Translations under genes and position numbers: made by a program
The notes under the pieces: model-generated
Database searches by the model: none
What the model was told of the DNA's origin: nothing
The model's input: only the letters and a program-made list of their open reading frames with translations
Part shown: positions 1 through 64,000 of the stretch, piece after piece
Layout of the letters: each line of letters opens with the position of its first letter
How positions within the stretch are numbered: the first letter of the stretch is position 1
DNA from: Candidatus Moraniibacteriota bacterium
GTDB taxonomy: Bacteria; Patescibacteriota; Minisyncoccia; Moranbacterales; UBA1568
Assembly (NCBI GenBank): GCA_028711705.1
Contig: JAQTRS010000003.1
Span: forward strand, 109,966-173,965
Direction of reading: 5' to 3'
Length of the DNA stretch: 64,000 nt

Positions 1-24
1 ATGAGTATGGGCGGTACGTATGCC

Positions 25-537
25 TTATGGATGCGCTGGTTGCTGTTTTGCTGCAAGGGCGATGGCCTGACGTTCCTCTTCGGTAAGGGGAAACAGTTTG
101 GAATCGCCATGCTCGATCGGTTTGGCGTAGACGCGCGAACCTTCCCGGGTGTGAAGGGAAGAGATGATAGTGCCGGAATTTCTGCTGTCCAAAAGGGCTA
201 TGGCGAAGCTTTGATTGCTTCCGACCTCTTTGAAAGGATTGAATCGCACGACGCCGACCTTATGGATGCTTTTTTGCGCGAGGCGGTGGATACGATTGGA
301 AATCTCGAACAATTCTTGGATCTCCTTGTCCATAAGGGCCATGTCATCGGATTGCTTGAGGATGACATTTTCGAGGCTTTTGGCTCCATTGCCTTGGAAA
401 AGCGTGTTTTGTCGTTTGGCGATGAGTTTGGACTTATGGAAGAGTCGTATGATCAGAAAGCACAAGACGCCTTCGCCGAGGATAAGGCTCAGTATGGCGG
501 CTAGTAAAAAAGAAGGCTGTGTGAGCGAATCCTGCAT
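25..537 (-). CDS. DUF4446-family small protein (hypothetical)
   Basis: 170-aa ORF with a hydrophobic N-terminus and the segment VGVVRFNPFKEVGSNQSFAIALLD...SSLHTREGSRVYAKPI, which I recognise as typical of DUF4446 proteins. The overlapping + strand ORF 1..504 has no recognisable features. Confidence 0.5.
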   Translation of the reverse strand: MQDSLTQPSFLLAAILSLILGEGVLCFLIIRLFHKSKLIAKRQNTLFQGNGAKSLENVILKQSDDMALMDKEIQELFEISNRIHRLAQKSIHKVGVVRFNPFKEVGSNQSFAIALLDSRNSGTIISSLHTREGSRVYAKPIEHGDSKLFPLTEEERQAIALAAKQQPAHP

Positions 538-641
538 AGGTGAGGGGAATAAGGGTCTGTTTAGAATCTTTCTTCCCTTACATTAACACGCTTTTTGCGC
601 GCTGTAAAGGAGATTAGCGGCATGTATGCTATACTGCCCGT

Positions 642-1397
642 ATGGATATCTCCCTTATTATTTCCGCATTTATCGCGGGCCTCCTCACTTTCTTGGCGCC
701 GTGCACCCTGCCTTTGATTCCGGGATACCTGGCATTCGTGAGCGGGGCGTCACTTCGCGATTTCCGTGATACGAAACAATCTTTATCGGCTCAACGGAAG
801 ATATTTTTGAACGGGCTTTTCTTTGTGCTCGGTTTCAGCACTATTTTTATCCTGTTCGGGATAGCGGCCGGAAGCCTGGGTTCTCTGTTTGCCTCGTATA
901 AGTTGCAGTTATCGCGGATAGGAGGGGTGTTCGTGATCTTGTTCGGGTTGTTTATGCTCGAGGTGTTGCATTTGCCCATACTTCATCATACGAAGAGGAT
1001 TTCTGTTCCGCCGATGTTTCGCCGGGGCCGATTGCGGAATTCCTTTCTGCTCGGGGTGGTGTTCGGTTTCGGGTGGACACCGTGCGTCGGTCCGATTTTG
1101 GGATCAGTGCTGTTTTTGGCTTCTTCTACGGCAACCATGGGCCAAGGCGCCTTCTTGCTCGGTGTGTTTTCTTTGGGATTGGCGATCCCGTTCCTGATGC
1201 TCGCACTCGCGATCGGCACGGCGTCTTTGTGGGCGCATCATGTGGCGAGATTCGGTAAGGCACTTACGTTTATCGGTGGTTCCTTCCTTGTTTTTTTGGG
1301 CATTCTGCTCCTTACCGACAGCTTCGGGATCTTTTCGATTGCGATGTATCGCTGGTTTGATTTTCTCCACTACGAGAGCTTGCTGGAATACCTGTAG
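642..1397 (+). CDS. ccdA: cytochrome c-type biogenesis / thiol-disulfide transporter CcdA (DsbD family)
   Basis: Multi-TM protein with the paired conserved Cys motifs CTLPLIPGYL and GWTPCVGPILG characteristic of CcdA/DsbD core. Confidence 0.85.
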   Translation: MDISLIISAFIAGLLTFLAPCTLPLIPGYLAFVSGASLRDFRDTKQSLSAQRKIFLNGLFFVLGFSTIFILFGIAAGSLGSLFASYKLQLSRIGGVFVILFGLFMLEVLHLPILHHTKRISVPPMFRRGRLRNSFLLGVVFGFGWTPCVGPILGSVLFLASSTATMGQGAFLLGVFSLGLAIPFLMLALAIGTASLWAHHVARFGKALTFIGGSFLVFLGILLLTDSFGIFSIAMYRWFDFLHYESLLEYL

Positions 1398-1421
1398 CAG
1401 TCCGTTTGTGCACAGTCAGTG

Positions 1422-1508
1422 CGGAAGGGGGGAGATTCGAACTCCCGATACCGTTTCCGGTATGCCGCTTTTCGAGAGCGGTGCCTTCAACCACTCGGCC
1501 ACCCTTCC
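1422..1508 (-). tRNA. tRNA-Ser (anticodon CGA)
   Basis: The reverse complement folds as a cloverleaf. Acceptor GGAAGGG/CCCTTCC; anticodon stem CCGCT/AGCGG with loop CTCGAAA (anticodon CGA); long variable arm CATACCGGAAACGGTATC; T-arm GGGAG TTCGAATC TCCC; discriminator G. Confidence 0.8.
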
Positions 1509-1626
1509 AGTTGATCACTTGATTGTCCTCGTGCTTCCTGGGTTGCCTGCAGCAACCCGTCAATGCTCGCGCTTGCTCGCATGTGACCCACTCGGCCACC
1601 CTTCCAGTTGATCACTTGATTGTCCT
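1492..1626. repeat. tandem direct duplication (38 bp, two copies 97 bp apart) covering the 5' 17 nt of tRNA-Ser plus upstream flank
   Basis: cactcggccacccttccagttgatcacttgattgtcct occurs at 1492-1529 and again at 1589-1626. A hairpin gggttgcctgcagcaaccc lies between the copies. Confidence 0.8.
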
Positions 1627-1713
1627 TGCACCGTATTTGCATGACCTACTCTCTCTGTTGTACAATAGAATAAAGTCTTTTGCAACTTTTTCCACTAAAA
1701 TAAATTTAATAGT

Positions 1714-2259
1714 ATGAGCGTCCCATTTGCTGTTACCTTTGTTGATCCAGAGAGTCTGATTCGCCAGTTGACCATTTCTTCCGGATCGGTAGTGGCTGAT
1801 TTCGGTTGCGGTTCCGGATATTTCTCGCTCGCGTTCGCGAAGGCGGTCGGCAAAGAAGGCAAAGTCATCGCTTTGGATATACTGCCATCCGCTTTGGATG
1901 CGGTCGCCAGCCGCGCAAGGATGGCTGGATTTACGCAGGTTTCAACCAAGCGTGCCAATCTGGAAAAGGAAAACGGGTCGGGTTTGGCGCCGGAGAGCGT
2001 AGATTGGGTTATCCTCAAGGATATTTTGTTCCAGAACAAGAGCAAGGACATCATCCTTAAGGAAGTGCATCGCGTCGTTCGTCCGGGCGGGCATGTGCTA
2101 TTGATGGAATGGAAGAATACGGATGCATCGGTCGGGCCGGATCTTCATTTGAGGATTTCTCGGGAAGAGCTGACCTCATTGGTTCAATCATCGGGGTTTT
2201 CTGTGCAAAAAGAACTCTCGGTAGGGGATTTCCACTATGCATTTTTGCTGATGAAGTAG
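1714..2259 (+). CDS. class I SAM-dependent methyltransferase
   Basis: Motif I VADFGCGSGYFS, followed by an acidic residue after beta2 (IALDIL) and PGGHVLL motif. 181 aa. Confidence 0.75.
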   Translation: MSVPFAVTFVDPESLIRQLTISSGSVVADFGCGSGYFSLAFAKAVGKEGKVIALDILPSALDAVASRARMAGFTQVSTKRANLEKENGSGLAPESVDWVILKDILFQNKSKDIILKEVHRVVRPGGHVLLMEWKNTDASVGPDLHLRISREELTSLVQSSGFSVQKELSVGDFHYAFLLMK

Positions 2260-2286
2260 TCGTTACTCGATAGTCTTCGAATTATC

Positions 2287-3651
2287 ATGAAAAAAATACA
2301 AAAAATTATAGCTTTGTGTCTGATGTTGACTTCCTCGGTGATGCTTTCGGGCTGCGGGTTCAAGGATAATTCTCAAAAGTACGGCGTCAAGCTTGAAATT
2401 TGGGGGGTGTTTGACGATACGGATGCCTACGGTTCGATACTGAGCGATTACAAGAAACTCAATCCCTATATCACGGAAATCAAGTACAAGAAGCTCAACG
2501 TTGACACCTATAAGCAAGATCTTCTGGATGCGCTCGCCTCGGGAAAGGGCCCCGACATTTTCCTGATCCGCAATTCATGGGTACCGTCTTTTCAGGATAA
2601 GATTGTCGCAGCTCCCGCAACGTTCACCGACGAGCGAGGCTTCCGCGAGGCATTTGTCGATGTTGTGGCTAGCGATTTTATGGATGCCGACAAGAAGATC
2701 TATGGTGTGCCGCTCAGCGTCGATTCGCTCGGCCTTTATTATAATAAGGATATTTTCAATGCTGCCGGTATTCTCACGCCGCCGGCCACCTGGGAGGATT
2801 TCGCGCGTGATGCCGCCCTGCTTACCAAAGTGGATGAATTCGGCAATATCACACAGGCAGGCGCTGCTATCGGAACCGCCTATAATATCAACCGTTCCAC
2901 TGACGTGCTTTCGGCGATGATGCTTCAGGCAGGCGTCCCTTTCCATACGGACAGGAGTACCGGTATTGACTTCAAGAATGGTGAGCCGGCCCTTGAGTTT
3001 TATACGCAGTTCGCCAATACGCAGTCGCCGACCTATACCTGGAATACTCGGCAGCACTATTCAGTCGATGCGTTCTATGAAGGGCAGACTGCTATGATGG
3101 TCAATTATTCGTGGCAGTACGAGACGCTTAAGCACAAAAATGCCAAGCTCAATATCGGTGTAGCGCCACTCCCTCAATTCGCGGAGGGCACCAAAGCGAA
3201 TTATGCCAACTATTGGGGCTATGTGGTCGCTAAGAACAAGGAATTCGGACCGGAAGTGACGGATAAGACATTGCAGGACAAATTGCGCGTGCACGAAGCC
3301 TGGGAATTCTTACGCTATTTGACGATGCCCAACGGCAAGGCCATCACTTTGTATAATGCTATTACCGGTACGGCCAAGGAATTCCCGTTGGCGACCGATC
3401 CGGCTCAGGTGTATCTGTCGCAAACAAAAAAACCGGCCGCCAGGCGCGATTTGATCGAGCTTGCGCGACGCGATCTGGTGCTGGGCCCGTTCGCGGAGGG
3501 GAATATCATTGCGAAGAACTGGACGCAGGCTAACCCAGAGGCGGTGGAAACTATTTTCGCCGAGGTGATCGATTCGATCAATCGCGGCGCCGCGACCGTG
3601 CATGGCGCTTTAGGTGTAGCACAGAATCGCATAGGCTACCTGATAAAGTAG
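2287..3651 (+). CDS. ABC transporter extracellular solute-binding lipoprotein (family 1, sugar-type)
   Basis: Signal peptide with lipobox MLSGC. 454 aa, with overall similarity to sugar/oligosaccharide SBPs (DIFLIRNSW..., YGVPLSVDSLGLYYNKDIF). No permease or ATPase partner lies in the window. Confidence 0.7.
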   Translation: MKKIQKIIALCLMLTSSVMLSGCGFKDNSQKYGVKLEIWGVFDDTDAYGSILSDYKKLNPYITEIKYKKLNVDTYKQDLLDALASGKGPDIFLIRNSWVPSFQDKIVAAPATFTDERGFREAFVDVVASDFMDADKKIYGVPLSVDSLGLYYNKDIFNAAGILTPPATWEDFARDAALLTKVDEFGNITQAGAAIGTAYNINRSTDVLSAMMLQAGVPFHTDRSTGIDFKNGEPALEFYTQFANTQSPTYTWNTRQHYSVDAFYEGQTAMMVNYSWQYETLKHKNAKLNIGVAPLPQFAEGTKANYANYWGYVVAKNKEFGPEVTDKTLQDKLRVHEAWEFLRYLTMPNGKAITLYNAITGTAKEFPLATDPAQVYLSQTKKPAARRDLIELARRDLVLGPFAEGNIIAKNWTQANPEAVETIFAEVIDSINRGAATVHGALGVAQNRIGYLIK

Positions 3652-3674
3652 AGATGTAATGTGTTTGTAAAAAT

Positions 3675-4586
3675 ATGGTTATGATGATACGGAAGTTTTT
3701 TGCTTCTCAAAAAGCGTATAGCGTCGTGTTTGCCAGCTTCGTTTTTTTGAGCTTTCTTTTTATGCCGAACGCGACAGATGCTGCCGGTCTTGTGCCCTGC
3801 GGAACGGACAATAATTCGCCGTGCACCCTCTGCCATTTGGTCGTCGGTATAAAGAGTCTGATCGATTGGGGATTCGGCGTGATGACATTTTTCGCTATTG
3901 CGGTTATCGTGGCGATGGGTATCGTCTATATCGTGTCAGCGGGAAATCCTTCCATGACGACGACGGCGAAGAATGGCATCAAGGCTGCTTTGATCGGATT
4001 CCTTATCATGCTCGGCAGTTGGGTGATCGTGAATTTTTTCATGCTGACGCTCGCCAATAACGGTGTGGGCCGTGCGACCAGCTGGAACACGTTCACCTGC
4101 GATACGGCCACGAAGACACAACAGATCAATCAGACGCCAGCTACGCCGGGCTCTGTGACCGGTGGCACATTGTCGTGCACGACCGGTACCTGCGCCACCA
4201 ATTCGCAAGTTTCGGCAGCGGTGCGCAATAATGCATCCGGCCTGAATCCGAATATCCTGATGTCTATCATTGACGGTGGAGAAGGATGTAATAAAGCGAG
4301 TTCACCAGCGGGGGCTTGCGGGTATTCCCAGGTGATGCCGGCGTATAGGAAAAGCGTCTGCGGTCTGACGGGAACCGATGCGGATACATGCGCGGCGATG
4401 CAGAACGATCTGCAATTGGATATCAATTGCGGGGCGAAGTTTATCGCGACCGACTTCGCGGTGAGGTGCGGACCGAGCATTACCACTATCGCATCGTGCT
4501 ATAACACGGGAAATAGAAATAATTGTGGAGAGGGAAGTCCTCCCTATTGCCAGCGCGTAACGAGTTATTATAATTCATGTCCATAG
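3675..4586 (+). CDS. VirB2/TrbC-like pilin domain fused to SLT-type lytic transglycosylase domain
   Basis: N-terminus: signal peptide plus a two-helix hairpin with YIVSAGNPSMTTTAKNGIKAALIGFLIMLGSWVIV, the same fold and motif as downstream pilin paralogs. C-terminus: EGCNKASSPAGACGYSQVMPAY, which closely matches the SLT catalytic-core motif ES...SPAGAxGLMQLMP. Confidence 0.6.
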   Translation: MVMMIRKFFASQKAYSVVFASFVFLSFLFMPNATDAAGLVPCGTDNNSPCTLCHLVVGIKSLIDWGFGVMTFFAIAVIVAMGIVYIVSAGNPSMTTTAKNGIKAALIGFLIMLGSWVIVNFFMLTLANNGVGRATSWNTFTCDTATKTQQINQTPATPGSVTGGTLSCTTGTCATNSQVSAAVRNNASGLNPNILMSIIDGGEGCNKASSPAGACGYSQVMPAYRKSVCGLTGTDADTCAAMQNDLQLDINCGAKFIATDFAVRCGPSITTIASCYNTGNRNNCGEGSPPYCQRVTSYYNSCP

Positions 4587-4605
4587 CATCCTTGTTATCA
4601 ATCCT

Positions 4606-5295
4606 ATGAAAACATTACTCTTTATCCTCCTTGGCGTATTCTGCTTGAGCGCTCCTGCCCAGGCCGATGTCTTCGAATTACATTTTTCATATGATGCCAA
4701 GCAAAACACCCTCAATTTTACTGACAATCAAGACGCCGTGACGGTGAATAAGGAGAAGGATATCTCGATCGTCGAATTTTCCAAAAGCCCTTCTTCGGGT
4801 GATTTCGAATTCGCATTCATCGATGCGACCGGTTTTGAAATAGAGCGCAAAAATTTCACGCCGAAAGCCGGAAACTTCGTTGTGGAGACGCCGTATTACA
4901 GCATCGCGACCAAACTTATCGTACGTAAAATAGGTGTGGCCGAACCGATCCTTACCCGTGACATCAGCGCCTTGTCTACCTGCAATAACAATAAGATATG
5001 CGAATTCGAGAAAGGCGAGACCATCAACACCTGTCTTCCGGATTGCGGTTCCAGCAATGTGACCTATAGCGCGGAGACCAAAACGAAGCTTGAATCCTCC
5101 AACAATATCGTACGTGATGAGAAGACGGGATCCATCTTGCTGAACAATGTCAAAGTGGCAGCACCGCAACCTGAAGCGCAACTGCAAACCCCGCAGCCGA
5201 CCGCCGGTATGTCCGCAACCATGGTGGCGATTCTGAGTGCCATCGCCTTGCTAGTTTTGGGAGGCATAGGATATTTCGTTTATAAAAAGTGGTAG
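4606..5295 (+). CDS. secreted protein with C-terminal TM anchor (hypothetical)
   Basis: Signal peptide MKTLLFILLGVFCLSAPAQA, a Cys-containing beta-rich body, and a C-terminal TM helix with a KKW tail. It lies within the pilin array. Confidence 0.5.
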   Translation: MKTLLFILLGVFCLSAPAQADVFELHFSYDAKQNTLNFTDNQDAVTVNKEKDISIVEFSKSPSSGDFEFAFIDATGFEIERKNFTPKAGNFVVETPYYSIATKLIVRKIGVAEPILTRDISALSTCNNNKICEFEKGETINTCLPDCGSSNVTYSAETKTKLESSNNIVRDEKTGSILLNNVKVAAPQPEAQLQTPQPTAGMSATMVAILSAIALLVLGGIGYFVYKKW

Positions 5296-5304
5296 CACTA
5301 GGAC

Positions 5305-5583
5305 TTGTTTATGTTCATAGAAAGAGCGCAAGCGGGGGGAGTGATAGATAATGCACCGACATTTTCGGAGGTCTTTCTTAATGCGTTCATTTTTTTGTTG
5401 CAAGTCGCAGGTATCATTGGTATAATCGGAGTAGTTCTTGCCGGTGTGCTGTATCTCTTTGCCAATGGTGATTCCCGGCGCATCCGTGCTGCAAAAAATA
5501 TGCTGATAGCCATCGTGATCGGCTTCGCCATCCTTTTCGGAGCCTGGATAATCGTACAGGCCGTGAGCAGCTTTTTTTCATAG
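5305..5583 (+). CDS. minimal VirB2/TrbC-like pilin
   Basis: 92 aa consisting essentially of two hydrophobic helices separated by the loop LYLFANGDSRRIRAAKNML. This is the same core as the other paralogs (YLxSAGD...K). The start codon is uncertain. Confidence 0.45.
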   Translation: MFMFIERAQAGGVIDNAPTFSEVFLNAFIFLLQVAGIIGIIGVVLAGVLYLFANGDSRRIRAAKNMLIAIVIGFAILFGAWIIVQAVSSFFS

Positions 5584-5701
5584 GACTCACGTGCTTGGCG
5601 CATTTTTTATTGCCTTGACCGCTTGCAAAGACAATCGAAACGGCCCCAAGCACGTGTGTCTTTATAAAAATAAAAAAATAAAAGGAAAGGAGGTGAGTAA
5701 T

Positions 5702-6100
5702 ATGAAAATATCAGTAAAACATATAGCTTCGTTTACATTAGTGCTCGCTATCTTGGTGTTGCCCCAAGTTGTTTTTGGCGCAACTATCGGTCAGCAAGGA
5801 GGATGGACACAGGGTCTGACGAATGGAACAACAGGAGGTGTCTCCCAGCAGACCCCGACTACCATCGTTACCAACATCATCAACTACGCACTGGCTATCA
5901 TCGGTTTCTTGGGCGTCTTAGGATTCATCATCTCGGGTATCATGTATTTGGTATCGGCAGGTGATGAGGCTATGGCCGAGAAAGCGAAAAACAACATGGT
6001 CTACGCCATCATCGGTGTGATCGTCGCACTGTTGGGATATGTCGTTATGGCCGCTATCAGCACATTATTGTCTGCCGGTGGTGCCAACAACGGACTTTAA
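5702..6100 (+). CDS. VirB2/TrbC-like pilin paralog
   Basis: RBS aaaggaaaggagg, then ATG at 5702 (the ORF-track start at 5591 is upstream of the RBS). Signal peptide MKISVKHIASFTLVLAILVLPQVVFG, a Gly/Thr-rich variable segment, and a conserved C-terminal hairpin IISGIMYLVSAGDEAMAEKAKNNMVYAIIGVIV. Confidence 0.65.
   Translation: MKISVKHIASFTLVLAILVLPQVVFGATIGQQGGWTQGLTNGTTGGVSQQTPTTIVTNIINYALAIIGFLGVLGFIISGIMYLVSAGDEAMAEKAKNNMVYAIIGVIVALLGYVVMAAISTLLSAGGANNGL
5870..6096 (+). repeat. 227-bp segment 100% identical to 6375-6601 (3' half of pilin gene)
   Basis: By-eye comparison shows the nucleotide strings from accaacatcatcaactacgc to caacaacggact are identical in the two adjacent genes. Confidence 0.85.
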
Positions 6101-6123
6101 TCCTCAAGACAGATCAAACAAAA

Positions 6124-6154
6124 AACAGTCTCGCTATCCCGAGATTGTTTTTTG
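6124..6154 (+). terminator. rho-independent terminator
   Basis: Hairpin aacagtctcg / ctatcc / cgagattgtt, followed by a T7 run. Confidence 0.65.
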
Positions 6155-6183
6155 TTTACGCTTCCGCATTTTTTTGGTATAGT
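6155..6183 (+). promoter_or_regulatory. sigma70-like promoter (TTTACG - 17 - TGgTATAGT) for the next pilin gene
   Basis: Extended -10 tggtatagt at 6175-6183; -35 tttacg at 6155-6160; 17-bp spacer. The same module recurs at 6659-6687. Confidence 0.45.
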
Positions 6184-6221
6184 GAAAGAGTAAAAAACAA
6201 AAAGGAAAGGAGGTGTGTCTT

Positions 6222-6605
6222 ATGAAAATAACCGTAAAAAACATTGCCTCATCGGTTTTGCTACTCGTCATCATGGCTGTGCCTCAGGTTGCCTTCGGTC
6301 AGTGGGATATGGGTCAAAACCAGTCGGCAGCGACAGCCTTCGGCGTCTCGACCTCGACCCCTACCGATATCCTGACCAACATCATCAACTACGCACTGGC
6401 TATCATCGGTTTCTTGGGCGTCTTAGGATTCATCATCTCGGGTATCATGTATTTGGTATCGGCAGGTGATGAGGCTATGGCCGAGAAAGCGAAAAACAAC
6501 ATGGTCTACGCCATCATCGGTGTGATCGTCGCACTGTTGGGATATGTCGTTATGGCCGCTATCAGCACATTATTGTCTGCCGGTGGTGCCAACAACGGAC
6601 TGTAG
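6222..6605 (+). CDS. VirB2/TrbC-like pilin paralog
   Basis: RBS aaaggaaaggagg, then ATG at 6222. Signal peptide MKITVKNIASSVLLLVIMAVPQVAFG. The variable middle differs from the 5702 gene, but the C-terminal 76 aa are identical to it. Confidence 0.65.
   Translation: MKITVKNIASSVLLLVIMAVPQVAFGQWDMGQNQSAATAFGVSTSTPTDILTNIINYALAIIGFLGVLGFIISGIMYLVSAGDEAMAEKAKNNMVYAIIGVIVALLGYVVMAAISTLLSAGGANNGL
6375..6601 (+). repeat. second copy of 227-bp perfect repeat
   Basis: Identical to 5870-6096. Confidence 0.85.
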
Positions 6606-6630
6606 ACGAAGACGGTTCTCATGCAAAACA

Positions 6631-6660
6631 ACCCTGCTACAGGCCGGGTTGTTTTTTGTT
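6631..6660 (+). terminator. rho-independent terminator
   Basis: Hairpin aacaaccc...gggttgtt, followed by a T-run. Same architecture as the 6124-6154 terminator. Confidence 0.6.
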
Positions 6661-6687
6661 TACGCTTTTACATTTTCTTGGTATAGT
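6659..6687 (+). promoter_or_regulatory. duplicated sigma70-like promoter module (TTTACG - 17 - TGgTATAGT)
   Basis: -35 tttacg at 6659-6664; -10 tatagt at 6682-6687, preceded by TGg. The sequence gtttacgc...ttggtatagtgaaa is nearly identical to 6152-6186. Confidence 0.45.
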
Positions 6688-6736
6688 GAAATAAGTTAAG
6701 CGCACGTGGTAAATTTTAAGCAATGAAAATAAAAAT

Positions 6737-7201
6737 ATGTCCACACACCTGAAGAGCCTGATGTTTCCTTTGGTGATGATCGCGGTATTGTTTGCTCCCT
6801 TCGTCTCTTTTGCGGAGGTCTGCGGTGGCGGCACTATCGGAGGAAGCACCGGCGGAGGTATTTATGCTGGCGGTACCCTGGGGGTGGGCAGCGGCGCTTG
6901 TGGTGCCTTCGGCGGCTTGTCTTTGTGGGGCCCGACGCCGTTCGGTCTTCCTGGCGGAAGCATTTTCGGTATCGTTGCGACGGTGGTTGATTGGCTCTTG
7001 GCGCTTTTCGGCATCCTGGGCATTTTAGGCTTCATCATTTCAGGTATCATGTATCTGCTTTCAGCAGGGGATGAGAAGACGGCCGATAAGGCCAAAGCAG
7101 GACTCAAATACTCTATCATCGGTATTGTCGTCGGTCTGTCCGGTTTCGTCATTATGCAGGCGATTAACGGTCTTTTGAGCGGCATGGCAGGCGCATACTA
7201 G
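6737..7201 (+). CDS. VirB2/TrbC-like pilin paralog (Gly-rich ectodomain)
   Basis: Signal peptide, a Gly-rich variable region (GGGTIGGSTGGGIYAGGTLGVGSG), and a C-terminal hairpin IISGIMYLLSAGDEKTADKAKAGLKYSIIGIVVG. Confidence 0.6.
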   Translation: MSTHLKSLMFPLVMIAVLFAPFVSFAEVCGGGTIGGSTGGGIYAGGTLGVGSGACGAFGGLSLWGPTPFGLPGGSIFGIVATVVDWLLALFGILGILGFIISGIMYLLSAGDEKTADKAKAGLKYSIIGIVVGLSGFVIMQAINGLLSGMAGAY

Positions 7202-7242
7202 TGTCTTGCAGAGTAAATAGGATATAACTTTACACAAAACAT

Positions 7243-7887
7243 ATGTCGGTCACTCGAGAAAAAGCTGCATTCTTCAATCAGAGTCTCAAGGCCCTTCTAT
7301 TCGCTATCGTCGTTGCCGGTATATCGGTGGTATTTGAGCCCGTTTCTGCGGCGCCGGCTTACTGCACCTCGTCCGCAGCGCTCTATCAATGCGTGGCCCC
7401 GGGAACAAATTGCGCTTCCCTTGGATCCACCATGGTGGGTGATTCGGCCTGCGACACTGCCTGCAACGGAGGTTGGAAGTATTGCGGTTCGCAAGCACCG
7501 ACACCGCCGCCAACAGCCGCTCCTGCATCAGCGACGGGTGTCAGTTCGGCTGCAGCAGCAGGAGGGGCGACGTGCGGTGCAGGATTTTCGGCGACGGCAG
7601 GCGTGTGCTTCCCGACCGATACGGGACTTCCGGATCCTGCCGATGGTATCGCGCAGATTTTGGGAAACTTCTTCAGTTGGCTGCTGATTATCTTTGGTTT
7701 CTTGGCTGTTGGAGCCTTCGTTATTTCCGGTATACAGTACCTTGTCTCCGCCGGGGATGAGGATATGGCTAAGACGGCGAAGCGCAATATGAAATGGTCT
7801 ATCATCGGTGTGATTGTCGGGCTTTCGGGCTGGATTATCATGCAGGCCGTCGCCAATGCCCTCACCGCGCAGACGTCGATCTTCTAG
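7243..7887 (+). CDS. VirB2/TrbC-like pilin paralog (Cys-rich ectodomain)
   Basis: Signal/TM segment, an ectodomain with about 9 Cys residues, a Pro/Ala/Thr linker, and a C-terminal hairpin VISGIQYLVSAGDEDMAKTAKRNMKWSIIGVIVG. Confidence 0.6.
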   Translation: MSVTREKAAFFNQSLKALLFAIVVAGISVVFEPVSAAPAYCTSSAALYQCVAPGTNCASLGSTMVGDSACDTACNGGWKYCGSQAPTPPPTAAPASATGVSSAAAAGGATCGAGFSATAGVCFPTDTGLPDPADGIAQILGNFFSWLLIIFGFLAVGAFVISGIQYLVSAGDEDMAKTAKRNMKWSIIGVIVGLSGWIIMQAVANALTAQTSIF

Positions 7888-7923
7888 CGATGCGATATAA
7901 ACATATTTTTTAAAACAGCGACT

Positions 7924-8850
7924 ATGGTAACAAGCACCTGGCAAACATTTCTTCATAAGCGAAGCGCGACATTCTTATTGGCAGTCATGGTTATTGCTAG
8001 CGGATTTGTTGGCAATACGCAAGAAGCGCAGGCTGCGATAACCAAGGCTGCCTGTGAGGCACTCGGCACCGGATACAGCTGTTTGGCGGCGAGTGATCCT
8101 GCTGCTGCCGGACGAGAGAGTGTTGATCAGTGCAATATGAACACCGGGTTTCCTATAGTGACCGGGAACTGCTATAAGCCCTTGCCGCCGCCAAGCAATA
8201 CCGGACCAGGAACAACTACAGGTTCAGGAAGCAACACGGGACCAGGAACGTCTACGGGCCCTGGTAGTAATACTAGTCCGGGAACAACTACGGGAACAAC
8301 AACTGGAACCACCGCGACTGGAACCGGTGTTACCACCATATCCTTTCAGAATCCCTTGCAGTACAATACCGTACAAGATGTGCTAGGAAGCCTACTCACC
8401 ACGCTTCAGGGCATCATCGTGATCCTGTGCATCATCTTCATCATCATCGGCGCCATCCTCTACATCACCTCTGCCGGCGATAGCAAGCGGACGTCCGCCG
8501 GGAAGCTCGCCATCACCGCCGCCCTCATCGGATTGGCCATCGCCATCGCTGCTCCGTCATTCCTCAAGGAAATCTCGAATATCCTCGGATGGAACAATAC
8601 CCCTGCCAATGTGAGCGCTTCGCTTTCGATCTCGGCCATCCTTACCAATGTGCTCAACTTCCTTTTGGGCATCGTGGGTATCATCGCGATCATCATGCTC
8701 GTCATCGGTGCTATCATGTACCTTTCGGCGGCGGGGGATGAAGACCGTATCGATACCGGTAAGAGTATTGTGAAGTATTCCATTATCGGCATTATTATCG
8801 CTTTCTCAGCCTTGCTTCTCGTCAAGCAAGTCGCCACGTTTTTCCTATAA
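7924..8850 (+). CDS. pilin paralog with two tandem VirB2/TrbC-like hairpin domains
   Basis: Cys-containing N-terminal domain, a low-complexity linker (GPGTTTGSGSNTGPGTSTGPGSNTSPGTTTGTTTGTTATGTG), and then two successive pilin cores (ILYITSAGDSKRTSAGKLAI... and IMYLSAAGDEDRIDTGKSIVKYSIIG...). Confidence 0.6.
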   Translation: MVTSTWQTFLHKRSATFLLAVMVIASGFVGNTQEAQAAITKAACEALGTGYSCLAASDPAAAGRESVDQCNMNTGFPIVTGNCYKPLPPPSNTGPGTTTGSGSNTGPGTSTGPGSNTSPGTTTGTTTGTTATGTGVTTISFQNPLQYNTVQDVLGSLLTTLQGIIVILCIIFIIIGAILYITSAGDSKRTSAGKLAITAALIGLAIAIAAPSFLKEISNILGWNNTPANVSASLSISAILTNVLNFLLGIVGIIAIIMLVIGAIMYLSAAGDEDRIDTGKSIVKYSIIGIIIAFSALLLVKQVATFFL

Positions 8851-8879
8851 TCGAAGCAGACTGATGCTTGTGAAAATAA

Positions 8880-8910
8880 AAGACCCAAGAATACATCTTG
8901 GGTCTTTTTA
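8880..8910 (+). terminator. rho-independent terminator ending the pilin array
   Basis: Hairpin aagacccaaga / ataca / tcttgggtctt, followed by a T5 run. Confidence 0.7.
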
Positions 8911-8988
8911 ATATAAAAAAGCGGGCATATATACTATATATGCCCGTGTGTTACGTTGTGCAACGAACTATTGTCGCATTTACATCTT

Positions 8989-9873
8989 TTAACTACATTT
9001 GAACAGAGTTGCTTTCATTGTGCTATCTGTGCTTGTATAGTTGTCCGGATGTTGAAATACATTGATATCAAGATAGAGTTTCGTATCGTCTTGATCGAGT
9101 TTGAATCTATAGTTTGATCCGGCGTATACCATCTTGGCATTCTTTTGGAGCGTTACACCGCCGTAAGGTTTTGATTTGAACATAGCGGCGTCTGTAACCC
9201 ACTGCTTAACCGGTGATTCATCCAGTAGATTGCCGTCTGCGTCCACGGTACGAGAATAACTTACCTTTCCATTTACCAGAAACCATTGTTTTCTGGTCCC
9301 TTTAACTTTCAGGAGATACTCTCCCGGACCTGCTGTTGCCAGCAATGGTTTTTTGATAAATGTTTCAGTGCCTGGCGAAAAGGATAGCGTTGATATTTCC
9401 TCGGTACAAGCGGAAACGTTTTTCTCGGCAGTTTTTTTAGACAATACTGCCTTCCCATCGTTTGCTGCGACTACAATTTTTGATTCCGGTTGTATAGCCG
9501 CATCCATTTGTTTGGCGCTGCTTGCGACCGGTGTCGATGATACGCTTGGTTGCCCGAGTTTTTCATTGACTATATTTAGTCCAGGAACGAACCAATGGTA
9601 GTTGAAATAGAAAAACACGCTTGTTCCTACCAGAATCAATACTGCTCCAAGACTGAGCGCCTTCGGTTTGGTAAAGAAAATGATATAGATCATCAATGCC
9701 GCTACCCCGAAAGGAAAGAGCATCCACCAATTGAATTCTTGTGCAAGCTCAGTGTTTGGGTTTGCGACAGGTGCTTGATTGACGGAATCGCTACCCCCGG
9801 TAATATTTGCGAGAACCGTAACAATTATCAGAAATATAATGATTCCCACCACTACTTTTATCTTTGTGCCCAT
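8989..9873 (-). CDS. membrane protein (3 predicted TM helices + C-terminal beta-rich domain), hypothetical
   Basis: 294 aa with N-terminal hydrophobic helices and no recognised catalytic motif. It is immediately downstream of, and probably co-transcribed with, the SPFH gene. Confidence 0.5.
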   Translation of the reverse strand: MGTKIKVVVGIIIFLIIVTVLANITGGSDSVNQAPVANPNTELAQEFNWWMLFPFGVAALMIYIIFFTKPKALSLGAVLILVGTSVFFYFNYHWFVPGLNIVNEKLGQPSVSSTPVASSAKQMDAAIQPESKIVVAANDGKAVLSKKTAEKNVSACTEEISTLSFSPGTETFIKKPLLATAGPGEYLLKVKGTRKQWFLVNGKVSYSRTVDADGNLLDESPVKQWVTDAAMFKSKPYGGVTLQKNAKMVYAGSNYRFKLDQDDTKLYLDINVFQHPDNYTSTDSTMKATLFKCS

Positions 9874-9881
9874 AATTCCTC

Positions 9882-10850
9882 CTATTTTTCATTGGTGATG
9901 TTGCCAGCAAGCGCGCCGGCTTTTTCAAGCGGACTAGCGTTGCCATCTATGGTGATGGCTTGCCTTTTACCGCGTTCGGCTTGCACGATGGTTGCAATTT
10001 GCGCATCTGAGAGATTTGGAAAACTCTCCTTGTATCGCTTCATCTGCTTTATCACAGTTTCCGTCTCTTTGCTCTCTGCTTCTTGTTGTGCGTATTCTAC
10101 ACGAACGTTTGCGCGAGCTGCCTCCAATTCCACAGGAAGACGTACGGTAGTGATACGCACCCGGTTGAGCTTGATGCCCCACTCGGTCAGTGCGTGATTC
10201 TGAATGCCTTCAACCGCGAATTCTTCAAGCTCTTGCACTTCTTCTGCGCCGGAGGCTGGAACTCCGGGTATGCCTTCGCCAGTAAGTGTCCCGTTAATGA
10301 GAACATGTACAATGCCTACTTTCGAACGCGGAACCACTTCAGAGTTCAATTTTGAAACGATGAGGCGAAGGATTCCATCAACACCTTGTTTATAAAGATC
10401 CTCAGCGCCGGTCGCTCCAAGATATCTTTGCGGATCCACTACCTGCACCTCGGAGGACAAATCAATCTTTATCGGGACATCGTCCTTTGAAAGAATCTCA
10501 GTTACCTCCTGATCAATACTCCTTTTCTTCGCATCAACCTCTTGTATATTTCCAAAAGGTTTTGGCCAATACCAAACCAAACCTTCCGTAAGGACTTTTC
10601 CAGCCACCCTTTTTCCTAAAAATAAGGGTACGGCGGTAAATCCAATCTGTACCGTTCGTAGGCCTTCCCAGCCAAAGTACCATATTGACGCAGCAGCGCC
10701 AACTGATCCGAATACGGAGTATGCCCACCAAGATCCCTGCGGCGTAACCAGTGTCGCTACCCATGCCATGAGCATATAGCTAATGGCTGCTAGAATTACA
10801 TTCCATACGATTCCATGCACCCAATTGTTAGTTGGTCTCATTTTAATCAC
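9882..10850 (-). CDS. SPFH/band-7 (stomatin/HflC-like) domain protein
   Basis: N-terminal TM, then an SPFH-like core (IQEVDAKKRSIDQEVTEILSKDDVPIKIDLSSEVQVVDPQRY...) and a coiled-coil C-terminus rich in E/A/Q. Confidence 0.75.
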   Translation of the reverse strand: MIKMRPTNNWVHGIVWNVILAAISYMLMAWVATLVTPQGSWWAYSVFGSVGAAASIWYFGWEGLRTVQIGFTAVPLFLGKRVAGKVLTEGLVWYWPKPFGNIQEVDAKKRSIDQEVTEILSKDDVPIKIDLSSEVQVVDPQRYLGATGAEDLYKQGVDGILRLIVSKLNSEVVPRSKVGIVHVLINGTLTGEGIPGVPASGAEEVQELEEFAVEGIQNHALTEWGIKLNRVRITTVRLPVELEAARANVRVEYAQQEAESKETETVIKQMKRYKESFPNLSDAQIATIVQAERGKRQAITIDGNASPLEKAGALAGNITNEK

Positions 10851-11091
10851 CTCTTCATTTCAGTATATTTATTTGTCAAGGTACGTCTTTTACGACTACT
10901 CTTAACGGTTCTGTGTCGGTTGTAGAGAGAGTTCTCTAGCCAACACCCAATCCTAGCATAAAAATACGAAAAAGTCAAGTAAAAGAGGCTTGTTTGTAAG
11001 ATTTTTTGGGTAAAACGGCATCCAAAAGAAGTAATTTACTTTATTATCCCTTTCTAGAGGGAAAAACGCCATGTCAAATCAGGGGACCAGC

Positions 11092-11120
11092 TTGACAGAG
11101 TGACTTTTGCTTGCTATACT
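11092..11120 (+). promoter_or_regulatory. consensus sigma70 promoter (TTGACA - 17 - TATACT) upstream of nusA
   Basis: ttgaca at 11092-11097 and tatact at 11115-11120, with an exact 17-bp spacer. About 115 nt of leader follows. Confidence 0.5.
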
Positions 11121-11237
11121 CTAGGCAACGATGGAGATGGATGTTATGGTTCGCGAAAGCGGGCTTTTTTCTTTCTCGGGTTGTAAAAGAGTGCAAGTGG
11201 CATATGTTTTTTATCAGAGGCTTGCGAGGACGACGGG

Positions 11238-12668
11238 ATGAGTACGAGGAATTTTTTAGCAAAAAAATATCCGTACTCTGATAAAAAACATATGTCGATT
11301 GCGCACCACATTAAGCAGTTAAGTAAGAATAATCATATGGCAAAGAAAAAGGTAGAAGAAGTGGAAGAATCAGGGAGCTTCAGTGAGCGATTGGGAGAAT
11401 TCGGGGGTGCTGTGATGCAGCTTGCCGAGGAGAAGGGTATTTCCAAGGACAAAATCCTCGAGATCGTGGGGGCCTCATTGGCTGCTGCGTATAAGAAAGA
11501 CTATGGGAAGCGCGGACAGGTGATTGTCGGTGAATTCGACGAGGTTTCAAAGGAAGCCAAGTATTTCTTGGTGAAGGAAGTGGTGGATGAAACTACCCGT
11601 GAATTCGTGGAGGCGCCCGAAGAGGAGTTGGAAGAGATGGCGGATGCCTCTGTCGAGGGCGATGAGAAGCGCTTGCCTCGCTACAATGAGGAGCGGGATA
11701 TTACACTTGAAGACGCGCAGAAATTGAAGAAGGATGCGGTTTTGGGCGATACGGTCAGGATTGAGCTCGAATCCCATGATGAATTCGGTCGCGTGGCGGC
11801 GCAGACGGCCAAGCAGGTGATCATCCAGCGTATCCGTGAAGCGGAGCGCGAGTCGATGTTCGCAGAATACAAGGAGAAAGAAGGACAGGTCGTGAACGGT
11901 GTCGTGCAGCGTATCGAAGGACGATTGGTGTTTATCGATCTTGGCAAGTCGGTGGGTGTATTGTTCCCGGCCGAGCAGATCGAGGGCGAGAACTACCGCA
12001 TCGGGCAGCGTCTCAAGGTATTCATCCTGAAGGTGGAATCCGACGCCAAGGGGCCCGGCATCACACTGTCCCGCTCGCATGCGGATATCGTGCGCAATCT
12101 GTTCGCTTTGGAGGTGCCGGAAATCTTTTCGGGTACGGTGATTATCAAAGGTATCGCTCGTGAGGCGGGATCCCGCACCAAGATCGCCGTGACGGCGTCC
12201 GATGAGAGCATTGACCCGATCGGTTCATGCGTCGGACAAAAAGGAACCCGCGTTCAGGCAGTGATCGACGAATTGGGCGGCGAGAAGATCGATATCATCT
12301 TGTGGAACGAGGATGATGAAAAATTCATCCGTGCCGCGCTCAGCCCGGCGAAGGTCCTGTCGGTCTCGTTGAATGAGGAGTTGCACGAAGCACGCGTAAC
12401 CGTGCCTGATGATCAGCTTTCATTGGCCATCGGCAAGCGCGGACAAAACGTCCGCTTGGCCGTCAAATTGACAGGCTGGAAATTGGATATCGTATCCGCC
12501 GGTGCCGCTGCTCCAGCAGCGGAGGTGACTCCTGAAGCGGTGGAAAGCGCTTTAGCGGAAGTGACGGAGGTGGCTTTGGCTGCCGAAGAGACGGTGGAGG
12601 AAGTCAAGAAGACCGTCAAAAAGAAGGCTGTCAAGAAAACGAAGAAGGCTGGAAAGACCGAGGAATAA
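11238..12668 (+). CDS. nusA: transcription termination/antitermination factor NusA
   Basis: NusA N-terminal domain (LEIVGASLAAAYKK), an S1 domain (GQVVNGVVQRIEGRLVFIDLG) and two KH domains (LAIGKRGQNVRLAVKLTGWKLDIV). Lys-rich C-terminal tail. The start may be the internal ATG at 11337. Confidence 0.9.
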   Translation: MSTRNFLAKKYPYSDKKHMSIAHHIKQLSKNNHMAKKKVEEVEESGSFSERLGEFGGAVMQLAEEKGISKDKILEIVGASLAAAYKKDYGKRGQVIVGEFDEVSKEAKYFLVKEVVDETTREFVEAPEEELEEMADASVEGDEKRLPRYNEERDITLEDAQKLKKDAVLGDTVRIELESHDEFGRVAAQTAKQVIIQRIREAERESMFAEYKEKEGQVVNGVVQRIEGRLVFIDLGKSVGVLFPAEQIEGENYRIGQRLKVFILKVESDAKGPGITLSRSHADIVRNLFALEVPEIFSGTVIIKGIAREAGSRTKIAVTASDESIDPIGSCVGQKGTRVQAVIDELGGEKIDIILWNEDDEKFIRAALSPAKVLSVSLNEELHEARVTVPDDQLSLAIGKRGQNVRLAVKLTGWKLDIVSAGAAAPAAEVTPEAVESALAEVTEVALAAEETVEEVKKTVKKKAVKKTKKAGKTEE

Positions 12669-12719
12669 AAGGGGTGTCGATACCGAAATAACACTATAAT
12701 CCATCGTAACCATATCCGT

Positions 12720-13322
12720 ATGGCAAATATCAATCATGCGCCAAGCAAATATATGCTCAACCTCTTGCACGCGATTCCCGCGTTCGCGAACGAGGTGGAA
12801 CTCCGACTGAATGTGATTATCGAGCTCAACTCGATGACTATCAATAAGTATGAGGTTATCACGGAAACCGGCCACCTTAAGCTCGATCGCGTGGGATTCT
12901 CTTCCCTTTCGTATCCGTTCGCATACGGCGCCATCCCTCGTACTTGGGACGAGGATGGCGACCCATTGGATGTTGAAATCGTCGGCGTGACGGAGCCTTT
13001 GGTGAACGGATGCCTCGTGGAGGCCCGCATCATCGGTATCATGAAATTTCAGGATGACGGCGAAATCGATGACAAGGTGATCGCGGTGCTCGCTGATGAT
13101 AAGCGTATGGACCATATCACGAGCTTCGATCAGCTCGGCAGCCACTGGATGAAAGAAACCTCCTACTACTGGGAGCACTACAAGCACCTCAAGAAGCCGG
13201 GAACGTGCATGGTCAAAGGATTCTTCGGAGTCGAGGAGGCCGTCAAGATCATTAAGGAATGCGAGGTTCGTTACACGGAGCAGTACCTTCCGAAGTTCGG
13301 GGAGAGCCTTTTGGAAGAATAA
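12720..13322 (+). CDS. ppa: inorganic pyrophosphatase (family I)
   Basis: Family I PPase signature YPFAYGAIPRTWDEDGDPLDVEIV and downstream conserved Asp/Lys residues. 200 aa; the N-terminal extension and start are uncertain. Confidence 0.85.
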   Translation: MANINHAPSKYMLNLLHAIPAFANEVELRLNVIIELNSMTINKYEVITETGHLKLDRVGFSSLSYPFAYGAIPRTWDEDGDPLDVEIVGVTEPLVNGCLVEARIIGIMKFQDDGEIDDKVIAVLADDKRMDHITSFDQLGSHWMKETSYYWEHYKHLKKPGTCMVKGFFGVEEAVKIIKECEVRYTEQYLPKFGESLLEE

Positions 13323-13356
13323 GGAAGACGGATCGAATAGGTTCGGATAGAAAGAT

Positions 13357-13384
13357 AAAAAGTAGCTACACGGCTACTTTTTAT
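13357..13384 (+). terminator. rho-independent terminator
   Basis: Hairpin aaaagtagc / tacacg / gctactttt, followed by a T-run. Confidence 0.65.
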
Positions 13385-13501
13385 TATGGCTGCATGTATG
13401 GGCAAAGGATGGAGGGGTGATTTTTCGGAGGGCGGATGCGTAGGATCACTTGCCAAGGGGGAAGTTTTTGGTTACAATAAAGTATCTAAATTATTTATGT
13501 T

Positions 13502-14800
13502 ATGAAATCTATGCATATCGTTGTCAAGCCGCTTGCGCAGTCAGAAGTGGAGATTACCGTCACGTTGCCGTGGGAAGCGTGGAAAAGGCATGCTGCCAAG
13601 GCTGCGAAGAATATCGCCAAGGATGTGAAGCTTCCTGGGTTTCGTCCCGGAAAGGTTCCTCAGGAGGTAATCGAGAAGAAGTATGGCAAAGAAGCTATCT
13701 TGCTTGAGGCAGCCGATATCGCTATCCAGGAGTCTTATCCGGAGGTATTGCGCCAAGAAAAGCTTGAGACTATCGGACGACCGAAGGCGGAAGTCAAGGA
13801 GGCGACAGAAGGTAAGGATCTGGAGTATGTCGTGACGACGGCCGTGATGCCGAAGGCGACCCTTAAGCCATGGAAGGATGCTGTCAAGAAGATCAATAAG
13901 GAGCAGGCGGCGGAGAAGATCGAGGTATCTGAGGAAGATGTGACGAAGGAGTTGGACCGTCTTGCCAAGACCCGCGCGAAATTTATCACCGTCAACCGCG
14001 CCGCACAGAAGGATGACAATGTTGAGGTTGACTTCCAAGTGTTCCGTAACGGCGTTGTGATCGAGAACGGTACCGGAAAAAAGCACCCATTGGTATTGGG
14101 AAGCAATACGTTCATCCCCGGATTCGAGGAACAGCTTATCGGCATGAAAACGGGGGAGGAAAAGGAATTCGAACTTTCCTTTCCGGCGGAATACCATGCC
14201 AAGGATTTGGCAGGGCAGACGGCGACATTCAAGGTGGAATTGCGATTGATCCAGGAGCGAGAAGTGCCTGTTATCGATGATGCTTTCGCGCAGTCTTTGG
14301 GAAAATTTATGACTATCGATGAGCTGAAGGCGAATATCAAAGAGGGCATGGTTGAGGAGAAGAAGCAGCAAGGGAAAGAAGCGCATCAGGCGAAGATTGT
14401 CGAGGAGTTGATCGGTTTGACCGAAGCGGCGCTGCCGGCCGTCATGGTGGATGAAGAAGTGCACAAGATGATCCATGAATTCGAATCGCAGGTGCAGTCG
14501 ATGGGTATGAATTTGGATGAATACCTGAAGGGTCTTGGTAAGACGCACAAGGATCTACACAAAGATTGGGTCCCGCAAGCAGAGAAGCGATTGAAGGCGG
14601 CTTTGGCTTTGGACGAGGTAGCGAAGGATCAGGAAATCGAAGTCGCAGCCGAAGAGGTTGAAGTGGAAATGAACAAAACCTTGCAGTATTACAAGACGAT
14701 GACCGACGTGGAGAAGAAGATCGATCTTGAGAAGCTATACAGCTACGTGAAGGGGAAGATGCAGAATGAGAAGGTGTTCGAGTACTTATTGAAGCTTTAG
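13502..14800 (+). CDS. tig: trigger factor
   Basis: N-terminal ribosome-binding domain with GFRPGKVP, a central FKBP-like PPIase region and a C-terminal helical arm. 432 aa. Confidence 0.85.
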   Translation: MKSMHIVVKPLAQSEVEITVTLPWEAWKRHAAKAAKNIAKDVKLPGFRPGKVPQEVIEKKYGKEAILLEAADIAIQESYPEVLRQEKLETIGRPKAEVKEATEGKDLEYVVTTAVMPKATLKPWKDAVKKINKEQAAEKIEVSEEDVTKELDRLAKTRAKFITVNRAAQKDDNVEVDFQVFRNGVVIENGTGKKHPLVLGSNTFIPGFEEQLIGMKTGEEKEFELSFPAEYHAKDLAGQTATFKVELRLIQEREVPVIDDAFAQSLGKFMTIDELKANIKEGMVEEKKQQGKEAHQAKIVEELIGLTEAALPAVMVDEEVHKMIHEFESQVQSMGMNLDEYLKGLGKTHKDLHKDWVPQAEKRLKAALALDEVAKDQEIEVAAEEVEVEMNKTLQYYKTMTDVEKKIDLEKLYSYVKGKMQNEKVFEYLLKL

Positions 14801-14842
14801 GGTTTTACGCAGGGTCAAGTTTTTAGCCATTAAAGACTTTTT

Positions 14843-15439
14843 ATGGACAAAAATATCATGAACAATTATCTCATACCGACCGTTATCGAGAAGACGAGCT
14901 ATGGCGAGCGCGCGTATGATATCTATTCGCGTCTGCTTAAGGACCGTATCGTGTTTATCGGGACGCCCATCGATGACGGGGTGGCCAATTCCGTGATCGC
15001 TCAGTTGCTTTTCTTGGCTTCACAGAGCGATAAGGAGGATATCAAGATGTATATCAATTCTCCGGGAGGGGTGGTGACATCCGCTCTGGCCATCTATGAT
15101 ACGATGCAGTATGTGAAACCGCATATTCAGACGATTTGTTTGGGTATGGCCGCCTCGGCCGCTGCGCTTTTGCTGGCCGCCGGAGAGAAGGGGAAGCGTA
15201 TGAGCCTTCCCAATAGCGAGGTGATGATACATCAGGTGCTGGGGGGTGCGTCGGGCCAGGCGACAGATGTCGATATCCATGCCAGGCATATCCTCAAGAC
15301 CAAGGACCGTTTGAACGTCATTATGGCGCAGCACACGGGGCAGTCGTTGAAAAAGGTGACGCAGGACACCGAGCGCGATTACTTCATGAGCGCCGATGAG
15401 GCCCTGGCCTACGGCATCGTCGATAAGGTGATCCGTTAA
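14843..15439 (+). CDS. clpP: ATP-dependent Clp protease proteolytic subunit
   Basis: ClpP catalytic triad context: [11 protein letters not shown] (Ser), MIHQVLGG (His) and an Asp in YFMSADEA. 198 aa. Confidence 0.9.
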
Positions 15440-15560
15440 CGGCTGAAATGGCGGCTTATAAAAGACATACTCGAAGTTTCTGAGCAGACTTTTGGTGTTT
15501 TATGTAAGCAGTCCACCTCATCTGAGAGTATAGGCATGTGCTTATAATGGTATGAAAAAA

Positions 15561-15592
15561 CAGGCCCGAGGGTCTGTTCTTTCGTGAAACAG
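15561..15592 (-). terminator. rho-independent terminator for gpmI (minus strand)
   Basis: On the minus strand: aacagaccctcgggcctgtt, followed by tttttt. Confidence 0.55.
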
Positions 15593-15595
15593 GAT

Positions 15596-17164
15596 TTATT
15601 TCAGGAGACCAAGAAGGCTTTCGCCGTGCATCTCCGGGGGCTTTTGGATGCCCATGATTTCAAGGACGGTCGGGGCGACATCGCTCAGGAGCCCTTCGAT
15701 CTGGTTTTCTTCGCGTACCATCAATTCGGCGGTTTTTTCGCGATGATTGTCGCTCGTGATAAGCCAAAAGGGGATGGGATTGGTGGAGTGTTCCGTATCG
15801 ATTTCCCCGGTGGTGAGGTTTTTGACTTCCTCGACATTGCCGTGATCGGAAGTGACCAAGATGGCGCCACTGACTTTCATAACGGCCGGTATAAGCAAAG
15901 AAAGGCTTTTATCCGTGGCCTCGACGGCCTTGATGGATGCCTGCTCGTTGCCGGTGTGGCCGACCATATCCGGATTGGCGTAGTTGATGAGGATGAAGTC
16001 GTACTTACCCGAATCGATGAGCTCGATGGCTTTTTCGGTGATTTGCGGGGCGCCCATTTCGGGAACGTCGTCGAAGTGGGGGACAGTTTGCGAAGGTATG
16101 AGGAAGCGATCCTCGCCTTCGAAAGCTTGTTCGGTGCCTCCGTTGAAAAAATAGGTGACATGGGCGTATTTTTCTGTTTCCGCGATGCGGGCCTGTTTCT
16201 TTTTGTTCTTGCTGAGGGTTTCCCCGAGGCTGTTATGGATTTCTTCCGGAGGGAAGGCGATACTGACCGGGAGATCCTTTTCGTACTCCGTCATGGTGAC
16301 GAATTCCAGATCGAGCTGCTTTGGTCTGTCGAATTTGTCGAAGCCAGGAAGGGTGAATGCCTTGGTGAGTTCGCGGGCGCGGTCTTCGCGGAAATTGAAG
16401 AAAATCACGGAGTCGCCGTCTTGTATGGTGGCGACAGGCGCGTTTTTTTCCATGATGATGCACGGATCGATATATTCGTCGGTCATGCCTTTGGCATAGC
16501 ATGCCTCAAGATAGGCGCTGGCGCTGGCCGTGTGTTCGCCTTCGCCCTTCGTGAGCACGTCATATGTTTTTTCGATACGCTCCCAGTTGTTGTTGCGGTC
16601 CATGGACCAGTTTCTTCCGGCCAGACTAGCCACCTTGCCGACGCCGATGGTGCGGATGTGTCCTTCAAGATCGCGGATACTCTGGATGCCCGAGGTTGGA
16701 GATGAATCTCGTCCGTCAGTAAAGGCGTGAATAAAGACTTTTTTAAGGTTTTGTTCTTTGGCCATGCGCATGAGCATGTAGAGGTGATCCTTGTGGGCAT
16801 GTACCGATCCCTCGCTCACCAAGCCCATGATATGTAAGGAACTGTTATTTTTCGCGACACGGTTCATGGCCGAAAGCAGGGCTTCATTCTTGAAAAACGT
16901 CCCGTCTTGGATGGCAAGCGTGATGCGGGGCATGTTTTGGTAGATGACGCGTCCGGCACCCATGGTCATGTGACCCACTTCGCTGTTGCCGGGCGTATTC
17001 CAAGGCAATCCGACCGCGATGCCGGATGCCTGGAGGCTTGTCATAGGGTAGTATCGGTTGAGTTTGTCGAAGGTGGGGAGGGTGGCTTCTCGGATAGGGT
17101 TGCCTTGCGTGGTATTGGAAAGACCCCATCCATCGAGTACGACGAGTACGACTGGCTTATACAT
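15596..17164 (-). CDS. gpmI: 2,3-bisphosphoglycerate-independent phosphoglycerate mutase
   Basis: iPGM signatures VLDGWGL, SEVGHMTMGAGR and the C-terminal metal-binding region (DHGN). 522 aa. The antisense ORF 15584-16705 is rejected. Confidence 0.9.
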   Translation of the reverse strand: MYKPVVLVVLDGWGLSNTTQGNPIREATLPTFDKLNRYYPMTSLQASGIAVGLPWNTPGNSEVGHMTMGAGRVIYQNMPRITLAIQDGTFFKNEALLSAMNRVAKNNSSLHIMGLVSEGSVHAHKDHLYMLMRMAKEQNLKKVFIHAFTDGRDSSPTSGIQSIRDLEGHIRTIGVGKVASLAGRNWSMDRNNNWERIEKTYDVLTKGEGEHTASASAYLEACYAKGMTDEYIDPCIIMEKNAPVATIQDGDSVIFFNFREDRARELTKAFTLPGFDKFDRPKQLDLEFVTMTEYEKDLPVSIAFPPEEIHNSLGETLSKNKKKQARIAETEKYAHVTYFFNGGTEQAFEGEDRFLIPSQTVPHFDDVPEMGAPQITEKAIELIDSGKYDFILINYANPDMVGHTGNEQASIKAVEATDKSLSLLIPAVMKVSGAILVTSDHGNVEEVKNLTTGEIDTEHSTNPIPFWLITSDNHREKTAELMVREENQIEGLLSDVAPTVLEIMGIQKPPEMHGESLLGLLK

Positions 17165-17282
17165 AAAATTTCAATCAACAATTAGCAATTAACAATCAGC
17201 AAACTACGATATTTCCAGCCAGATGTTCGCCTGCTGTTAGTCATTGACTGCTTATCGCATAGTATAGCATTTAAGCCTCCTT

Positions 17283-17311
17283 TTGACAAAAGGGACCTGT
17301 TTGATTATGAT
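17283..17311 (+). promoter_or_regulatory. sigma70-like promoter (TTGACA - 17 - TATGAT), candidate rny promoter
   Basis: ttgaca at 17283-17288 and tatgat at 17306-17311, in the divergent gpmI/rny intergenic region. Confidence 0.4.
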
Positions 17312-17564
17312 GAGGGTACTAGACAATCGGTCTACTAAATATTCAAATCTTCGTTTTCGATCGGATAGCTGTAGCAATACACGGTATATACGACTGAACT
17401 GACAAATAAGCGTTTCTACTTATGCCATTTAGCAGACTTTTATTTAAACATATGAGGCGTGTGCATGCACGGACTTATTTACAGCGTATCTAGGCTCTTT
17501 TTTGTGAAAGGGCGACTTGTTTTTGCACGAAAAAACTACCCATCGAATCGAAGCCAACTCACAT

Positions 17565-19094
17565 ATGGAATCCGGTTTAATTTTTGTAGTCATCGCGGTA
17601 GCGGGGGCAATCGGCGCGATTTTTGGGTATCACACCCGGCAAAACATTGCTAAAAAACAGCTGAATACAGCGGAGGGAAAAGCGGCACAGATTTTGGATG
17701 AAGCGGAAAAGCAGTCCAAGGAAATGGTTTTGGATGCCAAGGATAAGGCGGTGGCCATCCTTGAGGATGCTAAAAAGAAGGAACAAGAACGCGAAGAGCA
17801 GATCGCGCGTCAAGAAGGCCGTATTGAAAAGCGTGAAGAGCAGGTTGAAAAGAAGATGGAGGAATTCGAGCACGGTAAGAAATTGCTCGAGCAGAAGGCG
17901 GAAGAAATCCGTGAAATCCGTCGCGAGACAGAAAAAATACGAGCCGAAGAACTTGATCGTCTGCAGAAGATCGCCGGTTTCGATAAGGAAGAGGCGAAAA
18001 ATATCCTGCTGCAGCTGACGGAAGACGAGAGCAAGGAGGCGCTGGTGAAGCGTATGGCCAAGCTTGAGAAGGAAGGGCATGAAGAGTTGGAGCGCAAGGC
18101 ACTTTCGATTATGGGCCAGGTTATTCAGAAGTACTCACGATCGCATGTATCGGAATTCACCACCACGACGGTTTCGTTGCCGTCCGATGAGGTGAAGGGA
18201 AAGATCATCGGTAAGGAGGGGCGCAATATCCGAACGCTTGAGAAATTGACGGGCGTGGAATTGATCGTCGATGATACTCCGGAGTCGGTGCTGATTTCCG
18301 GTTTCGATCCGGTGCGCCGAGAGATCGCGCGTATCGCTTTGGAAAAATTGATCGCCGACGGACGCATCCACCCGGCTCGCATCGAGGAGACCGTGGAAGA
18401 AGCCAAAAAAGAAATCGACGACAAGATTAAGGAGGCGGGTGAGGCGGCGGCCTATGAGGTTGGCGTGGCAGGACTGCATCCGAAGCTTTTGTATATCCTG
18501 GGCCGTCTGCGGTATCGCTACAGCTATAAGCAGAATATCTTGATTCATTCGCTCGAGGTTTCGTATCTTGCGGGAGCTTTGGCAGCCGAACTTGGTGCCA
18601 ATGTATCAGTCGCGAAGAAGGCGGGGCTGTTGCACGATATCGGCAAGGCGGTTGATCATGAGATCGAGGGGACGCATGTGAAAATCGGGATCAGGATTTT
18701 GGAGAAATTCGGTATCGCCAAGGAGGTTATCGAGGCGATGTGGGCGCATCATGATGAGTATCCGCACAATTCGCTTGAGGCTTATATCGTGACCGCTGCC
18801 GACGCCATTTCCGCATCACGTCCCGGCGCCCGCAAGGAGACGGCGGAGAAGTATATCAAGCGCATGGAGGATCTGGAAGCGCTGGTGAACTCTTTCCCTG
18901 AGGTGGAGAAGTCCTATGCCATCCAGGCGGGACGCGAAGTGCGTATTTTTGTGAATCCGGAAAAGACCGACGATCTGGCATCGATGAAATTGGCACGGGA
19001 AGTTGCCCGAAGGGTCGAGGATGAGCTGAAGTATCCTGGCGAGATCAAGGTAATCGTGTTCCGGGAAACGCGTGCGGTGGAGTATGCGAGGTAG
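17565..19094 (+). CDS. rny: ribonuclease Y
   Basis: N-terminal TM helix (LIFVVIAVAGAIGAIFGY), a long coiled coil, a KH domain (GKIIGKEGRNIRTLEKLTGVELIVDD) and an HD domain (LLHDIGKAVDHE). ATG 17565 is preferred over the upstream TTG at 17517. Confidence 0.85.
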   Translation: MESGLIFVVIAVAGAIGAIFGYHTRQNIAKKQLNTAEGKAAQILDEAEKQSKEMVLDAKDKAVAILEDAKKKEQEREEQIARQEGRIEKREEQVEKKMEEFEHGKKLLEQKAEEIREIRRETEKIRAEELDRLQKIAGFDKEEAKNILLQLTEDESKEALVKRMAKLEKEGHEELERKALSIMGQVIQKYSRSHVSEFTTTTVSLPSDEVKGKIIGKEGRNIRTLEKLTGVELIVDDTPESVLISGFDPVRREIARIALEKLIADGRIHPARIEETVEEAKKEIDDKIKEAGEAAAYEVGVAGLHPKLLYILGRLRYRYSYKQNILIHSLEVSYLAGALAAELGANVSVAKKAGLLHDIGKAVDHEIEGTHVKIGIRILEKFGIAKEVIEAMWAHHDEYPHNSLEAYIVTAADAISASRPGARKETAEKYIKRMEDLEALVNSFPEVEKSYAIQAGREVRIFVNPEKTDDLASMKLAREVARRVEDELKYPGEIKVIVFRETRAVEYAR

Positions 19095-19231
19095 GCGTTC
19101 GCCGAGCGTGAAGAAGGGGCCAGTTTGCTTTATTTTGAAGATAACTATACAATGAACAAAGCTACTGGTTAGCGAAACCCTCCCGGCTCATATAACAGGT
19201 TGAGAGGAAACTAGAAAGGCAGGTGGAAATT

Positions 19232-19528
19232 ATGGCAAAAACAACAGTGAAAAACGTTAACAAGGATATGCTGGTATCAGCGATCGTTGCACAGACAGAT
19301 CTGACAAAGAAAGACGTTGAAGCGGTTATTGAGGCTATGGTAGACACAATTACCAAAGAACTCAGTGGCGGCAGCAAAGTGACTTTGACAGGCTTTGGAA
19401 CTTTCAAGGTTTCTCAGCGCGCTGCTCGTGAGGGTATCAATCCTCAGACAAAGGCAAAGATTACTATTCCTGCAATGACCGTTCCTAAATTTACTGCAGG
19501 TAAGAGCTTAAAGGAAGCAGTAAAATAA
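19232..19528 (+). CDS. hup: DNA-binding protein HU
   Basis: RBS aggtgg, then ATG at 19232. HU signature GFGTFKVSQRAAREGINPQT. Confidence 0.9.
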   Translation: MAKTTVKNVNKDMLVSAIVAQTDLTKKDVEAVIEAMVDTITKELSGGSKVTLTGFGTFKVSQRAAREGINPQTKAKITIPAMTVPKFTAGKSLKEAVK

Positions 19529-19575
19529 AGAATCATCGGCTGTTTTGATTGACTTCCAATTTGAAACAAAAGATA

Positions 19576-19612
19576 GGATACTATCCCGCTGTGAAGCGGG
19601 ATAGTATTTTTT
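19576..19612 (+). terminator. rho-independent terminator
   Basis: Hairpin ggatactatcccgc / tgtgaa / gcgggatagtat, followed by a T6 run. Confidence 0.75.
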
Positions 19613-19676
19613 CTACCAGAGGCTCTTTATTTGACTCATTTTGGTTTTTTGGCTATGATGGGTAAGGTAAAGCTTT

Positions 19677-19748
19677 CGGGGTATAGTATAGTGGTAGTAC
19701 GAGTGGTTTGGGACCATTTAGTCTCGGTTCGATTCCGAGTACCCCGAC
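19677..19748 (+). tRNA. tRNA-Pro (anticodon TGG)
   Basis: Acceptor CGGGGTA/TACCCCG; anticodon stem AGTGG/CCATT with loop TTTGGGA (anticodon TGG); T-arm CTCGG TTCGATT CCGAG; discriminator A. CCA is not encoded. Confidence 0.75.
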
Positions 19749-19757
19749 AGGGATGAG

Positions 19758-19788
19758 GACCGCGGCATATGCCGCGGTCTTTTGTTTT
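19758..19788 (+). terminator. rho-independent terminator after tRNA-Pro
   Basis: Perfect hairpin gaccgcggcatatgccgcggtc, followed by ttttgtttt. Confidence 0.7.
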
Positions 19789-19794
19789 ACGGGT

Positions 19795-19890
19795 GGAGCG
19801 AGCGGAGGCGGAGTGCTTTTTCAAGACCGTGGTGTACTCACGGAGGTCATGAAAAAGCACTCCGCCCCCCGCTCTGTATTTTCAGCAGCG
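19795..19890 (+). other. long structured element (about 95 nt extended hairpin with a 17-bp perfect stem), function unknown
   Basis: ggcggagtgctttttca pairs perfectly with tgaaaaagcactccgcc. An outer gagcg/cgctc extension and an apical sub-hairpin gaccgtg...cacggaggtc complete the structure. Confidence 0.3.
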
Positions 19891-19928
19891 CGTCGAATGA
19901 GGTTGGGCACTGGCGGGGACGTTTTTAT

Positions 19929-19957
19929 TTGCCTAATGGAAGAATGTTGCCTATAAT
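19929..19957 (+). promoter_or_regulatory. sigma70 promoter (TTGCCT - 17 - TATAAT) upstream of FNR-like gene
   Basis: ttgcct at 19929-19934 and tataat at 19952-19957, with a 17-bp spacer. Confidence 0.45.
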
Positions 19958-20029
19958 GGTTATAATTACATATTCACGGAGGTGAGGATGTCAAGATGTT
20001 ATAAATAAGGCAGTATCGAACATTTCAGA

Positions 20030-20749
20030 ATGATGCAAACATACACTATCAAACTTATCGGGAAACAAGAGATCGCCGATCAGACCGTGGCGTTCGTGTT
20101 CGAGAAGCCGCAAGATTTCACGTTTCAGGCAGGGCAATATGTCGTCATGACGTTGCCGAAGCTTGCATTTCCCGATAATCGTCGCGGCATACGTTCGCTT
20201 TCTATCGCTTCCGCCCCGTATGAGGATACGCTTATGTTCGCGATGCGCATCACCGATAGCGGTTTCAAACAGACGCTCAATACGATGGAAATCGGCGACG
20301 AAGCGACCATTACCAAGGCCATCGGGCATTTCGTCTTGGATGAAAGCGAACGCCCCGTCGTGTTTTTGATCGGCGGTATCGGTATCACCCCCGCGCGCAG
20401 CATTCTCCGTCAGGCAGTGCGGGATGGATCAAAACGCCGCTTCTGTCTTTTCTATTCCAATAGGCGCCCCCAGGACGCCTCTTTTGCGAGTGAGCTCCAG
20501 GAATTTCCGACGCTAGATTATCACTGTGTCGATACGCTCACCAATCAGGATGCTGCCGATCGATGCGAATGGCAGGAAGAGCGGGGGTATATCTGCGACC
20601 ATATGCTGGAAAAATATCTCGACGATCCCAAAAGCCCGCAGTATTATGTCGTCGGTTCACCTGTTTTCGCCAATGCTATGATAGCGATGCTTACCGGGAT
20701 GGGGGTTGAAAAGGAATCTATCAAACAAGATCCGTTTACCGGCATTTAG
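20030..20749 (+). CDS. FNR-like FAD/NAD(P)-binding oxidoreductase domain protein (stand-alone)
   Basis: FAD-binding RxxS motif (RSLSIAS) and NAD(P)-binding GGIGITP motif of the ferredoxin-NADP reductase family. 239 aa, with no ferredoxin/2Fe-2S partner domain. Confidence 0.7.
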   Translation: MMQTYTIKLIGKQEIADQTVAFVFEKPQDFTFQAGQYVVMTLPKLAFPDNRRGIRSLSIASAPYEDTLMFAMRITDSGFKQTLNTMEIGDEATITKAIGHFVLDESERPVVFLIGGIGITPARSILRQAVRDGSKRRFCLFYSNRRPQDASFASELQEFPTLDYHCVDTLTNQDAADRCEWQEERGYICDHMLEKYLDDPKSPQYYVVGSPVFANAMIAMLTGMGVEKESIKQDPFTGI

Positions 20750-20809
20750 TATGGTGATAGTGCTGCCCCGTCGCACTTTGGGTCGCATGTAAAATAAATA
20801 TACAATCAT

Positions 20810-22351
20810 ATGGGGATACGGAGTAAGTTTTTCGTCGTTATAGGGCCGCTGATGATCGTTGTGGTCCTATTTATCTACAGCGTCATTTCCGGACGTTTCC
20901 TGGACCAGTTTTCGGATATCGAATTGGACCTTGCAAAGCAGAATGTCGATCGGGCGCTTAATGCTATCGACGGGTTGCTCGAGGATGTCAATACGAAGAG
21001 TTCCGATTGGGCGCAGTGGGATGATTCCTATGCGTTCATGCAGGATCATAATCAGGAGTATTGGCAATCCAATCTGAGCAATGATTCTATTTTGGATGGC
21101 ATGAAGCTTTCCGTTATGGTGTTTGTCGACAGATCCGGCCATGTGGTCGCCACCAAAAACGCACTTGATGCGGATAGCGATTCCGACGCAGTGCCCCAAG
21201 ATATCCTCGATGCGCTTCTTGATGGTAGATTCGTCAATTACGATGATGGTGCGGCGTTTCACAAGGGCATTGTGCATATCGGCGACATCGTGCTTCTCGT
21301 AGCTTCGCGGCCCATCATGCGTACGGATGGCACGGGTCCGGCAGCGGGTACGATCATATTCGCGCGCACGGTTGATGATGCTTTGATAAGAGAGATTTCG
21401 GATCGTATCCATTTGCCTTTGAAACTGTATGCTTCTACGGAGGTGTTGCCGCTTGAGGCGTGGCAGAAAGAAGTGCTTGCGGATGAGGGGAGAAAGGAGA
21501 GTGTCGATGTGGCTCATGTCGAGGGTGACATTGTGGCGGCATATGGGGCCGTGCACGATGTGTCTGGCGGGCACACCATCTTTACCCGCATAGAGATACC
21601 GCGGACGATATACCGTCACGGACAGGGTTTTGTGCGTTCCTTCAGTATTTTTTTCGGGGTGGCCTTTGTTATTTTTTCTATCACATTGATGCTTCTTTTG
21701 GAGTGGCTCGTTTTCGCCCCTATCTCCCGATTGAGCGCCGACGTGGACCGTATACGTTCAGGCGACGACGATGCGATGCGTATCAAGGTGACGGGGAATG
21801 ACCAATTCTCCCATTTGAGCGAAACCATCAATCAGATGATTGACGGCCTCTACAGGATGCGCCAGCAGAAAGAGGAGAGTGAGAGTCGCTTCCAGACGGT
21901 AGCCGACCTGGCTCCCGTGATGATTTGGATGTCCGGTGCCGATAAGCAATACTCCTATTTCAATAAGGGATGGCTCGATTTTACCGGAAGATCGGCTGAT
22001 GAAGAGCTCGGTAACGGTTGGGCAAAAGGCGTGCATCCGGATGATATCGATCAGCGTACGGCGGTCTATTCCAAAGCGTTCGATGCGAGGGAATCATTCC
22101 GCATGGAATACCGATTGAGGAATACTTCGGGCGAGTACCGATGGGTTTTGGATAGCGGCATACCGAATTTCGCTCCTGACGGAACCTTTTTGGGCTATCT
22201 TGGATCATGTATCGATATCACGGAACGAAGGATGGCGGAAGAGTCGAATACCAAGCGTATCAAAGAGATGGAAACCCTCAACAAGATGATGGTGAGCCGC
22301 GAATTGAAGATGATAGAGCTCAAAAAGGAATTGCAGCGGCTGAAGCAATAA
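20810..22351 (+). CDS. membrane sensor protein (extracytoplasmic sensing domain - TM - HAMP - PAS), no output domain
   Basis: N-terminal TM, a periplasmic sensing domain of about 250 aa, a second TM, a HAMP-like linker and a PAS domain (MIWMSGADKQYSYFNKGWLDFTGRS...YRWVLDSG), ending in a coiled coil. No kinase or GGDEF domain. Confidence 0.6.
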   Translation: MGIRSKFFVVIGPLMIVVVLFIYSVISGRFLDQFSDIELDLAKQNVDRALNAIDGLLEDVNTKSSDWAQWDDSYAFMQDHNQEYWQSNLSNDSILDGMKLSVMVFVDRSGHVVATKNALDADSDSDAVPQDILDALLDGRFVNYDDGAAFHKGIVHIGDIVLLVASRPIMRTDGTGPAAGTIIFARTVDDALIREISDRIHLPLKLYASTEVLPLEAWQKEVLADEGRKESVDVAHVEGDIVAAYGAVHDVSGGHTIFTRIEIPRTIYRHGQGFVRSFSIFFGVAFVIFSITLMLLLEWLVFAPISRLSADVDRIRSGDDDAMRIKVTGNDQFSHLSETINQMIDGLYRMRQQKEESESRFQTVADLAPVMIWMSGADKQYSYFNKGWLDFTGRSADEELGNGWAKGVHPDDIDQRTAVYSKAFDARESFRMEYRLRNTSGEYRWVLDSGIPNFAPDGTFLGYLGSCIDITERRMAEESNTKRIKEMETLNKMMVSRELKMIELKKELQRLKQ

Positions 22352-22405
22352 TCAAAGAGATGCGGAAGTTTCGACCGTATCTCACGGGCTGATCGTTTTA
22401 AAAAT

Positions 22406-24778
22406 ATGAGCATGGAATCAACCCGACTGCCCATCGTGAGCCGAAGGGAAGTCGCTAACGACGTTTTCGAGGTTTCTTTCGGCCTTTCTAGAGCGGATTT
22501 TCATTTTCAGGCAGGCCAATATATCCGGGTGGTTATCCCGCATCTTTCGTATCCCGATGGGCGGGGGAATTTTCGCGATTTCTTCATCAGTTCATCGCCT
22601 AACAATCACGAGCATATTTCTATAGCCTTCAGAAATACGGGGAGCGGTTTCAAAAAGACGCTGCTTGAATTGCCTCTCGGGTCATCGGTGGTCGTGCGTG
22701 GGGCATATGGTCTGCTCGAGCTGCCTCAAGAGCATCATCAGGGCCTGGTATTCATCGCCTTCGGTATCGGTATTACCCCCTTTCTGAGCATGATTCGCCT
22801 TGCAGCCGAGCGGGGATATGCAGGGTACCTGACGCTTATCTGCGTGCATGATGACATAGATTCGGTGCCCTATCTTGATGAGTTGAAGCAACTTCAGGAA
22901 AAAATACCCCGTTTCATCCTGAGGCAGAAAAGGGCTCCTTTGGACGAGGAATTCTTGCGTATACAAACGACGCATTCCAAAGAGTCTTTGTGGTATATTT
23001 CCGGTCCGCCCGATCTGGCACGTGAGGCTTTCGATATGCTCTGCGGCCTCGGGGTGCCTTTGGGAAATATCGTTTCTGAGGAGATGCTGGGTTATGGCGA
23101 GGGGGTGCCTGTGACATCTTCCGCAGCGGCCCAGCCGTTGCCAACTGTAGGCAGTTCGCCGAATGACCATGCGTTTTTCTTGGATGCCAAGAAATTGCGG
23201 TCCATCATCGAAACCAGCGCCGAGGGCGTGGTTATCACCAATCCCGATGGACTCATCTTGTATGTCAATGCCGAGTGGCAGAACATTACCGGTTGGAAAA
23301 GCGACGATGTCGTGGGCAAGATGACGCCCCGCATCCTCAAATCGGGAAAAACCAGACCGGAGGAATACGAGAAGCTGTGGAAAACCATCAGGCGCGGCGA
23401 GATAGCTCATATCGACATTATCAATAAGCGCAAAAATGGCAATCTGTACTATGCCGAGGATATCATACTGCCCCTCAAGAACGATCAGGGTGAGGTAACG
23501 GAGTTCGTCGGCTTCCAGCGAGACGTTTCGGAGAAGCAGCGCTATATGAAGCAATTCATACTGCACTCCGAAGAGCTGGCTGAGCAGAACAAGTTCCTTG
23601 AGAACACGAAAAAGGCGATGCTCAATCTGCTCGAGGATTCTCAGGAACTGGAAAAAAACCTGGAGCTCGAGAAGGCGGCTATCAAGAAGGAAAAAGAGAA
23701 GTCGGAAGGCATTTTGCAGTTCCTGAAATCCATCGGTGATGGCGTGCTCGCTGTTGATCTGGATTCGAATATTATCTTTATGAACAAGATGGCGGAGAAT
23801 CTGTCTGGATACACGTTCGAGGAGGTACAAGGCAAATACTATACCGACGCCCTGCATTTCATCCTGGAAAAAAACCCCGATGTCTCCTACCCGCGCTTCG
23901 TCGAGCAGGTGATAAAGACGGGCGTGATCAATAAGCTGCCGAGCCACACCTCTTTGGTGAGGCGGGATGGTAGCATCGTTCCCGTGTCGGACAGCGCGGC
24001 GCCGATTCGTGATGCTTCGGGGGTTATTGTCGGTTGCATCATCGTATTCCAAGATGATACCAAGAAGCGCGAATTGGATCAGATGAAGGATGGTTTCATT
24101 TCGGTGGCGGCGCATCAGCTTCGGACGCCGCTGGGGGGTATGCGATGGAATATGGAGCTGCTGCTTTCCGAGGATGTCGGGGAACTTCCTGAGCAGGTGC
24201 GCGTCGAGCTTGAACAGCTCTACGAAAACAGCCAGCGCATGGTGACGCTGGTCAATGATCTTCTCAACACCTCGCGTATCGACAATGAGGTTTCCAGGGT
24301 GAAATACGAATCCGAATCCGCGGATATCATCACCCTGCTTCAGAAAGTGATACACGAGGTTGCCGATGAGGCGAAAAAACGTGCGGTGACCATACGATTC
24401 GCCAATGAAGGAACCTTCGATTCGGTCCGTATCGTTCCGAAAAATATATACGAAGCCTTCCAGAATCTGATCGTCAATGCCGTGAAGTACAGCGATGCGG
24501 GGGACACGGTGACGGTCGGGGTGGAGCAGCACAAAGAGGCTATGCGTGTCACGATCGAGGATACGGGAATCGGTATTCCGAAAGATCAGCAATTGAAGCT
24601 ATTCTCGAAGTTTTTCCGCGCTTCCAATGCTATCCTCAAGGAGACGGACGGCAGCGGCCTAGGGCTGAGCGTCGCGAAGTTTTTTATCGAAGAGAATGGG
24701 GGGCGGATCCTTTTCGAGAGCGAGGAGGGAAAGGGGACGACTTTTTATGTTGATTTGCCCCTGGCGGCGAAAAAGTGA
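22406..24778 (+). CDS. hybrid FNR-like flavoprotein domain - PAS - PAS - histidine kinase
   Basis: N-terminal 230 aa are paralogous to the 20030 protein (FQAGQYIRVV, RDFFISSSP, FGIGITP). These are followed by two PAS domains, a HisKA H-box (VAAHQLRTPLGGMRW) and HATPase_c (GSGLGLSVAKFF). Confidence 0.75.
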   Translation: MSMESTRLPIVSRREVANDVFEVSFGLSRADFHFQAGQYIRVVIPHLSYPDGRGNFRDFFISSSPNNHEHISIAFRNTGSGFKKTLLELPLGSSVVVRGAYGLLELPQEHHQGLVFIAFGIGITPFLSMIRLAAERGYAGYLTLICVHDDIDSVPYLDELKQLQEKIPRFILRQKRAPLDEEFLRIQTTHSKESLWYISGPPDLAREAFDMLCGLGVPLGNIVSEEMLGYGEGVPVTSSAAAQPLPTVGSSPNDHAFFLDAKKLRSIIETSAEGVVITNPDGLILYVNAEWQNITGWKSDDVVGKMTPRILKSGKTRPEEYEKLWKTIRRGEIAHIDIINKRKNGNLYYAEDIILPLKNDQGEVTEFVGFQRDVSEKQRYMKQFILHSEELAEQNKFLENTKKAMLNLLEDSQELEKNLELEKAAIKKEKEKSEGILQFLKSIGDGVLAVDLDSNIIFMNKMAENLSGYTFEEVQGKYYTDALHFILEKNPDVSYPRFVEQVIKTGVINKLPSHTSLVRRDGSIVPVSDSAAPIRDASGVIVGCIIVFQDDTKKRELDQMKDGFISVAAHQLRTPLGGMRWNMELLLSEDVGELPEQVRVELEQLYENSQRMVTLVNDLLNTSRIDNEVSRVKYESESADIITLLQKVIHEVADEAKKRAVTIRFANEGTFDSVRIVPKNIYEAFQNLIVNAVKYSDAGDTVTVGVEQHKEAMRVTIEDTGIGIPKDQQLKLFSKFFRASNAILKETDGSGLGLSVAKFFIEENGGRILFESEEGKGTTFYVDLPLAAKK

Positions 24779-25002
24779 CAAAAAAAGCGCTTTCCTGTAC
24801 ACTTGAGATGAGCTGGCGGCGCCAGATGCCGCATATTCACAAGCATATAAGAAATAGCCTATTTAAAGAATACGGGTATTTTTTATTGTGCGGCGTATCT
24901 GGGCAGTATGTTTGGTCGGAGCATTCTTTTGGATGTGTCGTTCGCGCATATGCCAGCGAGTTCGTTAACAATGTAGTATTTGAAACTTAGGTGGAGATAA
25001 CG

Positions 25003-26280
25003 ATGAGCAATGATAATTTTTATGAGCGTTTCGAGAATTTTCAATCTGATGTGAACCAGAAAAACGCGCTTGGAGGTGTTTTTTCTGTGACGGGATCTTC
25101 GCTTGGAGCGGAGGTTTCCATTAACATCGATGGGAATACGATGCCAGTAACGTCGTATATGAGCTTGGATTATTTGGGAATGGGTCAGGAGCCTGCCGTG
25201 ATAGAGAATTGTATACGTAATATCCGATCATTAGGTACCGGGTTTGCGAGTTCAAGAACGGTGATGGAATCTTCTCAGCATCAGGCTCTGGAGAATGCCC
25301 TTGCCGATTTTAAGCGGATGAAATCTTGCTTGCTTGTCAATACCGGCTATTTGGCGAATGTTATACTCCCGCAACTGATATTCGACGACGTCATAGTGAC
25401 GGGAGGCTATAAGTTGCGTCGACCCCGTAAGAAAACCGTGGTATGTATGGACAGATTGACGCATGCATCTCTTCTTTCTACGTTGGCGACAATGAAAGGA
25501 AAGCGGGTGGTTGATAATGTGAAGAAGTATGATCACTTGGATTATGACTCCCTTCAGTCGATGTTGGATGAATATAAAAGCGATGATGTTCAGAAATTTA
25601 TCTTTACCGACAGCTTGTTTTCTATGGGAGGAGATTTTGCGAATGTGCGCCTATTGCTTGATTTTGCGAAGCATTATGATGCCATATTGGTTATCGATAA
25701 TGCGCATGCGGATGGCGTGTATGGTGCTGAAGGCAGAGGATACCTGGAAGCGCAGGGAATAACGAGTCAGGATGATCTGAAATATATCATCCAGACAGGC
25801 ACCTTAAGCAAGGCCATATGCGCTCTGGGCGGACATATCACATTCCCGTCATCGAGCCCTGTGGATCTGGCAAAGTTTTCCCAGTGGGAATTCATTTTTT
25901 CTGTGGCCATACCGACCTTTCTCGCGGCGACATGCGTTCATTCCATCAGGCTTATTCGTGGGGATATGGGTGATAAGAAGCGAGAACAGCTTCATATTCT
26001 TTCAGCTATCTTGCGATCGCGATTGCAGGAGAGAGGATTTAATATCTTGCGATCGACATCGCATATTATCCCCATTGTGATCGGAACGGCAGATACATGC
26101 CTTGCTGTTCATGATTATTTATTAAGAGAACACCGTATATGGATCGGGCCGATCCGATGGCCGGCCGTATCTGAAAACGGGGCGCTCCTGCGATGCGCTG
26201 TCACTGCGAATCATAGCGAGGAAAATATCGGCGAACTTATCGAGGCATTGGAGAAGGCGAGAAATCAATTCAGTTTTTAG
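25003..26280 (+). CDS. alpha-oxoamine synthase family PLP-dependent acyltransferase (CqsA/LqsA/BioF/KBL/SPT family)
   Basis: RBS aggtgg, then ATG at 25003. AOS-family fold with PLP-lysine motif GTLSKAICALGGH, and DNAHADGVYG and SLFSMGGD motifs. Confidence 0.8.
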   Translation: MSNDNFYERFENFQSDVNQKNALGGVFSVTGSSLGAEVSINIDGNTMPVTSYMSLDYLGMGQEPAVIENCIRNIRSLGTGFASSRTVMESSQHQALENALADFKRMKSCLLVNTGYLANVILPQLIFDDVIVTGGYKLRRPRKKTVVCMDRLTHASLLSTLATMKGKRVVDNVKKYDHLDYDSLQSMLDEYKSDDVQKFIFTDSLFSMGGDFANVRLLLDFAKHYDAILVIDNAHADGVYGAEGRGYLEAQGITSQDDLKYIIQTGTLSKAICALGGHITFPSSSPVDLAKFSQWEFIFSVAIPTFLAATCVHSIRLIRGDMGDKKREQLHILSAILRSRLQERGFNILRSTSHIIPIVIGTADTCLAVHDYLLREHRIWIGPIRWPAVSENGALLRCAVTANHSEENIGELIEALEKARNQFSF

Positions 26281-26339
26281 ATTTCGAAGCATGGTGTTAT
26301 GTGTTACAATTCAATACATAATACCATGCCTTTTTATTT

Positions 26340-27977
26340 ATGATGCAGATTATTTTTGGAGCCGCTGCTTTGAATTTTTTGGTGGGAGTCCTTCTTCTCA
26401 TCCAGAGGCGGCGTACGAAGGAAATAATCGCTTTCGGTGTCTTCTCTTTGATAACCGGCGTTTGGGGTCTATCGAATTTTCTTATTTACTATTACAACAG
26501 CGGCGTGTTTTTGGAGTCGGCCTATGCCTTCGGTGCCCTTACGGCGTCTTCGATGTTGGCCTGGTCATTTTTATATAAGCAAGGGTCGAATCGCACGAAC
26601 GTGGCGATTTTTATATATGCCTTGGGCATACTCATTTTCTGCCTTTCTTACGTCAATGGGTATGCTATTGGTGATATTCGTGGTATCACGGCAAGCGGCG
26701 TCGATGCCGATCCAGGATTATTTTCCGACGAGTATTCACTCTTTGTACTGGTGTCGCTGCTCTGGTCCTTGGCGAACGTGTTTTCGGTGTTCAGGAAATC
26801 TATCGGTTTTGAGCGGAAGCAGGCCCGATTGGTATTGGTTGGTCTGTTCGTATTCGTCGGAGTGACCATTATCGTGAGCGCTATCTTGCCGATTTTCGGT
26901 ATTTTGGGGTATACCAATCTCGACAGCCCGAGTTCTTTGATTTTCGTCATCTTCGTGGCATTCGCTATCGTGCGGTATCACTTCTTGGAGACACGGGTGA
27001 TTCTCGCGCAGGTGTTGGTGGGTGCTTTGGCTACCGTGTCGATCATCCAGCTTCTGAGTTCGACGACCGTGTTTGATGTGGTCATTACGATGATATCGCT
27101 TTGTATCGTCTTGGGTTTGGGGATATTTCTTGTACGGAGCGTGTTTAATGATATCCAGCACAAGAACGAGCTGCAGCGGGTGAATGTGCAGCTCAAGCGG
27201 AGCAAGCAGCGCTTGGGACAGGTAAACGAGCACCTAATGCAGCTCGATCAGGCCAAAACGGACTTTATCAATATCGCTTCCCATCAGCTCCGCACGCCTT
27301 TGGGAAGTATGCGTTGGAGCATGGAGATGATTCTTGCGGATGAGATGGGACCGATATCGGATTCAGCCAAGGATGCGCTCCGGGAGATATATGAGAATAA
27401 TCAGCGTATGGGCGATCTGGTGAATGATTTGTTGAGCGTGGCTCGCATCGAGCAGGGCAAGGTTGTGGAAAAAGCCGTAGCGACGGATATCGCGTCCGTT
27501 ATCAGCGAGGCGGTCAAGATGATGCAGCCCGAGGCGAAGCACAGGCAGATCACATTGCGATTCGATATGCCGACCAAGGATATCCCATCGATCATGGTGG
27601 CGCCGAAACGCTTTTTTGAGGTGATTCAAAACCTTATTTCCAACGCGATTAAGTACAATCGCCCAGAGGGAATGGTGATCGTCGCGATGGAAGTATCGAC
27701 ACGGCATATGCGCATTAGCGTGACGGACACAGGCATCGGTATCCCTCAATCGGAGCATGCTAAGATATTTTCGAAGTTTTTCCGTGCCGGGAACGCCTTA
27801 TCCACGAATACCGAAGGCACGGGACTGGGTCTGTTCGTGGCGAAGTCCTTTGTGGAGGAGAATGGCGGTATCATACGCTTCAAAAGCGAGGAGGGTGTGG
27901 GAACCACGTTCATTATCGAGTTGCCGATAACGGTGCCGACCGCGCAAGAGGATCAGCGCCAGGGCGAAGCGCGGTGA
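26340..27977 (+). CDS. sensor histidine kinase with N-terminal 7-8 TM domain
   Basis: About 250 aa of consecutive TM helices, then a HisKA H-box (IASHQLRTPLGSMRW) and HATPase_c (GTGLGLFVAKSF). There is no periplasmic domain and no receiver. Confidence 0.8.
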   Translation: MMQIIFGAAALNFLVGVLLLIQRRRTKEIIAFGVFSLITGVWGLSNFLIYYYNSGVFLESAYAFGALTASSMLAWSFLYKQGSNRTNVAIFIYALGILIFCLSYVNGYAIGDIRGITASGVDADPGLFSDEYSLFVLVSLLWSLANVFSVFRKSIGFERKQARLVLVGLFVFVGVTIIVSAILPIFGILGYTNLDSPSSLIFVIFVAFAIVRYHFLETRVILAQVLVGALATVSIIQLLSSTTVFDVVITMISLCIVLGLGIFLVRSVFNDIQHKNELQRVNVQLKRSKQRLGQVNEHLMQLDQAKTDFINIASHQLRTPLGSMRWSMEMILADEMGPISDSAKDALREIYENNQRMGDLVNDLLSVARIEQGKVVEKAVATDIASVISEAVKMMQPEAKHRQITLRFDMPTKDIPSIMVAPKRFFEVIQNLISNAIKYNRPEGMVIVAMEVSTRHMRISVTDTGIGIPQSEHAKIFSKFFRAGNALSTNTEGTGLGLFVAKSFVEENGGIIRFKSEEGVGTTFIIELPITVPTAQEDQRQGEAR

Positions 27978-28040
27978 TTTTATGGAGAAATGAGAGACAT
28001 CTGGTATACTTGGAAGAGAGACACATTAATATAAATATGT

Positions 28041-28442
28041 ATGACCGAAATAGTGCAGGGTCAAGATGCGCCAAAGGTTTCTCTTTTGGTGGTCGAAGAC
28101 GACAAGTTCTACGCTAATATCTATCGTGTGAAATTCACCAAGGAAGGATATGATATCCGCTTGGCAGGCGATGGCGATGAGGCGCTCAAGATGGCGCGCG
28201 AGCGCAAGCCCGATCTTATTTTGTTGGATCTGATTATGCCGAAAAAGGACGGGTTCGAGACGCTTCGGGAATTGAAAGCCGATACGAATCTTAAGGATAT
28301 TCGGGTAATCGTTTTTTCCAATCTCAGTCAGGATGAGGACATCAAGCGCGTAAAAGATGCTGGCGCATTCGACTATATCGTCAAGGCTAACATTTCGCTT
28401 CAGGATATGGTGGCCCGTGTGAAGGGGTATGTGGCCCAGTAA
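28041..28442 (+). CDS. single-domain response regulator (CheY-like receiver)
   Basis: 133 aa with acidic pocket LVVEDD, phospho-acceptor D in LILLDLIMPKKDG, and a conserved Lys near the C-terminus. No output domain. Confidence 0.85.
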   Translation: MTEIVQGQDAPKVSLLVVEDDKFYANIYRVKFTKEGYDIRLAGDGDEALKMARERKPDLILLDLIMPKKDGFETLRELKADTNLKDIRVIVFSNLSQDEDIKRVKDAGAFDYIVKANISLQDMVARVKGYVAQ

Positions 28443-28459
28443 TAACATCTGCTTCGAAT

Positions 28460-30175
28460 ATGCCAGAACAACAACCATCGGAAGAACTTATACCGGACGA
28501 GGTACTGTACCAGTTATTGCTTGAGACAGGATCGGTACCGCAGGCATCGCTTGATGTCGCCGCGCAGCGTGCTAAGGAGGAGCATACTTCTTTGTATGAG
28601 GCTATTTTATGGCATGATTTCGTGTCCGATGAGAAACTCTGCCGATTGGCGGCCGATTTTTTGCAGATGCCCTTCGTGCTGCTTGCGGGAATCGCCATCG
28701 AGGAAGATGTCTTGCGAACGATTCCGGAAGTGGTTGCCAAGAAAAACGCCATCATCGTTTTTCGGAAAGATACGGATGGCTTGCATATCGCGACCAAGCA
28801 GCCAGATAATGTTCAGATTATCGATTTTATACGAAGAAAGACAGGGATGTCCGTTACAGTGTATCTTTCGATGTCCCAAGATATAGCGAACGCACTCCTT
28901 TTATACGGAAAAAATATCACCAAAGCATTTGACGATATTATACACGAGAGTCTACTTGATGCGAAAGGGTCGTCGAGCGATCAGAATGCGTTGCCTATCA
29001 TCAAGATAGTAGACAATATCCTCTCGTATGCGTATCAGAACAAGTCCTCTGACGTGCATATCGAACCGCGAGAAGAAGGGTCTTTGGTGCGCTTTCGTAT
29101 CGATGGCATCTTGCATGATATCGTTACGCTTCCGCTTGAGATCCATCCGCAGATCGTGTCGCGCATAAAAGTGCTAGCAAAGCTCCGTACGGATGAACAT
29201 CAGGCGCCTCATGATGGCAAGATCCGTTTTGAATCGGAGGGTGAAGCTTTGGACATCCGTGTGTCGGTGGTGCCGGTAACGGAAGGGGAGAAAATAGTGA
29301 TGCGCCTCCTCTCGGAGCGTTCGCGTCAGTTTTCTTTGTCCAATCTCGGTTTCGGATCGAGCGATTTGGCTAAGGTGAACGAAGCCTATAACAAGCCATA
29401 CGGAACTATCCTGGTTACCGGACCGACCGGTTGTGGAAAGACTACTACGTTGTACTCCATATTGAAGCTTCTTAATAATCGCAAGGTGAATATAATGACC
29501 ATCGAGGATCCGGTGGAATATGATATGGAAGGCGTCAATCAGATTCAGGTGAATACTAAGGCGAATCTTACGTTTGCGACCGGATTGCGGAGTATTCTCC
29601 GTCAGGATCCCAACATCATTTTGGTGGGTGAAATACGTGACAAAGAAACGGCTGGTATCGCGATCAATCTGGCTATGACCGGACACCTCGTACTTTCTAC
29701 GCTGCACACCAATGATTCGGCGACAGCGGTTCCTCGTATGATCGATATGGATATCGAACCATTCCTACTCTCTTCGACTATCAATGTCATTGTCGCCCAG
29801 CGTCTCGTGAGAAAGATTCATGATGCTTGCCGTGTCAGCGAAGAGGTTTCTATTGAAGATCTGAACCAACGCTTGGGAGCTGCGCTCGTACATGAAGTAT
29901 TCGGTGATGCGAGCGAGTCTGGCAAAAGTGTGCGTCTGTACAGAGGAAAAGGATGCGATTTGTGCCATCAGACAGGATATCAGGGGCGCATCGGCGTGTT
30001 TGAGGTTATGACTATTGATGATAAGTTGCGCACCGCTATCACGAATCGCAAGGATGCGGCGACTATTGCCGATATCGCTATCGCTTCCGGGATGACGACG
30101 ATGCTTGAGGATGGTTTGGAGAAGGTAAAGCAAGGGATAACGACTTTGGATGAGGTGTTGAGGGTTATCAAATAG
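28460..30175 (+). CDS. pilB: type IV pilus assembly ATPase PilB (GspE family)
   Basis: N-terminal GspII_E domain, Walker A GPTGCGKTTT, His box, Walker B/Asp box and a tetracysteine-like motif (CDLCHQTG). 571 aa. Confidence 0.9.
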   Translation: MPEQQPSEELIPDEVLYQLLLETGSVPQASLDVAAQRAKEEHTSLYEAILWHDFVSDEKLCRLAADFLQMPFVLLAGIAIEEDVLRTIPEVVAKKNAIIVFRKDTDGLHIATKQPDNVQIIDFIRRKTGMSVTVYLSMSQDIANALLLYGKNITKAFDDIIHESLLDAKGSSSDQNALPIIKIVDNILSYAYQNKSSDVHIEPREEGSLVRFRIDGILHDIVTLPLEIHPQIVSRIKVLAKLRTDEHQAPHDGKIRFESEGEALDIRVSVVPVTEGEKIVMRLLSERSRQFSLSNLGFGSSDLAKVNEAYNKPYGTILVTGPTGCGKTTTLYSILKLLNNRKVNIMTIEDPVEYDMEGVNQIQVNTKANLTFATGLRSILRQDPNIILVGEIRDKETAGIAINLAMTGHLVLSTLHTNDSATAVPRMIDMDIEPFLLSSTINVIVAQRLVRKIHDACRVSEEVSIEDLNQRLGAALVHEVFGDASESGKSVRLYRGKGCDLCHQTGYQGRIGVFEVMTIDDKLRTAITNRKDAATIADIAIASGMTTMLEDGLEKVKQGITTLDEVLRVIK

Positions 30176-30286
30176 CAGCCGAAATGTTTAGCTTTCGATC
30201 GACGGGCGATCGAGTCCGTTTGTGGATTGTGTGATATGATGCATCGGACCGGTATTGAGAGGAGTTTCATTTTTTAACGCATATGT

Positions 30287-31345
30287 ATGACTCTTTTTTC
30301 GCGGGCGAGTTTTTTGGATATCTTGTTGTTTACAAAACACCTTTCGGTGATGGTAAAGAGCGGCATTACAGTAGCCGAGTCAGTCAAATCCCTCAAGCAT
30401 CAGGCGAAAACAGGCGCTTTCAAAAGGATTCTCGATCAAGTATCGGCCGACATCGAAAACGGCGATCCTCTCGCGAAGGCACTTGCGAAGTATCCTCAGG
30501 CTTTCAGTCATTTCTATATCAATCTTATCGCTATCGGTGAAGAGTCGGGAGTGCTTCAGGAGAATTTGGATTTCCTGTCCAAGCAGTTGAGCAAGGAATA
30601 CGCGCTTCGAAAGAAAGTACAGGGCGTGCTCCTGTATCCGGCGATCGTGCTGACGGCCGCCTTTGTGATCAGCGCCCTGGTGAGCATCTTCGTTTTGCCG
30701 AAACTTGTGAATCTTTTTGAGTCTTTCGATGTCGTTTTGCCGTTATCGACGCGTATCCTCCTATCCATCGCTCATGTCATGCAATCGCATGGAGTGATCA
30801 TATTCGTAACGATTCTTGCGGCGAGCATTTTTTTTCGGGTTTTGGCTTTCGTGCCACAGATCAGAAAATGGTATCACTGGTTATTTTTGAGTATGCCGAT
30901 TATCGGGCCATTCCTGCGAAATGTATACATTTCTTCCTCGTGTCGTGATTTGGGAATGATGCTTCAGGCGGGATTATCGATCACTCGTGCGCTGCGAGTG
31001 GAGTATGACACGATAAACAATCTCGTATTCAAGGAATATGTGAAGAGTTTGCAACTTTCTATAGCAAGGGGCGGGACTTTGTCGGGCGAATTATTGACGG
31101 GGAATTTTTCGAAGATACCGCCTTTGGTTTCGAAAATGATTGAGGTCGGAGAAGGGACCGGAAAACTCGAAGAATCGCTTCTATATCTGGGGGATTTCTT
31201 CGAAGAGGAGATTGATAATACATCGAAGAATTTTTCCACTGTTTTGGAACCGATCTTGCTTTTATGTATCGGATTGGTGGTCGCATTTGTCGCGTTGGCG
31301 ATCATATCGCCGATTTATTCATTGACGGGATCTGTCCATAGGTAA
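30287..31345 (+). CDS. pilC: type IV pilus inner-membrane platform protein PilC (GspF family)
   Basis: Two GspF-type repeats and three TM segments. 352 aa. Confidence 0.85.
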   Translation: MTLFSRASFLDILLFTKHLSVMVKSGITVAESVKSLKHQAKTGAFKRILDQVSADIENGDPLAKALAKYPQAFSHFYINLIAIGEESGVLQENLDFLSKQLSKEYALRKKVQGVLLYPAIVLTAAFVISALVSIFVLPKLVNLFESFDVVLPLSTRILLSIAHVMQSHGVIIFVTILAASIFFRVLAFVPQIRKWYHWLFLSMPIIGPFLRNVYISSSCRDLGMMLQAGLSITRALRVEYDTINNLVFKEYVKSLQLSIARGGTLSGELLTGNFSKIPPLVSKMIEVGEGTGKLEESLLYLGDFFEEEIDNTSKNFSTVLEPILLLCIGLVVAFVALAIISPIYSLTGSVHR

Positions 31346-31356
31346 ACTGAGTTGCT

Positions 31357-31785
31357 ATGAAAAAAGGATTCACGCTTGTCGAGCTATTATTGGTCATCGC
31401 GCTCATTATGATTGTCGGGATGCTTTCGGCAGCTTTTTATACCCGATTCCTGATGCAGAATAATGTTATCAATACGACTACGCAATTGGTCGGCAGCCTT
31501 CGGAAAGCGCAGATGTATAGTATGATGGGAAAACGGGGCGGTTCCTGGGGTGTGGCGGCTTTTCCTGGATCGATAGTGCTGTTTCAGGGTAATTCATATG
31601 CGTCGCGCGATGAGGCTTTGGATGAAGTGTTTGTCACGAGGCCCGATATTTCTACGGGAGATTTTTCGGAAATAGTCTTTGCGAAGACGACTGGACTTCC
31701 TGATATCGCACCGACTATCGTTATTTCCGAAGGTGGCGAGACGCGTACGTTGACGGTCAGTAATCAGGGTATAGTGAGCCAATAA
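31357..31785 (+). CDS. prepilin-type N-terminal cleavage/methylation domain protein (minor pilin)
   Basis: MKKG-FTLVELLLVIALIMIV: class III signal with Gly at -1 and Glu at +5. Confidence 0.7.
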   Translation: MKKGFTLVELLLVIALIMIVGMLSAAFYTRFLMQNNVINTTTQLVGSLRKAQMYSMMGKRGGSWGVAAFPGSIVLFQGNSYASRDEALDEVFVTRPDISTGDFSEIVFAKTTGLPDIAPTIVISEGGETRTLTVSNQGIVSQ

Positions 31786-31807
31786 CTATATGACAAGGAG
31801 ATTGAAA

Positions 31808-32284
31808 ATGAATACGCGTGAGTGCAAGGGATTCTCCGTTTTGGAGATCATTTTGGCCGTGGGAATTTTCGTGGTTATGGTTTCGGGGATGGTGATCGCC
31901 GTGCTTTCAGGCATGGAGACGAACCGTCTCGGACAAGAGGAAACGGTCGCGACGGAATATACGACGGAGGGGATAGAGGCAGCCCGATCGATACGTAATC
32001 TGAATTTTTCGGCATTGAATGATACTTCCGGAACTGGCATCGATCAAGTTTCCGGCGTGTGGTCTTTTTCTGGAAACGAAAACGTGCTTGATGGGAAATA
32101 TACGAGGGTTATTTCGATCGAGAGCGTGCGGCGGGATGGTTCCGGTAATATCGTTGAGAGCGGCGGCGGTATCGATCCGGATACGAAAAAAGTGACGGTG
32201 ACGACATCATGGGCTATTTCTTCATCGAGATATGACTCGGTGGTACTGATGACATATCTTACCAACTGGAAAGCTCCGATATGA
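31808..32284 (+). CDS. prepilin-type minor pilin
   Basis: RBS aaggag, then ATG at 31808. Class III signal KG-FSVLEIILAVGIFVV. Confidence 0.65.
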   Translation: MNTRECKGFSVLEIILAVGIFVVMVSGMVIAVLSGMETNRLGQEETVATEYTTEGIEAARSIRNLNFSALNDTSGTGIDQVSGVWSFSGNENVLDGKYTRVISIESVRRDGSGNIVESGGGIDPDTKKVTVTTSWAISSSRYDSVVLMTYLTNWKAPI

Positions 32285-32829
32285 TTATGAAACATACACA
32301 GCATACTATGCGGAGAGGATTCACTTTTATCGAGGTGCTTTTGTATATGGGCATCGTTTCATTGATGCTCACAGCGATCGTTTCTTTTGCATGGGTCATT
32401 ATCGATGCGGGAGTGAAGAGCGCTACGCAACAGGAAGTTTACGCCACGACAAGATATGTGAGCGAGCGGCTGATGTATGAAATCAGGAACGCTGCCGGTA
32501 TCGATGTTTCCGATTTCGATGTGAATCTTGCAAGTGATGAGACGAAAAATTGTTCTTTGGCGCAAGAGGGAACAAGTGAGTCGCTCCGTATCTTCGTGTC
32601 GAATAACCAAGTATTTATGAGGCTCCCTTCTTTGGAGATTGTCCCTTTGCAATCGACGGATACGAAAGTGACGAATCTTACCTTTACAGACTATTCTTCC
32701 GGTGATAGCAAGGCAAAATACGTCGGGTTTGTTTTGACGGTAGAGTCGAATTATCCGGGTGCAGCAGGACGGCAGGAATATCAGGAAAGCGTTACGATAC
32801 GATCCGGTGTCGAAGTGAGAAGTCATTAA
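32281..32829 (+). CDS. prepilin-type minor pilin
   Basis: Class III signal RRG-FTFIEVLLYMGIVSLML. The start overlaps the previous stop (ATGA). Confidence 0.65.
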   Translation: MIMKHTQHTMRRGFTFIEVLLYMGIVSLMLTAIVSFAWVIIDAGVKSATQQEVYATTRYVSERLMYEIRNAAGIDVSDFDVNLASDETKNCSLAQEGTSESLRIFVSNNQVFMRLPSLEIVPLQSTDTKVTNLTFTDYSSGDSKAKYVGFVLTVESNYPGAAGRQEYQESVTIRSGVEVRSH

Positions 32830-32879
32830 TCGTGTGCGAAGAGCGGGGTATTTTGTGACTTATTATAACAAACGAAGGT

Positions 32880-33254
32880 ATGAACAAAGGTTTTATTGCC
32901 ATGACAACCGTATTGATCCTTTCTGTGGCGATGGTCGCGATTATGACCACGGTGTCTTTGCTCTCTATCGGGGAATCGCAATCAGGATTCGCTTTGATGA
33001 AAGGGGAGGGCGCTTTACAATTTTCGGAAGGTTGCGCCGAGGATGCGCTGCTGCGTATTCGTGCCGATGAAGCCTATATTGGAGGCACTTTTTCTCATCC
33101 GGAAGGCGAATGCACGGCGGATATCGCTTCGGACGGGAGTATTAAAACAATCACGGTACGATCGAACGCTGTTGATTATAGCCGAAGCATCTCGATCATG
33201 CTTGAGCGGACGGTGACAGGTATTACGCTCATAAGCTGGCACGAGATACCGTAA
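32880..33254 (+). CDS. pilin-like membrane-anchored protein (PilX-like minor pilin candidate)
   Basis: MNKG-FIAMTTVLILSVAMVAIM hydrophobic N-terminus, lacking Glu at +5. Assigned by operon position. Confidence 0.4.
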   Translation: MNKGFIAMTTVLILSVAMVAIMTTVSLLSIGESQSGFALMKGEGALQFSEGCAEDALLRIRADEAYIGGTFSHPEGECTADIASDGSIKTITVRSNAVDYSRSISIMLERTVTGITLISWHEIP

Positions 33255-33337
33255 GCAATTGCCTTAATTTTCATTGTTATGGAAAGCTTGAGTAACACAG
33301 GGTTTATAAATTTCCAGAAAAACGATGAAGATATGGT

Positions 33338-34711
33338 ATGATATCGTATATGGGCATATTTTCAAAACAAAAAAACATCATCTTTATTTCCCATTCACGC
33401 TTGCGTGCAGTGCAGGTGAATCTGGGGCGTGCCAATGCAGGGAAGGTGATCGAGGATATCGTATGGAACAAAGAGACATTGCCATCGATACTTTCGGTTA
33501 TCCGTACAAAAATTGGGAGCGATATCCAGCTCGCACTAAGCGAAGATTTGGTATACGTCGTAAGTTTCGCTTTGAAAAACGCGACGAAATACACCCGTCT
33601 GACGATAAAGCAGGAGGCTTCGAGCTTTATCCCTGAGAATTTAGACGAGGTGCCTTGGGATTTCCGCAGTATCGCTGCTATCGTCGGCGATAAGCGTATC
33701 GGTGTCAGCAAGGGGGTGCAGGTAGCAGCGGTTTCGAAAGTTTTCCTGCACGACATCGCGCCGGCATTCGTATCGGCCGGTTTCGTGGTGGAGGCGATGG
33801 AGGCTGAATCATGCGCTTTAGCAAGACTGATGCATGATCAGGCCAGTCCGATACTTATCGTGCATACGGACCATGATAGAACCCTGCTAGTTATTCTTGA
33901 GCGCGGCGTCGTAATGGCAACACAAAATTTTGCGGAATCCATACATTCGGATGATATCGAGAGGTTCATAAGTTCGGCGCAGAAACATTTTTCATTGCGT
34001 ATCGCATCGGTTATTTTTTCCGAAGAATCGACGAAATCGCTCGGCGATGTGAGGGATTCGCTTCAGAGCAAGGGCTTTTCGGTGCAAGAGGCTTCTTTTG
34101 ACCCTATTCTCGGTCTTGCTTTGAAAAAAGATATCAGAGGAAATGATGCAGACGTATTGAATGTCAATCTGCTACCTCAAGAGAAACGAAACTTTTTGAG
34201 CCTCATACGGAGCCCTCGTGAAAAGCGATTACTGATCATTTTTTTTATTGTTTTTATCCTCGGATCGGTTGCAGTATCTGGGATGTTTATGTTTAATCGT
34301 TCAGTAAAGGCACCGATAAAGCAGGAGTCTGTCATAGCGGATATTCCTATTGAGGTTGCGAAACCCTCTGTGCCGCAAGATAATGCAGACGGTCTTGTGC
34401 CTCCATCCGGATCTGGTGCTGTCGCTGATTATGCGATCAGCATTCTTAATGGAAGTGGCATCCGGGGTGAGGCAGCCGGAGTAGAGAAGTTGGTTCGTGC
34501 GGAAGGCGCGACAAAGGTCCGTATCGGCAATGCAGATAACAATTCGTATACCAAAACCAAGATACGGGCAAAAAAAACCGTGCCTCCTTCGATGTCTCAA
34601 TCGATTGTGAAGGTATTGTCTTCGCGTTACGTTGTGGAAGATGTCGAAATATTGGATGATGGTGCGGAAGATGATATTATGGTAATAGTTGGCAGTCAAA
34701 AAAACGAATAA
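33338..34711 (+). CDS. PilM-PilN fusion protein with C-terminal LytR_C-like domain
   Basis: About 280 aa of cytoplasmic PilM-like region, then the PilN hallmark LNVNLLPQEKR immediately before a TM helix (LLIIFFIVFILGSVAVSGMF). The C-terminal segment (ADYAISILNGSGIRGEAAGVEKLV...VKVLSSRY) resembles the LytR_C domain. Confidence 0.55.
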   Translation: MISYMGIFSKQKNIIFISHSRLRAVQVNLGRANAGKVIEDIVWNKETLPSILSVIRTKIGSDIQLALSEDLVYVVSFALKNATKYTRLTIKQEASSFIPENLDEVPWDFRSIAAIVGDKRIGVSKGVQVAAVSKVFLHDIAPAFVSAGFVVEAMEAESCALARLMHDQASPILIVHTDHDRTLLVILERGVVMATQNFAESIHSDDIERFISSAQKHFSLRIASVIFSEESTKSLGDVRDSLQSKGFSVQEASFDPILGLALKKDIRGNDADVLNVNLLPQEKRNFLSLIRSPREKRLLIIFFIVFILGSVAVSGMFMFNRSVKAPIKQESVIADIPIEVAKPSVPQDNADGLVPPSGSGAVADYAISILNGSGIRGEAAGVEKLVRAEGATKVRIGNADNNSYTKTKIRAKKTVPPSMSQSIVKVLSSRYVVEDVEILDDGAEDDIMVIVGSQKNE

Positions 34712-34724
34712 AAGGATATATTTT

Positions 34725-35201
34725 ATGAAGCAGTCTGGTTTTCGGACAGAAAAAGGATTCACTCTTATCGAACTTCTTTTGGTGATAGGGATTATTTCAG
34801 TTTTGGCAGTCGTTGTGTTCGTTGCGCTTGATCCCGCGAAACGATTTGCGGATGCGCGTGATGCGAGGCGAAATTCCGATGTCCAAAATATCCTCAGCGC
34901 TATCCATCAATATATTATCGACAACAAAGGCGCTTTGCCTTCCGGACTCGGTACGACTGAAAATCAGATCGGCACGGCTACTTCCGGATGCGGCCTCGTG
35001 GCGGGCGAGTGCAATGTTGGTGCCACCGCCTGTCTCGATATGTCCGCTAATTTGGCGAAGTATCTCAAGTCGATACCGACCGATCCGCAGAACGGTACGG
35101 CTGGTACGACGCATTATTCCGTTCAAACAGATGTTAATGGCATCGTGACCGTACGCGCATGTGATACGGAAGGAACGACTGCTATCTCGATTTCGCGCTG
35201 A
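34725..35201 (+). CDS. type IV pilin (major pilin candidate)
   Basis: Class III signal KG-FTLIELLLVIGIISVLAVVVFVALDPAKRF. C-terminal Cys pair (CGLVAGECNVGATAC) for a disulfide loop. Paralog of the 48002 gene. Confidence 0.75.
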   Translation: MKQSGFRTEKGFTLIELLLVIGIISVLAVVVFVALDPAKRFADARDARRNSDVQNILSAIHQYIIDNKGALPSGLGTTENQIGTATSGCGLVAGECNVGATACLDMSANLAKYLKSIPTDPQNGTAGTTHYSVQTDVNGIVTVRACDTEGTTAISISR

Positions 35202-35291
35202 TCACAGGTACAAACTTTTAATGTCACCTCTGGCTGTGTGTTTTGGCGAGGGAGAGTCTTGTGCGCCGATTGCTAAATTCTCGATCGATAC

Positions 35292-36365
35292 ATGACCATG
35301 CATCAATCCATACGAACCTCTATTCAGAAACTCTTTTCCTTGCAGGTCGGTTTTTTTCTTATTCTCGCTTTGCCTGCGAGTACGAATTATAAGTTGAAGG
35401 ATTTCGGTATCGGAAGCGGCGGTTCCTCGACAGCTGCTTCCGCGAATTATAAGGCGGATGTAATAAGCGGCGAAACGGATAATGGCAACCTTACCGGAAC
35501 GACGTATAATTTAGGAACCGGACTTGCGTTTACCAATCAGGCCGATGTTCCGGCGGCGCCGACATTCACCAACCCGAGTAACTATTACAATAAGCTCAAG
35601 ATCGTTCTTGACGCGTCGAGCAATGCGACGGATACGAAATTCGCGATCGCTATCAGCCCCGATGATTTCGTGACGACGTACTATGTGCAAAGCGACGCCG
35701 CTATCGGTATGACATTGGGATCCGAGGACTATCAAACCTCTACCGGCTGGGGGAGTGCATCCGGGACGATCATCATCGGTTTGACGCCGAATACGACCTA
35801 TAAAGCGAAAGTAAAGGCGATGCAGGGGGATTTCACGGAAACGGGCTATGGGCCGATCGCCACCGCATCCACGATCAATCCGACTATGACCTTCGATATC
35901 GACGTATCGGCAACGGATACGGATACCAGTCCGCCATTCACGATCAATCTCGGTGACTTAATAGCCAGCACTATCACGGACGGGCCCCAGAAAATATGGG
36001 TTGATTTCTCGACCAACGGGGAGCTTGGCGGACGGGTGTATGTGGTCGCGCAAAATGCGGGGTTGCAAAGTGTTGCGGCGAGCTACAAAATCAATGCGGT
36101 TACAGGAAATCTCTCTGCCTTACCGCAAGGATTCGGTGCGCAGGGATCCTCGGTGGCTAATGGATTATCGATTGCTACGCTGTATGATCTTTCGGGGGAT
36201 AATGTCGGTGTGACAGATACCAACATCCGTGAAATATTTTCTTCAACGTCTCCGACGACAGGAGGACGAGGGTCATTTCTTCTCAAGGCGAAGTCGGCAG
36301 CCACTACGCCATCAGCGAGCGATTATGCGGAAACACTTACTGTTATCGCATCCGCAAGTTTCTGA
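35292..36365 (+). CDS. secreted Thr/Ser-rich surface protein (paralog A1)
   Basis: Signal peptide and a beta-rich T/S/G/N-rich body. C-terminal motif SDYAETLTVIASASF, shared with the 36469 protein (TDYTDTLTVVAAGRF). Confidence 0.55.
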   Translation: MTMHQSIRTSIQKLFSLQVGFFLILALPASTNYKLKDFGIGSGGSSTAASANYKADVISGETDNGNLTGTTYNLGTGLAFTNQADVPAAPTFTNPSNYYNKLKIVLDASSNATDTKFAIAISPDDFVTTYYVQSDAAIGMTLGSEDYQTSTGWGSASGTIIIGLTPNTTYKAKVKAMQGDFTETGYGPIATASTINPTMTFDIDVSATDTDTSPPFTINLGDLIASTITDGPQKIWVDFSTNGELGGRVYVVAQNAGLQSVAASYKINAVTGNLSALPQGFGAQGSSVANGLSIATLYDLSGDNVGVTDTNIREIFSSTSPTTGGRGSFLLKAKSAATTPSASDYAETLTVIASASF

Positions 36366-36468
36366 TTCATGTTCTTTGACAGTATTTTCGTGCATGTTAT
36401 ACTGTAATAAATTAGGTATAAAAATAAAATAAAACAATATGTACCGTGAGATATCCTTAGGAAATGGC

Positions 36469-37497
36469 ATGCGCAAAATCTCTTTCAGCAGCATAGTTGT
36501 TTTCGTTTTGGTTTTGATTCTACCGATACTTTTTTCCGAAGAAGCTCATGCTGCCGGTTTGCAGCAGGCCTATGTCCGCCTCGATCGTTTGGCGGATGGT
36601 GCTACGACCGGGGGGATGGTGTGCGCCAAGTCCGCTACCGCTTCGGTAGAAACGACCGTCAAAGTTACGTTCCCGTCCGGTTTCGCCACGGTGGATACTC
36701 CGGCCAATTGGACGGTGACTACGACTAATATCCCTGCGGATGCGACAGCGTGGATCGGTATCGGTACCGCTTCGGCGGCTTCTGGTCAGGATGTCACGTT
36801 CCCGAGCGGCGATATGGTAGTGGGCACGCTGTATTGCTTCAACTTTACGGGGACAAGCACGCTGACAAACGCCTCTGCTGCGAATAATCTGGTAGGTACG
36901 ATCACGACGCAACTCGCCGGCCCGACTGCTATCGATAGTTCGAGTTATGCACTGTCTATCGTTACGAATGATCAAATCGTCGTATCTGCATCCGTACCTG
37001 CGACATTCTCTTTCGCTTTGAGTGGAAATACTGATACTATGGGTACGTTGTCCACTACGACCGCTTCTTCTACTGGTAAGACCGTGACCATCGGAACTAA
37101 CGCCGCAAGCGGATGGGTGGCCTGGGTTAAAAGCGCCAACGCCGCATTGAATTCTGCCTCGACCGGTGCAACTATCGCTACGGCCGGAACGGTGAATAAT
37201 GCTCCATCGGATCTGGCTGCGCTTACCGGGTATGTGTTGGACGTTGACGTCACGACCGATAGTGCCACTGGTACGGGTTCTGTAACTCAGGCTTCTGATT
37301 ACGGTGCGGAATATAATGGAACCAATACGACTTCCGGAGGTACGCTTTCGACAACCTTCCAGCCGATCGCCGCTTCGAGCGGAACGACCGATGGGGATGT
37401 GCTGACCCTCATAGAACGTGCGAAGATCAGCGCTGTCCAGGGCGCTGCCACCGACTATACGGATACCTTGACCGTGGTGGCTGCCGGACGCTTTTAG
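36469..37497 (+). CDS. secreted Thr/Ser-rich surface protein (paralog A2)
   Basis: Signal peptide MRKISFSSIVVFVLVLILPILFSEEAHA. Same composition and C-terminal motif as the 35292 protein. Confidence 0.55.
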   Translation: MRKISFSSIVVFVLVLILPILFSEEAHAAGLQQAYVRLDRLADGATTGGMVCAKSATASVETTVKVTFPSGFATVDTPANWTVTTTNIPADATAWIGIGTASAASGQDVTFPSGDMVVGTLYCFNFTGTSTLTNASAANNLVGTITTQLAGPTAIDSSSYALSIVTNDQIVVSASVPATFSFALSGNTDTMGTLSTTTASSTGKTVTIGTNAASGWVAWVKSANAALNSASTGATIATAGTVNNAPSDLAALTGYVLDVDVTTDSATGTGSVTQASDYGAEYNGTNTTSGGTLSTTFQPIAASSGTTDGDVLTLIERAKISAVQGAATDYTDTLTVVAAGRF

Positions 37498-37568
37498 GCT
37501 CAAGATATGGTATATATAAAAGGATTCCGGTTCCGTCGGAATCCTTTTTACTTTGAGAGAATGTTCGG

Positions 37569-38651
37569 TTGTTGTATACTGGTGATATTATGAATCATAT
37601 GCGCTTCCAGAATAACAAAGCACTCTTTTTAGGTCTTGTTTTTGTTTTCATCCTCATCCTTTTTCCGTTACCGTCCTCTGCTGCCGATGGCAGTCTTCAT
37701 CTCGTCACATCGCCGTTGCCTATCAACCTGGTCACGACACCAGGCTCTTCCGTCACGACCCCTATCAAGATCAAAAACGGAGGCACACAAACAGAACAGC
37801 TCAAGATTACCTTGATGAAATTCAAGGCCTATGAATCCAATGGGCAACCGCAATTGATGGATCCGGAACCGACGGACGATTTCCTTACATGGGCTTCTTT
37901 TTCAGAAGATACGTTCACTGCTGCTCCCGATGAATGGAAAACTATCACCGCAACCTTCAATGTCCCGCAGGATGCGGCATTCGGATACTATTATGCTATT
38001 GTTTTTTCGCGTGCTCATGATGAAATTCCGACCGATTCGAAACAGACGGCCGTTGTGGGAGGCACCGCCGTTTTAGTGCTCCTCGAGGCCCGTGTCGATG
38101 ATGCGAAACGCTCCGTCGAGGTGACTGAATTCAGCACGGACAAGCAGATCTATGAATTCCTCCCGGCAACATTTACTGTCAAGCTCAAAAATACCGGCAG
38201 CGTTCATGTCGCGCCAAGAGGCAATATCTTCATCAACAAAGGAGATGAACATGACGTCGCGCTGCTTGAGATCAATGCCAATAAGGGGAATATCTTGCCC
38301 AATTCGACGAGAGATTTTAAGGAACCCTGGAAGGATGCTTTTCCGGTGTATGTGGAAAAAAAGCAGGATGGGAAAGTGGTCCTGGATGAAGCCGGCAACC
38401 AGGTGATGGAGCTTGTATGGGACTTCGGACAGGCTTCCAAACTCAGGTGGGGAAAGTATACCGCCAAGATGCTCCTCATTTACGATGATGGTCACCGGGA
38501 TGTCCCGATCGAAGGAGAGGTCTCCTTTTGGGTGGTGCCGTGGAGGTTGATCGGTGTCGGATTGTTCATCCTTGTTTTCGTGTTGATCGGTTTGAAGAAT
38601 ACACTGCAGAATATGTGGAAAAACGTGCACGGCTGGTTTGAGAAAAAGTAG
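37569..38651 (+). CDS. cell-surface protein, signal peptide + C-terminal TM anchor (paralog B1; DUF916/DUF3324-like architecture)
   Basis: Signal peptide, an ectodomain of about 300 aa with HVAPRGNIFI, and a C-terminal TM (LIGVGLFILVFVLIGL) with a short basic tail. Confidence 0.5.
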   Translation: MLYTGDIMNHMRFQNNKALFLGLVFVFILILFPLPSSAADGSLHLVTSPLPINLVTTPGSSVTTPIKIKNGGTQTEQLKITLMKFKAYESNGQPQLMDPEPTDDFLTWASFSEDTFTAAPDEWKTITATFNVPQDAAFGYYYAIVFSRAHDEIPTDSKQTAVVGGTAVLVLLEARVDDAKRSVEVTEFSTDKQIYEFLPATFTVKLKNTGSVHVAPRGNIFINKGDEHDVALLEINANKGNILPNSTRDFKEPWKDAFPVYVEKKQDGKVVLDEAGNQVMELVWDFGQASKLRWGKYTAKMLLIYDDGHRDVPIEGEVSFWVVPWRLIGVGLFILVFVLIGLKNTLQNMWKNVHGWFEKK

Positions 38652-38678
38652 GGTATAACAGTTGTATACTCAAATAGA

Positions 38679-39653
38679 ATGATGCGAATACGAATAATGG
38701 CAGGGAGGATATTTTTTGTGGCAAGCACGCTGTCTTGCTTCTTTGCGAGCCCGTTTTCCGCATGGGCTGATGAGGATCAAAAGGGGATATCGGTGAGCCC
38801 GATGTTTCAGGAAATATCGCTGGGCGAAGGACAATCGAGTCAGACATTTTCTATCGAAGCGTTCAATACGACCGATACCCTGATCACGCTGCGGTTGTCG
38901 GTGCTTGATTTCGGATCATTGGACGAGTCTGGCGGCGTGGCTTTTTTGGGTGCCGAACAGAACTTCGAAAAGCAGTACAGTATCGCTTCCTGGATACGGC
39001 TCGATCGCGACGCTCTGGTGCTCGGACCGGGCGAATCGCAGTCTGTTCAGGTAACCTTTGAAAACCGGGACTCGCTTTCTCCTGGCGGGCATTATGGCGC
39101 CGTCGTATTCAAGGTGGAGAATAGCGGTTCAGATACGGTGGATGAGAATGGCAAATCCAAGATCGCTATCAGCCAATCGTTTTCATCGCTCGTCTTCGCG
39201 AAGAAAGTCGGAGGGGTGCTCTATGATCTCAATATGCGCAGCGTTGAGAGAGAGACGAACTGGTTTCATCTGCCAGCAAGTATCACGACGCGCTTCCAGA
39301 ACAAGGGCAATGTGCACGTGGTACCACGAGGAACAATCGTTGTGACGGATCCTTTGGGAAAGGTTGTACAGAAGGGGGTTATCAATCCGGAGTCGGCCAT
39401 CATTTTGCCCGAAACATTCCGTTCGTACGTGACGCGACCGGTACTTTTAGGAGCCGCCCTTGTTCCGGGATACTATACGCTCACGACACAGTACCGCTAT
39501 GACGGGCGAGATGATGTCATTACGCATAGCTTTCGTTTTACGTATGTGCCGTTTTTTGAAATAGTCCCGATGATCGTGCTGCTCGGAGGTTTCGTGTGGT
39601 GGCGAAAGAAGAAAGTGGGCGCTGAAAAATCGAAAGTGAACCGTAGCGCATAG
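38679..39653 (+). CDS. cell-surface protein paralog B2
   Basis: Same architecture as the 37569 protein: HVVPRGTIVV, C-terminal TM IVPMIVLLGGFVWW and a KKK tail. Confidence 0.5.
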   Translation: MMRIRIMAGRIFFVASTLSCFFASPFSAWADEDQKGISVSPMFQEISLGEGQSSQTFSIEAFNTTDTLITLRLSVLDFGSLDESGGVAFLGAEQNFEKQYSIASWIRLDRDALVLGPGESQSVQVTFENRDSLSPGGHYGAVVFKVENSGSDTVDENGKSKIAISQSFSSLVFAKKVGGVLYDLNMRSVERETNWFHLPASITTRFQNKGNVHVVPRGTIVVTDPLGKVVQKGVINPESAIILPETFRSYVTRPVLLGAALVPGYYTLTTQYRYDGRDDVITHSFRFTYVPFFEIVPMIVLLGGFVWWRKKKVGAEKSKVNRSA

Positions 39654-39656
39654 CCT

Positions 39657-40286
39657 ATGAATGAAGAAGATATTCCTGAAGCAAAGCCGAAAAATATGGT
39701 GAAAAAGTTAGTATTCCTTTTGATGTGCGCGGCCATGTTTGCCGGCGTATGGATGGTGACGCGGATGCAACAACCTTCTCAGGGAGTCATCAGGAAGAGT
39801 CCGACACAAGTGAGTAGCGTGACAGCTCCGCCTCAGGAGAAGATCCGCCTCGAGGGAGAGTATCTTTCATTCGCGCATCTTTCTTCGTATACGCCGGTGG
39901 CGAAGCTTGAAGAATCAGAAGCGAAAGACGGAGAAGTTTCTGTCAAAAAACCGGGAGCATTCTTGCAATCCGATTTCCTTATCGCTTATACGGCCGCATC
40001 GTCCAAAAAAATAGCCGTTTCCGTAGAGTCCTTGCCGAGCAGCAATCTTGAGGATAATGCTTCGTTCAAATTTCGTATTTCGAGCCCAAAACTGTATACT
40101 CAAAGTATGGCTGATATCGGCAAAGAAAAAGTGATTCTCTTTGTGCGGGATGGGGATACGCGCGAGCAGTCGGTGTTTCTGAGACATAATGCTTTGGTGG
40201 TGCCGGTCGTTCTTTCCTCATCAAATACGAGTTTGGAATCTATGCGAGAGGAACTTCTGGCGATTGCCAACAGTGTCGAATGGTAA
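39657..40286 (+). CDS. membrane-anchored hypothetical protein
   Basis: N-terminal TM (LVFLLMCAAMFAGVWMV), then a soluble domain of about 170 aa. No recognised motif. Confidence 0.45.
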   Translation: MNEEDIPEAKPKNMVKKLVFLLMCAAMFAGVWMVTRMQQPSQGVIRKSPTQVSSVTAPPQEKIRLEGEYLSFAHLSSYTPVAKLEESEAKDGEVSVKKPGAFLQSDFLIAYTAASSKKIAVSVESLPSSNLEDNASFKFRISSPKLYTQSMADIGKEKVILFVRDGDTREQSVFLRHNALVVPVVLSSSNTSLESMREELLAIANSVEW

Positions 40287-40314
40287 TAGAGGCATTAAGT
40301 CAGTGTGCGAACGT

Positions 40315-41790
40315 ATGAAAAATAAAAAACAATTACAAAGAGCGAGGAAGTGGATGCGTCTGCACGTCGTTTTGACAGCGATCGCATTCGGGGTGTATTT
40401 TTTGGCGGCTTTTTTGTACAGTCCCCATTTTTTTCTCGTTGATCTGAAGGATAAAATATATGCCTTGGCGGATACAATCGGTGTGACCGCACGGGTTTTG
40501 GATGCGCCGGTTAAGCCGGTTGTGAGCGTTACGACGACATGCGATACCATTAAGGGAGAACTCTCCGTTACGGCAGATTGGGCGGATGATGAGAATTCAT
40601 ATACGTATGATATGTTTCGCGGTGGGAGTTTGCTTATGACCAACCTTACAAACTCATCATACAAGGATACCAATGTCACTGTTGGGACGAATTATGAGTA
40701 TTTCGTGGTAGCGAATGGGCCGATGGGTCCGGGAACGGCCACGTCCGATACCGTATCCATCACGACGCCTGCGGAGTGTATAAGGGTATTACCGAGTCCT
40801 TTGGTAGCGGCGACATCTATCGGTACTATGGATATCGCCGGACAATCCGGTGGGGCGCAGACGCTTGATCAGACCCCGTTGTTCTCCGGTACGACCAATA
40901 TTCCATTTGCTATTATCGATATCGTGGTTCATAGTAATGAAACTGTAGTGTTGCAGACAATCGCAAATGCTAATGGGTATTGGGAAATAGAGTCCCCTGT
41001 ACAGCTATCTTTCGGAGAACATACGATATATATCACTGCGACCGATCCTTCCGATAGTACGCGCACAGCAACGTATAATATCGTATTTTATGTGAATCAG
41101 GTGACAGCAGTGTCTGATAGCGATAGCGGGAATACGAGTAGTCATAGGAAGGCATCGCGATCACGGACGGTTTCGACCGCGTCTTCTTTATCTACGAAAC
41201 AATCATCGATACATACGATACCGACTTCGCCGGTCACGCCAGTTCTCATTCCTTTCGATTTCATTCTGCGTACTGAGGGCGACAATAGAACTTTTTTTCA
41301 GGGAAAAACGATCAGTGCGGAAGTAGCCATTACTCGGGTTGATGCGAATAATGCTTCTGCAGGAGGAACGATTCGTTATGCGCTTACGGATGGGGATGGC
41401 AATGCGGTCATATCTGTCGAAAAATCGATAGAAGGCTTGAGGGCAGGCAAAGTGATACGGGAAAGCATTCCGCTTCCTGCTGACTTGAAACAGGGTGAGT
41501 ATGTGTTGCTTGTTGAGTTTTCGAGTGGGAAATTCACTATCGTGAGGACGATGGATATTTCCGTTATGGAGCTGCCTTTGTCTGATCTTGGTGGCGGAGT
41601 TGTCATTACGTATCCGCAATTCGTGCGCAACATCGGATGGATCGCCTTCCTTTCACTCACATTATTGCTAGGATGGTTTTTGCTTTGGATCCGCGAATAT
41701 TGGTTGTACGCGCATGCAGCGCAGCATGTTGCTGAGAGGAATTTGGCTGGAAAAGGCCTTATAACGAAGAGAAAGGGGGTGTCTTCATAA
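40315..41790 (+). CDS. membrane protein with FN3/Ig-like extracellular domains
   Basis: N-terminal TM. FN3-like segment (YTYDMFRGGSLLMTNLTNSSYKDTNVTVGTNYEYFVVANG). C-terminal TM IGWIAFLSLTLLLGWFLLWI. ATG 40315 is preferred over the overlapping upstream start. Confidence 0.5.
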   Translation: MKNKKQLQRARKWMRLHVVLTAIAFGVYFLAAFLYSPHFFLVDLKDKIYALADTIGVTARVLDAPVKPVVSVTTTCDTIKGELSVTADWADDENSYTYDMFRGGSLLMTNLTNSSYKDTNVTVGTNYEYFVVANGPMGPGTATSDTVSITTPAECIRVLPSPLVAATSIGTMDIAGQSGGAQTLDQTPLFSGTTNIPFAIIDIVVHSNETVVLQTIANANGYWEIESPVQLSFGEHTIYITATDPSDSTRTATYNIVFYVNQVTAVSDSDSGNTSSHRKASRSRTVSTASSLSTKQSSIHTIPTSPVTPVLIPFDFILRTEGDNRTFFQGKTISAEVAITRVDANNASAGGTIRYALTDGDGNAVISVEKSIEGLRAGKVIRESIPLPADLKQGEYVLLVEFSSGKFTIVRTMDISVMELPLSDLGGGVVITYPQFVRNIGWIAFLSLTLLLGWFLLWIREYWLYAHAAQHVAERNLAGKGLITKRKGVSS

Positions 41791-41791
41791 T

Positions 41792-42109
41792 ATGGAAACT
41801 TTTTTAGTGGTAGCCGAGGCGATGACGATATTGGCGGCGATGATGTCGATAGTGTATACGGTTGGTATCGTATGGCGGGTGGAAAAAGAACTTGATGTGT
41901 CATATAAATTTTTCGCATTCGCTATCGTGTTTTTTTTGATTGCCGAACTTCTGAACGTGTATTATGTTGGACATGGTGTAAGCTTTGCTGTGGCTGAAAA
42001 ATTGAGCAAGGTCGTGTTTTCTGCATTGTTTTTGGTCGGGACCCTCTATATGCGCGATATTATCCGAAAACTCGACGGTGAAAAGCGGAAACAAAAGGGT
42101 AGGAAATAG
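41792..42109 (+). CDS. small membrane protein (hypothetical)
   Basis: 105 aa with three hydrophobic segments and a basic tail. No motif recognised. Confidence 0.35.
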   Translation: METFLVVAEAMTILAAMMSIVYTVGIVWRVEKELDVSYKFFAFAIVFFLIAELLNVYYVGHGVSFAVAEKLSKVVFSALFLVGTLYMRDIIRKLDGEKRKQKGRK

Positions 42110-42195
42110 CCACAAAAAGTACGTGTATCAAAAATCCGGCAATCGACCGGATTTTTTCATTTTTTATTTGTTGCGCCGATGTATTTTATGGTATT

Positions 42196-45100
42196 ATGAA
42201 GGAGGAAAATCATACAAAAATGAAGAACACATATCGATTCCGGTTTCTGGCATTTCTCGCTATCTTTTTAGTGGTTGGTTTTTTTGTTTCTACTCAGGAG
42301 TATTCGTTTGCGGCGACCGGTACGAACAAGAAAATAAATTTTCAAGGAAAGGTGGTCAATAGCAACGGAACTAATGTTGCTAACGGATCATACGGCTTTA
42401 TTTTCAGCATTTATACCGTTTCAAGCGGTGGCGCGAATGTGTGGACGGAAAGCAAATCCCTGACCGTGACCGACGGTATTTTCCAGACTGACTTAGGGGA
42501 TGTTACTACGCTTCCAGGATCTATCGACTTCAATACGGACAACATTTACCTTGGTATCAATTTCAACGGTGATGGCGAGATGTCGCCACGTGTGCAATTC
42601 GATGCCGTTCCTCAGGCATTCAACGCTCAGAAAGTAGCAGGACTTACAGTAACCGACACGACGGGCACACTGACGATTCCGAATGGTAAAACCATTTCTT
42701 TCGCGGATACTTTTTCAACTTCCGGTGCTTTCGCAACGACGCTTACTGCAACCGGAACAACCACTGTGACGCTTCCGACCACCGGGACACTTGCGACGTT
42801 ATCAGGCAGTGAGATTTTGAACAACAAAACCATCGGAAGCGCAGGCCTTATTTTTTCGGGAGCGGCTACGGATATCACGACTACTTCTGGAGAATCATTG
42901 GTGATTGTTGCGGCCGGTGCAGGAACGGTAGATATTCAGGACGCCACTACCGTTGACTCGCTTACCGCGGATACGGGGGGTATTTCTATTGCCGCCGGTC
43001 AATCGTATACGGGTTCGGGCGCGGTGACGCTTTCATCAGGAGGTGCTGCCGGTCTGACGATCGATTCTGCATCAGATGTGCTTACAGTGGCCACGGGAGA
43101 CTATCTTGCACTGAGTCATTCCGGCGTTGCGAGCGCCGCGGCAGGATATATCTGGTATGATTCGGGGGATAATAAATTCAAGATCAACGAAAACGGTACG
43201 ACCAAGACGTTATGTAATCTTACAGACGGTGGCTGCGGATCGGGTGGCGCGAGCGATCTGCAGACAACGTATGGTAATGATGCTGATGGATCGAATGCTA
43301 CGATTTCACTGACGGCTGCCGATGATGGTTTGGTCTTCACTAATCCGACCTCCGGTGGTACGGATGCGAGCTCTTTCCTTGCTTATTTCAACCAGCAGAA
43401 TACGACGGCCGCTGTATCGGCAGTCGATATTACTCAGGCTTCCAATGCTTCCAATGCGGTCAATATTACAGCCAATGCTATCGATGGCGAGATAGGACTT
43501 GATATCACGGCTAACGGTCTGACGTCGGGTAAGGGTATAGATGTCTCGTCATCATCGACTGCATTTACAGGCAATCTTTCCAATATATCTTTGACAGGAT
43601 CCAGTGCTGCTAATACCGGTAATGTGCTTGCGGTGTCAAATACTGGTACGGCGAATGCTAACACCTCGTTTTTTATCAATCATCAGGCAACTGGAACTGG
43701 CAATCTCGCTATGCGCGTGGATGATCAATCAAGTGATGCGACGCCGTTCGTTATCGATGGCAATGGCAATGTCGGCATCCAAACGAGTGCGCCTACAGAT
43801 GCTCTTCAGGTGGGAAGTGCGACGAATCGTGCCAATATGACAGCTTATGGTGATATTACGGCGGAAGGATATGATGTCCAACGCAGTCTGGCCGGCATCA
43901 TTGATATCTTTGTGTATGATACGACGCGTGATGCGGATGGCGGGGAATGGCGCAACTCGATCATTTCACAGCAGATGTCTTGGGCGACGGAAACCAAAGA
44001 TGATGGTATCGGCGATGCTTGCGATATCGCAGCTGATGATCGCTGCGGCAAGTCGATTTTTCCTCGTAAGGCGATTATAGCTACTACAGCGAGCGGCCTG
44101 TATATTTTTGATGGTGCGGACAATTCGCTATGGATGAAGTTTACCCAAGCAGGTACGTATGCTTTGGGTGCAGATACGAATAATAACCCGACAGGAGTGG
44201 GTGCGCAGAATGGTGTCATAGTAGTCGGAACCAATGGCACATCGGCTACCGGTATGTACGCTTTCGATTTTAAGCAGGATGCGATGTATCGTTATGATGC
44301 AACGAATCGCGTGCAGGGTGATAAAAATATCGGCAATCGAAATTCGACGGTGTCCTACGCGACCAATGCGAATACAAATTTTGCTCTTGTGAACTCGGTT
44401 GTTAATGATGTTTCGATCGCACTCATCACTTCATCGACTGAAGGTATGATCAACACGTTGACGCTACCATTAGATAGCGCAACAAGTCCGATGCGAGGCG
44501 TGACGCTTATTGCTGCAGCGACGGATACGGGGGTTTCCGTCGTCAATACTGCCAATCAAAGAGTGTTTAGTTATTCGGAAACGACAAACGATGACTATAA
44601 TCAGGTTGTCATCACAAGCCGTGGAAGGATGTATGCGACCAATGAGACCCAGCAGCAATTAGAAGAATGGAGAAATATCGATAGGGATGTGGCATCGGAA
44701 CTCAACGGAAACCCGGATCGATTCTATGATCAGACTGTCGGACGATCACCTATTACAACAGGAACGGCACCGACTATTTCCACTTCGCCCGGAACCCTTG
44801 CCGTTATCGAACGAAACTCAGCTGCTCGCGAATCAGCTGCTACAACCCTTCTTGAGACTGGTGATATCGTTTTTGTCGGTACGGATCAGGGTTTGGCCGA
44901 AGTGCATACTTCGGGAGGAAGCCTTGTTGGCGCCGCATGGTCCAAAATAACAACTTCGACGGTAGCGACTCCGTATATGGTCGGCGCTGCACGCTCAGTC
45001 TATCTTTTTGAGGAGGCTGCCGGTTCGACGGTCGCAGCAAGTTCTATCGGTGCGGCCGGTACGACCAATAACCCACTTAGATCAGCAGTGACAGGAACTG

Positions 45101-47970
45101 CCCCGACATTTGGTGGCGACGGTATTCGGGGAGTGAGTGTCAATTTCAATAACAATTCTTATTTATGTTCAGACGCGAACTCGGATGGTACGTGTGATGC
45201 GGATGCTGACTTCAATGCTGGTACGGTGAGTTTCACCGTTTCTTTATGGTTCAAGCATTCGACTACGGCAGCAGCCGATACGTTGTTCGAACGATGTTAT
45301 ACTCCCGTGGCGGCAACAGCGGCCGTCGGGTGTATATATGCCGGAATGCATACGACCGGGCAGATCCGTTTCGCTATCGATAGCCTTACGACGTGGACGT
45401 ATAACACTACCTATGATGACACTATTCTTTCGACTGCAACCTATAATGATAACCAATGGCATCATGCTGTGTTCACTAATACTGACACGGATATCTGTAT
45501 GTATATCGATGGGAAGCAGGCAGTAGCGTGCGACAGCACTATTGCAGCTACCGCGACAATGGATGCTTCGCAGGTATTGACGGTCGGAGGGTCGTGTGCT
45601 GGCGCGAACTGTGTGACGGGTGCGAACTTTTGGGATGGATCGATTGATGAGCTCGTGTGGAGTTCGAACGGTGGTACGACAAATGATGGATTAGCAGCGC
45701 AAAGCGCCAACAAACTTTATTTGGATGGTCGGGCCCACATGATACGGCCTTCTGATACGGTGGTTGATGCCACAACTTTTTCATCGACTACTATAGGGGA
45801 TTCCGCAGAAAATTATGTTCCAGGGTCGTTCGTGGGACTGGTTGTGGAGTTGAACGGTGGAACCGGCGCCGGACAAACGAGAACGATTATTTCTAACGAT
45901 GCGACTACCTTTACTGTGTATCCGGCATTCACGACTGTGCCCGATGCTACGACTGACTATCAGGTAAGTCCCGCGAAGCTGTATGGAGTGAACGGGGTTA
46001 CGGCTATTTCAGCGGATATGCCGACCAATCTCAACAAGATCCGCAAGGTCTATGTGGGAACGAGTAATGGATCGGATGGCGGAGGCATCAGTGTCTTTAC
46101 CAATGCCGGCGCTGGTTCAATTAAGACGGATGTGATTCATTCGGATGCCGGTTATCCAGCGGATGATTTCGGTTCGACGTGGTCAGGAACAGATGCTGAC
46201 GATATTAGCGCTATCGCTTCCTATTCCGATACGGTAGCCTTCGGTTCTGGTGCATTTTTGCGAGCGAAACGAAATGAAGTCAGTTTGAAGCAGCTTCAGT
46301 TAGATACTATAGGAGGGCTTGAAGATATTCGTCAAGAATTGGTCTCCAAACAGCTCTTCGGATCGACTCAGGACGTACTTGGTTTGGGTCAGGGAGCCGA
46401 CCTTGCAGAGCGTTATTATTCTGATGAATCTCTGATGGCGGGCACTATCATTTCTATAGATCCATCGCTTGATAATGGCGTTAAAAAGTCGACAGGGGCG
46501 TATCAGAAAGATATGCTCGGCGTTGTTGCTACCAAGCCAGGAATCACTTTGGGATCGGTACAAGATAACGCTTATCCTGTGGCTCTTGTTGGACGAGTGC
46601 CTGTTCTTGTGACGAATGAATCGGGGCAGATCTATGCAGGGGATAGGATAACTTCTTCTTCGGTTCCAGGCTATGGTATGCTTGCTATCAAAGCGGGGAG
46701 AGTGGCCGGAACCGTACTCGAGGATGCTTCGGGTTGGGATACCTGTCCTGCCGGAGTGATCACCGATGGACGAAATATCAAGTGCACAAGCGTGATGGTT
46801 TTTGTCAATCTTACGGATTATAACGGTCGATCGATCGATGTCGCGATGAAAGAGCACGCTCAGCAGCAAGCTCTTACCGGTGGCAATATCGATGGTTTGC
46901 AAGTGGACGGGTCAGTGGATACCGCGGTTCTTCCTGGCGACGAGGCTAATACCAATGGCGTCATCACTATTCTCAATACAGCTAGCAATGATCAGGATTT
47001 TTCGAGGCAGCAGCAAATACTATCCTTTTTGAATGATCTTAAAGAGGAACAAGCGAAATTTTCGCAGCAATCATCGGAGATATTTACCGATCAATTGTAT
47101 GCTGCGGACGGCGTCGTTACCCCGCAGTTGGTTGCAGATCTTATCATCGCCAAGCATATCAAGGCGGATTCGATAGAAGGTTTGGAGGTGTTTACGGATA
47201 AAATCGGCAGTCTTTCCGATCGCATCACGAATCAGGACAAGGACGTGACGACGCAGCAGCTTACGGCCGGAGATGCTGAAATCGGTTCATTGGCACTCGA
47301 AAGCGCGAAGGTGTCGATGAATATGGATGTCGCCGGCAAGCTTAAGGTGGGAGGCTTGATTGTCAGTGACAGTGCCACATTCAAGAATGATACTTTGTTC
47401 AATAAACTCGTTTCATTTATCGGAAAGGTTGTCTTCAAGAGCGATGTCGCTTTTGAAAAAACACCGACCTTTGGTAAGGATACGGCCGGATTCGCCAAGA
47501 TTGCCAAGGGTGCCGATCGGGTGGAAATCGTGTTTGGAACCGTGTATGAGAGGACGCCGATCGTGCAGGCGATGATGGTTTTCGATGATGAAAAGGCACT
47601 CGATACCGATGCGTCCGATGCGAATTCGGGCAATGATTCCGCGCCAGCCGTTTCCGGAGCGTCTTCTTCCAAAGAAAAAGATACGATCCAAAGACAATTG
47701 CTTGCCAAAAACTATTCGTACTTCGTGGTCAATCGAACTAAAAAGGGCTTCACCATCATTCTCAATAAACCGGCCGATGAAGACCTTGATTTTTCTTGGG
47801 TAGCTATCGCCGTGGCTGACGCGCAGACATTTGAAAGCAAAAAACCTGAACCTGTCGCAGACCCATCGGTTTCGATTCCTGCGATCACTCCTACGGTTTC
47901 GGAAAAAACTAGTATTCCTTTGATCACAGCGCCTACGACATCTCCTACGCCTATCGCGCCGACTTTGTAA
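42196..47970 (+). CDS. giant secreted protein (1924 aa) with LamG/concanavalin-A-like lectin domain and Thr/Gly-rich beta-repeat regions
   Basis: Signal peptide (FLAFLAIFLVVGFFVSTQEYSFAATG). Long T/G/A/S-rich repeats. LamG-like block (VSLWFKHSTT...NQWHHAVFT...DGSIDELVWSS). The likely start is ATG 42220 (MKNTYRF) after the AGGAGG. Confidence 0.75.
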   Translation: MKEENHTKMKNTYRFRFLAFLAIFLVVGFFVSTQEYSFAATGTNKKINFQGKVVNSNGTNVANGSYGFIFSIYTVSSGGANVWTESKSLTVTDGIFQTDLGDVTTLPGSIDFNTDNIYLGINFNGDGEMSPRVQFDAVPQAFNAQKVAGLTVTDTTGTLTIPNGKTISFADTFSTSGAFATTLTATGTTTVTLPTTGTLATLSGSEILNNKTIGSAGLIFSGAATDITTTSGESLVIVAAGAGTVDIQDATTVDSLTADTGGISIAAGQSYTGSGAVTLSSGGAAGLTIDSASDVLTVATGDYLALSHSGVASAAAGYIWYDSGDNKFKINENGTTKTLCNLTDGGCGSGGASDLQTTYGNDADGSNATISLTAADDGLVFTNPTSGGTDASSFLAYFNQQNTTAAVSAVDITQASNASNAVNITANAIDGEIGLDITANGLTSGKGIDVSSSSTAFTGNLSNISLTGSSAANTGNVLAVSNTGTANANTSFFINHQATGTGNLAMRVDDQSSDATPFVIDGNGNVGIQTSAPTDALQVGSATNRANMTAYGDITAEGYDVQRSLAGIIDIFVYDTTRDADGGEWRNSIISQQMSWATETKDDGIGDACDIAADDRCGKSIFPRKAIIATTASGLYIFDGADNSLWMKFTQAGTYALGADTNNNPTGVGAQNGVIVVGTNGTSATGMYAFDFKQDAMYRYDATNRVQGDKNIGNRNSTVSYATNANTNFALVNSVVNDVSIALITSSTEGMINTLTLPLDSATSPMRGVTLIAAATDTGVSVVNTANQRVFSYSETTNDDYNQVVITSRGRMYATNETQQQLEEWRNIDRDVASELNGNPDRFYDQTVGRSPITTGTAPTISTSPGTLAVIERNSAARESAATTLLETGDIVFVGTDQGLAEVHTSGGSLVGAAWSKITTSTVATPYMVGAARSVYLFEEAAGSTVAASSIGAAGTTNNPLRSAVTGTAPTFGGDGIRGVSVNFNNNSYLCSDANSDGTCDADADFNAGTVSFTVSLWFKHSTTAAADTLFERCYTPVAATAAVGCIYAGMHTTGQIRFAIDSLTTWTYNTTYDDTILSTATYNDNQWHHAVFTNTDTDICMYIDGKQAVACDSTIAATATMDASQVLTVGGSCAGANCVTGANFWDGSIDELVWSSNGGTTNDGLAAQSANKLYLDGRAHMIRPSDTVVDATTFSSTTIGDSAENYVPGSFVGLVVELNGGTGAGQTRTIISNDATTFTVYPAFTTVPDATTDYQVSPAKLYGVNGVTAISADMPTNLNKIRKVYVGTSNGSDGGGISVFTNAGAGSIKTDVIHSDAGYPADDFGSTWSGTDADDISAIASYSDTVAFGSGAFLRAKRNEVSLKQLQLDTIGGLEDIRQELVSKQLFGSTQDVLGLGQGADLAERYYSDESLMAGTIISIDPSLDNGVKKSTGAYQKDMLGVVATKPGITLGSVQDNAYPVALVGRVPVLVTNESGQIYAGDRITSSSVPGYGMLAIKAGRVAGTVLEDASGWDTCPAGVITDGRNIKCTSVMVFVNLTDYNGRSIDVAMKEHAQQQALTGGNIDGLQVDGSVDTAVLPGDEANTNGVITILNTASNDQDFSRQQQILSFLNDLKEEQAKFSQQSSEIFTDQLYAADGVVTPQLVADLIIAKHIKADSIEGLEVFTDKIGSLSDRITNQDKDVTTQQLTAGDAEIGSLALESAKVSMNMDVAGKLKVGGLIVSDSATFKNDTLFNKLVSFIGKVVFKSDVAFEKTPTFGKDTAGFAKIAKGADRVEIVFGTVYERTPIVQAMMVFDDEKALDTDASDANSGNDSAPAVSGASSSKEKDTIQRQLLAKNYSYFVVNRTKKGFTIILNKPADEDLDFSWVAIAVADAQTFESKKPEPVADPSVSIPAITPTVSEKTSIPLITAPTTSPTPIAPTL

Positions 47971-48001
47971 ATAAAATGTTTTGGAGGTATACTATAGACA
48001 T

Positions 48002-48478
48002 ATGAATAAACGTTTGCGTCATACATCACACGGATTCACACTGATTGAACTTTTACTTGTTATTGGAATTATCGCCGTACTTGCGGTAGTGGTTTTCGTG
48101 GCGCTTGATCCTGCGAAACGATTTGTGGATGCTCGAAATTCGAGACGGGTTTCCGATGCGCAGTTCATTCTCACCGCGGTACGCCAGTACGTGATCGACA
48201 ATGGTAGTACACTACCGACTGGTCTTGATACAATCGAGAAACAGCTCGGAACAGGCGTCTCAGGGTGTAGTCTTACGTACGGAGTCTGCAGCGCCAATAC
48301 GAATTATTGCCTTGATATGTCAAGCGATTTGGCGAAATATCTCAAGTCTTTGCCATTCGATCCGAAAGAGGGAACGTCCGTGAAAACTCACTATACGATT
48401 CAAGTCGATAGCAACAATATTATCACGGTACGCGCCTGCGATGCTGAAAACAATGAGGAAATAGTCGTTTCAGGTTAA
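48002..48478 (+). CDS. type IV pilin paralog
   Basis: HG-FTLIELLLVIGIIAVLAVVVFVALDPAKRFVDARNSRR is nearly identical to the N-terminus of the 34725 pilin. Conserved Cys pair. RBS ggagg upstream. Confidence 0.75.
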   Translation: MNKRLRHTSHGFTLIELLLVIGIIAVLAVVVFVALDPAKRFVDARNSRRVSDAQFILTAVRQYVIDNGSTLPTGLDTIEKQLGTGVSGCSLTYGVCSANTNYCLDMSSDLAKYLKSLPFDPKEGTSVKTHYTIQVDSNNIITVRACDAENNEEIVVSG

Positions 48479-48583
48479 AGGGTTTTTCTGTTGTCTGTAA
48501 AAAATAAGGCTCATAAACGAGTTTTTCAAAAAATTCTTTTTGGTAGCGAGATTGTTAATGAATGTGAGAGAATCCACAGTTGT

Positions 48584-49576
48584 ATGAGTTTCCGAGTTTT
48601 TTCTTTCAGCATTGCGGTTTTTACAACAGGAGTCGTGTGCGGTGTTTTTGGATATCGGTTTGTACGAGAGGGCACCTTTGTGGATATTCCCGAGGATACT
48701 TCTCGGCAGATTCGGCAAAATAGCCAGTATGTGTACACCAATCCCTTACTTGAATGCGAAGTAGCGCAGGGTGTTATTGATGTTCAAAAAGAAAATTTTC
48801 AGAAGGATCTGGAGAGTTTTGTTTATGATTTGAAGCAGCGGCGCACATTGACGAATGAGTCGATATATTTTCGTGATCTCAATAACGGACCGGCGTTCGG
48901 TGTCGATGCGAGAGAGGAATTTTTTCCTGCGTCATTGCTTAAGGTTCCGGTTATGATGGCTTATTATCGCTGGGCGGAGTCGGAACCCGGCCTTTTGGGT
49001 ACGGAGATTCTGTATGAGGCGCCGAAGGATTTCGGTATGACGCCGACTATTATCCCTCGTGAGCAGCTGACGGTAGGGCAGAGCTATACCGTGGAGGAAC
49101 TTATCCGTAGGATGATCGTTTATTCGGATAATCAAGCATTAAGACTTCTTTCAAGCCGGTTACCTTTGGAAAAGCTTAGAGACTTGTTTAAGATAGTCGG
49201 AGCTAAAGATGAAGTACTGGTTGATGTGAATGCTCAATTGACCGTCAAAGAATATGCTGGATTTTTCCGTATCCTTTTCAATAGTTCGTATCTTTCGCAT
49301 GATAACTCTGAGAAAGCGTTGAGGCTGCTTGCCATGACGGATTATGATGTTGCCCTTAAAGCAGGTGTCCCCCGTGAGGTGATGGTTTCGCATAAATTCG
49401 GAGAGGCAGGGACAGGTGATACGGAACGGCAATTGCACGATTGCGGTATCGTGTATTTCCCAGGGCATCCGTATCTCGCTTGTATTATGACGCGTGGCAA
49501 GGATATGGATGCTTTACGTCAGGCTATCGAGGACACATCACGTTTTATCTATGATAAAATCGATGGGCCATATTGA
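48584..49576 (+). CDS. serine hydrolase, class A beta-lactamase-like fold
   Basis: N-terminal TM. SxxK (ASLLK), SDN (YSDNQA) and a KxG-like (HKFGEAG) motif. The start is uncertain (ORF track gives a TTG at 48491). Confidence 0.6.
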   Translation: MSFRVFSFSIAVFTTGVVCGVFGYRFVREGTFVDIPEDTSRQIRQNSQYVYTNPLLECEVAQGVIDVQKENFQKDLESFVYDLKQRRTLTNESIYFRDLNNGPAFGVDAREEFFPASLLKVPVMMAYYRWAESEPGLLGTEILYEAPKDFGMTPTIIPREQLTVGQSYTVEELIRRMIVYSDNQALRLLSSRLPLEKLRDLFKIVGAKDEVLVDVNAQLTVKEYAGFFRILFNSSYLSHDNSEKALRLLAMTDYDVALKAGVPREVMVSHKFGEAGTGDTERQLHDCGIVYFPGHPYLACIMTRGKDMDALRQAIEDTSRFIYDKIDGPY

Positions 49577-49657
49577 TATCACCTTGTATTATGTGCACAT
49601 ATTTTGTATACTACAGATGATTTACCGGGTTAAAAAAACAAACGTAATTTTACGATT

Positions 49658-50458
49658 ATGGCGAGAATAAAAGAGGTGCCGCATACCACTATTACCGAAA
49701 TGCGTAAAGCGAAAAGCGTGTCCTCTCCGGCCTCAGAGGCCCCAGCTACGAAACGTTTCGGAATGAAAATATTTGGCAAGTTGTTTCTTATTCTGATCTT
49801 TATCGGCGCGGTCGGTGCTGCCGGGTATTTTTATTATCAGTACCGGAAAGTGACCAAAAACGATCAGTCGGCCGAGACGGCTGCATTGGTCAAGGAGTTG
49901 GGAAGTGTGATGGAGCTGCCGACGGATGAGACGCCGACGCTTGCGACCGTGACTGACAAGGAGAAACTTTCGGAGCAACCGTTTTTCAAGAAGGCAGAAA
50001 ATAATGATAAAGTTCTGATCTACGTGAAGGCAGGCAGAGCTATTCTGTATCGTCCCGCAGTGCACAAGATAGTTGACGTATCAACAATTAATGTAACAAA
50101 TGATCAACAGTCTGGATCCGCTTCCGAGAATGCGAACAAAACATCGTCCCAAGCCGTTCCGGCTTCAAGCGACGTTCATCCGACGCTTGCGTTGTACAAC
50201 GGCGCTAAGACCTTGGGCTTGACGTACAAAGTGGAAGAGCAGATCAAGGCGAGTTTTTCGAATGTCGACGTAGCAAAAAAAGAACCGGCTGCTCAAACGA
50301 ACTATGTGAAAACGGTTGTCGTGGATGTTTCTGGAAAATATAATTCGGTGGCGAATGACATTGCGAAGAATCTTTCTGCCGAAGTGAAATCGCTTCCGGA
50401 TGGCGAATCGAAGCCGGATACCGACATACTTGTTATCATAGGAGAAGACAAGTCGTAG
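49658..50458 (+). CDS. membrane-anchored LytR_C-domain protein
   Basis: TM LFLILIFIGAVGAAGYFYY. C-terminal LytR_C-like domain (LALYNGAKTLGLTYKVEEQIKASF...). Confidence 0.6.
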   Translation: MARIKEVPHTTITEMRKAKSVSSPASEAPATKRFGMKIFGKLFLILIFIGAVGAAGYFYYQYRKVTKNDQSAETAALVKELGSVMELPTDETPTLATVTDKEKLSEQPFFKKAENNDKVLIYVKAGRAILYRPAVHKIVDVSTINVTNDQQSGSASENANKTSSQAVPASSDVHPTLALYNGAKTLGLTYKVEEQIKASFSNVDVAKKEPAAQTNYVKTVVVDVSGKYNSVANDIAKNLSAEVKSLPDGESKPDTDILVIIGEDKS

Positions 50459-50511
50459 TGTGAATTTGACAGACGCATTTTTTTCTGCTATACTGTGTCT
50501 ATAAGAGTTTG

Positions 50512-50556
50512 AAACGGGTGACCTCTCCATGGAGGATTCATCCGTTTTATTTTCTC
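50512..50556 (+). terminator. rho-independent terminator
   Basis: Hairpin aaacgggtgacctctccatggaggattcatccgttt, followed by tattttctc. Confidence 0.6.
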
Positions 50557-50694
50557 TTATATGCCGATGAAGCGAGATCTGTTTGGAACATTTCTATAGT
50601 GTAAATTCTAGAGTTACACCTTGTGAAATGTCTCAGTCGGAAGTATCTTCGGCGGCAGCAAAAACAAAAATAAATAATACGTAAATATAAATAT

Positions 50695-50892
50695 ATGAAC
50701 GACGAAATCAAGGATATTACCACTGGTGAATCCTGTACATGCGAAGGCGATACGTGCCCGCACCAAGAGGAAACACAGGAAACCGGCTTCATGACGAAGT
50801 ATCGTGGTAGTGAGGAGATCGCATTAGCATTCTTGCTTGCATTGACCCCACTCGTAGTCCTTACATTTTTTGGACAAGTAGGACTTATATAA
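50695..50892 (+). CDS. small hypothetical protein (65 aa) with CxCx5C motif and C-terminal TM
   Basis: ESCTCEGDTCPHQEE, then the hydrophobic LAFLLALTPLVVLTFF. It is bracketed by two terminators. No RBS is evident. Confidence 0.25.
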   Translation: MNDEIKDITTGESCTCEGDTCPHQEETQETGFMTKYRGSEEIALAFLLALTPLVVLTFFGQVGLI

Positions 50893-50935
50893 TATAAACG
50901 AAGCTGTCTGTTTTCAGAATCAAAATTGAATACTA

Positions 50936-50963
50936 AAAACCTACCCTTTCGGGTAGGTTTTTT
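50936..50963. terminator. bidirectional rho-independent terminator (for + strand small ORF and minus-strand tRNA-Gly)
   Basis: aaaacctaccc / tttc / gggtaggtttttt, with A-tract and T-tract flanks. Confidence 0.6.
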
Positions 50964-50968
50964 ATGTG

Positions 50969-51040
50969 AGCGGGTGACCGGAATCGAACCGGCGTCCTCA
51001 GCTTGGAAGGCTGATATAATAGCCATTATACGACACCCGC
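50969..51040 (-). tRNA. tRNA-Gly (anticodon TCC)
   Basis: The reverse complement has acceptor GCGGGTG/CACCCGC, anticodon stem TCAGC/GCTGA with loop CTTCCAA (anticodon TCC), and T-arm GCCGG TTCGATT CCGGT. 72 nt. Confidence 0.8.
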
Positions 51041-51104
51041 AAAACTTACTTTCCATAGTATAGCGTGAGAGTCGATTTTTGTCCAGATGTGGTACAATGG
51101 GTGT

Positions 51105-52019
51105 ATGGATATCTTTTCTATCATATTGATCGTGGGGGGACTTTTCCTGTTCGAGGTGATGAGCAGTATCGACAATGCCATCATCAATGCGGAGGTGCTT
51201 TCGACCATGGGCGAGAAGGCGAAAAAATGGTTTTTGACGTGGGGGATTTTCTTCGCGGTGTTCGTGGTGCGCGGACTTTTGCCATGGCTGATCGTGTGGC
51301 TGGCAGTGCCGGGGCTTGGGTTTTTCGACGCGTTCACGGCGGCCTTCAGCAGCGACCCGCGGGTCAAGGAGTCGGTGGACACGGCCGCGCCGATACTGCT
51401 TATCGGAGGCGGCATCTTTCTGATTTTCCTGTTCTTTCACTGGTTGTTCGTGGAGCCGAAAAACTATGGTCTGCGAGGGGAGCGCTTCTTCCATCGGCAG
51501 AGCGCCTGGTTTTACGCGGTCGTGTCGCTTATCCTTATGACGGTGGTGTGGATGGCGCTCAAGCAGAGTCCGATGCTGGCGTTCGGCGCCGTGGTCGGAT
51601 CGACGGTCTTTTTCATCACGCACGGATTCAAGCAACAAGCGGAGGAAAGCGAGAAGCGGCTGATGAAGGGAGGGAGCAGCTCGCTGTCGGATCTGAGCAA
51701 GCTTTTTTATTTGGAGGCGATAGATATGACCTTTTCTTTGGACGGCGTGCTCGGAGCCTTCGCGTTCACGCTTTCGGTGCCGCTCATCCTGATCGGGAAT
51801 AGCCTCGGGGCGCTCGTGGTGCGCCAATTGACCTTGGGTAATATTGAGCGTATTCAGAAGTATAGGTACCTGAAGAACGGAGCGATGTATTCGATAGTGT
51901 TTCTGGGCGCCGTCATGCTGGCGGATGCCTTCGGGGTGCATGTGCCCGCATGGGTATCGCCGGCGGTAACGTTTAGTGCGGTGGGATACTTCCTCTGGAA
52001 ATCGTATCGGGAGTTGTAA
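51105..52019 (+). CDS. integral membrane protein, DUF475/TerC-like
   Basis: Multi-TM with the SIDNAIINAEVL motif typical of the TerC/DUF475 family. The start may be 51087. Confidence 0.6.
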   Translation: MDIFSIILIVGGLFLFEVMSSIDNAIINAEVLSTMGEKAKKWFLTWGIFFAVFVVRGLLPWLIVWLAVPGLGFFDAFTAAFSSDPRVKESVDTAAPILLIGGGIFLIFLFFHWLFVEPKNYGLRGERFFHRQSAWFYAVVSLILMTVVWMALKQSPMLAFGAVVGSTVFFITHGFKQQAEESEKRLMKGGSSSLSDLSKLFYLEAIDMTFSLDGVLGAFAFTLSVPLILIGNSLGALVVRQLTLGNIERIQKYRYLKNGAMYSIVFLGAVMLADAFGVHVPAWVSPAVTFSAVGYFLWKSYREL

Positions 52020-52031
52020 AAACAAAAAACT

Positions 52032-54548
52032 ATGCAGTGGAAGGATGCGACCGATAAATCAGCCGATGCGATAGCGAAAGAGATGCAGACATCCCTGGAT
52101 GGTTTGACGGTGGATGAAGTGATGCGCCGTCGCGAGGAATACGGAGCGAATCAGATCGAAGAACACAGCGTCAGATGGTGGCATACGTTGCTGCGCCAGT
52201 TCCAGTCATCATTCATCTACCTGCTCTTGGTGGCGGCGGGACTTTCTTTTCTGCTCGGTGAGCGCACGGAGGCCGAGATGATGCTTCTGTTTTTGCTTAT
52301 CAACACGCTTTTCGGATTTTTTCAGGAGCATCATTCGATCAAAACCTTGGATCTTCTGAAAAAGTATCTGGTGAGCCGGTCGCGGGTTATGCGCGGTAAC
52401 GAGGAAGTATCGATAGAGAGCCGAGATATCGTCCCCGGGGATGTGCTTATGCTTGCTGCGGGCGATAAGATCGCTGCGGACGTATATTTTATCGAGAGTC
52501 ATGATGTGATGGTGGATGAGGAAATCCTGACAGGTGAGTCGGTCGCGGTTGAAAAAATAGGCGGGGCATTGAAGGAACGGACGGAACAGATGTATCAGGC
52601 GAAGAATATCGGATTTGCCGGGACGGTGCTGATGCGCGGACGAGGTGTCGGCGTGGTGATAGCTACCGGAGGCGATACGGCTATGGGTGAAGTGGCGCAT
52701 CTTACGGAAACCACCAATCGCGAGAGCACTTTCGAGAAGGGGATACTCCGCTTCAGCCGCTTTATCATGCGTCTGGTCATCGTGACGCTGACGCTGATCT
52801 TCCTGGTCAACTTGCTGATCAAGGGCGAAGGTGCCAATCCGATGGAGCTTCTGATATTCTCTCTGGTGTTGGTCATTTCGGTGATACCGGAAGCGCTTCC
52901 TTTCGTGATTACCGTTTCGCTTTCGCGGGGGTCGCTGCGTTTGGCGAAGAAAAAAGTCGTGGTGAAAAGATTGTCCGCTATCGAAGATTTGGGGAGCGTG
53001 GAAGTGCTGTGCTCGGATAAGACGGGAACGCTCACGGAAAACAAGTTGACGATGGAAAAGGTGTATGCGGATAGCAAGAAACAATGCCTGTATGCGGCGG
53101 TTTTGGCATCGGATTATGCTGGTTTGGAAAAGGGTGAGGACGTCGATCCTTTCGACGAAGCGCTCTGGAATGCGATAGATGCAAAGGAGCGCGAAGCGCT
53201 TCTGGCATGCACGAAAATCAGCGAAGCCCCTTTCGATCCGGTACGGCGACGCAATAGCGCGGTGATATGGGATCAGGAGGAACGATGGCTGATCGTGCGC
53301 GGCGCCCCGGAGGCCATTATCGAGATTTCCACCCACCTCTCTTTTGAACAGAAGGCGAAGTACCTTAGGTGGATGGCGATGCAGGGCGAGGACGGACGGC
53401 GGGTATTGGCGGTGTCTCATAAGCCCCTTCCTGGCAAAGCGCAATTCTCCTTGGAACGGGACGAGAGCGATCTTGAATTTTTGGGATTGATTTCCTTTGT
53501 CGATCCCATTAAGGAGACGGCGCAGGAAGCGATCAATGAAGCGCGGCGTTTAGGGATAGAAGTGAAGATCATCACCGGGGACAGTAAGGAGGTGTCGGGA
53601 TCGGTCGCGACGCGTATCGGGCTGATCGCCTCCCCTCACGAGGTCATCCTCGGTGAGGAGCTGGAGGCTCTAGCGCATACGAAAAAATTGGAAATGGTGA
53701 GGAAATATTCGGTGTTCGCTCGCGTTTCACCGCAGCAGAAGTATATGATTATCGAGCTGCTGCAAGAGACGAAGGAAGTGGGGTTTTTGGGTGAGGGCAT
53801 CAATGATGCGCCGGCACTCAAGCTCGCGAACGTGGCGCTCGTCGTGCAGAGCGCGTCGGATATCGCGCGTTCCGCGGCGGACGTCGTGCTGCTCGATACG
53901 AGTTTAAAAGTCATCATCGATGGTATCCGGGAGGGGCGGAGTATTTTTGCCAATATCATCAAGTACATCAAGACGACGCTCACGTCCAATTTCGGCAATT
54001 TCTATTCCGTCGCCATCGCTTCCTTGCTGATACCGTTCGTGCCGATGCTTCCTCTGCAGATCCTTTTGATCGATATTCTCTCGGATTTCCCGATGATCGC
54101 TTTGGCGACGGACGCGGTGGATACGGAGGAACTGCAGAAACCGAAAGGGTATAATGTGAGGGATGTGGTGCTCTCGGCGACGATCCTGGGTGTCGTGAGT
54201 AGTATGTTCGATTTCATTCTCTTCGCAACCTTTTATCAGAAAGGTGAGGGTGTGCTTCAGACGAATTGGTTTATGCTGAGCCTGTTTACGGAACTCGTAC
54301 TGATTTTCTCCCTCCGCAGTAGACGTCCTTTCTGGAAAGCGAAGCGTCCTTCGACGATATTGGTGATGCTCTCCCTTGCAATGCTCACCATAGGCGTCAC
54401 GGTGCCGTTTACTCAGTTCGGACAACGGGTATTTCATTTCGCCCAACCGACGCATTCATCCGTAGTATGGATCCTGAGTCTGGTGGGAGTATATTTCTTT
54501 GCCACGGAGGTGGTGAAACGTTTGTACTGCCGCATAACGGAGGGGTGA
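52032..54548 (+). CDS. cation-transporting P-type ATPase (Mg2+/Ca2+ type)
   Basis: Phosphorylation motif CSDKTGTLT, hinge GEGINDAPAL and about 10 TM segments. 838 aa. Confidence 0.9.
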   Translation: MQWKDATDKSADAIAKEMQTSLDGLTVDEVMRRREEYGANQIEEHSVRWWHTLLRQFQSSFIYLLLVAAGLSFLLGERTEAEMMLLFLLINTLFGFFQEHHSIKTLDLLKKYLVSRSRVMRGNEEVSIESRDIVPGDVLMLAAGDKIAADVYFIESHDVMVDEEILTGESVAVEKIGGALKERTEQMYQAKNIGFAGTVLMRGRGVGVVIATGGDTAMGEVAHLTETTNRESTFEKGILRFSRFIMRLVIVTLTLIFLVNLLIKGEGANPMELLIFSLVLVISVIPEALPFVITVSLSRGSLRLAKKKVVVKRLSAIEDLGSVEVLCSDKTGTLTENKLTMEKVYADSKKQCLYAAVLASDYAGLEKGEDVDPFDEALWNAIDAKEREALLACTKISEAPFDPVRRRNSAVIWDQEERWLIVRGAPEAIIEISTHLSFEQKAKYLRWMAMQGEDGRRVLAVSHKPLPGKAQFSLERDESDLEFLGLISFVDPIKETAQEAINEARRLGIEVKIITGDSKEVSGSVATRIGLIASPHEVILGEELEALAHTKKLEMVRKYSVFARVSPQQKYMIIELLQETKEVGFLGEGINDAPALKLANVALVVQSASDIARSAADVVLLDTSLKVIIDGIREGRSIFANIIKYIKTTLTSNFGNFYSVAIASLLIPFVPMLPLQILLIDILSDFPMIALATDAVDTEELQKPKGYNVRDVVLSATILGVVSSMFDFILFATFYQKGEGVLQTNWFMLSLFTELVLIFSLRSRRPFWKAKRPSTILVMLSLAMLTIGVTVPFTQFGQRVFHFAQPTHSSVVWILSLVGVYFFATEVVKRLYCRITEG

Positions 54549-54560
54549 AGGTGAAAGCAT

Positions 54561-55157
54561 ATGAATCCATTTGTACAAAAACTATTCCATACCAGAGAAG
54601 GGAAGAAATTCCTCGCTTTCCTTGTGATCTTTATCGGTTTCTGGTATTCGGTTATCATGGGAGCGAGCCGTGTTTCGTGGCAGGATTTTGTTGACTATGT
54701 GCGAAATGTCACGAATGATTCTTTGCAAAAAACAGTTGATCAATCAAGTGATTTTGTATCGGTGAAGCGGGTGGTGGATGGGGATACCATCGAGCTTGAG
54801 GATGGCCGGAAGGTGCGCTATATTGGGGTCAATACGCCCGAGAGCGTCAAGGTGAATTCGCCGGCGGAGTGTTTCGGCAAAGAGGCAAGCGCGAAGAATA
54901 AGGAATTGGTCGAAGGGAAATCCGTGCGACTTGAAAAGGACGTATCCGAGGCGGACCGGTATGGGAGGTTGCTTCGTTTCGTGTATTTGGAGGATGGGAC
55001 CTTCGTGAATGATGAGCTGGTGCGCGCAGGCTATGCTCGCGTTTCAACCTTTCCTCCCGATGTGAAATTGGCTGAGCAATTCAAGCAAGCCGAACGCGAA
55101 GCGCGGGAAAATAAGCGCGGGATTTGGGCGGATGAGACCTGCGCCGGGAAGAGGTAG
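54561..55157 (+). CDS. membrane-anchored thermonuclease (SNase-like) family nuclease
   Basis: N-terminal TM. SNase core VKRVVDGDTIELEDGRKVRYIGVNTPE...YGRLLRFVY. Confidence 0.8.
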   Translation: MNPFVQKLFHTREGKKFLAFLVIFIGFWYSVIMGASRVSWQDFVDYVRNVTNDSLQKTVDQSSDFVSVKRVVDGDTIELEDGRKVRYIGVNTPESVKVNSPAECFGKEASAKNKELVEGKSVRLEKDVSEADRYGRLLRFVYLEDGTFVNDELVRAGYARVSTFPPDVKLAEQFKQAEREARENKRGIWADETCAGKR

Positions 55158-55256
55158 CAGAAAGTGATACCAAAGAGGACGCATGTATTTTTTCCGACCA
55201 GAGTGAGTACACTAGTGGTCTTGAAAAAATGTCTGCGTCCTTTGTTTAACTTACGA

Positions 55257-57020
55257 TTATCTTTTCTCGAGAATAGTTTTGGCAGTGACTTCCTTTCCGA
55301 GTTTGTCGATGATTTCCTGAAGAGAGAGCGCGCCGATCTTTCCTTGGTCGCGGGATTCGAGGGTGACGGTTTGCGATTCCATTTCTTGGGCACCGATAAC
55401 CAGGGTGTAGGGGATTTTCTGGAGCTTGCTCTCGCGGATTTTCTTGCCGAGAGATTCATTGTCATCGCGCAGCGTGACGCGAAGACCAGCGTTCTGCAGT
55501 TTTTTGAAGACTTTCTTGGCGTAGTCGTGATGCGCTTCGCTAATGGGGATGATGACCATCTGCACCGGCGCGAGCCACAGCGGGAAATTGCCGGCGAAGT
55601 GCTCGATGATGATGCCCATGAAGCGCTCGAGCGATCCGGAGATGGCGCGATGAATGACGACCGGGCGCTCCTTCTCACCTTTTTCATTGATATAGGCAAG
55701 GTCGAAGCGGTTCGGGAGATTGAAGTCGCATTGGATGGTGGCAAGCTGCCACTCCCGACCGATGGCATCGCGGAACATGAAGTCGAGTTTCGGCCCGTAG
55801 AACGCAGCTTCACCTTCGACCCGCTTATAGGGGAGGTTATTTTCTTTAGCGGCGCTCTCGAGCGCTTTTTCAGCAGCTTCCCATACGGAATCATCACCTA
55901 AGAATTTATCTCTGTTTTCTCCGCGAACAGAAAGACTGACCCAATAATCGGACGTGAGATCGAATGTGGTATAGAAGTCCTTGATGATATCGACGATGAC
56001 CCCGACTTCCTGGCCGATCTGATCGATACGGCAGAAGAGGTGTCCGTCGTCTTGGGTGATGGCGCGTACGCGGGTGAGTCCTGCGAGCTGGCCGGATTTC
56101 TCATCACGGTATACGGTGGCCGGTTCGAAGTAGCGCACCGGCATGTCGCGGTAGGAGAATTGATTGTCGTCGAAGATTTGCATGTGATGCGGACAACTCA
56201 TCGGCTTGAGGATGAATTTGTCTTCCTTACCCTGCACCCGGAAGAGTTCATCACCGAATTTCTCGGCGTGTCCGGATGTCTGGTAGAGTGTTTCTTTGGC
56301 GATGTGAGGCGTCCAAACGCGCTGGTAGCCCTTGCCTGCATGCAGGTCCCAGAGGTAGTCCTCGATGGACTTGCGGATAATCATACCGTTGGGCTGCATG
56401 AGCGGAAGACCGGCGCCGATAAGGTCGGAGAGAGTGAAGAGTTTGAGTTCTTTGGCGAGTTTGCGGTGATCACGTTTCTTGGCTTCTTCTTGCTGCCAGA
56501 TGTATTTGTCGAGCGCTTCTTTGGATTCGAAGGCCAGACCTGCAATGCGTAGGAGCTGCTGGTTTTTCTCGTTGGCTTTCCAATAGGCGCCGGCGAGGCG
56601 GAAGAGTTTGAAAGAGTTGGCGGGGATTTCGCTGGTATTGCCCACATGCGGTCCTTCGCAGAGATCGATGAAGTCACCCGTGCGGTATATGGTGATAATC
56701 TCGCCTCGGGACGCGATCTCGTCGATCAGCTCGAGTTTGAAAGATTGATGCGCGAAGAGTTTTTTGGCTGCTTCGATCGAGATTTCTTCTCGAATGAAGT
56801 CGAGTTTTTGGTTGATGAACCCGCGCATCGTCTTTTCCAGGATTTTGAAATCCTTGTCGGAAACGGTGATGCCGTCGGAAAGGAGGATGTCGTAATAGAA
56901 ACCGTTATCCGTGACAGGGCCGGTGCCAAATTGCGCTTTCGGATCGATTTTAAGAATGGCCATCGCAAGAAGATGGGCGAGAGAGTGGCGGTTATTGAAA
57001 AGCTGATCGGAGCTTGGCAT
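55257..57020 (-). CDS. thrS: threonine--tRNA ligase
   Basis: Editing-domain HxxxH (HSLAHLL), class II aaRS catalytic core and a C-terminal anticodon-binding domain. 587 aa; no N-terminal TGS domain. Confidence 0.9.
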   Translation of the reverse strand: MPSSDQLFNNRHSLAHLLAMAILKIDPKAQFGTGPVTDNGFYYDILLSDGITVSDKDFKILEKTMRGFINQKLDFIREEISIEAAKKLFAHQSFKLELIDEIASRGEIITIYRTGDFIDLCEGPHVGNTSEIPANSFKLFRLAGAYWKANEKNQQLLRIAGLAFESKEALDKYIWQQEEAKKRDHRKLAKELKLFTLSDLIGAGLPLMQPNGMIIRKSIEDYLWDLHAGKGYQRVWTPHIAKETLYQTSGHAEKFGDELFRVQGKEDKFILKPMSCPHHMQIFDDNQFSYRDMPVRYFEPATVYRDEKSGQLAGLTRVRAITQDDGHLFCRIDQIGQEVGVIVDIIKDFYTTFDLTSDYWVSLSVRGENRDKFLGDDSVWEAAEKALESAAKENNLPYKRVEGEAAFYGPKLDFMFRDAIGREWQLATIQCDFNLPNRFDLAYINEKGEKERPVVIHRAISGSLERFMGIIIEHFAGNFPLWLAPVQMVIIPISEAHHDYAKKVFKKLQNAGLRVTLRDDNESLGKKIRESKLQKIPYTLVIGAQEMESQTVTLESRDQGKIGALSLQEIIDKLGKEVTAKTILEKR

Positions 57021-57223
57021 AGGGTTTGGATTAGATTAAGAGATGGGTTCAAGACGGGGTTGTTTATACCATTAGCATAGCAATGAAGCCTCTTTTAGGC
57101 AAGGAGAGGCTTTTGGATATGACAAGGAGGTTATTGACGTGAGGTTTTTTGTCTGGTATACAAGGAAGGTCCTCAGTGAAGGGCATCGTAGAAACAGTGT
57201 ATTAACAATCAGTGGGGTGCGGT

Positions 57224-57976
57224 ATGAACAATAAAGATGTAAGGCGCGTCATCTGGGCGCTTGATGGTATGGGCGTCACCGCGGCGCAAGATGTGCTCGA
57301 TAAGGTTTTCGTTGAAAATAGCGATGTCAACCAAATGATCGCTATGATCAAGTTGAATGATATGGCGCTTTTGGGTGAGGATGCCATCATATCGATCATG
57401 AATCATGTTCCATCGGATACAGGGCTTTTTATTGATGGAAAGTGGGCGGATGTTTCGGGAACGATGAGGAATATCGCCAAGCGGTATGCTGGCCTTAGTC
57501 CTTCTATCGTTACGGTTCGAGAGAGTATCCATTGGAAATCTCTTTTAGCCATACGCGATGTATTGCCTCAAGCCACTATCGCGCTTGTTTCCGCATTGAC
57601 CGATATATCCGAAGCGGATTTTTTGCGGGATTATGGCATGGTGCCGCGCGAATACATTGCCAGGCATCTGGAGAAGTTCCAGCGATATCTCGGTGATGAT
57701 AACTCTCTCGGAGCAAGCGTATGCAGTCCGCTTGAGGCGAGTTGGCTTAGCGAGAGATTTCCTCATATCAAGCTGATTACCCCAAGTATCCGTAGTCTAT
57801 GGATGAAGGAGGATCATCAGCAGCGGACTCTTCCAGCTGATGAGGCTATAAAAGCGGGTGCTAAATTCTTGGTGATGGGGTCGCAACTTACCAAGGGAAA
57901 TCCTGAGGAAGGAATTTCCGCCGTGAAAAGTCGTCAGATGACGTTTGATGAAATCGTTTCTGCCGTAAGCGTGTAA
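57224..57976 (+). CDS. pyrF: orotidine 5'-phosphate decarboxylase
   Basis: PyrF motifs VIWALD, IKLND, FIDGKWADVSGTM (DxKxxDI), ASVCS, ITPSIR and the C-terminal GSQLTKGNP. Confidence 0.65.
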   Translation: MNNKDVRRVIWALDGMGVTAAQDVLDKVFVENSDVNQMIAMIKLNDMALLGEDAIISIMNHVPSDTGLFIDGKWADVSGTMRNIAKRYAGLSPSIVTVRESIHWKSLLAIRDVLPQATIALVSALTDISEADFLRDYGMVPREYIARHLEKFQRYLGDDNSLGASVCSPLEASWLSERFPHIKLITPSIRSLWMKEDHQQRTLPADEAIKAGAKFLVMGSQLTKGNPEEGISAVKSRQMTFDEIVSAVSV

Positions 57977-58117
57977 TCGCAACTAGGGGGAGTGGGTAAT
58001 TGAAGTAGTCGCTTTTGGTTTATCCTTAAGCGACCCTTTTTATTTCTACGGACTAGGGATTCCCGCCTCCGCGGAAATGTCAAACACCATTTTATATTTT
58101 CACAAACCACCAAAGTA

Positions 58118-58176
58118 AGCATATGTATTTTTCAGACCTTCTCGAGTACTCCAACGGTCTGAAAAATACATATGCT
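58118..58176. repeat. 21-bp perfect inverted repeat with 17-nt spacer (palindromic hairpin)
   Basis: agcatatgtatttttcagacc (58118-58138) and ggtctgaaaaatacatatgct (58156-58176) are exact reverse complements. Confidence 0.85.
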
Positions 58177-58199
58177 GACGATGATCATGATAGACAATT

Positions 58200-58237
58200 A
58201 AAAAAACCGCATCAGATTGCGATACGGTTTTTTTAGA
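58200..58237. terminator. bidirectional terminator (A-tract / hairpin / T-tract)
   Basis: aaaaaaccgcatcagattgcgatacggttttttt, downstream of the minus-strand DUF4012 gene. Confidence 0.5.
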
Positions 58238-58250
58238 TACTCTTGTAATG

Positions 58251-59666
58251 TTATTTCTTCTCCTCCACTTCCGTAAAATTGAATTTCAGATCCTTGGCAA
58301 GGGTGGCTTCCTGAGTGAATTCGCCCTTGTCGGTCTTGATATGGACAGTGACAGGGATATTGCCGATGCCGGATTGCTTTTGGATGAGAAGTTGGTATCC
58401 GTCGGCCTTGATGGTGTCGGGAAGCTCGTATTTGATGCCGGTGGCAAGGGCTTGGTTCATGACGGCATCCACTTTGTATCCGAAGATAGTCTTGTTGAAA
58501 TCCGTGCTGTCTTGGCTGAGGACACCGCCCGTTTTGACGCGGCTGTTCTCGATATACTTCGAGCCAAGCGGTGCGAGGATGCGGGTATAGGTGTGGTAGT
58601 CGCTGGTGCGCCAGTCGCCGTGGGTGGCGGTGTGGTCGTAGGTGTAGCTCACGGTCGCGACAGGTTTCGGTCCGGCAGTGAAGTCGACCGAGTAGTCAAG
58701 CGAGCGTTTCACCCAGTAGTCCGATTTGAGCGCGCCTAAGTTGGCGTCGACCACCATCACGTAGTCGCTCTCCCAGTCATCGGAAACGGTGCCGTCCCAA
58801 TGGACGCCGCTCACGATAGACTGCAGCGAGGGATCTTTGAACCAGATCATGATATTCTTGTCACGAAGTTCGGTCTGGGCGAAGGTGGCGAGTTTAGGGA
58901 TATTGTTGAGGGTACTGATGCGGCTGATGATTTCCGCGGCGATTTTTTTCATGATGGCTTTGCGATTCTGCTTGAGTTCGGCCGGGACGTCTTCACCCAA
59001 GAAAGGTTTTTCGACATTTTCTTCCAGTTTCATCGAAGCGTCGGCGGAAGCATAGGTGCCGTAGCCAGGCATCTCTATCGGCCCGGTGATGTCGAGGATG
59101 TGATCGAAGACATTGGCATTGACCGCGATGACGCCGTCGAACTGTTCACGGCCTCCGGCGAGACGGTAGAAATACTGCGCCTTGTCGACATTGGTCGGGA
59201 AGTCCGGTGAGAAGTTGGAGTCACGGAATTTCCATTTCTTGAGCTGGATCTGTTTGAACGGATAAGGCGGGGTGATGGTGGCGGTGATGCGCTGGTCGAG
59301 GAGGTTGGCGTCTTCGACGAAGCTTGAGATGATCTCTCCGTTCTTGACCTTGAGGATGGCGTATTGTCCCAAAAAACCACCGCCAGGGCGGAGTTCATAG
59401 TTGTTTTGGAGCATGACCATGAAGGTTCTGGTGATATCGTCTTTCTGGGAGAGTTTGCTTGCTAAGGTATTGACCGCTTCGATCTCCGCTTTGGTATCGG
59501 CTTCGATCGGCAGGAGCTTGGAGACCTTTTCGAAGAGCGAGAGCGAGTTGAGCGCAAGAATCTGCTTATGCGTCCTGCCGAATGAGACGAGGAAGAATCC
59601 TCCGATGGCGAGGGCGACGATACTTGCTGCGATGACGATATTTTTGCGAGTAAGATACTGTTGCAT
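58251..59666 (-). CDS. DUF4012 domain membrane-anchored protein
   Basis: N-terminal TM, then NNYELRPGGGFLGQYAILKV, which is characteristic of DUF4012 proteins. 471 aa. Confidence 0.65.
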   Translation of the reverse strand: MQQYLTRKNIVIAASIVALAIGGFFLVSFGRTHKQILALNSLSLFEKVSKLLPIEADTKAEIEAVNTLASKLSQKDDITRTFMVMLQNNYELRPGGGFLGQYAILKVKNGEIISSFVEDANLLDQRITATITPPYPFKQIQLKKWKFRDSNFSPDFPTNVDKAQYFYRLAGGREQFDGVIAVNANVFDHILDITGPIEMPGYGTYASADASMKLEENVEKPFLGEDVPAELKQNRKAIMKKIAAEIISRISTLNNIPKLATFAQTELRDKNIMIWFKDPSLQSIVSGVHWDGTVSDDWESDYVMVVDANLGALKSDYWVKRSLDYSVDFTAGPKPVATVSYTYDHTATHGDWRTSDYHTYTRILAPLGSKYIENSRVKTGGVLSQDSTDFNKTIFGYKVDAVMNQALATGIKYELPDTIKADGYQLLIQKQSGIGNIPVTVHIKTDKGEFTQEATLAKDLKFNFTEVEEKK

Positions 59667-59809
59667 GGGATTATACGATGAGAATTAAGTCTTTCTGTAT
59701 TGTAGCAGATGCGGTATATATTGAGAAGAAAAATGGGATGCATGTCGCACAGATATGTGGTATACTGCAGTTATGGATGTGTCGATCAAAGACTAACAAC
59801 ATATTTTCT

Positions 59810-60322
59810 ATGAAAGAGGTTTTAAGTACCATTTTCTTTTTAGCGATAGCTGGCAGTGCGCTGTGGGGATGGAATCGTTGGCAACAGACTGCTCGCGATG
59901 CGCGCAATACCCAGCCGTCCATCAATGCTTTGGCAATGGAGTCTTCGGTGTCGACCCCGGAATCGAAGGAGGCGCCTGAAGAGCCTGCCCCGGCGACCGA
60001 AGAGAAAAAACCAGAGGTAGCGAGCAGCGGAACTCCGAAAGAAACGCTCAACGTGAAGGTACTCAATGGCGGCGCGGCGAAGGGAAATGCCGGAAAAGTA
60101 CAGGACTTTTTGAAAAAAAACGGCTATAATAAGGTACAAATTGGCAATACGATCGGGGATTACACCGGCGTTGTCGTCTATTACTTGGATTCTAACGAAG
60201 CGTCTGCTACGGCCATACAGAAACTTCTTGTGAGTGACTTTCCAGAGGCGGAGGTTAGGGCTGCGTCCGCATCGGACAAGGAAGGGGGTAGCGCTCCGGT
60301 GGTGGTCATACTCGGCAAATAG
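59810..60322 (+). CDS. membrane-anchored LytR_C-domain protein
   Basis: TM LSTIFFLAIAGSALWGW, a Pro/Glu-rich linker and LytR_C (LNVKVLNGGAAKGNAGKVQDFLKKNGY...VVVYYLDS). ATG 59810 is preferred over 59678. Confidence 0.6.
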   Translation: MKEVLSTIFFLAIAGSALWGWNRWQQTARDARNTQPSINALAMESSVSTPESKEAPEEPAPATEEKKPEVASSGTPKETLNVKVLNGGAAKGNAGKVQDFLKKNGYNKVQIGNTIGDYTGVVVYYLDSNEASATAIQKLLVSDFPEAEVRAASASDKEGGSAPVVVILGK

Positions 60323-60449
60323 CCACAGCCTCGTTTCAAGCCATAGCGCATCGGTATGGTTTGAAGAATACGCCCAGAACTTTGACATTTCCGTATTTTT
60401 GCTTACAATGAAGTATTGCTTTCGTGTCATTTCTTAGGCTTTTTTGCTC

Positions 60450-62264
60450 ATGAACTCTCCTATCGAAGAAATCAAATCCAAGCTCAGTCTCGTCGATCTT
60501 GTCGGGGCGTATGTCCGTTTGCAGAAAATGGGGTCGCGTTTCAAGGCACCCTGCCCCTTCCACAATGAGAAGACACCGTCGTTCATGGTGGATGAAGAAC
60601 GGCAGATTTGGCACTGCTTCGGCTGCAACAAGGGTGGCGATGCCTTTGCTTTCCTGATGGAGATCGAGGGTATAGATTTTCGCGAAGCCCTGAAGGTTTT
60701 GGCGGATAGGACGGGTGTTGAATTGCCCAAGTATTCTCGGACGCAGGATAGCGGGGTGAAAAATCGCTCGTTCGAGATTCTGGAATTGGCGACGAAGTTT
60801 TATGAGAAGCAGCTTTGGGACGGCGCCGGGAAAAAAGCCTCGCTTCCGTATTTGCGTGACCGGGGACTGAGCGATGAATATATCGGAAACTTTCGCCTGG
60901 GGTTCGCACCGGACGGATGGAGGAATGTTTTGGATTTTTTGGTGGGACGTGGGTATGCGGCGGAGGAGATAGAGAAGACGGGACTTACGATCCGCAAGGA
61001 AGAGGGCAATACGTATTATGATCGTTTCCGTTCCCGCATTATGTTCCCGATCATGGATATTTTGGGGCGCGTCATCGGCTATTCGGCACGCATCGCGCCT
61101 GGCGGGGATGAATCGCAGGCCAAATATATCAATACGCCGGAAACAGGACTCTATCATAAGAGTCACGTGCTCTATGGTATACAGCGCGCCAAGCAGCCGA
61201 TGAAACAAAGCGATTTTGCTCTCATGGTCGAGGGCAATATGGATGTGATCGCGGCGCATCAGGCCGGTATCGGCAATACCGTGGCCGTTTCGGGAACGGC
61301 GCTGACCGGAGAACAACTGAGCATGATCAAACGCTACACGGAGAATCTGAAACTGTTTTTCGATATGGATGGTGCGGGTCAGATCGCTGCCCGTCGCAGC
61401 ACGGAAATCGCTTTGGAGAAAGGGTTTACGGTTTCCATAGTCTCTATCTTGCAAGGCAAGGATGCGGCGGATATCGCCAAGGAGGATCCGGAACTTCTGC
61501 GAACGGCCGTGACCGCATCCGTCCCGGCACCCCAGTATTTCCTGGAGAAAGCGCTGGTAGCTCACGATAAACACTTGCCTGAGGGGAAGCGCAAGATCGC
61601 GCACGAATACCTCAATCTCATCCGTTTCGTCTCGCATGACATCGATCGTGCGTTTTGGATACGCAAGTTGTCCGAGGCTCTGGATGTGGAAGAAATCACG
61701 CTTCTTAGCGTATTAAACAAAGTGGTGGGGGAGCAGAGCTCCTCATCGCCACAATCCGGAGTTTTTTCTGAAAAAAATACGTCTGAAACACGGTCGGCGC
61801 AATCGTTCGAGAAACGATCGGATTTTTTGCGCCGACAGGTTTGCGGCGTGATGATGCTGGAAGCTTCCGTCTGGGAACGATTGGCGACCGATACGCCCGA
61901 GGCACTGACTTCTTTTTTGACGCAAGATCCCCTGTTTCAGATATTGTGTGAAAAAGGAAAACAGGTGAACTTCATATTCGATGCCCTTTTGACGATGCTT
62001 TCGGAGAGTCATTTGCAACAAGAGATTACCCGATTGTACTTTGAGGGAGGGAAGATATTGGAGGGGACGCGGTTTGCGGACGACGAGGAGAAGAAGGTAT
62101 ATATCGGCCGCATTGCTGATCAGTATCTTTCGGAATTGGCCAAGGAATTGCGCAAAGAGGAGATGATCCGATTGGAACGTGCGATGAAAGAGGCTCAGGA
62201 GAGAGGAGATAAGATTGAGTCGCAACGCCTGCGAGCACAGTTCAGTGCGCTTTTGACGAGTTAG
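60450..62264 (+). CDS. dnaG: DNA primase
   Basis: Zinc ribbon [13 protein letters not shown]...[11 protein letters not shown], an RNA polymerase domain and a TOPRIM domain ([17 protein letters not shown]). Confidence 0.9.
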
Positions 62265-62341
62265 TCGTTTTTGACTTTTTCTGTGTTTCATCGTATGCTA
62301 ACTACAGTAAATACAAGGAGGGTGAACAAGTCGCAGCTTGT

Positions 62342-63928
62342 TTGCTTTTTCTCTATCTTTTTCGTATGAAGAATATCAAGAAGCCGGTAAAGAGGGTAGT
62401 GAAGAAGGTCGCGCCTAAGAAAATGGCTGTTTCGAGCCAGAAAAAAGCGACAAAAGGAAAAGTCGCCGCTTCGAAAAAAACCATCGCTCCCAAGAAGGTG
62501 CAAAAAACGAAAGCCGTGAAATCCGTCAAGAAAGTAATGAAAAAACCAGTAAAGAAAACACCTCATCCAAAAGCGAGGGTAGCGAAGCGCGCTTTGGCAA
62601 AAAAGTTTCCTGCGAAAAAGAAGGCCCTGGTTGTCGCTAAAAAGGCGGCACCGAAGAAGAAGGTTACTGTACCCACTCCGGTGAAAAAGGTGGCCAAGGT
62701 GACCAGGCAATTGCCTTTGAGCAAGCAGAAGCCTGAAGAAAAGGCGAAGCCTGCGGCGCATAAGGCTGCCGCACCGAAAGAAGTCAAGCCGAAAAAGGAA
62801 ACCATCCGCGAGCAGAAAGCCAATCAGAAGATGGATGCCATGGAAGAGCTGATGCTGCGAGGCAAGCAGCGCGGTTTCGTGACGGAGGATGAAATTATTC
62901 ACATCCTGCCGGAAGTGGAACAGGATTTGGACAATCTTGAAGACTTGTACGAGAAGCTTGAGGCATCGGGTATCCGCGTTGTCGGATCCGATGAGATGCT
63001 CAAGATCGAGACGGACAAACTTGGCAGCGAGTATGGCGAGAAGAAGCGCACCAAGGGACCGGATATGATGGTGGCGCACAGCAATGAGGAGAGCGACGAG
63101 TCGGCTGATCTGGTGCAGATCTATTTGAAGGAAATCGGACGTGTCGCGCTCTTGAAGGGCGATGAGGAGGTGAAACTCGCGAAGCTTATTGAGAAGGGAG
63201 ATTTGGCCGCCAAGCAGAAGCTGACCGAAGCCAACCTGCGATTGGTGGTGAGTATCGCCAAAAAATATGTGGGACGCTCGCACAACCTTTCGCTCCTCGA
63301 CCTGATTCAGGAGGGCAACATCGGTTTGTTCCGCGCTGTGGAAAAATTCGATTACCGCAAGGGATACAAATTCTCGACCTATGCGACCTGGTGGATCCGT
63401 CAGGCGATCACCCGTGCCTTGGCTGATCAGGCCCGCACTATCCGTATCCCGGTGCATATGGTGGAAACGATCAACAAGTATTCGCAGGTGATGCGTCGCC
63501 TCGTGCAGGATTTGGGGCGCGAGCCGTTGCCGGAGGAGATCGCCGTCGAGATGGACCTGGAAGTCGACAAAGTGCGGCACATCCAGAAAATTTCGCAGGA
63601 AACCGTGTCGCTGGAGACATCCGTGGGCGACAGCGATGACGACAGCGTTTTGGGAGACTTCATCGAGGATACCGAGACGGTGATGCCGCATCAGGCAGCC
63701 GCTCGCAAGCTCTTGAAGGAACACATCGCCGGCGTTTTGAGCGAACTGACCCCGCGCGAGCAGAAGATTCTCAAGATCCGCTTCGGATTGGAGGATGGCG
63801 TGACGCATACCTTGGAAGAGGTGGGACAGGAATTCGGCGTGACCCGCGAGCGTATCCGCCAGATCGAGGCCAAAGCCTTGGACAAGATCCGCGAACACGA
63901 CGTGGTCAAGAAACTGCGCGATTACTAG
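62342..63928 (+). CDS. rpoD: RNA polymerase sigma factor RpoD with Lys/Ala/Pro-rich N-terminal extension
   Basis: Regions 1.2-4.2 are present ([38 protein letters not shown]). The N-terminal ~170 aa are histone-H1-like and K/A/P-rich. Confidence 0.9.
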
Positions 63929-63936
63929 GGATATCA

Positions 63937-63961
63937 AAATCCCCTAAAAAGGGGATTTTTT
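63937..63961 (+). terminator. rho-independent terminator
   Basis: aaatcccc / taaaaa / ggggattt, followed by ttttt. Confidence 0.75.
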
Positions 63962-64000
63962 GTAATATCGAAAATTGAGAATGCTTCAAAGTGTGGTTTT

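Follow-up and report, generated by a model that had tools for sequence, protein, structure and literature searches.

A putative split sensor kinase with a degenerate FNR-like input module in Candidatus Moraniibacteriota

In the 64,000-nucleotide stretch of Candidatus Moraniibacteriota DNA analysed here (the window), a membrane sensor that has no transmitter and a soluble histidine kinase encoded directly downstream of it are most likely the two parts of a single split sensor kinase, judging from their domain content and the arrangement of related genes. Our best overall explanation, which we hold with middling confidence, is a split kinase coupled through a C-terminal tail, with output to a REC-only regulator and pilus genes, and with an FNR-PAS redox unit that is degenerate in this copy. 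The CHASE4 protein would sense outside the cell and pass its signal through HAMP and PAS to the tail, whose RELKMIELK motif would probably couple it non-covalently to the soluble kinase, and the kinase would then phosphorylate a REC-only regulator encoded beside type IV pilus genes. On the input side, the kinase combines an FNR-fold module, a flexible tether of about 30 residues, a flavin-type PAS domain and a second PAS domain ahead of a normal HisKA/HATPase transmitter. This split design recurs across related bacteria, and we found no earlier description of it.

The sensor, its tail helix and a family of fused kinases

The three open reading frames that a first-pass annotation, made from the letters of the window, had reported at 20030, 20810 and 22406 are all present on the + strand as described (20030-20749, 20810-22351 and 22406-24778). 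The features discussed below are as follows.

19929..19957, + strand: TTGCCT-17-TATAAT, a promoter-like site ahead of the gene for the stand-alone FNR-like protein (consensus match)
20030..20749, + strand: stand-alone FNR-family flavoprotein, 239 aa (Pfam, NCBIfam, orthologs)
20810..22351, + strand: transmitter-less membrane sensor, 513 aa (Pfam, hydrophobic segments, homologs)
22232..22348, + strand: sensor C-terminal tail helix, aa 475-513 (homolog alignment, helix prediction)
22349..22405, + strand: sensor/kinase junction, one TAA and then 54 nt
22406..22720, + strand: kinase FAD-binding lobe, aa 1-105 (PDB match, alignments)
22721..23095, + strand: kinase NAD(P)H-binding lobe, aa 106-230 (alignments)
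23096..23191, + strand: flexible linker from the FNR-like module to PAS1, aa 231-262 (AF2 pLDDT, ortholog identity)
23192..23545, + strand: PAS1, aa 263-380 (PDB matches, pocket alignment)
23546..23710, + strand: inter-PAS segment, aa 381-435 (coiled coil assigned from sequence only)
23711..24073, + strand: PAS2, aa 436-556 (Pfam)
24086..24766, + strand: transmitter, HisKA (aa 561-628) and HATPase_c (aa 678-787) (Pfam)
24991..27977, + strand: whole insertion, aminotransferase and second kinase (missing from loci L002/L003)
24991-26280, + strand: alpha-oxoamine synthase family enzyme (lineage-specific insertion)
26340-27977, + strand: polytopic-membrane HisKA kinase (lineage-specific insertion)
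28041..28442, + strand: REC-only response regulator, 133 aa (Pfam, synteny)
28460..31345, + strand: type IV pilus genes (ORFs, synteny)
28460-30175, + strand: PilB-like ATPase, MshEN and T2SSE (type IV pilus gene)
30287-31345, + strand: PilC-like platform (type IV pilus gene), with pilins downstream

The middle gene had been read as a HAMP-PAS membrane sensor without a transmitter, and so it is: the 513-aa protein, an exact match to P0389 ('CHASE4 domain-containing protein'), runs from TM1 (aa 8-26) through CHASE4 (aa 55-207; 1e-31 in Pfam), TM2 (aa 279-297), HAMP (aa 300-347) and PAS (aa 360-474) to a tail helix, and Pfam detects no HisKA or HATPase domain in it. This architecture is common to 14 homolog clusters, and all of the CHASE4 homologs end at the tail. 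The tail itself (…RELKMIELKKE…) comprises some 40 residues, is covered by no Pfam model, is predicted as one helix (pLDDT 77-95) and is common to every upstream sensor-only protein compared, with the invariant core RELKMIELK encoded at 22298-22324, 8 aa before the stop. Further tail loci were picked for their resemblance to the tail of the window's sensor; the scan comprised the 600 stretches listed. In this unbiased sample, among the matches listed, the tail is C-terminal in 87 of 87 instances, 8-54 aa from the stop, and it was never found together with a transmitter in one protein. The gene after the tail gene encodes a HisKA/HATPase kinase in 15-16 of 44 cases, about one third, and none of 84 tail proteins, again among the matches listed in the unbiased sample, contains or precedes an FNR-like domain, which means that the tail is not confined to FNR-kinases and that any kinase partner of it is a candidate only.

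The third gene encodes a 790-aa kinase in which Pfam finds two PAS domains, HisKA and HATPase_c. The H-box reads AAHQLRTP, with its His at aa 570, and the N, G1 and G2 boxes of HATPase_c are all present. The earlier reading that an FNR-type N-terminal input on a PAS-PAS-histidine kinase is real and unusual holds up well. An ortholog at locus L002 (58% identical) has the same architecture and synteny, at least 68 representatives (best 150, 50% clustering) start with FNR-like then PAS, and we found no paper in the literature describing the FNR-PAS-PAS-HK architecture. The fusion is thus family-wide, but the architecture is not unique to the window. Both HisKA and HATPase are present in 54 of 69 family members, and the named members all belong to the CPR (Patescibacteria, Paceibacterota, Vogel-, Wolfe- and Harrisonbacteria), where the annotation goes no further than 'PAS domain protein'.

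In five of six contexts the gene immediately upstream of the FNR-kinase encodes a tail-bearing sensor without a transmitter, and the same modules recur in other arrangements. The window has CHASE4-HAMP-PAS-tail followed by FNR-PAS-PAS-HK, locus L172 has FNR-PAS-tail followed by HAMP-PAS-HK, P0124 is a single chain of FNR-TM-HAMP-PAS-HK, and P0402 is a single chain of CHASE4-HAMP-PAS-PAS-HK without the FNR module. Such fused and permuted arrangements indicate that sensor and kinase work together. P0402 shares 41% identity with the window sensor and 44% (E 2e-137) with the part of the kinase that begins at PAS1 and runs to its end. It has the CHASE4-HAMP-PAS-…-HK order of canonical CHASE4 sensor kinases, which is also the order of the window pair; in the window, however, the chain breaks off behind its first PAS, with a tail helix added to the sensor and an FNR-like module and linker added to the kinase. 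The inter-PAS segment is 71% identical to that of the ortholog, and the P0402 version is shorter.

The FNR-like module and its neighbour

Both the 239-aa protein and the kinase N-terminus have the FNR fold, as first proposed. The 239-aa protein matches NAD_binding_1 (5e-15) and FAD_binding_6 (1e-4) in Pfam. Pfam searches bear out the domain make-up of all three proteins (FNR-like, CHASE4-HAMP-PAS, PAS-PAS-HisKA-HATPase_c), except that the kinase N-terminus stays below threshold for NAD_binding_1 (19 bits, cut-off 22). It nevertheless matches the NCBIfam FNR-type modules MmoC, BenC and Hmp at 1e-13 to 1e-11, its PDB sequence matches include BenC reductase (2.8e-11) and the SpNOX dehydrogenase domain (2.6e-8), and its AF2 model (pLDDT 90.5) is an FNR fold, with the top Foldseek matches all FNR-fold proteins (E 1e-18 to 1e-15); assignment to a non-flavin fold can therefore be set aside. 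The statement that neither protein carries a 2Fe-2S or flavodoxin partner is borne out, since no Fe-S or flavodoxin partner domain was detected in either one.

The two modules are 28% identical over 241 aa (E 1e-25), and the first-pass annotation took them for clear paralogs within a rearranged or duplicated sensory module. We rejected the duplication: the modules fall in separate clades, and the kinase module is closer to another family, of ~228-aa proteins, with which it shares 45-48% identity and whose last residue, Y230, it retains. The nearest sequence relatives of the kinase module include fusions to ferric-reductase transmembrane domains (P0001, P0031, P0051). The 239-aa protein, an exact match to P0269 ('FAD-dependent oxidoreductase [Candidatus Moranbacteria bacterium]'), has a deep set of ~238-aa orthologs, keeps its RSLS and GGIGITP motifs intact and resembles a minimal two-lobe Fre-like flavin reductase. 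Its gene belongs to a Moranbacteria block, NusA…ClpP-iPGM-RNase Y-HU-FNR, in which it follows HU; the L002 ortholog is 78% identical, with both lobes equally conserved at 77-78%, and an ortholog that is 81% identical holds the same place at L089. Neither there nor in the complete genome L090 is there a sensor or kinase within 9 kb of the post-HU FNR gene. On our reading the stand-alone protein is a conserved housekeeping-block enzyme that is unrelated to the kinase system and simply lives next door.

The kinase copy is a different matter. The motifs quoted by the first-pass annotation (RSLSIAS / RDFFISS; GGIGITP / FGIGITP) are present as written, but in the kinase a Phe stands at the conserved Ser and another at a near-invariant Gly, which is the case in none of 188 homologs. 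In the FAD lobe, R57 and F59 are kept while the conserved RxFS serine is replaced by F60 (codon 22583-22585); in BenC reductase and SpNOX the aligned residue is the RxYS/HPFS serine. In the NAD(P)H lobe GIGITP is kept, but three residues differ, G119F (22760-22762), Y146C (22841-22843) and N148H (22847-22849); F119 comes before GxGxxP, at a position that is Gly in 92-93% of homologs. These four substitutions are unique to the window's copy: none of 120 stand-alone homologs and none of 68 fused ones has them. At the end of a strand the window has D149 and the ortholog E149. Identity to the ortholog falls to 34% in the NAD lobe, the lowest value among the folded domains, compared with 62% for the FAD lobe and 62-80% across FAD lobe, PAS1, PAS2 and DHp. 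In the FNR family, replacing this serine cuts hydride transfer by orders of magnitude. With replacements at that serine and at several positions of the NAD(P)H lobe, which is evolving fast, the window's module has probably lost catalysis, and it may persist as a pseudo-enzyme that serves as a flavin-/ligand-binding or structural input.

Three other readings of the module deserve consideration. It could be that the degenerate residues reflect an altered rather than a lost nucleotide site, so that the module still binds NAD(P)H/flavin in an unusual manner (for example with a switched nucleotide preference) and is a direct sensor of the NAD(P)H/NAD(P)+ ratio. In its favour are the 53 of 63 well-conserved columns retained (including R57, F59, the GSGFKKTL segment, GIGITP and Y230), the confident fold prediction, the conservation of the FAD lobe and an ORF that is intact in two assemblies; we think it unlikely in view of the Phe at the BenC/SpNOX serine, with the loss of hydride transfer that such replacements bring, the bulky Phe before GxGxxP and the divergence of the NAD lobe.

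We are similarly doubtful that the intact enzyme encoded at 20030 performs the reduction in trans for its degenerate neighbour, the three genes making up one redox-sensing operon. The genes are co-oriented behind the promoter-like site, although counts of such sites do not exceed shuffled controls and this one is a consensus match only, and since no convincing terminator-like hairpin was found from 19929 to 24778 the three genes at 20030-24778 may be co-transcribed. The adjacency of stand-alone FNR and CHASE4 sensor is kept in L002/L003 and, to judge solely by homologs of the two that sit on contigs of equal length, probably in five more contigs, and it is in this very lineage that the NAD lobe of the kinase has degenerated. 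Set against this are the post-HU genes of L089 and L090 with their sensor-free surroundings, the separate clade of the stand-alone protein, its lobes evolving as in a housekeeping enzyme, and the other family members that have no stand-alone FNR neighbour.

A decaying relic without a role, leaving control to the PAS domains and the CHASE4 partner, seems to us just as improbable. The NAD lobe and the linker (25% identical to the ortholog) are indeed the fastest-evolving parts of the kinase, four family-invariant residues are gone, and P0402, a natural relative, shows that the system can do without any FNR module. Yet some 230 codons have stayed open and are predicted to fold in a lineage of very small genomes, the FAD lobe is conserved as well as PAS1, and both members of the 58%-identical ortholog pair have kept the module.

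A flavin-type PAS domain and known redox sensors

By its sequence PAS1 is of the flavin-binding type of MmoS, NifL and LOV proteins, its best PDB matches being 3ewk (MmoS PAS-A, 2.5e-17), an LOV histidine kinase and 2gj3 (NifL PAS1, 3.7e-14). This strengthens the original flavin/redox-sensing idea, and flavin may be bound by the FNR-like module, by PAS1 or by both. MmoS of Methylococcus capsulatus, whose PAS-A is the best solved match, is like the window kinase a multi-PAS histidine kinase; the solved fragment (227 aa) consists of just two PAS domains, and the full-length protein is not known to carry an FNR-like module. The pocket positions of the window PAS1 are T278, P308, R309, W325, N340 and Q371. 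About half of the fused family (30-34 of 68) has the T/H/N/R residues whose roles in the FAD pocket are described for MmoS and Aer (PMC9668731), whereas the window PAS1 lacks two of the four, with P308 for His and Q371 for Arg.

With the FNR motifs intact in the wider fused family, and about half of its PAS1 domains having the MmoS/Aer pocket residues, the most economical reading is that the FNR module would serve as an integral reductase, driven by NAD(P)H, whose task is to set the redox state of the PAS flavin or to report on it. NifL offers a suggestive parallel. The FAD of its PAS1 (Azotobacter vinelandii), a redox switch homologous to the window PAS1, is reported to be reduced by NADH in vitro only via an added flavoprotein with an FNR module, and this is the activity that a fused FNR module would supply; by this analogy, electrons would pass from FNR module to PAS flavin in the fused family. 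NifL, which acts on NifA and not as a kinase, is not known to have a fused reductase. NifL is a cytoplasmic flavin-PAS redox sensor (review PMC12540587), as the window kinase would also be.

For the FNR-like module itself, SpNOX (PDB 8qq1/8qq7) gives the highest target-normalised TM-score among the listed Foldseek matches (TMt 0.84, 24% identity), but neither window protein has the transmembrane haem domain of SpNOX and ferric-reductase-domain proteins, and the window module is fused to a PAS-HK and has Phe at the HPFS/RxFS serine. BenC, MmoC, Hmp and Fre/LuxG have the same motifs and the same fold of two lobes (FAD_binding_6 / NAD_binding_1) as both window modules; these, however, lack an Fe-S, globin or other partner domain and score far below every NCBIfam family cut-off (e.g. 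58 vs 230 for Fre). Homology assigns them no function.

Gene boundaries and output

The sensor and kinase ORFs share one reading frame across the junction at 22349..22405, with a single TAA between them, and the exact 790-aa and 788-aa products were not found in the protein collection, but a frameshift, mis-assembly or TAA read-through that fakes a fusion or split is effectively refuted and has almost no probability left, given a separate assembly (L088) that is identical over 19721-23483, across the junctions and the FNR-PAS linker, an ortholog gene pair separated by two consecutive stops (TAA TGA, 12-nt gap), 14 of 14 CHASE4 homologs that end at the tail, and the breadth of the FNR-PAS fusion. 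The junction is a true gene boundary. The error near 23100 that might have undone the fusion is likewise absent, the low-confidence linker there (~30 aa; AF2 pLDDT <50 from aa 228) lying within one intact ORF.

Downstream, the '8-kb signalling island' of the first-pass annotation turns out to be composite, since the aminotransferase and second kinase are missing at the ortholog locus; this insertion is outside the conserved system, and two kinases now precede a single REC gene in the window. At L002 the REC gene, 80% identical to the window's, lies directly 3' of the FNR-kinase. Family members in L084, L085 and L172 likewise have REC-only genes as neighbours, and those in L084 and L172 have pilus genes nearby; the two kinds of gene are adjacent in the window and in L002, L084 and L172. 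From this gene order, the REC-only regulator at 28041 is the probable phospho-acceptor of the FNR-kinase, and the type IV pilus genes are the probable target of the pathway.

An FNR-like module fused to PAS domains

What we find most interesting in this region is a recurrent FNR-to-flavin-type-PAS input combined with a C-terminal tail that marks transmitter-less sensors. Three open reading frames, of 239, 513 and 790 aa, lie where the first-pass annotation had placed them, with a regulator gene further downstream:

20030-20749, + strand: stand-alone FNR-like protein (239 aa)
20810-22351, + strand: CHASE4 sensor (513 aa), whose conserved C-terminal helix, the tail, has its core RELKMIELK at 22298-22324
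22406-24778, + strand: FNR-PAS-PAS-histidine kinase (790 aa)
28041-28442: REC-only regulator

The AF2 model of the kinase N-terminal module (pLDDT 90.5) has an FNR fold, with a beta-barrel FAD lobe and a Rossmann-like NAD(P)H lobe, and all 50 of its top 50 Foldseek matches are FNR-fold (E 7e-18 to 5e-15, TM 0.70-0.84), which disposes of a non-flavin fold at this position. Although Pfam NAD_binding_1 scores 19 bits here, below its cut-off of 22, we regard the N-terminus as FNR-like because the model and its structural matches agree with the NCBIfam FNR-type modules (1e-13 to 1e-11) and with PDB sequence matches to the BenC reductase (2.8e-11) and the SpNOX dehydrogenase domain (2.6e-8). Aligned over 241 residues, the stand-alone and kinase modules are 28% identical (E 1e-25), and an Fe-S or flavodoxin partner domain is absent from both proteins, as had been claimed. 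In the NOX/ferric-reductase family a transmembrane di-haem domain precedes the dehydrogenase domain, whereas both proteins here are without one: neither has a PF01794 ferric reductase domain or a credible transmembrane segment, and the one hydrophobic stretch that the kinase does show (aa 114-132) falls on the buried strand-helix belonging to its nucleotide-binding motif. The 790-aa protein also has two PAS domains, HisKA (3e-15) and HATPase_c (3e-26) by Pfam, and its transmitter motifs are all present: AAHQLRTP with the phospho-acceptor His, and for the N, G1 and G2 boxes NAVKYS, DTGIGI and GSGLGL.

Is the fusion real? An independent assembly (L088) matches the window exactly over 19721-23483, which takes in both the stop between the CHASE4 and kinase frames and the FNR-to-PAS junction, and the ortholog locus (L002/L003) has the same architecture, so that a frameshift or assembly error at about 23100 does not account for it. 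Gene order at the ortholog locus is that of the window, namely HU, stand-alone FNR-like protein, CHASE4-PAS and FNR-PAS-PAS-HK, with RNase Y 91% and the kinase 58% identical. A frameshift or read-through between the CHASE4 and kinase frames is likewise excluded by two consecutive stops in the ortholog, by the identity of L088 and by the C-terminal tail present in all homologs. The two frames are nonetheless in register, across 22349-22405 in the window (TAA plus 54 nt) and 7442-7456 in L002 (TAA TGA plus 9 nt), which may be the trace of a single ancestral gene resembling the one-chain relative P0402, or may be chance.

The architecture had been called unusual, and unusual it is, but it represents a family trait of CPR bacteria (Patescibacteria) rather than a one-off: an N-terminal FNR-like module followed by PAS occurs in 68 long proteins among the best 150 cluster representatives retrieved by an exhaustive search with query residues 1-385. 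HisKA and HATPase_c are both found in 54 of 69 such proteins (the window's included), and every member with a taxon name belongs to CPR groups (Patescibacteria group, Paceibacterota, Vogel-, Wolfe- and Harrisonbacteria). The databases label them as ‘PAS domain’ proteins and nothing more, an annotation gap that extends to the tail, which is without a family model. For the kinase product, in its 790-aa and 788-aa forms, there is no exact protein-database record, though both upstream proteins have one. A scan of species genomes for fused relatives gave, among the matches listed, stand-alone or transmembrane-fused FNR-like genes and unrelated PAS genes only, and is uninformative about the fusion. 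Literature searches on the FNR-PAS-HK architecture, on the reduction of flavin-PAS domains (NifL, MmoS) and on the tail motif turned up no description, which is weak evidence because most subscription journals lie outside the coverage of the search.

A flavin-type PAS and an altered FNR-like module

The best PDB matches of PAS1 are MmoS PAS-A (FAD), LOV kinases, NifL PAS1 (FAD) and the phototropin and aureochrome LOV domains, and by its sequence we place PAS1 in the flavin-binding PAS clade of the MmoS/Aer/NifL/LOV type. The MmoS pocket residues T103, H132, N164 and R195, named in a paper on Aer (PMC9668731), correspond in a HMMER alignment to window positions 278, 308, 340 and 371. Of these, T278 and N340 are as in MmoS, whereas Pro (P308) and Gln (Q371) stand at the His and Arg positions of the MmoS/Aer pocket; R309 and W325 are kept. 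Across the fused family the Thr, R309, W325 and the Asn are nearly invariant, and PAS1 falls into three subtypes: some 30-34 of 68 have the full T/H/N/R set, 14 have Pro and Gln (the window's among them) and 19 have Pro and Glu. Clade and pocket residues together thus make flavin binding by PAS1 plausible for the fused family, and the window's PAS1 may or may not share it.

The FNR-like module of the window kinase is another matter. Its flavin motif reads RDFF, with Phe at the Ser/Thr position of R-x-Y/F-S/T, and this F60 aligns in PDB sequence alignments with the Ser of BenC ‘RSYS’ and SpNOX ‘HPFS’. Of 120 stand-alone homologs 96% have Ser at this position, as do 62 of the 68 fused ones, and Phe occurs in none of either set. 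The G-x-G-x-x-P motif is intact (G120-I-G-I-T-P125), while Phe (F119) stands in for the near-invariant Gly just before GIGITP, and both Y146 and N148 have changed as well. The first-pass annotation had read FAD and NAD(P) motifs in both proteins; they are intact as RSLS and GGIGITP in the stand-alone protein and as GIGITP in the kinase, but the kinase flavin motif lacks its Ser. Among columns at least 80% conserved in the 120 homologs, the kinase module keeps 53 of 63; six of the ten deviant columns carry a residue found in 0 of the 120 (S60F, G119F, Y146C, N148H, G177A and F227M), and S60F, G119F, Y146C and N148H are also in none of the 68 fused proteins.

The L002 ortholog retains S60, Y146 and N148, with G119S. 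Between window and ortholog, kinase identity is 62% in the FAD lobe, 34% in the NAD lobe and 25% in the linker, against 69% in PAS1, 71% in the coil, 69% in PAS2, 80% in DHp and 53% in the ATPase; the stand-alone protein, in contrast, is 77-78% identical to its ortholog in both lobes. The simplest reading of these comparisons is that the nucleotide lobe has come under relaxed or changed constraint in the window lineage and, judging from what is known of the family, that the window's copy of the module has probably lost hydride transfer. The proposed redox or flavin-based sensing stays plausible through the flavin-type PAS1, but the catalytic site of the window copy is degenerate.

Much work has been done on redox sensors of the flavin-PAS kind, MmoS and NifL among them, but where their flavin obtains its electrons in the cell is still debated. 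An FNR-type reductase naturally fused to a flavin-type PAS, as it is across dozens of lineages, would allow that question to be addressed directly; in such a fusion the FNR-like module would act as a self-contained, built-in reductase for the PAS flavin.

Transmitter-less sensors and their C-terminal tail

The middle gene had been described as a membrane sensor without a transmitter, and Pfam bears this out: CHASE4 (110 bits against a cut-off of 26.2; 1e-31) at aa 55-207, lying between transmembrane segments at aa 8-26 and 279-297, is followed by HAMP and PAS, with no HisKA or HATPase. An exact database entry, from a Candidatus Moranbacteria MAG, is named ‘CHASE4 domain-containing protein’. 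We define the tail class by a core REL[KR]M[IV]ELK within ~55 aa of the C-terminus of a protein whose domains are all of the sensor kind, with none for output, and the window protein fits, with the motif at aa 497-505 of 513. Its last 42 residues are predicted by AF2 as a single confident helix; a single-sequence AF2 model of the HAMP-PAS-tail fragment reached a pLDDT of 46.5 overall and was confident in the tail helix only.

The sensor-only membrane proteins encoded directly upstream of FNR-PAS-HK genes all end in …M(V/I)xREL(K/R)M(I/V)ELKKE…, and they are otherwise a varied collection, comprising the CHASE4 proteins of the window and L002 and, at other loci of the family, a dCache_1-HAMP protein (L086), two HAMP proteins (L087) and a multi-TM protein (L084). 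Within the FNR-PAS family the tail and a transmitter never occur in one protein, and 9-10 of ~14 kinase-less members end in the tail. In a 1.04 Mb six-frame translation the motif appears only in those genes, always 8-17 residues before the stop. It ends 14 of 14 transmitter-less homologs of the window CHASE4 protein and none of 104 other PAS-matching proteins.

Beyond this family, searching metagenome contigs for the core motif yielded more than 600 stretches, and at 80 of these loci (L092-L171) it lies 8-54 residues from the stop in 87 of 87 instances. Tail proteins carry PAS (63 of 83) and also REC, HAMP, Cache, GAF, PocR and CHASE4 domains, with no output domain in the tally of 83. Among 44 genes starting within 120 nt downstream of tail genes, 15-16 are HisKA/HATPase kinases and none encodes an FNR-like domain; one neighbour downstream of a tail gene in this set is a KaiC homolog, and tail genes stand as tandem pairs at five loci (L095, L125, L130, L134 and L135). 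We found no Pfam model, solved structure or paper covering the tail, and a profile search of tail proteins against the PDB matched PAS domains only and left the tail region uncovered.

The same modules recur in other orders, both split and fused.

Arrangements of the FNR-like, sensor and kinase modules
Window and L002: CHASE4-HAMP-PAS-tail plus FNR-PAS-PAS-HK
L172 (another locus of the family): FNR-PAS-tail, with a 4-nt overlap with TM-HAMP-PAS-HK
P0124 (single-chain relative): FNR-TM-TM-HAMP-PAS-HK
P0402 (single-chain relative): CHASE4-HAMP-PAS-coil-PAS-HK

P0402 is 41% identical to the window sensor and, from PAS1 to the end, 44% identical to the kinase (E 2e-137), and it lacks both the tail and the FNR module. 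Because these modules occur fused and permuted in L172, P0124 and P0402, the window sensor and kinase are, by the usual logic of gene fusion, predicted partners, and for the contact between them the tail is the leading candidate. That the tail is a leftover of an unsplit linker is ruled out by P0402, which at the corresponding position shows no such motif.

The helix …ELExFNxxxVGREL(K/R)M(I/V)ELKKE(I/V)xxL… would then define a widespread, undescribed class of output-less sensors, which would plug into separately encoded histidine kinases and so allow sensors and kinases to be mixed and matched. Taken jointly, the reading of the tail as a non-covalent plug into kinases and of FNR-like module and FAD-type PAS as an NAD(P)H-driven redox input is a tentative one, and we would sooner doubt the pair than bet on it. 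If the tail does couple, it would account for the signal output of the many PAS, HAMP and Cache ‘orphans’ that have no output domain. At one further locus (L001, 7262-8871) the gene for a 395-aa FNR-PAS protein overlaps by 4 nt the next gene, which encodes a 141-aa PAS protein ending in the tail, with no kinase near the pair; the two may be one FNR-PAS-PAS-tail gene that has split, or a sensor made by two genes.

The stand-alone gene, the output side and the surroundings

The 239-aa protein scores above threshold for both FNR-family lobes (NAD_binding_1 56.4 bits, cut-off 22, 5e-15; FAD_binding_6 22.7 bits, cut-off 21.1, 1e-4), and its exact database entry, from a Candidatus Moranbacteria MAG, is named ‘FAD-dependent oxidoreductase’. 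The NCBIfam equivalog models for Fre and LuxG miss it (PRK08051 58 bits against 230; LuxG 36.6 against 340). Its own orthologs, of ~238 aa and 50-82% identical to it, form a deep set, and in a distance tree it sits within a pure clade of 40 of them; the kinase module is closest to a separate stand-alone family of ~228 aa (45-48% identity), a few members of which are fused to ferric-reductase membrane domains, and in the tree pairs with its own ortholog in a fused clade interleaved with the 228-aa forms. The 239-aa gene follows a conserved block (NusA, pyrophosphatase, trigger factor, ClpP, iPGM, RNase Y, HU), and block and gene recur in two relatives, L089 (81% identical) and the complete genome L090 (51% identical), where no sensor or kinase gene lies within 9 kb of it. 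Given this sensor-free synteny and the separate clade, the signalling genes therefore merely adjoin a housekeeping gene. We do retain as a rival that the stand-alone protein acts in trans on the kinase system, because its co-transcription with sensor and kinase is possible in the window genome. A local tandem duplication of the FNR module is contradicted by the relative identities, the tree and the synteny.

The first-pass annotation had seen a duplicated or rearranged sensory module, and on this point it fails, with separate clades, 45-48% against 28% identity and sensor-free synteny in L089 and L090. Its observation as a whole is confirmed and its interpretation holds in part: the fusion is real, but the FNR gene next door is no duplicate partner and the window's catalytic site is degenerate. 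In L089 the stand-alone gene is followed, after a 71-aa ORF, by a [FeFe]-hydrogenase-like gene (10289-12007; Fer2_4, Fer4, Fe_hyd_lg_C and Fe_hyd_SSU), a neighbour not seen in L090 or the window, which may hint at a redox partner of the stand-alone enzyme. Homologs of the stand-alone and CHASE4 genes also lie on same-sized contigs in five cases (7675, 12924, 8467, 12997 and 9520 nt), which suggests that the two genes adjoin there as well; the unsplit kinase P0402 would lie on the 9520-nt contig.

On the output side, the REC-only regulator (80% identical) directly follows the kinase at the ortholog locus, and PilB, PilC and pilins come next. At L084, L085 and L172, too, REC-only genes lie beside family members, with pilus genes near in L084 and L172. 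The kinase would phosphorylate the single-domain REC regulator, which would in turn control pilus activity, and we think pilus control by this route is the likely output. CPR bacteria, with their tiny genomes, mostly live fixed to other microbes and rely on type IV pili; to our knowledge, little is known of their signalling. A CPR-wide kinase family adjoining pilus genes is a concrete lead. On the tentative redox-input reading given above, these bacteria would use the FNR-like-PAS unit to couple reducing power to type IV pilus behaviour.

The window has between the FNR-kinase and the response regulator a stretch (24991-27977, aminotransferase and second kinase) that, because it is missing from L002, we read as a later insertion. 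Its two genes encode an enzyme of the alpha-oxoamine synthase family and a kinase that has ~7-9 hydrophobic segments, and a 17-bp terminator-like hairpin (26289-26329) lies between them. The pairing resembles autoinducer synthase/sensor pairs. CqsA/CqsS-like quorum sensing is not supported, since the BioF and ALAS models outscore the autoinducer-synthase model and all fall below cut-off; PDB matches of the enzyme to E 1e-20 are ALAS, AONS, KBL, SPT, cysteate-C-fatty acyltransferase and AONS-like, with no CqsA.

The ortholog locus has 39% G+C against ~50% in the window, a large compositional shift for close relatives, with housekeeping proteins nonetheless 80-94% identical. In nearly all 2-kb bins across 1-64000 the GC skew is positive, cumulative skew climbs almost steadily and long ORFs are mostly on the + strand, which fits a window within one replication arm, its genes co-oriented with replication.

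Follow-up and report, generated by a model that had tools for sequence, protein, structure and literature searches.

The closest described counterparts of the locus analyzed here are the CqsA/CqsS and LqsA/LqsS/LqsR systems, in which, as in our locus, the gene for a PLP-dependent enzyme of the alpha-oxoamine synthase (AOS) superfamily adjoins the gene for a kinase with a purely membrane-embedded sensor; in the Lqs system, again as here, a receiver protein is encoded nearby. In the beta-proteobacterial CqsA-type loci (Cupriavidus, Ralstonia), the synthase gene precedes the sensor kinase gene on the same strand, the arrangement found in our locus, whereas the cqsA and cqsS genes of Vibrio are convergent. 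Direct interaction between the AOS and the kinase has recently been shown for CqsA and CqsS (PMC13174287). Contrary to an earlier note on this DNA, which held that no Cqs/Lqs-like circuit had been described in this lineage, Table S4 of Bernard et al. (2020) lists about nine Moranbacteria genomes in which an AOS/kinase pair is a candidate AHK quorum sensing system, for example, KKT32983/KKT32982 and OGI39280/OGI39281 (PMC7567580). These adjacencies involve the same phylum and the same gene pair, and their orthology with the clade described below is presumed on the basis of that table; Bernard et al. did not separate this clade from KBL-type 'CqsA homologues' adjoining tdh, and their report is without family-membership tests, the receiver-pilus link, the HisKA_7TM assignment and the spacer architecture (PMC7567580).

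The window, that is, the whole 64-kb stretch of DNA analyzed, carries an AOS gene, the gene for a multi-TM histidine kinase, that for a stand-alone receiver, and then pilB, pilC and pilin genes, all head to tail on the plus strand (Table 1). The three ORFs that had been placed ahead of pilB are all present. The AOS length of 429 aa given for the first of them corresponds to an alternative GTG start at 24991; from the ATG at 25003, which has GGAG 8 nt upstream, the protein comprises 425 aa, as in the public annotation (MDD5083947.1, Candidatus Moranbacteria MAG).

Table 1. Features of the AOS-kinase-receiver-pilus locus, in window coordinates
Feature	Position	Strand	Basis
Paralogous cytoplasmic kinase, FNR-like FAD/NAD domain + 2 PAS + HisKA + HATPase_c	22406-24778	+	Pfam
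Conserved 12-nt motif GTTCGTTAACAA, 32-43 nt 5' of AOS start	24960-24971	+	Locus comparison
Alpha-oxoamine synthase (AOS), PLP-dependent, fold type I, 425 aa	25003-26280	+	Pfam Aminotran_1_2
PLP-lysine motif GTLSKAICALGG, Schiff-base K270	25798-25833	+	63-sequence AOS alignment and reference-enzyme alignment
17-bp hairpin and T-run, intrinsic-terminator-like, AOS-kinase spacer	26289-26339	+	Conserved in 9/9 spacers
Extended -10-like TGTTACAAT at hairpin apex, AOS-kinase spacer	26302-26310	+	
Sensor histidine kinase, 545 aa	26340-27977	+	Pfam HisKA and HATPase_c, AF2
Extended -10-like TGGTATACT, kinase-receiver spacer	28002-28010	+	Counterpart in L001
Stand-alone CheY-like receiver, 133 aa	28041-28442	+	Pfam Response_reg only
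Type IV pilus genes	28460-35201	+	T2SSE/MshEN, T2SSF, N_methyl matches
pilB ATPase	28460-30175	+	T2SSE E 5e-126, MshEN
pilC platform	30287-31345	+	T2SSF E 5e-53
Four small prepilin-like ORFs	within 28460-35201	+	N_methyl in two
457-aa ORF with LytR_C domain	33338-34711	+	
Further pilin	34689-35201	+	

The AOS matches the Pfam family Aminotran_1_2 (E 2e-32), and its AF2 model (pLDDT 94.4) has a confident AOS fold, with Foldseek TM-scores of 0.85-0.92 to ALAS, BioF, KBL and SPT. The PLP-lysine motif reported previously is indeed present at residues 266-277, and not only K270 but also H154, D232, H235 and R397 are invariant, both among 63 aligned AOS proteins and in the alignment with the reference enzymes. 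The protein thus has the fold and the catalytic His, Asp, His, Lys and Arg of BioF, ALAS, KBL and SPT and, judging from sequence and model, looks like an active, catalytically intact but divergent enzyme; unlike these families, its clade carries three insertions of its own, is without pathway neighbours and is always paired with a kinase. The alignment with the reference enzymes shows Leu or Phe in all clade members at the position of the substrate-carboxylate Asn in S-N-D-Y-L, so that the chemistry of these proteins may differ from that of the known AOS enzymes. Furthermore, L-N-H-A-S reads L-(T/S)-H-A-S in the clade, and the window protein has S-R-T-V where ALAS has T-R-N-I, which we take to be the succinyl-CoA-binding residues of the R. 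capsulatus ALAS structure.

Among the NCBIfam models, the AOS matched BioF best (TIGR00858, 251 bits), below the cut-off of 426 bits, and the scores were likewise below the cut-offs for ALAS (TIGR01821, 216 vs 338 bits), KBL (glycine C-acetyltransferase, NF005394, 199 vs 460 bits) and SPT (at most 178 vs at least 500 bits), in line with the doubt expressed earlier about a BioF or SPT role. The CqsA/LqsA model (NF005526) gave 145 bits against a cut-off of 428 and ranked 8th of 11 AOS models. In the PDB comparison, CqsA scored 67 bits vs 148 for ALAS; BioF and ALAS are the nearest known relatives (about 30% identity) and CqsA the most distant one within the superfamily (23%), which was not among the top 50 Foldseek structural matches either. 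Cluster representatives among 5.8 billion proteins included 12 members of the AOS clade (38-59% identity), with a drop to 33% for the next relatives, and this rarity fits an accessory function. In a neighbor-joining (NJ) tree with eight CqsA-type sequences (from Vibrio, Halomonas, Celerinatantimonas, Streptomyces, Cupriavidus, Ralstonia and Tistrella, a set without LqsA and JqsA), the Moranbacteria clade and the CqsA clade were mutually exclusive, each with 100% bootstrap support. The two were sisters in 49% of the bootstraps, a split that is likely to reflect long-branch attraction because it joins the two longest branches. On these sequence comparisons, the AOS is the founding member of a small AOS clade specific to Moranbacteria and Parcubacteria, and the proposal that it is of the CqsA/LqsA type by homology does not hold. 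No bio, tdh or hem genes were found within the 64-kb window, which bears out the lack of a biotin context noted before; bioA, bioB and bioD are absent from every related locus as well, and tdh does not adjoin the AOS gene.

In the AlphaFold model of the kinase (pLDDT 91.5), residues 1-266 (nt 26340-27137) form nine TM helices, and the sole non-membrane element of this region is a beta hairpin of about 16 residues (110-125), so that the previous description of an all-TM sensor without a periplasmic domain is correct. Such an entirely membrane-embedded sensor would suit a lipophilic ligand. The sensor is followed by a coiled-coil linker, a DHp domain with H315 (nt 27282-27284) and HATPase_c; unlike the Cqs/Lqs kinases, the protein has no receiver domain and is not a hybrid. 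The window kinase itself did not match the HisKA_7TM profile (PF16927, gathering score 28.6 bits), whereas its orthologues from three of the compared loci (designated by the prefix L) did, with 46 (L002), 34 (L004) and 51 bits (L005) over 219 of the 224 profile positions, as did 52 of its 81 phmmer relatives (best E 7e-22). HisKA_7TM membership of the window protein is therefore by transitive homology. The kinase shares with this family the domain order 7TM region, HisKA, HATPase_c and differs from it in two extra TM helices after the 7TM core; the sensor is thus predicted to be a nine-TM variant of the HisKA_7TM type. We know of no ligand for HisKA_7TM, a family of 1100 cluster representatives. 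Its published description goes no further than that of a widespread sensor domain (PMC5847659).

The similarity of this sensor to CqsS and LqsS that had been suggested is not borne out, given its nine TM helices over 266 aa as against six over about 170 aa. The window kinase scored -7 bits in an hmmsearch against a profile of 64 CqsS/LqsS-like N-terminal sequences, Legionella LqsS and LqsT not among them, and hhalign of a deep kinase profile (160 sequences, Neff 6.2) against the six-TM CqsS/LqsS sensors yielded a probability of 0.6% (P 0.09), a result near that of the reversed-sequence control. A profile of only seven kinase sequences did produce a weak match to CqsS TM4-5 (probability 24-26%, P 8e-4), but this similarity vanished with the deep profile. 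As a positive control, the Cupriavidus and Ralstonia sensors matched Vibrio CqsS with BLAST E values of 1e-23 to 1e-27.

The AOS gene is followed on the same strand by an orthologous kinase gene in all nine contigs with an AOS orthologue (38-59% identity), namely, the window, L001, L002/L003, L004, L005, L006, L008, L100 and L101, although these nine contexts fall into no more than two or three independent types of flank and all stem from related organisms. The flanks range from a signalling island and pilus genes in the window to a GT4 glycosyltransferase cluster with AdoMet_dc or an ABC transporter elsewhere. The AOS-linked kinases constitute one orthologue group with 37-86% identity, vs 17-26% to the HisKA_7TM paralogues encoded in the same contigs; the AOS neighbour is specific to this group, and most HisKA_7TM kinases surely do not adjoin an AOS. 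Comparison of the window with the distant group of loci shows a similar extent of divergence for both proteins (37-44% identity for the kinase TM domain, 38-44% for the AOS). Because the adjacency recurs in every orthologous context, the arrangement is more than chance, and the comparison supports the view that the two genes behave as a conserved two-gene unit, the genomic pattern typical of synthase/receptor pairs. Thus, of the earlier argument from synteny for small-molecule signalling, the conserved unit stands, whereas membership of either protein in the Cqs/Lqs families does not. By analogy, the pair reads as a module that would work like CqsA/CqsS or LqsA/LqsS from outside those families.

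The spacer between the two genes has retained its architecture, a hairpin combined with a -10-like element, in all nine orthologous loci (dG -23 to -39 kcal/mol), which argues for selection on the junction; at the same time, a conserved terminator-like hairpin between the genes makes their co-transcription doubtful. The consensus TGNTAYAMT occurs 17 times in the window vs 4.8 expected, mostly just 5' of genes. One such promoter-like site, TGGTATACT, is probably the promoter of the receiver-pilB unit, and L001 carries TGGTATAAT at the equivalent position. With these signals after the AOS gene and before the receiver gene, the three genes probably do not form the single operon that had been supposed. 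Upstream of the AOS gene, the 12-nt motif in Table 1 is a possible operator or leader element. The sequence GTTCGTTMACAA has a single copy in the window; among the 102 loci compared, it was otherwise found only 5' of the AOS gene of L002/L003, L004, L005 and L008, once in each.

The receiver matches only Response_reg in Pfam (E 9e-25), has no output domain, and contains the canonical residues (D20/D21, the phospho-acceptor D63, S93 and K115), as expected of the CheY-like protein described previously; among solved structures, it is closest to receiver domains of the OmpR family, DivK and CheY. Unlike LqsR, a larger, atypical response regulator, it is a bare domain that heads a pilus operon. N_methyl matches were found in three ORFs downstream of pilC, and with a PilB-type ATPase, PilC and prepilins carrying the N-methylation motif, the downstream genes qualify by sequence as a type IV pilus operon. 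The receiver is 80% identical to its L001 counterpart and is separated from pilB by 17 nt in the window and 6 nt in L001. However, the receiver and pilB lie next to the AOS-kinase pair only in the window and in this closest relative, and no receiver adjoins the pair in the distant group, so that the adjacency in these two genomes is what speaks for the control of the pilus by an AOS/kinase circuit proposed in the earlier note. The FNR-PAS kinase gene upstream of the AOS gene, also present in L001, encodes a kinase core 47% identical to that of the nine-TM kinase, and the H-box and DHp helix 1 of the two proteins are almost the same, which makes the FNR-PAS kinase a probable second input to the receiver.

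Collectively, these observations lead us to a lineage-specific AOS/kinase signalling module of Moranbacteria and related Parcubacteria, a synthase/receptor pair by analogy, feeding a receiver that modulates the pilus, a reading to which we give almost an even chance. The AOS would condense an amino donor with an acyl thioester to yield a small hydrophobic molecule similar to an amino-ketone or hydroxy-ketone, and the nine-TM kinase would detect this product, or its effect, within the membrane. In this genome, the nine-TM kinase and its FNR-PAS paralogue would most likely both phosphorylate the receiver, and the latter, having no DNA-binding domain, would act on the pilus machinery directly, as PilG/PilH or CheY do, and not on transcription. 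It counts against this module that the window shows no acyl-activating gene and that acyl-CoA/ACP metabolism is, in general, poorly developed in CPR bacteria.

That the proteins are instead remote orthologues of CqsA/LqsA and CqsS/LqsS, with an alpha-hydroxyketone as product, as both the earlier note and Bernard et al. (2020) read them, appears very unlikely to us. The AOS-adjacent kinases of Moranbacteria matched the in-house CqsS N-terminal HMM of Bernard et al. (2020) with E values of 2e-13 to 1e-19 (PMC7567580); however, this HMM is not specific, because it also matches kinases adjacent to LuxI homologues at similar scores. The sister split in the NJ tree, the seven-sequence profile match and the loss of the L-N-H-A-S Asn in the Moranbacteria and CqsA clades alike also speak for such an orthology. 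Against them stand the AOS score far below the CqsA/LqsA cut-off, the position of CqsA as the least similar AOS, the failure of the deep profile and of hmmsearch, the difference in TM helix number, and the fact that genuine family members are trivially detected across classes.

It is also unlikely, in our estimate, that the pair serves envelope-lipid homeostasis, with an SPT-like AOS making a long-chain base or amino-lipid precursor and the kinase sensing the membrane state as DesK does, not a diffusible signal; its place beside cell-surface loci would then reflect a tuning of the envelope by the pair. The all-membrane sensor is compatible with such a role, and in the 'H-S' after the catalytic His and the 'FS' after the Lys region the AOS resembles SPT, KBL and CqsA and not BioF or ALAS; moreover, the pair ends a GT4/epimerase/Wzz-like surface-polysaccharide cluster in the distant group and adjoins pilus genes in the window. 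Yet the SPT models remain far from their cut-offs, ceramide synthase, reductase and ACP partners were not seen in any locus, the rarity of the clade would be odd for a structural lipid, and CPR bacteria are thought to scavenge lipids. Nor do we consider it probable that the AOS works in salvage or metabolism, as a BioF/KBL-like enzyme of altered specificity, with the kinase simply a neighbour inherited in a set of related genomes. In favour of this reading, no model scores higher than that of BioF, and the AOS-kinase spacer holds both a terminator-like hairpin and a separate promoter-like site; moreover, the contexts are all from a single lineage, with those of the GT4 type syntenic among themselves. 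However, the adjacency has persisted through about 60% divergence in sequence and entirely different flanks from the window type to the GT4 type, the spacer architecture is conserved throughout, and pathway partners were not seen for an AOS that stays below every family cut-off.

A bolder form of the signalling module, rather unlikely in our view, is an independently evolved signalling system of ultra-small CPR bacteria, in which a novel amino-ketone-type autoinducer made by the new AOS subfamily would act through the HisKA_7TM receptor and the bare receiver on the type IV pilus motor, linking cell density or host-derived acyl supply to attachment. Most CPR bacteria (Patescibacteria) live as epibionts and are uncultured, and a central part in their way of life is attributed to type IV pili; to our knowledge, little has been reported on the ways in which they perceive partners and regulate attachment. 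The published label of 'CqsA/CqsS homologues' fails the family-level tests, and predictions of alpha-hydroxyketone chemistry should not be transferred to the Moranbacteria AOS. The AOS/kinase pair ahead of a receiver-pilB unit offers a concrete hypothesis that is testable by heterologous expression. Should the AOS product prove to be the ligand of the kinase, this would be the first evidence of self-made chemical signalling in the CPR radiation and would provide the first ligand for the HisKA_7TM sensor family.

Three ORFs follow one another on the + strand, which carries nearly all genes of the window, as an earlier note on this DNA had described: an alpha-oxoamine synthase (AOS), a sensor histidine kinase and a bare CheY-like receiver (table below). 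The AOS is 100% identical to NCBI MDD5083947.1, from a Candidatus Moranbacteria MAG (176,858-bp contig). Because three further signalling genes lie upstream of it, the region can be regarded as a signalling island ahead of the pilus cluster. This upstream set (20030-24778) is also kept in the related locus L001 and suggests a redox-sensing input. Housekeeping genes (NusA, pyrophosphatase, trigger factor, ClpP, RNase Y, primase) occupy the remainder of the window, and the approximately 55 window ORFs scanned include no genes for biotin, threonine degradation, haem, ACP or acyl-CoA ligase.

Features of the window and of related loci (window positions unless a locus handle is given)
Feature	Location	Strand	Description
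T4SS_pilin ORFs	3675-4586, 5591-6100, 6737-7201, 7243-7887, 7924-8850	+	PF18895; array spans 3675-8850
ORF inside T4SS_pilin array	4606-5295	+	no Pfam match
FNR-like FAD/NAD-binding oxidoreductase	20030-20749		239 aa; small, free-standing; upstream of AOS
CHASE4-HAMP-PAS protein	20810-22351		513 aa; no output domain
Histidine kinase	22406-24778	+	790 aa; N-terminal FNR-like domain, then two PAS; directly upstream of AOS
Antisense ORF (example)	22682-24592	-	636 aa
GTTCGTTMACAA, single window copy	24960-24971		32 nt 5' of AOS start
AOS	25003-26280	+	425 aa from ATG, GGAG 8 nt upstream; Pfam Aminotran_1_2
AOS-kinase spacer	26289-26339		17-bp hairpin, then CTTTTTATTT
Sensor kinase	26340-27977	+	545 aa; HisKA + HATPase_c
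TGNTAYAMT copy	28002-28010		precedes receiver
Bare receiver	28041-28442	+	133 aa; canonical residues all present
pilB	starts 17 nt past receiver	+	followed by pilC and several prepilins
Laminin_G_3/ConA-like lectin-domain protein	42196-47970		1924 aa; just 3' of pilus cluster
N_methyl prepilin-like ORF	47981-48478		immediately after lectin-domain protein
GTTCGTTMACAA in related loci	L002 7914-7925, L004 7947-7958, L005 5077-5088, L008 4413-4424		once each, upstream of AOS
AdoMet_dc gene	L004 11061-11456, L005 8206-8604, L006 7902-8315, L101 3145-3540		3' of AOS-kinase pair
CqsA-type gene, then same-strand kinase	L090 4938-7544, L091 4941-7525		chromids of Cupriavidus sp. EM10 (L090) and Ralstonia sp. 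RRA.1 (L091)

Elsewhere in the window, five of six consecutive ORFs encode proteins with a C-terminal T4SS_pilin domain (TrbC/VirB2-like), an array of conjugative-pilin-like paralogues that is unusual for a small genome. The 1924-aa lectin-domain protein is a candidate pilus-associated adhesin. Several very long ORFs antisense to confirmed + genes have low-complexity, Arg/His-rich translations and look like non-coding shadow ORFs that should not be annotated as genes.

The AOS-kinase feature is real and conserved. In each of the nine clade-member contigs looked up, the AOS is followed 59-101 nt later on the same strand by a kinase gene, whose product has about 530-545 aa unless the contig ends within it; these contexts are not fully independent, with two or three flank types in one lineage. 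The kinases form a single orthologue group with transmembrane (TM) domains 37-86% identical, and between the window and the distant group the TM domain identity (37-44%) matches that of the AOS (38-44%). A second HisKA_7TM kinase on these contigs, which is paired with a double-receiver protein, shares only 17-26% identity. The flanks vary by lineage: FNR, CHASE4 and PAS-kinase genes upstream and receiver and pilB downstream in the window and L001; a cluster with GT4 glycosyltransferase, epimerase and Wzz-like genes upstream and an ABC transporter downstream in L002/L003; and a GT4 cluster upstream with an AdoMet_dc gene downstream in L004, L005, L006, L008 and L101. The conserved unit is thus AOS plus kinase, which are likely to be functionally coupled, and only the sub-lineage of the window shows the link to receiver and pilus. 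The small AdoMet_dc (SAM decarboxylase-like) gene of the distant sub-lineage is absent among the window ORFs scanned, and its link to the pair may be historical because those loci are mutually syntenic. SAM is the amino donor of Vibrio cholerae CqsA, so that a connection of the pair to SAM would be intriguing.

The earlier note had proposed that the enzyme belongs with the alpha-hydroxyketone synthases CqsA and LqsA, an assignment that our searches do not support. The AOS falls below every curated family threshold, scoring 251 bits with the BioF model (cut-off 426), 216 with ALAS (338), 199 with KBL (460), at most 178 with the SPT models (at least 500) and 145 with CqsA/LqsA (428). Among solved structures, ALAS ranks first (148 bits), followed by BioF, KBL and SPT, with CqsA last (67 bits); sequence identity is 30% for both BioF and ALAS, and 23% for CqsA. 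In a search of 5.8 billion proteins, only twelve shared 38-59% identity with the enzyme; beyond these, identity fell to 33%. The clade containing the window enzyme, hereafter the Moran clade, is small. A metagenome scan with the clade alignment yielded no new members; its sole locus (L102) was rejected as an ordinary KBL-like gene on a soil contig without a kinase. The neighbour-joining tree (200 bootstraps) included V. cholerae CqsA (100% identical to PDB 2wk8), CqsA-type proteins from Halomonas, Celerinatantimonas, Streptomyces, Cupriavidus, Ralstonia and Tistrella, and housekeeping references from annotated hemA, bioF (within bioA-F-D), kbl (beside tdh) and SPT-type genes. The Moran and CqsA clades were each monophyletic with 100% support, and the former was nested in none of BioF, KBL, ALAS, SPT and CqsA; a deep split uniting the two appeared in 49% of replicates and joins the two longest branches. 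The confident AlphaFold model (pLDDT 94.4) superposes on ALAS, BioF, KBL and SPT with TM-scores of 0.85-0.92, and CqsA is absent from its top 50 structural matches.

Alignment with the reference enzymes shows an intact catalytic set (His154, Asp232, His235, Lys270, Arg397). The Moran clade is marked by three specific insertions, by L-(T/S)-H-A-S in place of L-N-H-A-S, by an Asp two residues past the catalytic His and by Leu or Phe in place of the otherwise universal Asn of S-N-D-Y-L. In BioF, ALAS and SPT this Asn contacts the substrate carboxylate, so the clade may use another amino substrate or bind it in another way.

The AlphaFold model of the kinase (pLDDT 91.5) contains nine TM helices in residues 2-266, with a short beta hairpin (110-125) as the sole extramembrane element of the sensor, and the ninth helix continues directly into the DHp helix. 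The N-terminus of the window kinase has no Pfam match, and its orthologues in L002, L004 and L005 exceed the HisKA_7TM (PF16927) gathering score. Exhaustive search, used for the TM domain because word-indexed search gave one weak match and missed known orthologues, identified 1100 cluster representatives that carry this sensor domain, and 52 of the 81 relatives tested matched HisKA_7TM. Through these relatives the window sensor can probably be placed in HisKA_7TM, a widespread sensor domain with no known ligand (PMC5847659). The kinase core is 47% identical to that of the FNR-PAS kinase upstream of the AOS, with the H-box and DHp helix 1 almost identical.

For comparison we assembled 62 distinct CqsS N-termini from Vibrionaceae loci together with LqsS-like non-hybrid kinases of Cupriavidus and Ralstonia; the CqsA scan of genome contigs returned Vibrionaceae and relatives only, with no Legionella, and the divergent pairs came from plasmid and chromid records. 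These true family members recognise one another in a plain BLAST search (E 1e-23 to 1e-27), whereas the window kinase scored -7 bits against their N-terminal profile (hmmsearch), and V. cholerae CqsS does not match HisKA_7TM. A seven-sequence profile gave a weak hhalign match to CqsS (probability 24-26%), which was lost when the profile was deepened to 160 sequences (0.6%, P 0.09, near reversed-sequence controls). CqsS, for which cryo-EM entries exist (9WXL and related; PMC13174287), has six TM helices in approximately 170 residues and a C-terminal receiver, in contrast to nine in 266 and no receiver here. The sensor thus does not belong to the CqsS/LqsS family either. The L090 and L091 CqsA-type proteins are 42-45% identical to V. 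cholerae CqsA, and their kinases are non-hybrid (434-437 aa) with clearly CqsS-like N-termini (E 1e-23 to 1e-27); these regions are unannotated in the plasmid records. No kinase was found near the annotated cqsA of a Streptomyces plasmid (L089).

Contrary to the earlier note, a Cqs/Lqs-like circuit has already been predicted for this lineage. Bernard et al. (2020, mSystems; PMC7567580) listed 362 'CqsA homologues' in CPR, 51 of them adjoining kinases that match an in-house CqsS N-terminal HMM, and their Table S4 includes such pairs in about nine Moranbacteria genomes (proteins KKT32983, OGI39280, HBR71374 and others). Computational work had thus put forward the idea before, and for the same lineage. 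That HMM gives similar scores for kinases beside LuxI homologues and is therefore not specific; we did not reproduce the 57-bit matches, our own CqsS profile extended through the DHp giving at most approximately 15 bits. The table entries come from the same phylum, have BioF as their best match, are about 26% identical to CqsA and adjoin a kinase, from which we infer that they are orthologous to the Moran clade. The present analysis separates this clade from the KBL-type homologues beside tdh that dominate the published list. It adds that neither protein passes as a Cqs/Lqs member, that the sensor is probably of HisKA_7TM type, and that the AOS-kinase junction has a conserved architecture, with a receiver-pilus link in the sub-lineage of the window.

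At that junction, a strong hairpin and T-run are present in nine of nine orthologous spacers (window, L001, L002, L004, L005, L006, L008, L100 and L101), each with the extended -10-like sequence TGnTAyAmT at the hairpin apex. The spacer resembles a terminator that has a promoter nested in it; such an arrangement would separate transcription of the AOS from that of the kinase. TGNTAYAMT occurs 17 times in the window against 4.8 expected (none of 100 shuffles reached 17), mostly a few tens of nucleotides 5' of + genes (e.g., 627, 5418, 11112, 26302, 28002, 36395, 50486), and is probably the dominant promoter -10 element of the organism. From these signals we infer three transcription units: AOS to the hairpin, kinase from the nested promoter, and receiver-pilB with the following genes. 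The 12-nt motif GTTCGTTMACAA upstream of the window AOS recurs once ahead of the AOS in each of four distant loci, has no further copy in the 102 loci fetched (an estimated 1.2 Mb) and is a candidate regulatory site. In loci with the GT4 cluster it occupies the loop of a short hairpin with a T-run behind it, 3' of a TGTGTAGAAT -10-like site, and this region may be a leader or attenuator.

An enzyme/kinase pair without an adjacent response regulator is typical of signal synthase/receptor modules. Given such a pair, an intact and rare enzyme that is confined to one lineage and has no pathway partners, and a sensor embedded in the membrane, we tentatively favour a synthase/receptor module analogous, not homologous, to Cqs/Lqs; such a sensor would fit a lipophilic ligand. 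Use of the pair in envelope-lipid feedback is unlikely, and we hold the same doubt about a metabolic AOS whose adjacency to the kinase is merely inherited. That a truly orthologous Cqs/Lqs system has diverged this far is more improbable still.

The AOS-kinase pair is plausibly a signalling module, in line with the hypothesis already published. In the window, the nine-TM and FNR-PAS kinases probably share the bare receiver as their target, and this protein would then act post-translationally on the pilus machinery.

Follow-up and report, generated by a model that had tools for sequence, protein, structure and literature searches.

Which protein aligns and anchors the type IV pilus of an ultrasmall bacterium whose envelope has no outer membrane? 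Type IV pili play a central part when ultrasmall CPR bacteria seek out and cling to their hosts, and CPR pilus machinery has so far been read mostly through analogy with Gram-negative systems. We studied a 64-kb stretch of DNA (the window) taken from a MAG contig of 176,858 bp, the host being a monoderm CPR bacterium, Candidatus Moranbacteria. Positions 26340 to 35201 (forward strand, +) hold genes for two regulators (a histidine kinase and a receiver-only protein), for PilB and PilC, for three minor pilins and a pilin-like protein without Glu5, for a bitopic protein of 457 aa, and for a major pilin. PilB, PilC, and major and minor pilins with class III signals were all present, as in the type IVa pilus set. 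A first-pass annotation of the same DNA had proposed a compact type IV pilus operon, which the gene identities uphold, and its gene order (receiver, pilB, pilC, pilins, fusion, major pilin) matches the sequence and the Pfam and NCBIfam profiles. We confirm that the compact type IV pilus cassette of this CPR/Patescibacteria bacterium is real.

The first gene of the cassette (26340 to 27977, +) encodes a sensor histidine kinase with HisKA and HATPase_c domains and about nine N-terminal membrane helices, as judged from hydrophobic segments. A terminator-like hairpin lies just 5' of this gene (26289 to 26329). A CheY-like response regulator that consists of a receiver without an output domain follows (28041 to 28442, +; Response_reg, 9e-25, aa 16 to 127 of 133), and next to it are an extension ATPase of the PilB/GspE type whose N terminus bears an MshEN-type domain (28460 to 30175, +; T2SSE, 4.8e-126; MshEN, 6.9e-13) and a PilC/GspF platform protein (30287 to 31345, +; T2SSF twice, 4.8e-53). 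PilC is about 60 N-terminal residues short of the reference models, matching positions 60 to 399 of 401 in the GspF model; its relatives have 348 to 359 aa.

The three minor pilins share a G/F...E5 signal (the slash marks the G-F junction). Minor pilin 1 (GspH/ComGD-like, MKKG/FTLVE; 31357 to 31785, +) matched N_methyl at 1.5e-5 and, weakly, ComGD and GspH at about 1e-5, and its position is kept in the related loci. Minor pilin 2 (...CKG/FSVLE; 31790 to 32284, +), assigned from its sequence and a weak ComGE match (8e-4), has 164 aa here versus 525 to 616 aa in its relatives, with 42 to 46% identity across the first 165 or so residues. Minor pilin 3 (...RRG/FTFIE; 32281 to 32829, +; N_methyl, 1.8e-4) has orthologues in all loci. 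So does the fourth, pilin-like protein (MNKG/FIAMT; 32880 to 33254, +), which was assigned from its sequence, gave no match in Pfam or NCBIfam, and is 34 to 48% identical to its orthologues, always immediately 5' of the PilM-like gene. It lacks Glu5, an absence that marks GspK among the four minor pseudopilins. The major pilin (MKQSGFRTEKG/FTLIELL; 34725 to 35201, +) matched N_methyl at 6.7e-6 and, weakly, GspG and ComGC. Its start is probably the ATG at 34725 and not the TTG at 34689, and orthologues with 52 to 56% identity lie directly 3' of the PilM-like gene in every locus.

The cassette was found in five independent CPR loci (this window and four related ones), in which the Parcubacteria and Microgenomates groups are both represented. 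The ten-gene order is kept in L002/L007 (Levybacteria), L005, and L009, all with the histidine kinase upstream of the response regulator and PilB; L004 keeps nine genes of the order, with neither a histidine kinase nor a response regulator upstream of PilB. A dedicated two-component system with CheY-like output is attached to the cassette in four of the five loci. Receiver orthologues with 47 to 53% identity lie immediately 5' of PilB in L002/L007 and L005, as do receiver genes in L009. The downstream genes are not kept beside the cassette in the other loci.

The bitopic protein (33338 to 34711, +; NCBI start, 33350) is known to NCBI only as a "LytR C-terminal domain-containing protein." It had been annotated as a PilM-PilN fusion, and the AF2 model yielded an actin-like domain, a transmembrane (TM) helix, and an outside LytR_C domain. 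The cytoplasmic portion (aa 8 to 262; 33359 to 34123, +; pLDDT, 86.9) has an FtsA/actin-like fold of the PilM/GspL type that is nearest to solved PilM structures. It is degenerate: in this domain of about 262 aa, the second lobe is modeled as a bare core without an insertion, and there is no 2B subdomain. At the sequence level, PilM signals were weak and consistent (TIGR01175, E = 1.5e-4; PDB PilM profile, E = 1.3e-3), the TIGR01175 score of 20.9 bits being far under the cutoff of 133, and 3 of 72 family members matched PilM_2. The Pfam PilM, PilN, and GspL models gave no match to the protein (PF11104, none at E ≤ 0.1), nor was a GspL model among its NCBIfam matches. The phosphate-1 and phosphate-2 Asp/Gly residues are not conserved in the family columns, in a register taken from secondary structure and not from residue-level superposition. 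The first-hairpin columns read I-[LIV]-[FY]-I-[ST]-K, with no Asp, and the second hairpin, H-T-D-H-D-R-T here, is not conserved.

PilN proteins carry a cytoplasmic motif of the [IV]NLLP type followed by a TM helix. The bitopic protein has a comparable arrangement: V276-N-L-L-P280 precedes a single TM helix at aa 293 to 318 (34214 to 34291, +; AF2 helix, 293 to 317; hydropathy, 2.06), which is preceded, in the cytoplasm, by basic residues and followed by a Pro-rich linker (aa 319 to 362). The reported PilN hallmark, LNVNLLP, is present at aa 274 to 280; it does not stand directly before the helix, as had been stated, but about 13 residues away. It belongs to a juxtamembrane motif, K-x-D-I-x-G-x-D-x-x-V-L-N-[LIV] (here KKDIRGNDADVLNVNLLP, aa 263 to 280; 34124 to 34177, +), that resembles the PilN N terminus, has no regular secondary structure (pLDDT, 78 to 85), and is kept even in variants without the second lobe. 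Only VLN[LIV] is conserved family-wide, and "LLP" is confined to close relatives (L274, 64/72; N275, 57/72; P280, 12/72). The proposed fusion is upheld for a PilM-like cytoplasmic domain joined by a TM helix to LytR_C, whereas PilN is reduced to a short motif plus that helix, its periplasmic domain being missing.

In place of that domain, aa 365 to 453 (34430 to 34696, +) form an extracytoplasmic LytR_C domain, as the first-pass annotation had proposed (Pfam PF13399, E = 2.2e-8; 35.3 bits versus a gathering threshold of 22.2). HMM searches of the whole protein thus matched LytR_C, while PilM stayed under its cutoff and PilN (PF05137) gave no match. The domain runs strand-helix-strand-strand-helix-strand by DSSP and resembles PDB 2m5y (Rv0431/VirR; profile E = 8.6e-8; Foldseek, 8e-5). 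Its recurrence in two other proteins of the window was borne out by Pfam for one (59678/59810 to 60322; 2.8e-11); the other (49658 to 50458) had no Pfam match and was recognized, over the full-length domain, only by our family-specific HMM (E = 3.8e-6). LytR_C was matched in 71 of the 72 family members, and in a larger set, 133 of 153 sequences had the full PilM/GspL-like, TM, and LytR_C architecture. Eighteen of the 153, including the Levybacteria orthologue inside the same cassette, are without LytR_C, so the domain is not indispensable. Searches with the family profile returned 3,077 matches at E ≤ 1e-3 and 130 at E ≤ 1e-30; the design is widespread, being shared by at least 130 sequence clusters. 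The combination of a degenerate PilM/GspL-like domain with LytR_C is undescribed in the literature that we searched.

How might such a machine work? We think it likely that the genes form a self-contained type IV filament cassette in which one GspL-like LytR_C protein replaces the PilM/PilN/PilO alignment complex. The membrane histidine kinase and the CheY-like receiver would act as a control system, and PilB (motor) and PilC (platform) would polymerize the major pilin on a filament primed by the four minor pilins, one of them without Glu5. The actin-like domain, presumably nucleotide free, may keep PilB at the membrane beside PilC as GspL does with GspE; GspL is itself described in reviews as a PilM-plus-PilN fusion that anchors GspE, and its periplasmic domain, like PilN, PilO, and GspM, has a permuted ferredoxin fold (PMC10191384; PMC4471445). 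A pocket in PilM takes the conserved N-terminal motif of PilN (PMC5805733), and in the CPR protein its own VLN[LIV] segment probably fills this pocket (the 1A/1C groove). The single TM helix and Pro-rich linker would carry LytR_C outside, where it could replace the ferredoxin-like domains of PilN and PilO by dimerizing, by binding the cell wall (a putative activity), or both, and thereby fix the machine in an envelope that lacks an outer membrane. The LytR_C domain of VirR interacts with itself and with other LytR_C domains (PMC11832169). The prepilin peptidase, and PilT if there is one, must have its gene at another place in the genome.

The lack of PilT and of a prepilin peptidase (PilD) in the window, already noted at first pass, held in every search: tblastn with PilB returned only PilB and no second T2SSE ATPase, a six-frame scan found a single T2SSE-type Walker A, no plausible ORF matched Peptidase_A24, and there was no GxGD.K motif. 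Around each of the four related loci, the flanking 10 kb likewise contained neither gene. Because five proteins of the cassette carry class III signal peptides, PilD must exist elsewhere, and its absence from the window despite being required means that local absence says little. This bears on the first-pass reading of an attachment pilus rather than one for twitching, a dedicated, nonretractile filament in a genome having only the extension ATPase, which the evidence does not support and which we regard as possible but rather unlikely. The missing PilT here and near the related loci agrees with it, as does T4P-2 of the Saccharibacteria strain TM7x, whose locus lacks PilT and which contributes to host binding, not motility (PMC12206443). 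However, our view is restricted to 64 kb of a longer MAG contig, PilT and PilD occur widely among CPR, often at other sites (PMC6744442), and TM7x, the one CPR studied genetically, has both in a different pilus locus (locus one). The flanking adhesin island, which the first-pass annotation had enlisted for this pilus, looks like a pilus operon of its own, of the Pam type with donor-strand exchange, and so provides no evidence on type IV pilus function.

The same absence of PilT would suit a Com-like pilus by which a CPR cell unable to make nucleotides scavenges nucleotides and DNA. The gene content mirrors ComGA-GG (ATPase, platform, and one major and four minor pilins), the pilins weakly match the NCBIfam ComGD, ComGE, ComGF, and ComGC models, and competence genes are widespread in CPR (PMC6744442). 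Yet PilB, with its long MshEN N-domain, scored 522 to 527 bits on the PilB/GspE models versus 250 on ComGA (cutoff, 300), a PilM-like gene is present where reviews list no such component for Com systems (PMC10191384), and the PilT-less T4P-2 of TM7x is dispensable for competence (PMC12206443); we find DNA uptake improbable. Less probable still is an endopilus like that of type II secretion: instead of a long surface pilus, a short pseudopilus would drive secreted proteins, the neighboring surface proteins for example, across the cell wall. The GspL-like component, the four H/I/J/K-like minor pilins with one lacking Glu5, the local absence of PilT, and GspE and GspF as the best NCBIfam models for ATPase and platform would all fit, and a secretion role has been proposed for a second T4P gene set in the Gram-positive Clostridium perfringens (PMC11580942). 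But the ATPase scored practically equally on GspE (TIGR02533, 527 bits) and PilB (TIGR02538, 522 bits), GspC, GspM, and a secretin are all missing, the genes downstream are not kept beside the cassette in the other loci, and long type IV pili are known on CPR cells (PMC12206443).

Under the preferred reading, a filament cassette with a GspL-like alignment protein, the locus would represent a recurrent minimal design in which one LytR_C protein stands in for PilM/N/O. A large family now labeled "hypothetical" or "LytR C-terminal domain-containing protein" becomes recognizable, and LytR_C receives a testable role, association or wall anchoring of an envelope machine, that bears on mycobacterial VirR and Cei. 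We are doubtful of the stronger proposal of a distinct, lineage-wide CPR type IV pilus machine in which LytR_C replaces the PilN/PilO periplasmic domains and serves both to dimerize the alignment protein and to tie the machine to the wall. If true, the enigmatic LytR_C domain would gain a concrete structural role, and the TM-plus-LytR_C "solo" proteins (49658 to 50458 and 59810 to 60322) might be PilO/GspM-like partners through LytR_C-to-LytR_C contacts.

Among known systems, PilM and PilN of type IVa pili (Thermus 2YCH, Pseudomonas 5EOU, and Myxococcus 3JC8) resemble the bitopic protein in their weak profile matches and in the VNLLP motif about 13 residues ahead of the TM helix. Unlike these two polypeptides, the CPR protein is one; its actin-like domain is about 90 residues shorter than PilM, without the 2B subdomain and with ATP-binding residues not conserved, and a Pro-rich linker and LytR_C take the place of the PilN periplasmic coiled coil and ferredoxin-like domain. 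There is no PilO, and PilM/PilN scores are far under the family cutoffs. The TM7x pili likewise belong to a monoderm CPR bacterium without a secretin, and T4P-2 shares a pilB-pilC-pilin locus without PilT, but the TM7x loci carry separate PilM, PilN, and PilO. A "GspL domain PilM" family was previously listed as CPR enriched (Meheust et al. 2019, PMC6744442); neither that study nor the TM7x paper (PMC12206443) speaks of a fusion to LytR_C, of a two-component system attached to the cassette, or of a fixed order of ten genes. The Mycobacterium tuberculosis LytR_C "solo" proteins VirR (Rv0431) and Cei (Rv2700) share a membrane-anchored LytR_C domain outside the cytoplasm, and the bitopic protein matched Cei weakly in NCBIfam. 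VirR and Cei act in cell wall remodeling and vesiculation, whereas the CPR protein has a PilM/GspL-like cytoplasmic domain and lies inside a pilus operon with no evident LCP catalytic partner. Closest in build are GspL, PulL, and EpsL, which are also bitopic, a single TM helix linking a truncated actin-like domain in the cytoplasm to an alpha/beta domain outside; the cytoplasmic domain of GspL is nucleotide free. Unlike GspL, whose outside domain is ferredoxin-like and whose models give no sequence-level match, the CPR protein belongs to a monoderm host and to a cassette with no secretin and no GspM-, GspC-, or PilO-like gene, and it retains the PilN-like VLN[LIV](LLP) motif. Its architecture is that of GspL, with LytR_C in place of the PilN periplasmic domain.

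The type IV pilus cassette comprises ten genes (window positions 26340 to 35201), every one on the + strand, with intergenic gaps of -4 to 111 nt. It opens with a histidine kinase (26340-27977, +), which carries HisKA and HATPase_c domains and about nine hydrophobic segments at its N terminus, and a receiver-only response regulator (28041-28442, +; Response_reg, 9e-25). PilB (28460-30175, +) matched T2SSE (5e-126) and MshEN (7e-13) and scored 527 bits with the GspE model and 522 bits with that of PilB. PilC follows (30287-31345, +; T2SSF in two stretches), then three minor pilins with the signal G/F-x-x-x-E (31357-31785, 31790-32284, and 32281-32829, all +), a pilin-like protein with G/F present and Glu5 absent (32880-33254, +), a bitopic protein of 457 aa that ends in LytR_C (33338-34711, +), and the major pilin (34725-35201, +; MKQSGFRTEKG/FTLIELL). 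The gene order and identities claimed for the operon in the first-pass annotation are borne out by these Pfam and NCBIfam matches. Going by orthologues, the major pilin probably starts at 34725, not at the TTG at 34689. Since the kinase and the CheY-like receiver come without a DNA-binding output, they would suggest posttranslational control of the pilus motor. Two more sensor proteins, a CHASE4-HAMP-PAS protein and a multi-PAS histidine kinase, are encoded a few kilobases upstream of the cassette kinase (20810-24778, +), and the density of signaling genes there is unusually high for a small CPR genome.

We collected related loci with a seven-sequence alignment as the query, which returned few loci. 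The cassette occurred in the same order at four of them: L002/L007 (Candidatus Levybacteria), L004, L005 (on a 607-kb contig), and L009. The shared order is histidine kinase, one to three receivers, PilB, PilC, four small pilin-like proteins, the PilM-like (bitopic) protein, and the major pilin; at L004, neither kinase nor response regulator lies upstream of PilB. Identity to the window proteins was 58 to 60% for PilB, 51 to 53% for PilC, 52 to 56% for the major pilin, and 26 to 33% for the PilM-like protein. As it thus occurs in both the Parcubacteria group (Moranbacteria) and the Microgenomates group (Levybacteria), the cassette is either old or mobile within the CPR. A 6.7-kb Logan contig carries the same PilB. 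Measured against the GspF/PilC models, PilC lacks about 60 residues at its N terminus; a gap of 111 nt (30176-30286) precedes it. A truncated pseudogene was ruled out by relatives of the same length (348 to 359 aa), and the short form, kept in all related loci, is thus a lineage trait. Minor pilin 2 has 164 aa in the window versus 525 to 616 aa at the orthologous position elsewhere (L004, 5700-7550; L005, 7161-8984; L007, 7527-9104). Either the window protein has lost, or the related proteins have gained, a large module at the C terminus that may be an adhesin.

The 457-aa protein had been described as a PilM-PilN fusion with a LytR_C domain at its C terminus. The terminal domain was confirmed by the HMM search, in which LytR_C was the only Pfam match (aa 365-453; E = 2.2e-8; 35.3 bits versus a cutoff of 22.2), and NCBI labels the protein [quoted passage not shown] The fusion held for the PilM-like fold, as seen by structure prediction, but not for the sequence models: PilM_2 and PilN gave no Pfam match at E ≤ 0.1, and NCBIfam PilM (TIGR01175) stayed below threshold (E = 1.5e-4; 20.9 bits versus 133). 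The N-terminal domain has no model of its own in NCBIfam or Pfam. An AlphaFold model built on an alignment of 72 full-length relatives reached a pLDDT of 86.9 (51.8 in an earlier AF2 model from three sequences alone). Fold comparison of aa 8-262 scored 17.0 with Thermus PilM (2ych), 16.2 with both Myxococcus PilM and Pseudomonas PilM:PilN, 16.0 with cytoplasmic GspL (4pht_X; root mean square deviation, 3.0 Å; 211/224 residues), and 15.9 with FtsA. Foldseek ranked PilM at the top for the same residues (6e-15); with the pLDDT 51.8 model, it returned mostly PilM/actin-like matches, plus 2m5y. Compared with PDB sequences, the family profile matched Pseudomonas PilM (1.3e-3) and the LytR_C protein Rv0431 (8.6e-8). 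An FtsA-like division protein was ruled out: FtsA scores below PilM, and minor and major pilin genes flank the gene at every locus.

Relative to PilM, the actin-like domain is short by about 90 residues, and its second lobe is modeled as a bare strand-strand-strand-helix-strand-helix-strand-helix core without an insertion. The phosphate-binding positions of actin-like ATPases are hydrophobic or unconserved in the family, with the register taken from secondary structure. The cytoplasmic domain of GspL is not known to bind nucleotide. Because it is short, has a bare second lobe, and shows no conserved phosphate-binding residues, the cytoplasmic domain studied here is more like GspL than like ATP-binding PilM. 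A single transmembrane (TM) helix (aa 293-318) with basic residues on its N-terminal side is followed by a Pro-rich linker and LytR_C. This layout would put LytR_C on the outer side of the membrane; the modeled secondary-structure order of LytR_C is strand-helix-strand-strand-helix-strand. We class the bitopic protein as a probable alignment protein of GspL-like build whose ectodomain is LytR_C, set in a conserved CPR cassette.

Between the actin-like domain and the membrane lies a strongly conserved segment, K-x-D-I-x-G-x-D-E-x-V-L-N-[LIV], which reads KKDIRGNDADVLNVNLLP in the window protein. The N terminus of PilN has the consensus [IV]NLLP, to which VNLLP of the window protein conforms. 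L274 is kept in 64 of 72 members, N275 in 57/72, and P280 in 12/72; the segment has no regular secondary structure in the AlphaFold model (pLDDT, 78 to 85). PilM holds a pocket for the conserved N-terminal motif of PilN (PMC5805733). In 44 family variants, the second lobe is missing altogether but the motif is still present, which fits binding to the first lobe, the PilN site on PilM; judged by this conservation, it may dock there as PilN does on PilM.

An exhaustive HMMER profile search found 3,077 relatives at E ≤ 1e-3, of which 130 reached E ≤ 1e-30. Family members with names are called "hypothetical protein" or "LytR C-terminal domain-containing protein." Among 153 family sequences, 89 had the full domain, TM helix, and LytR_C, 44 had a half domain with TM helix and LytR_C, 12 had the full domain and TM helix with LytR_C absent, 6 had the full domain alone, and 2 (P0004 and P0005) had TM helix and LytR_C with no PilM-like domain. 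The half-domain forms (e.g., P0054, P0060, and P0071) comprise the first lobe, the K.DI.G.DE.VLN motif, the TM helix, and LytR_C, a set that seems to be the functional core. As the Levybacteria orthologue is without LytR_C, this domain is helpful, not essential.

A tblastn search of the window with PilB returned PilB alone, with no second PilB-type ATPase. The six-frame scan of the window found one T2SSE-type Walker A and no GxGD.K prepilin-peptidase motif, and Peptidase_A24 matched none of about 60 plausible window ORFs. These searches agree with the original description of a window without PilT or prepilin peptidase. Neither a second T2SSE ATPase nor a Peptidase_A24 gene occurred within 10 kb at the related loci; together, the searches cover the 64-kb window of a 176,858-bp contig and the 10-kb flanks of those loci. 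As the window has no PilD despite five class III signal peptides, essential pilus genes sit elsewhere, so that little follows from the lack of PilT in the window. The PilT and PilD genes of TM7x are located in locus one, and its T4P-2, which has no PilT, serves host binding rather than motility or competence (PMC12206443). Possible roles of the pilus described here are attachment, DNA uptake, and secretion; among these, we tentatively rank attachment or host contact first.

Directly after the major pilin, six + strand genes (35292-41790) encode secreted or membrane proteins, a flanking adhesin island that had been cited in favor of an attachment pilus. The 35292-36365 product weakly matched NCBIfam "CPR-type pilus protein PamT" (E = 4e-6; aa 26-83 only; 26 bits versus a cutoff of 240) and shares a C-terminal ...TLTV[IV]A...F with 36439-37497. 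The products of 37569-38651 and 38679-39653 are paralogous (E = 7e-11), each with a signal peptide, a TM helix plus basic tail at the C terminus, and weak Ig-like/fibronectin-type beta-domain matches (fn3_5 and WxLIP_PGBD). Comparison of the downstream proteins with PDB sequences gave nothing useful. According to a 2026 preprint, Pam pili of the CPR consist of Ig-like pilins linked by donor-strand exchange, have FimC/PapD-like chaperones with a C-terminal TM helix, and occur mainly in Saccharimonadia and Microgenomatia (10.64898/2026.03.03.709456). The two paralogues share the PamC/PamD chaperone architecture, yet Moranbacteria (Parcubacteria group) lie outside the main Pam groups. Since the island genes have no counterparts beside the cassette at other loci, include the PamT match, and show the Pam-chaperone architecture, a second, unrelated pilus is more likely than a part of the type IV pilus; the sequence evidence, though thin, favors a Pam-type (donor-strand-exchange) operon. 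The longest terminator-like hairpins of the region (26289-26329, 17 pairs, and 42130-42156, 10 pairs; both +) flank the stretch from the histidine kinase to gene 40189-41790. The cassette and the Pam-like island may thus form one transcription unit, although promoter and terminator scans gave match counts no higher than in shuffled sequence.

Farther downstream, a 1,924-aa protein with a Laminin_G_3 (concanavalin-like) domain (42196-47970, +) is followed after 10 nt by a second type IV pilin (48002-48478, +) that is 61% identical to the cassette major pilin; the two may form a pilin-adhesin pair. In Levybacteria (L007), a 633-aa Laminin_G_3 protein (11998-13896) likewise lies just downstream of the cassette. 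Elsewhere, 3675-8850 (+) holds six T4SS_pilin (TrbC/VirB2-like) genes (at 3675, 5591, 6213, 6737, 7243, and 7924), several of them greatly extended at the N terminus; no ATPase of a type IV secretion system turned up in the window. LytR_C had also been reported in two other membrane proteins. Both are solo proteins in which a TM helix at the N terminus and a linker of low complexity precede LytR_C. The domain was detected by Pfam in 59810-60322 (+; 2.8e-11) and only by a family-specific HMM in 49658-50458 (+; E = 3.8e-6). The former divergently adjoins a DUF4012 protein gene (58251-59666, minus strand).

Reviews equate GspL with a PilM+PilN fusion that tethers the GspE ATPase to the membrane, and describe permuted, mutually pairing ferredoxin folds in PilN, PilO, the GspL periplasmic domain, and GspM (PMC10191384; PMC4471445). 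The LytR_C domain of mycobacterial VirR associates with itself and with its counterparts in LCP enzymes (PMC11832169). In the model with the best support, the cytoplasmic domain of the CPR protein would clamp PilB beside PilC, and LytR_C outside would dimerize and/or engage the wall, an arrangement that would stand in for PilN/PilO where the envelope has no outer membrane. Type IV pili are already well known in the CPR, and a 2019 paper counted a "GspL domain PilM" family with those enriched in the CPR (PMC6744442). In the literature searched, no paper joined LytR_C to pili, and none described a PilM-like/LytR_C fusion. The solo LytR_C proteins have the same topology as PilO/GspM. The bitopic protein itself fails sequence membership in both PilM and PilN and is predicted to work most like GspL, yet it falls outside the GspL sequence families.
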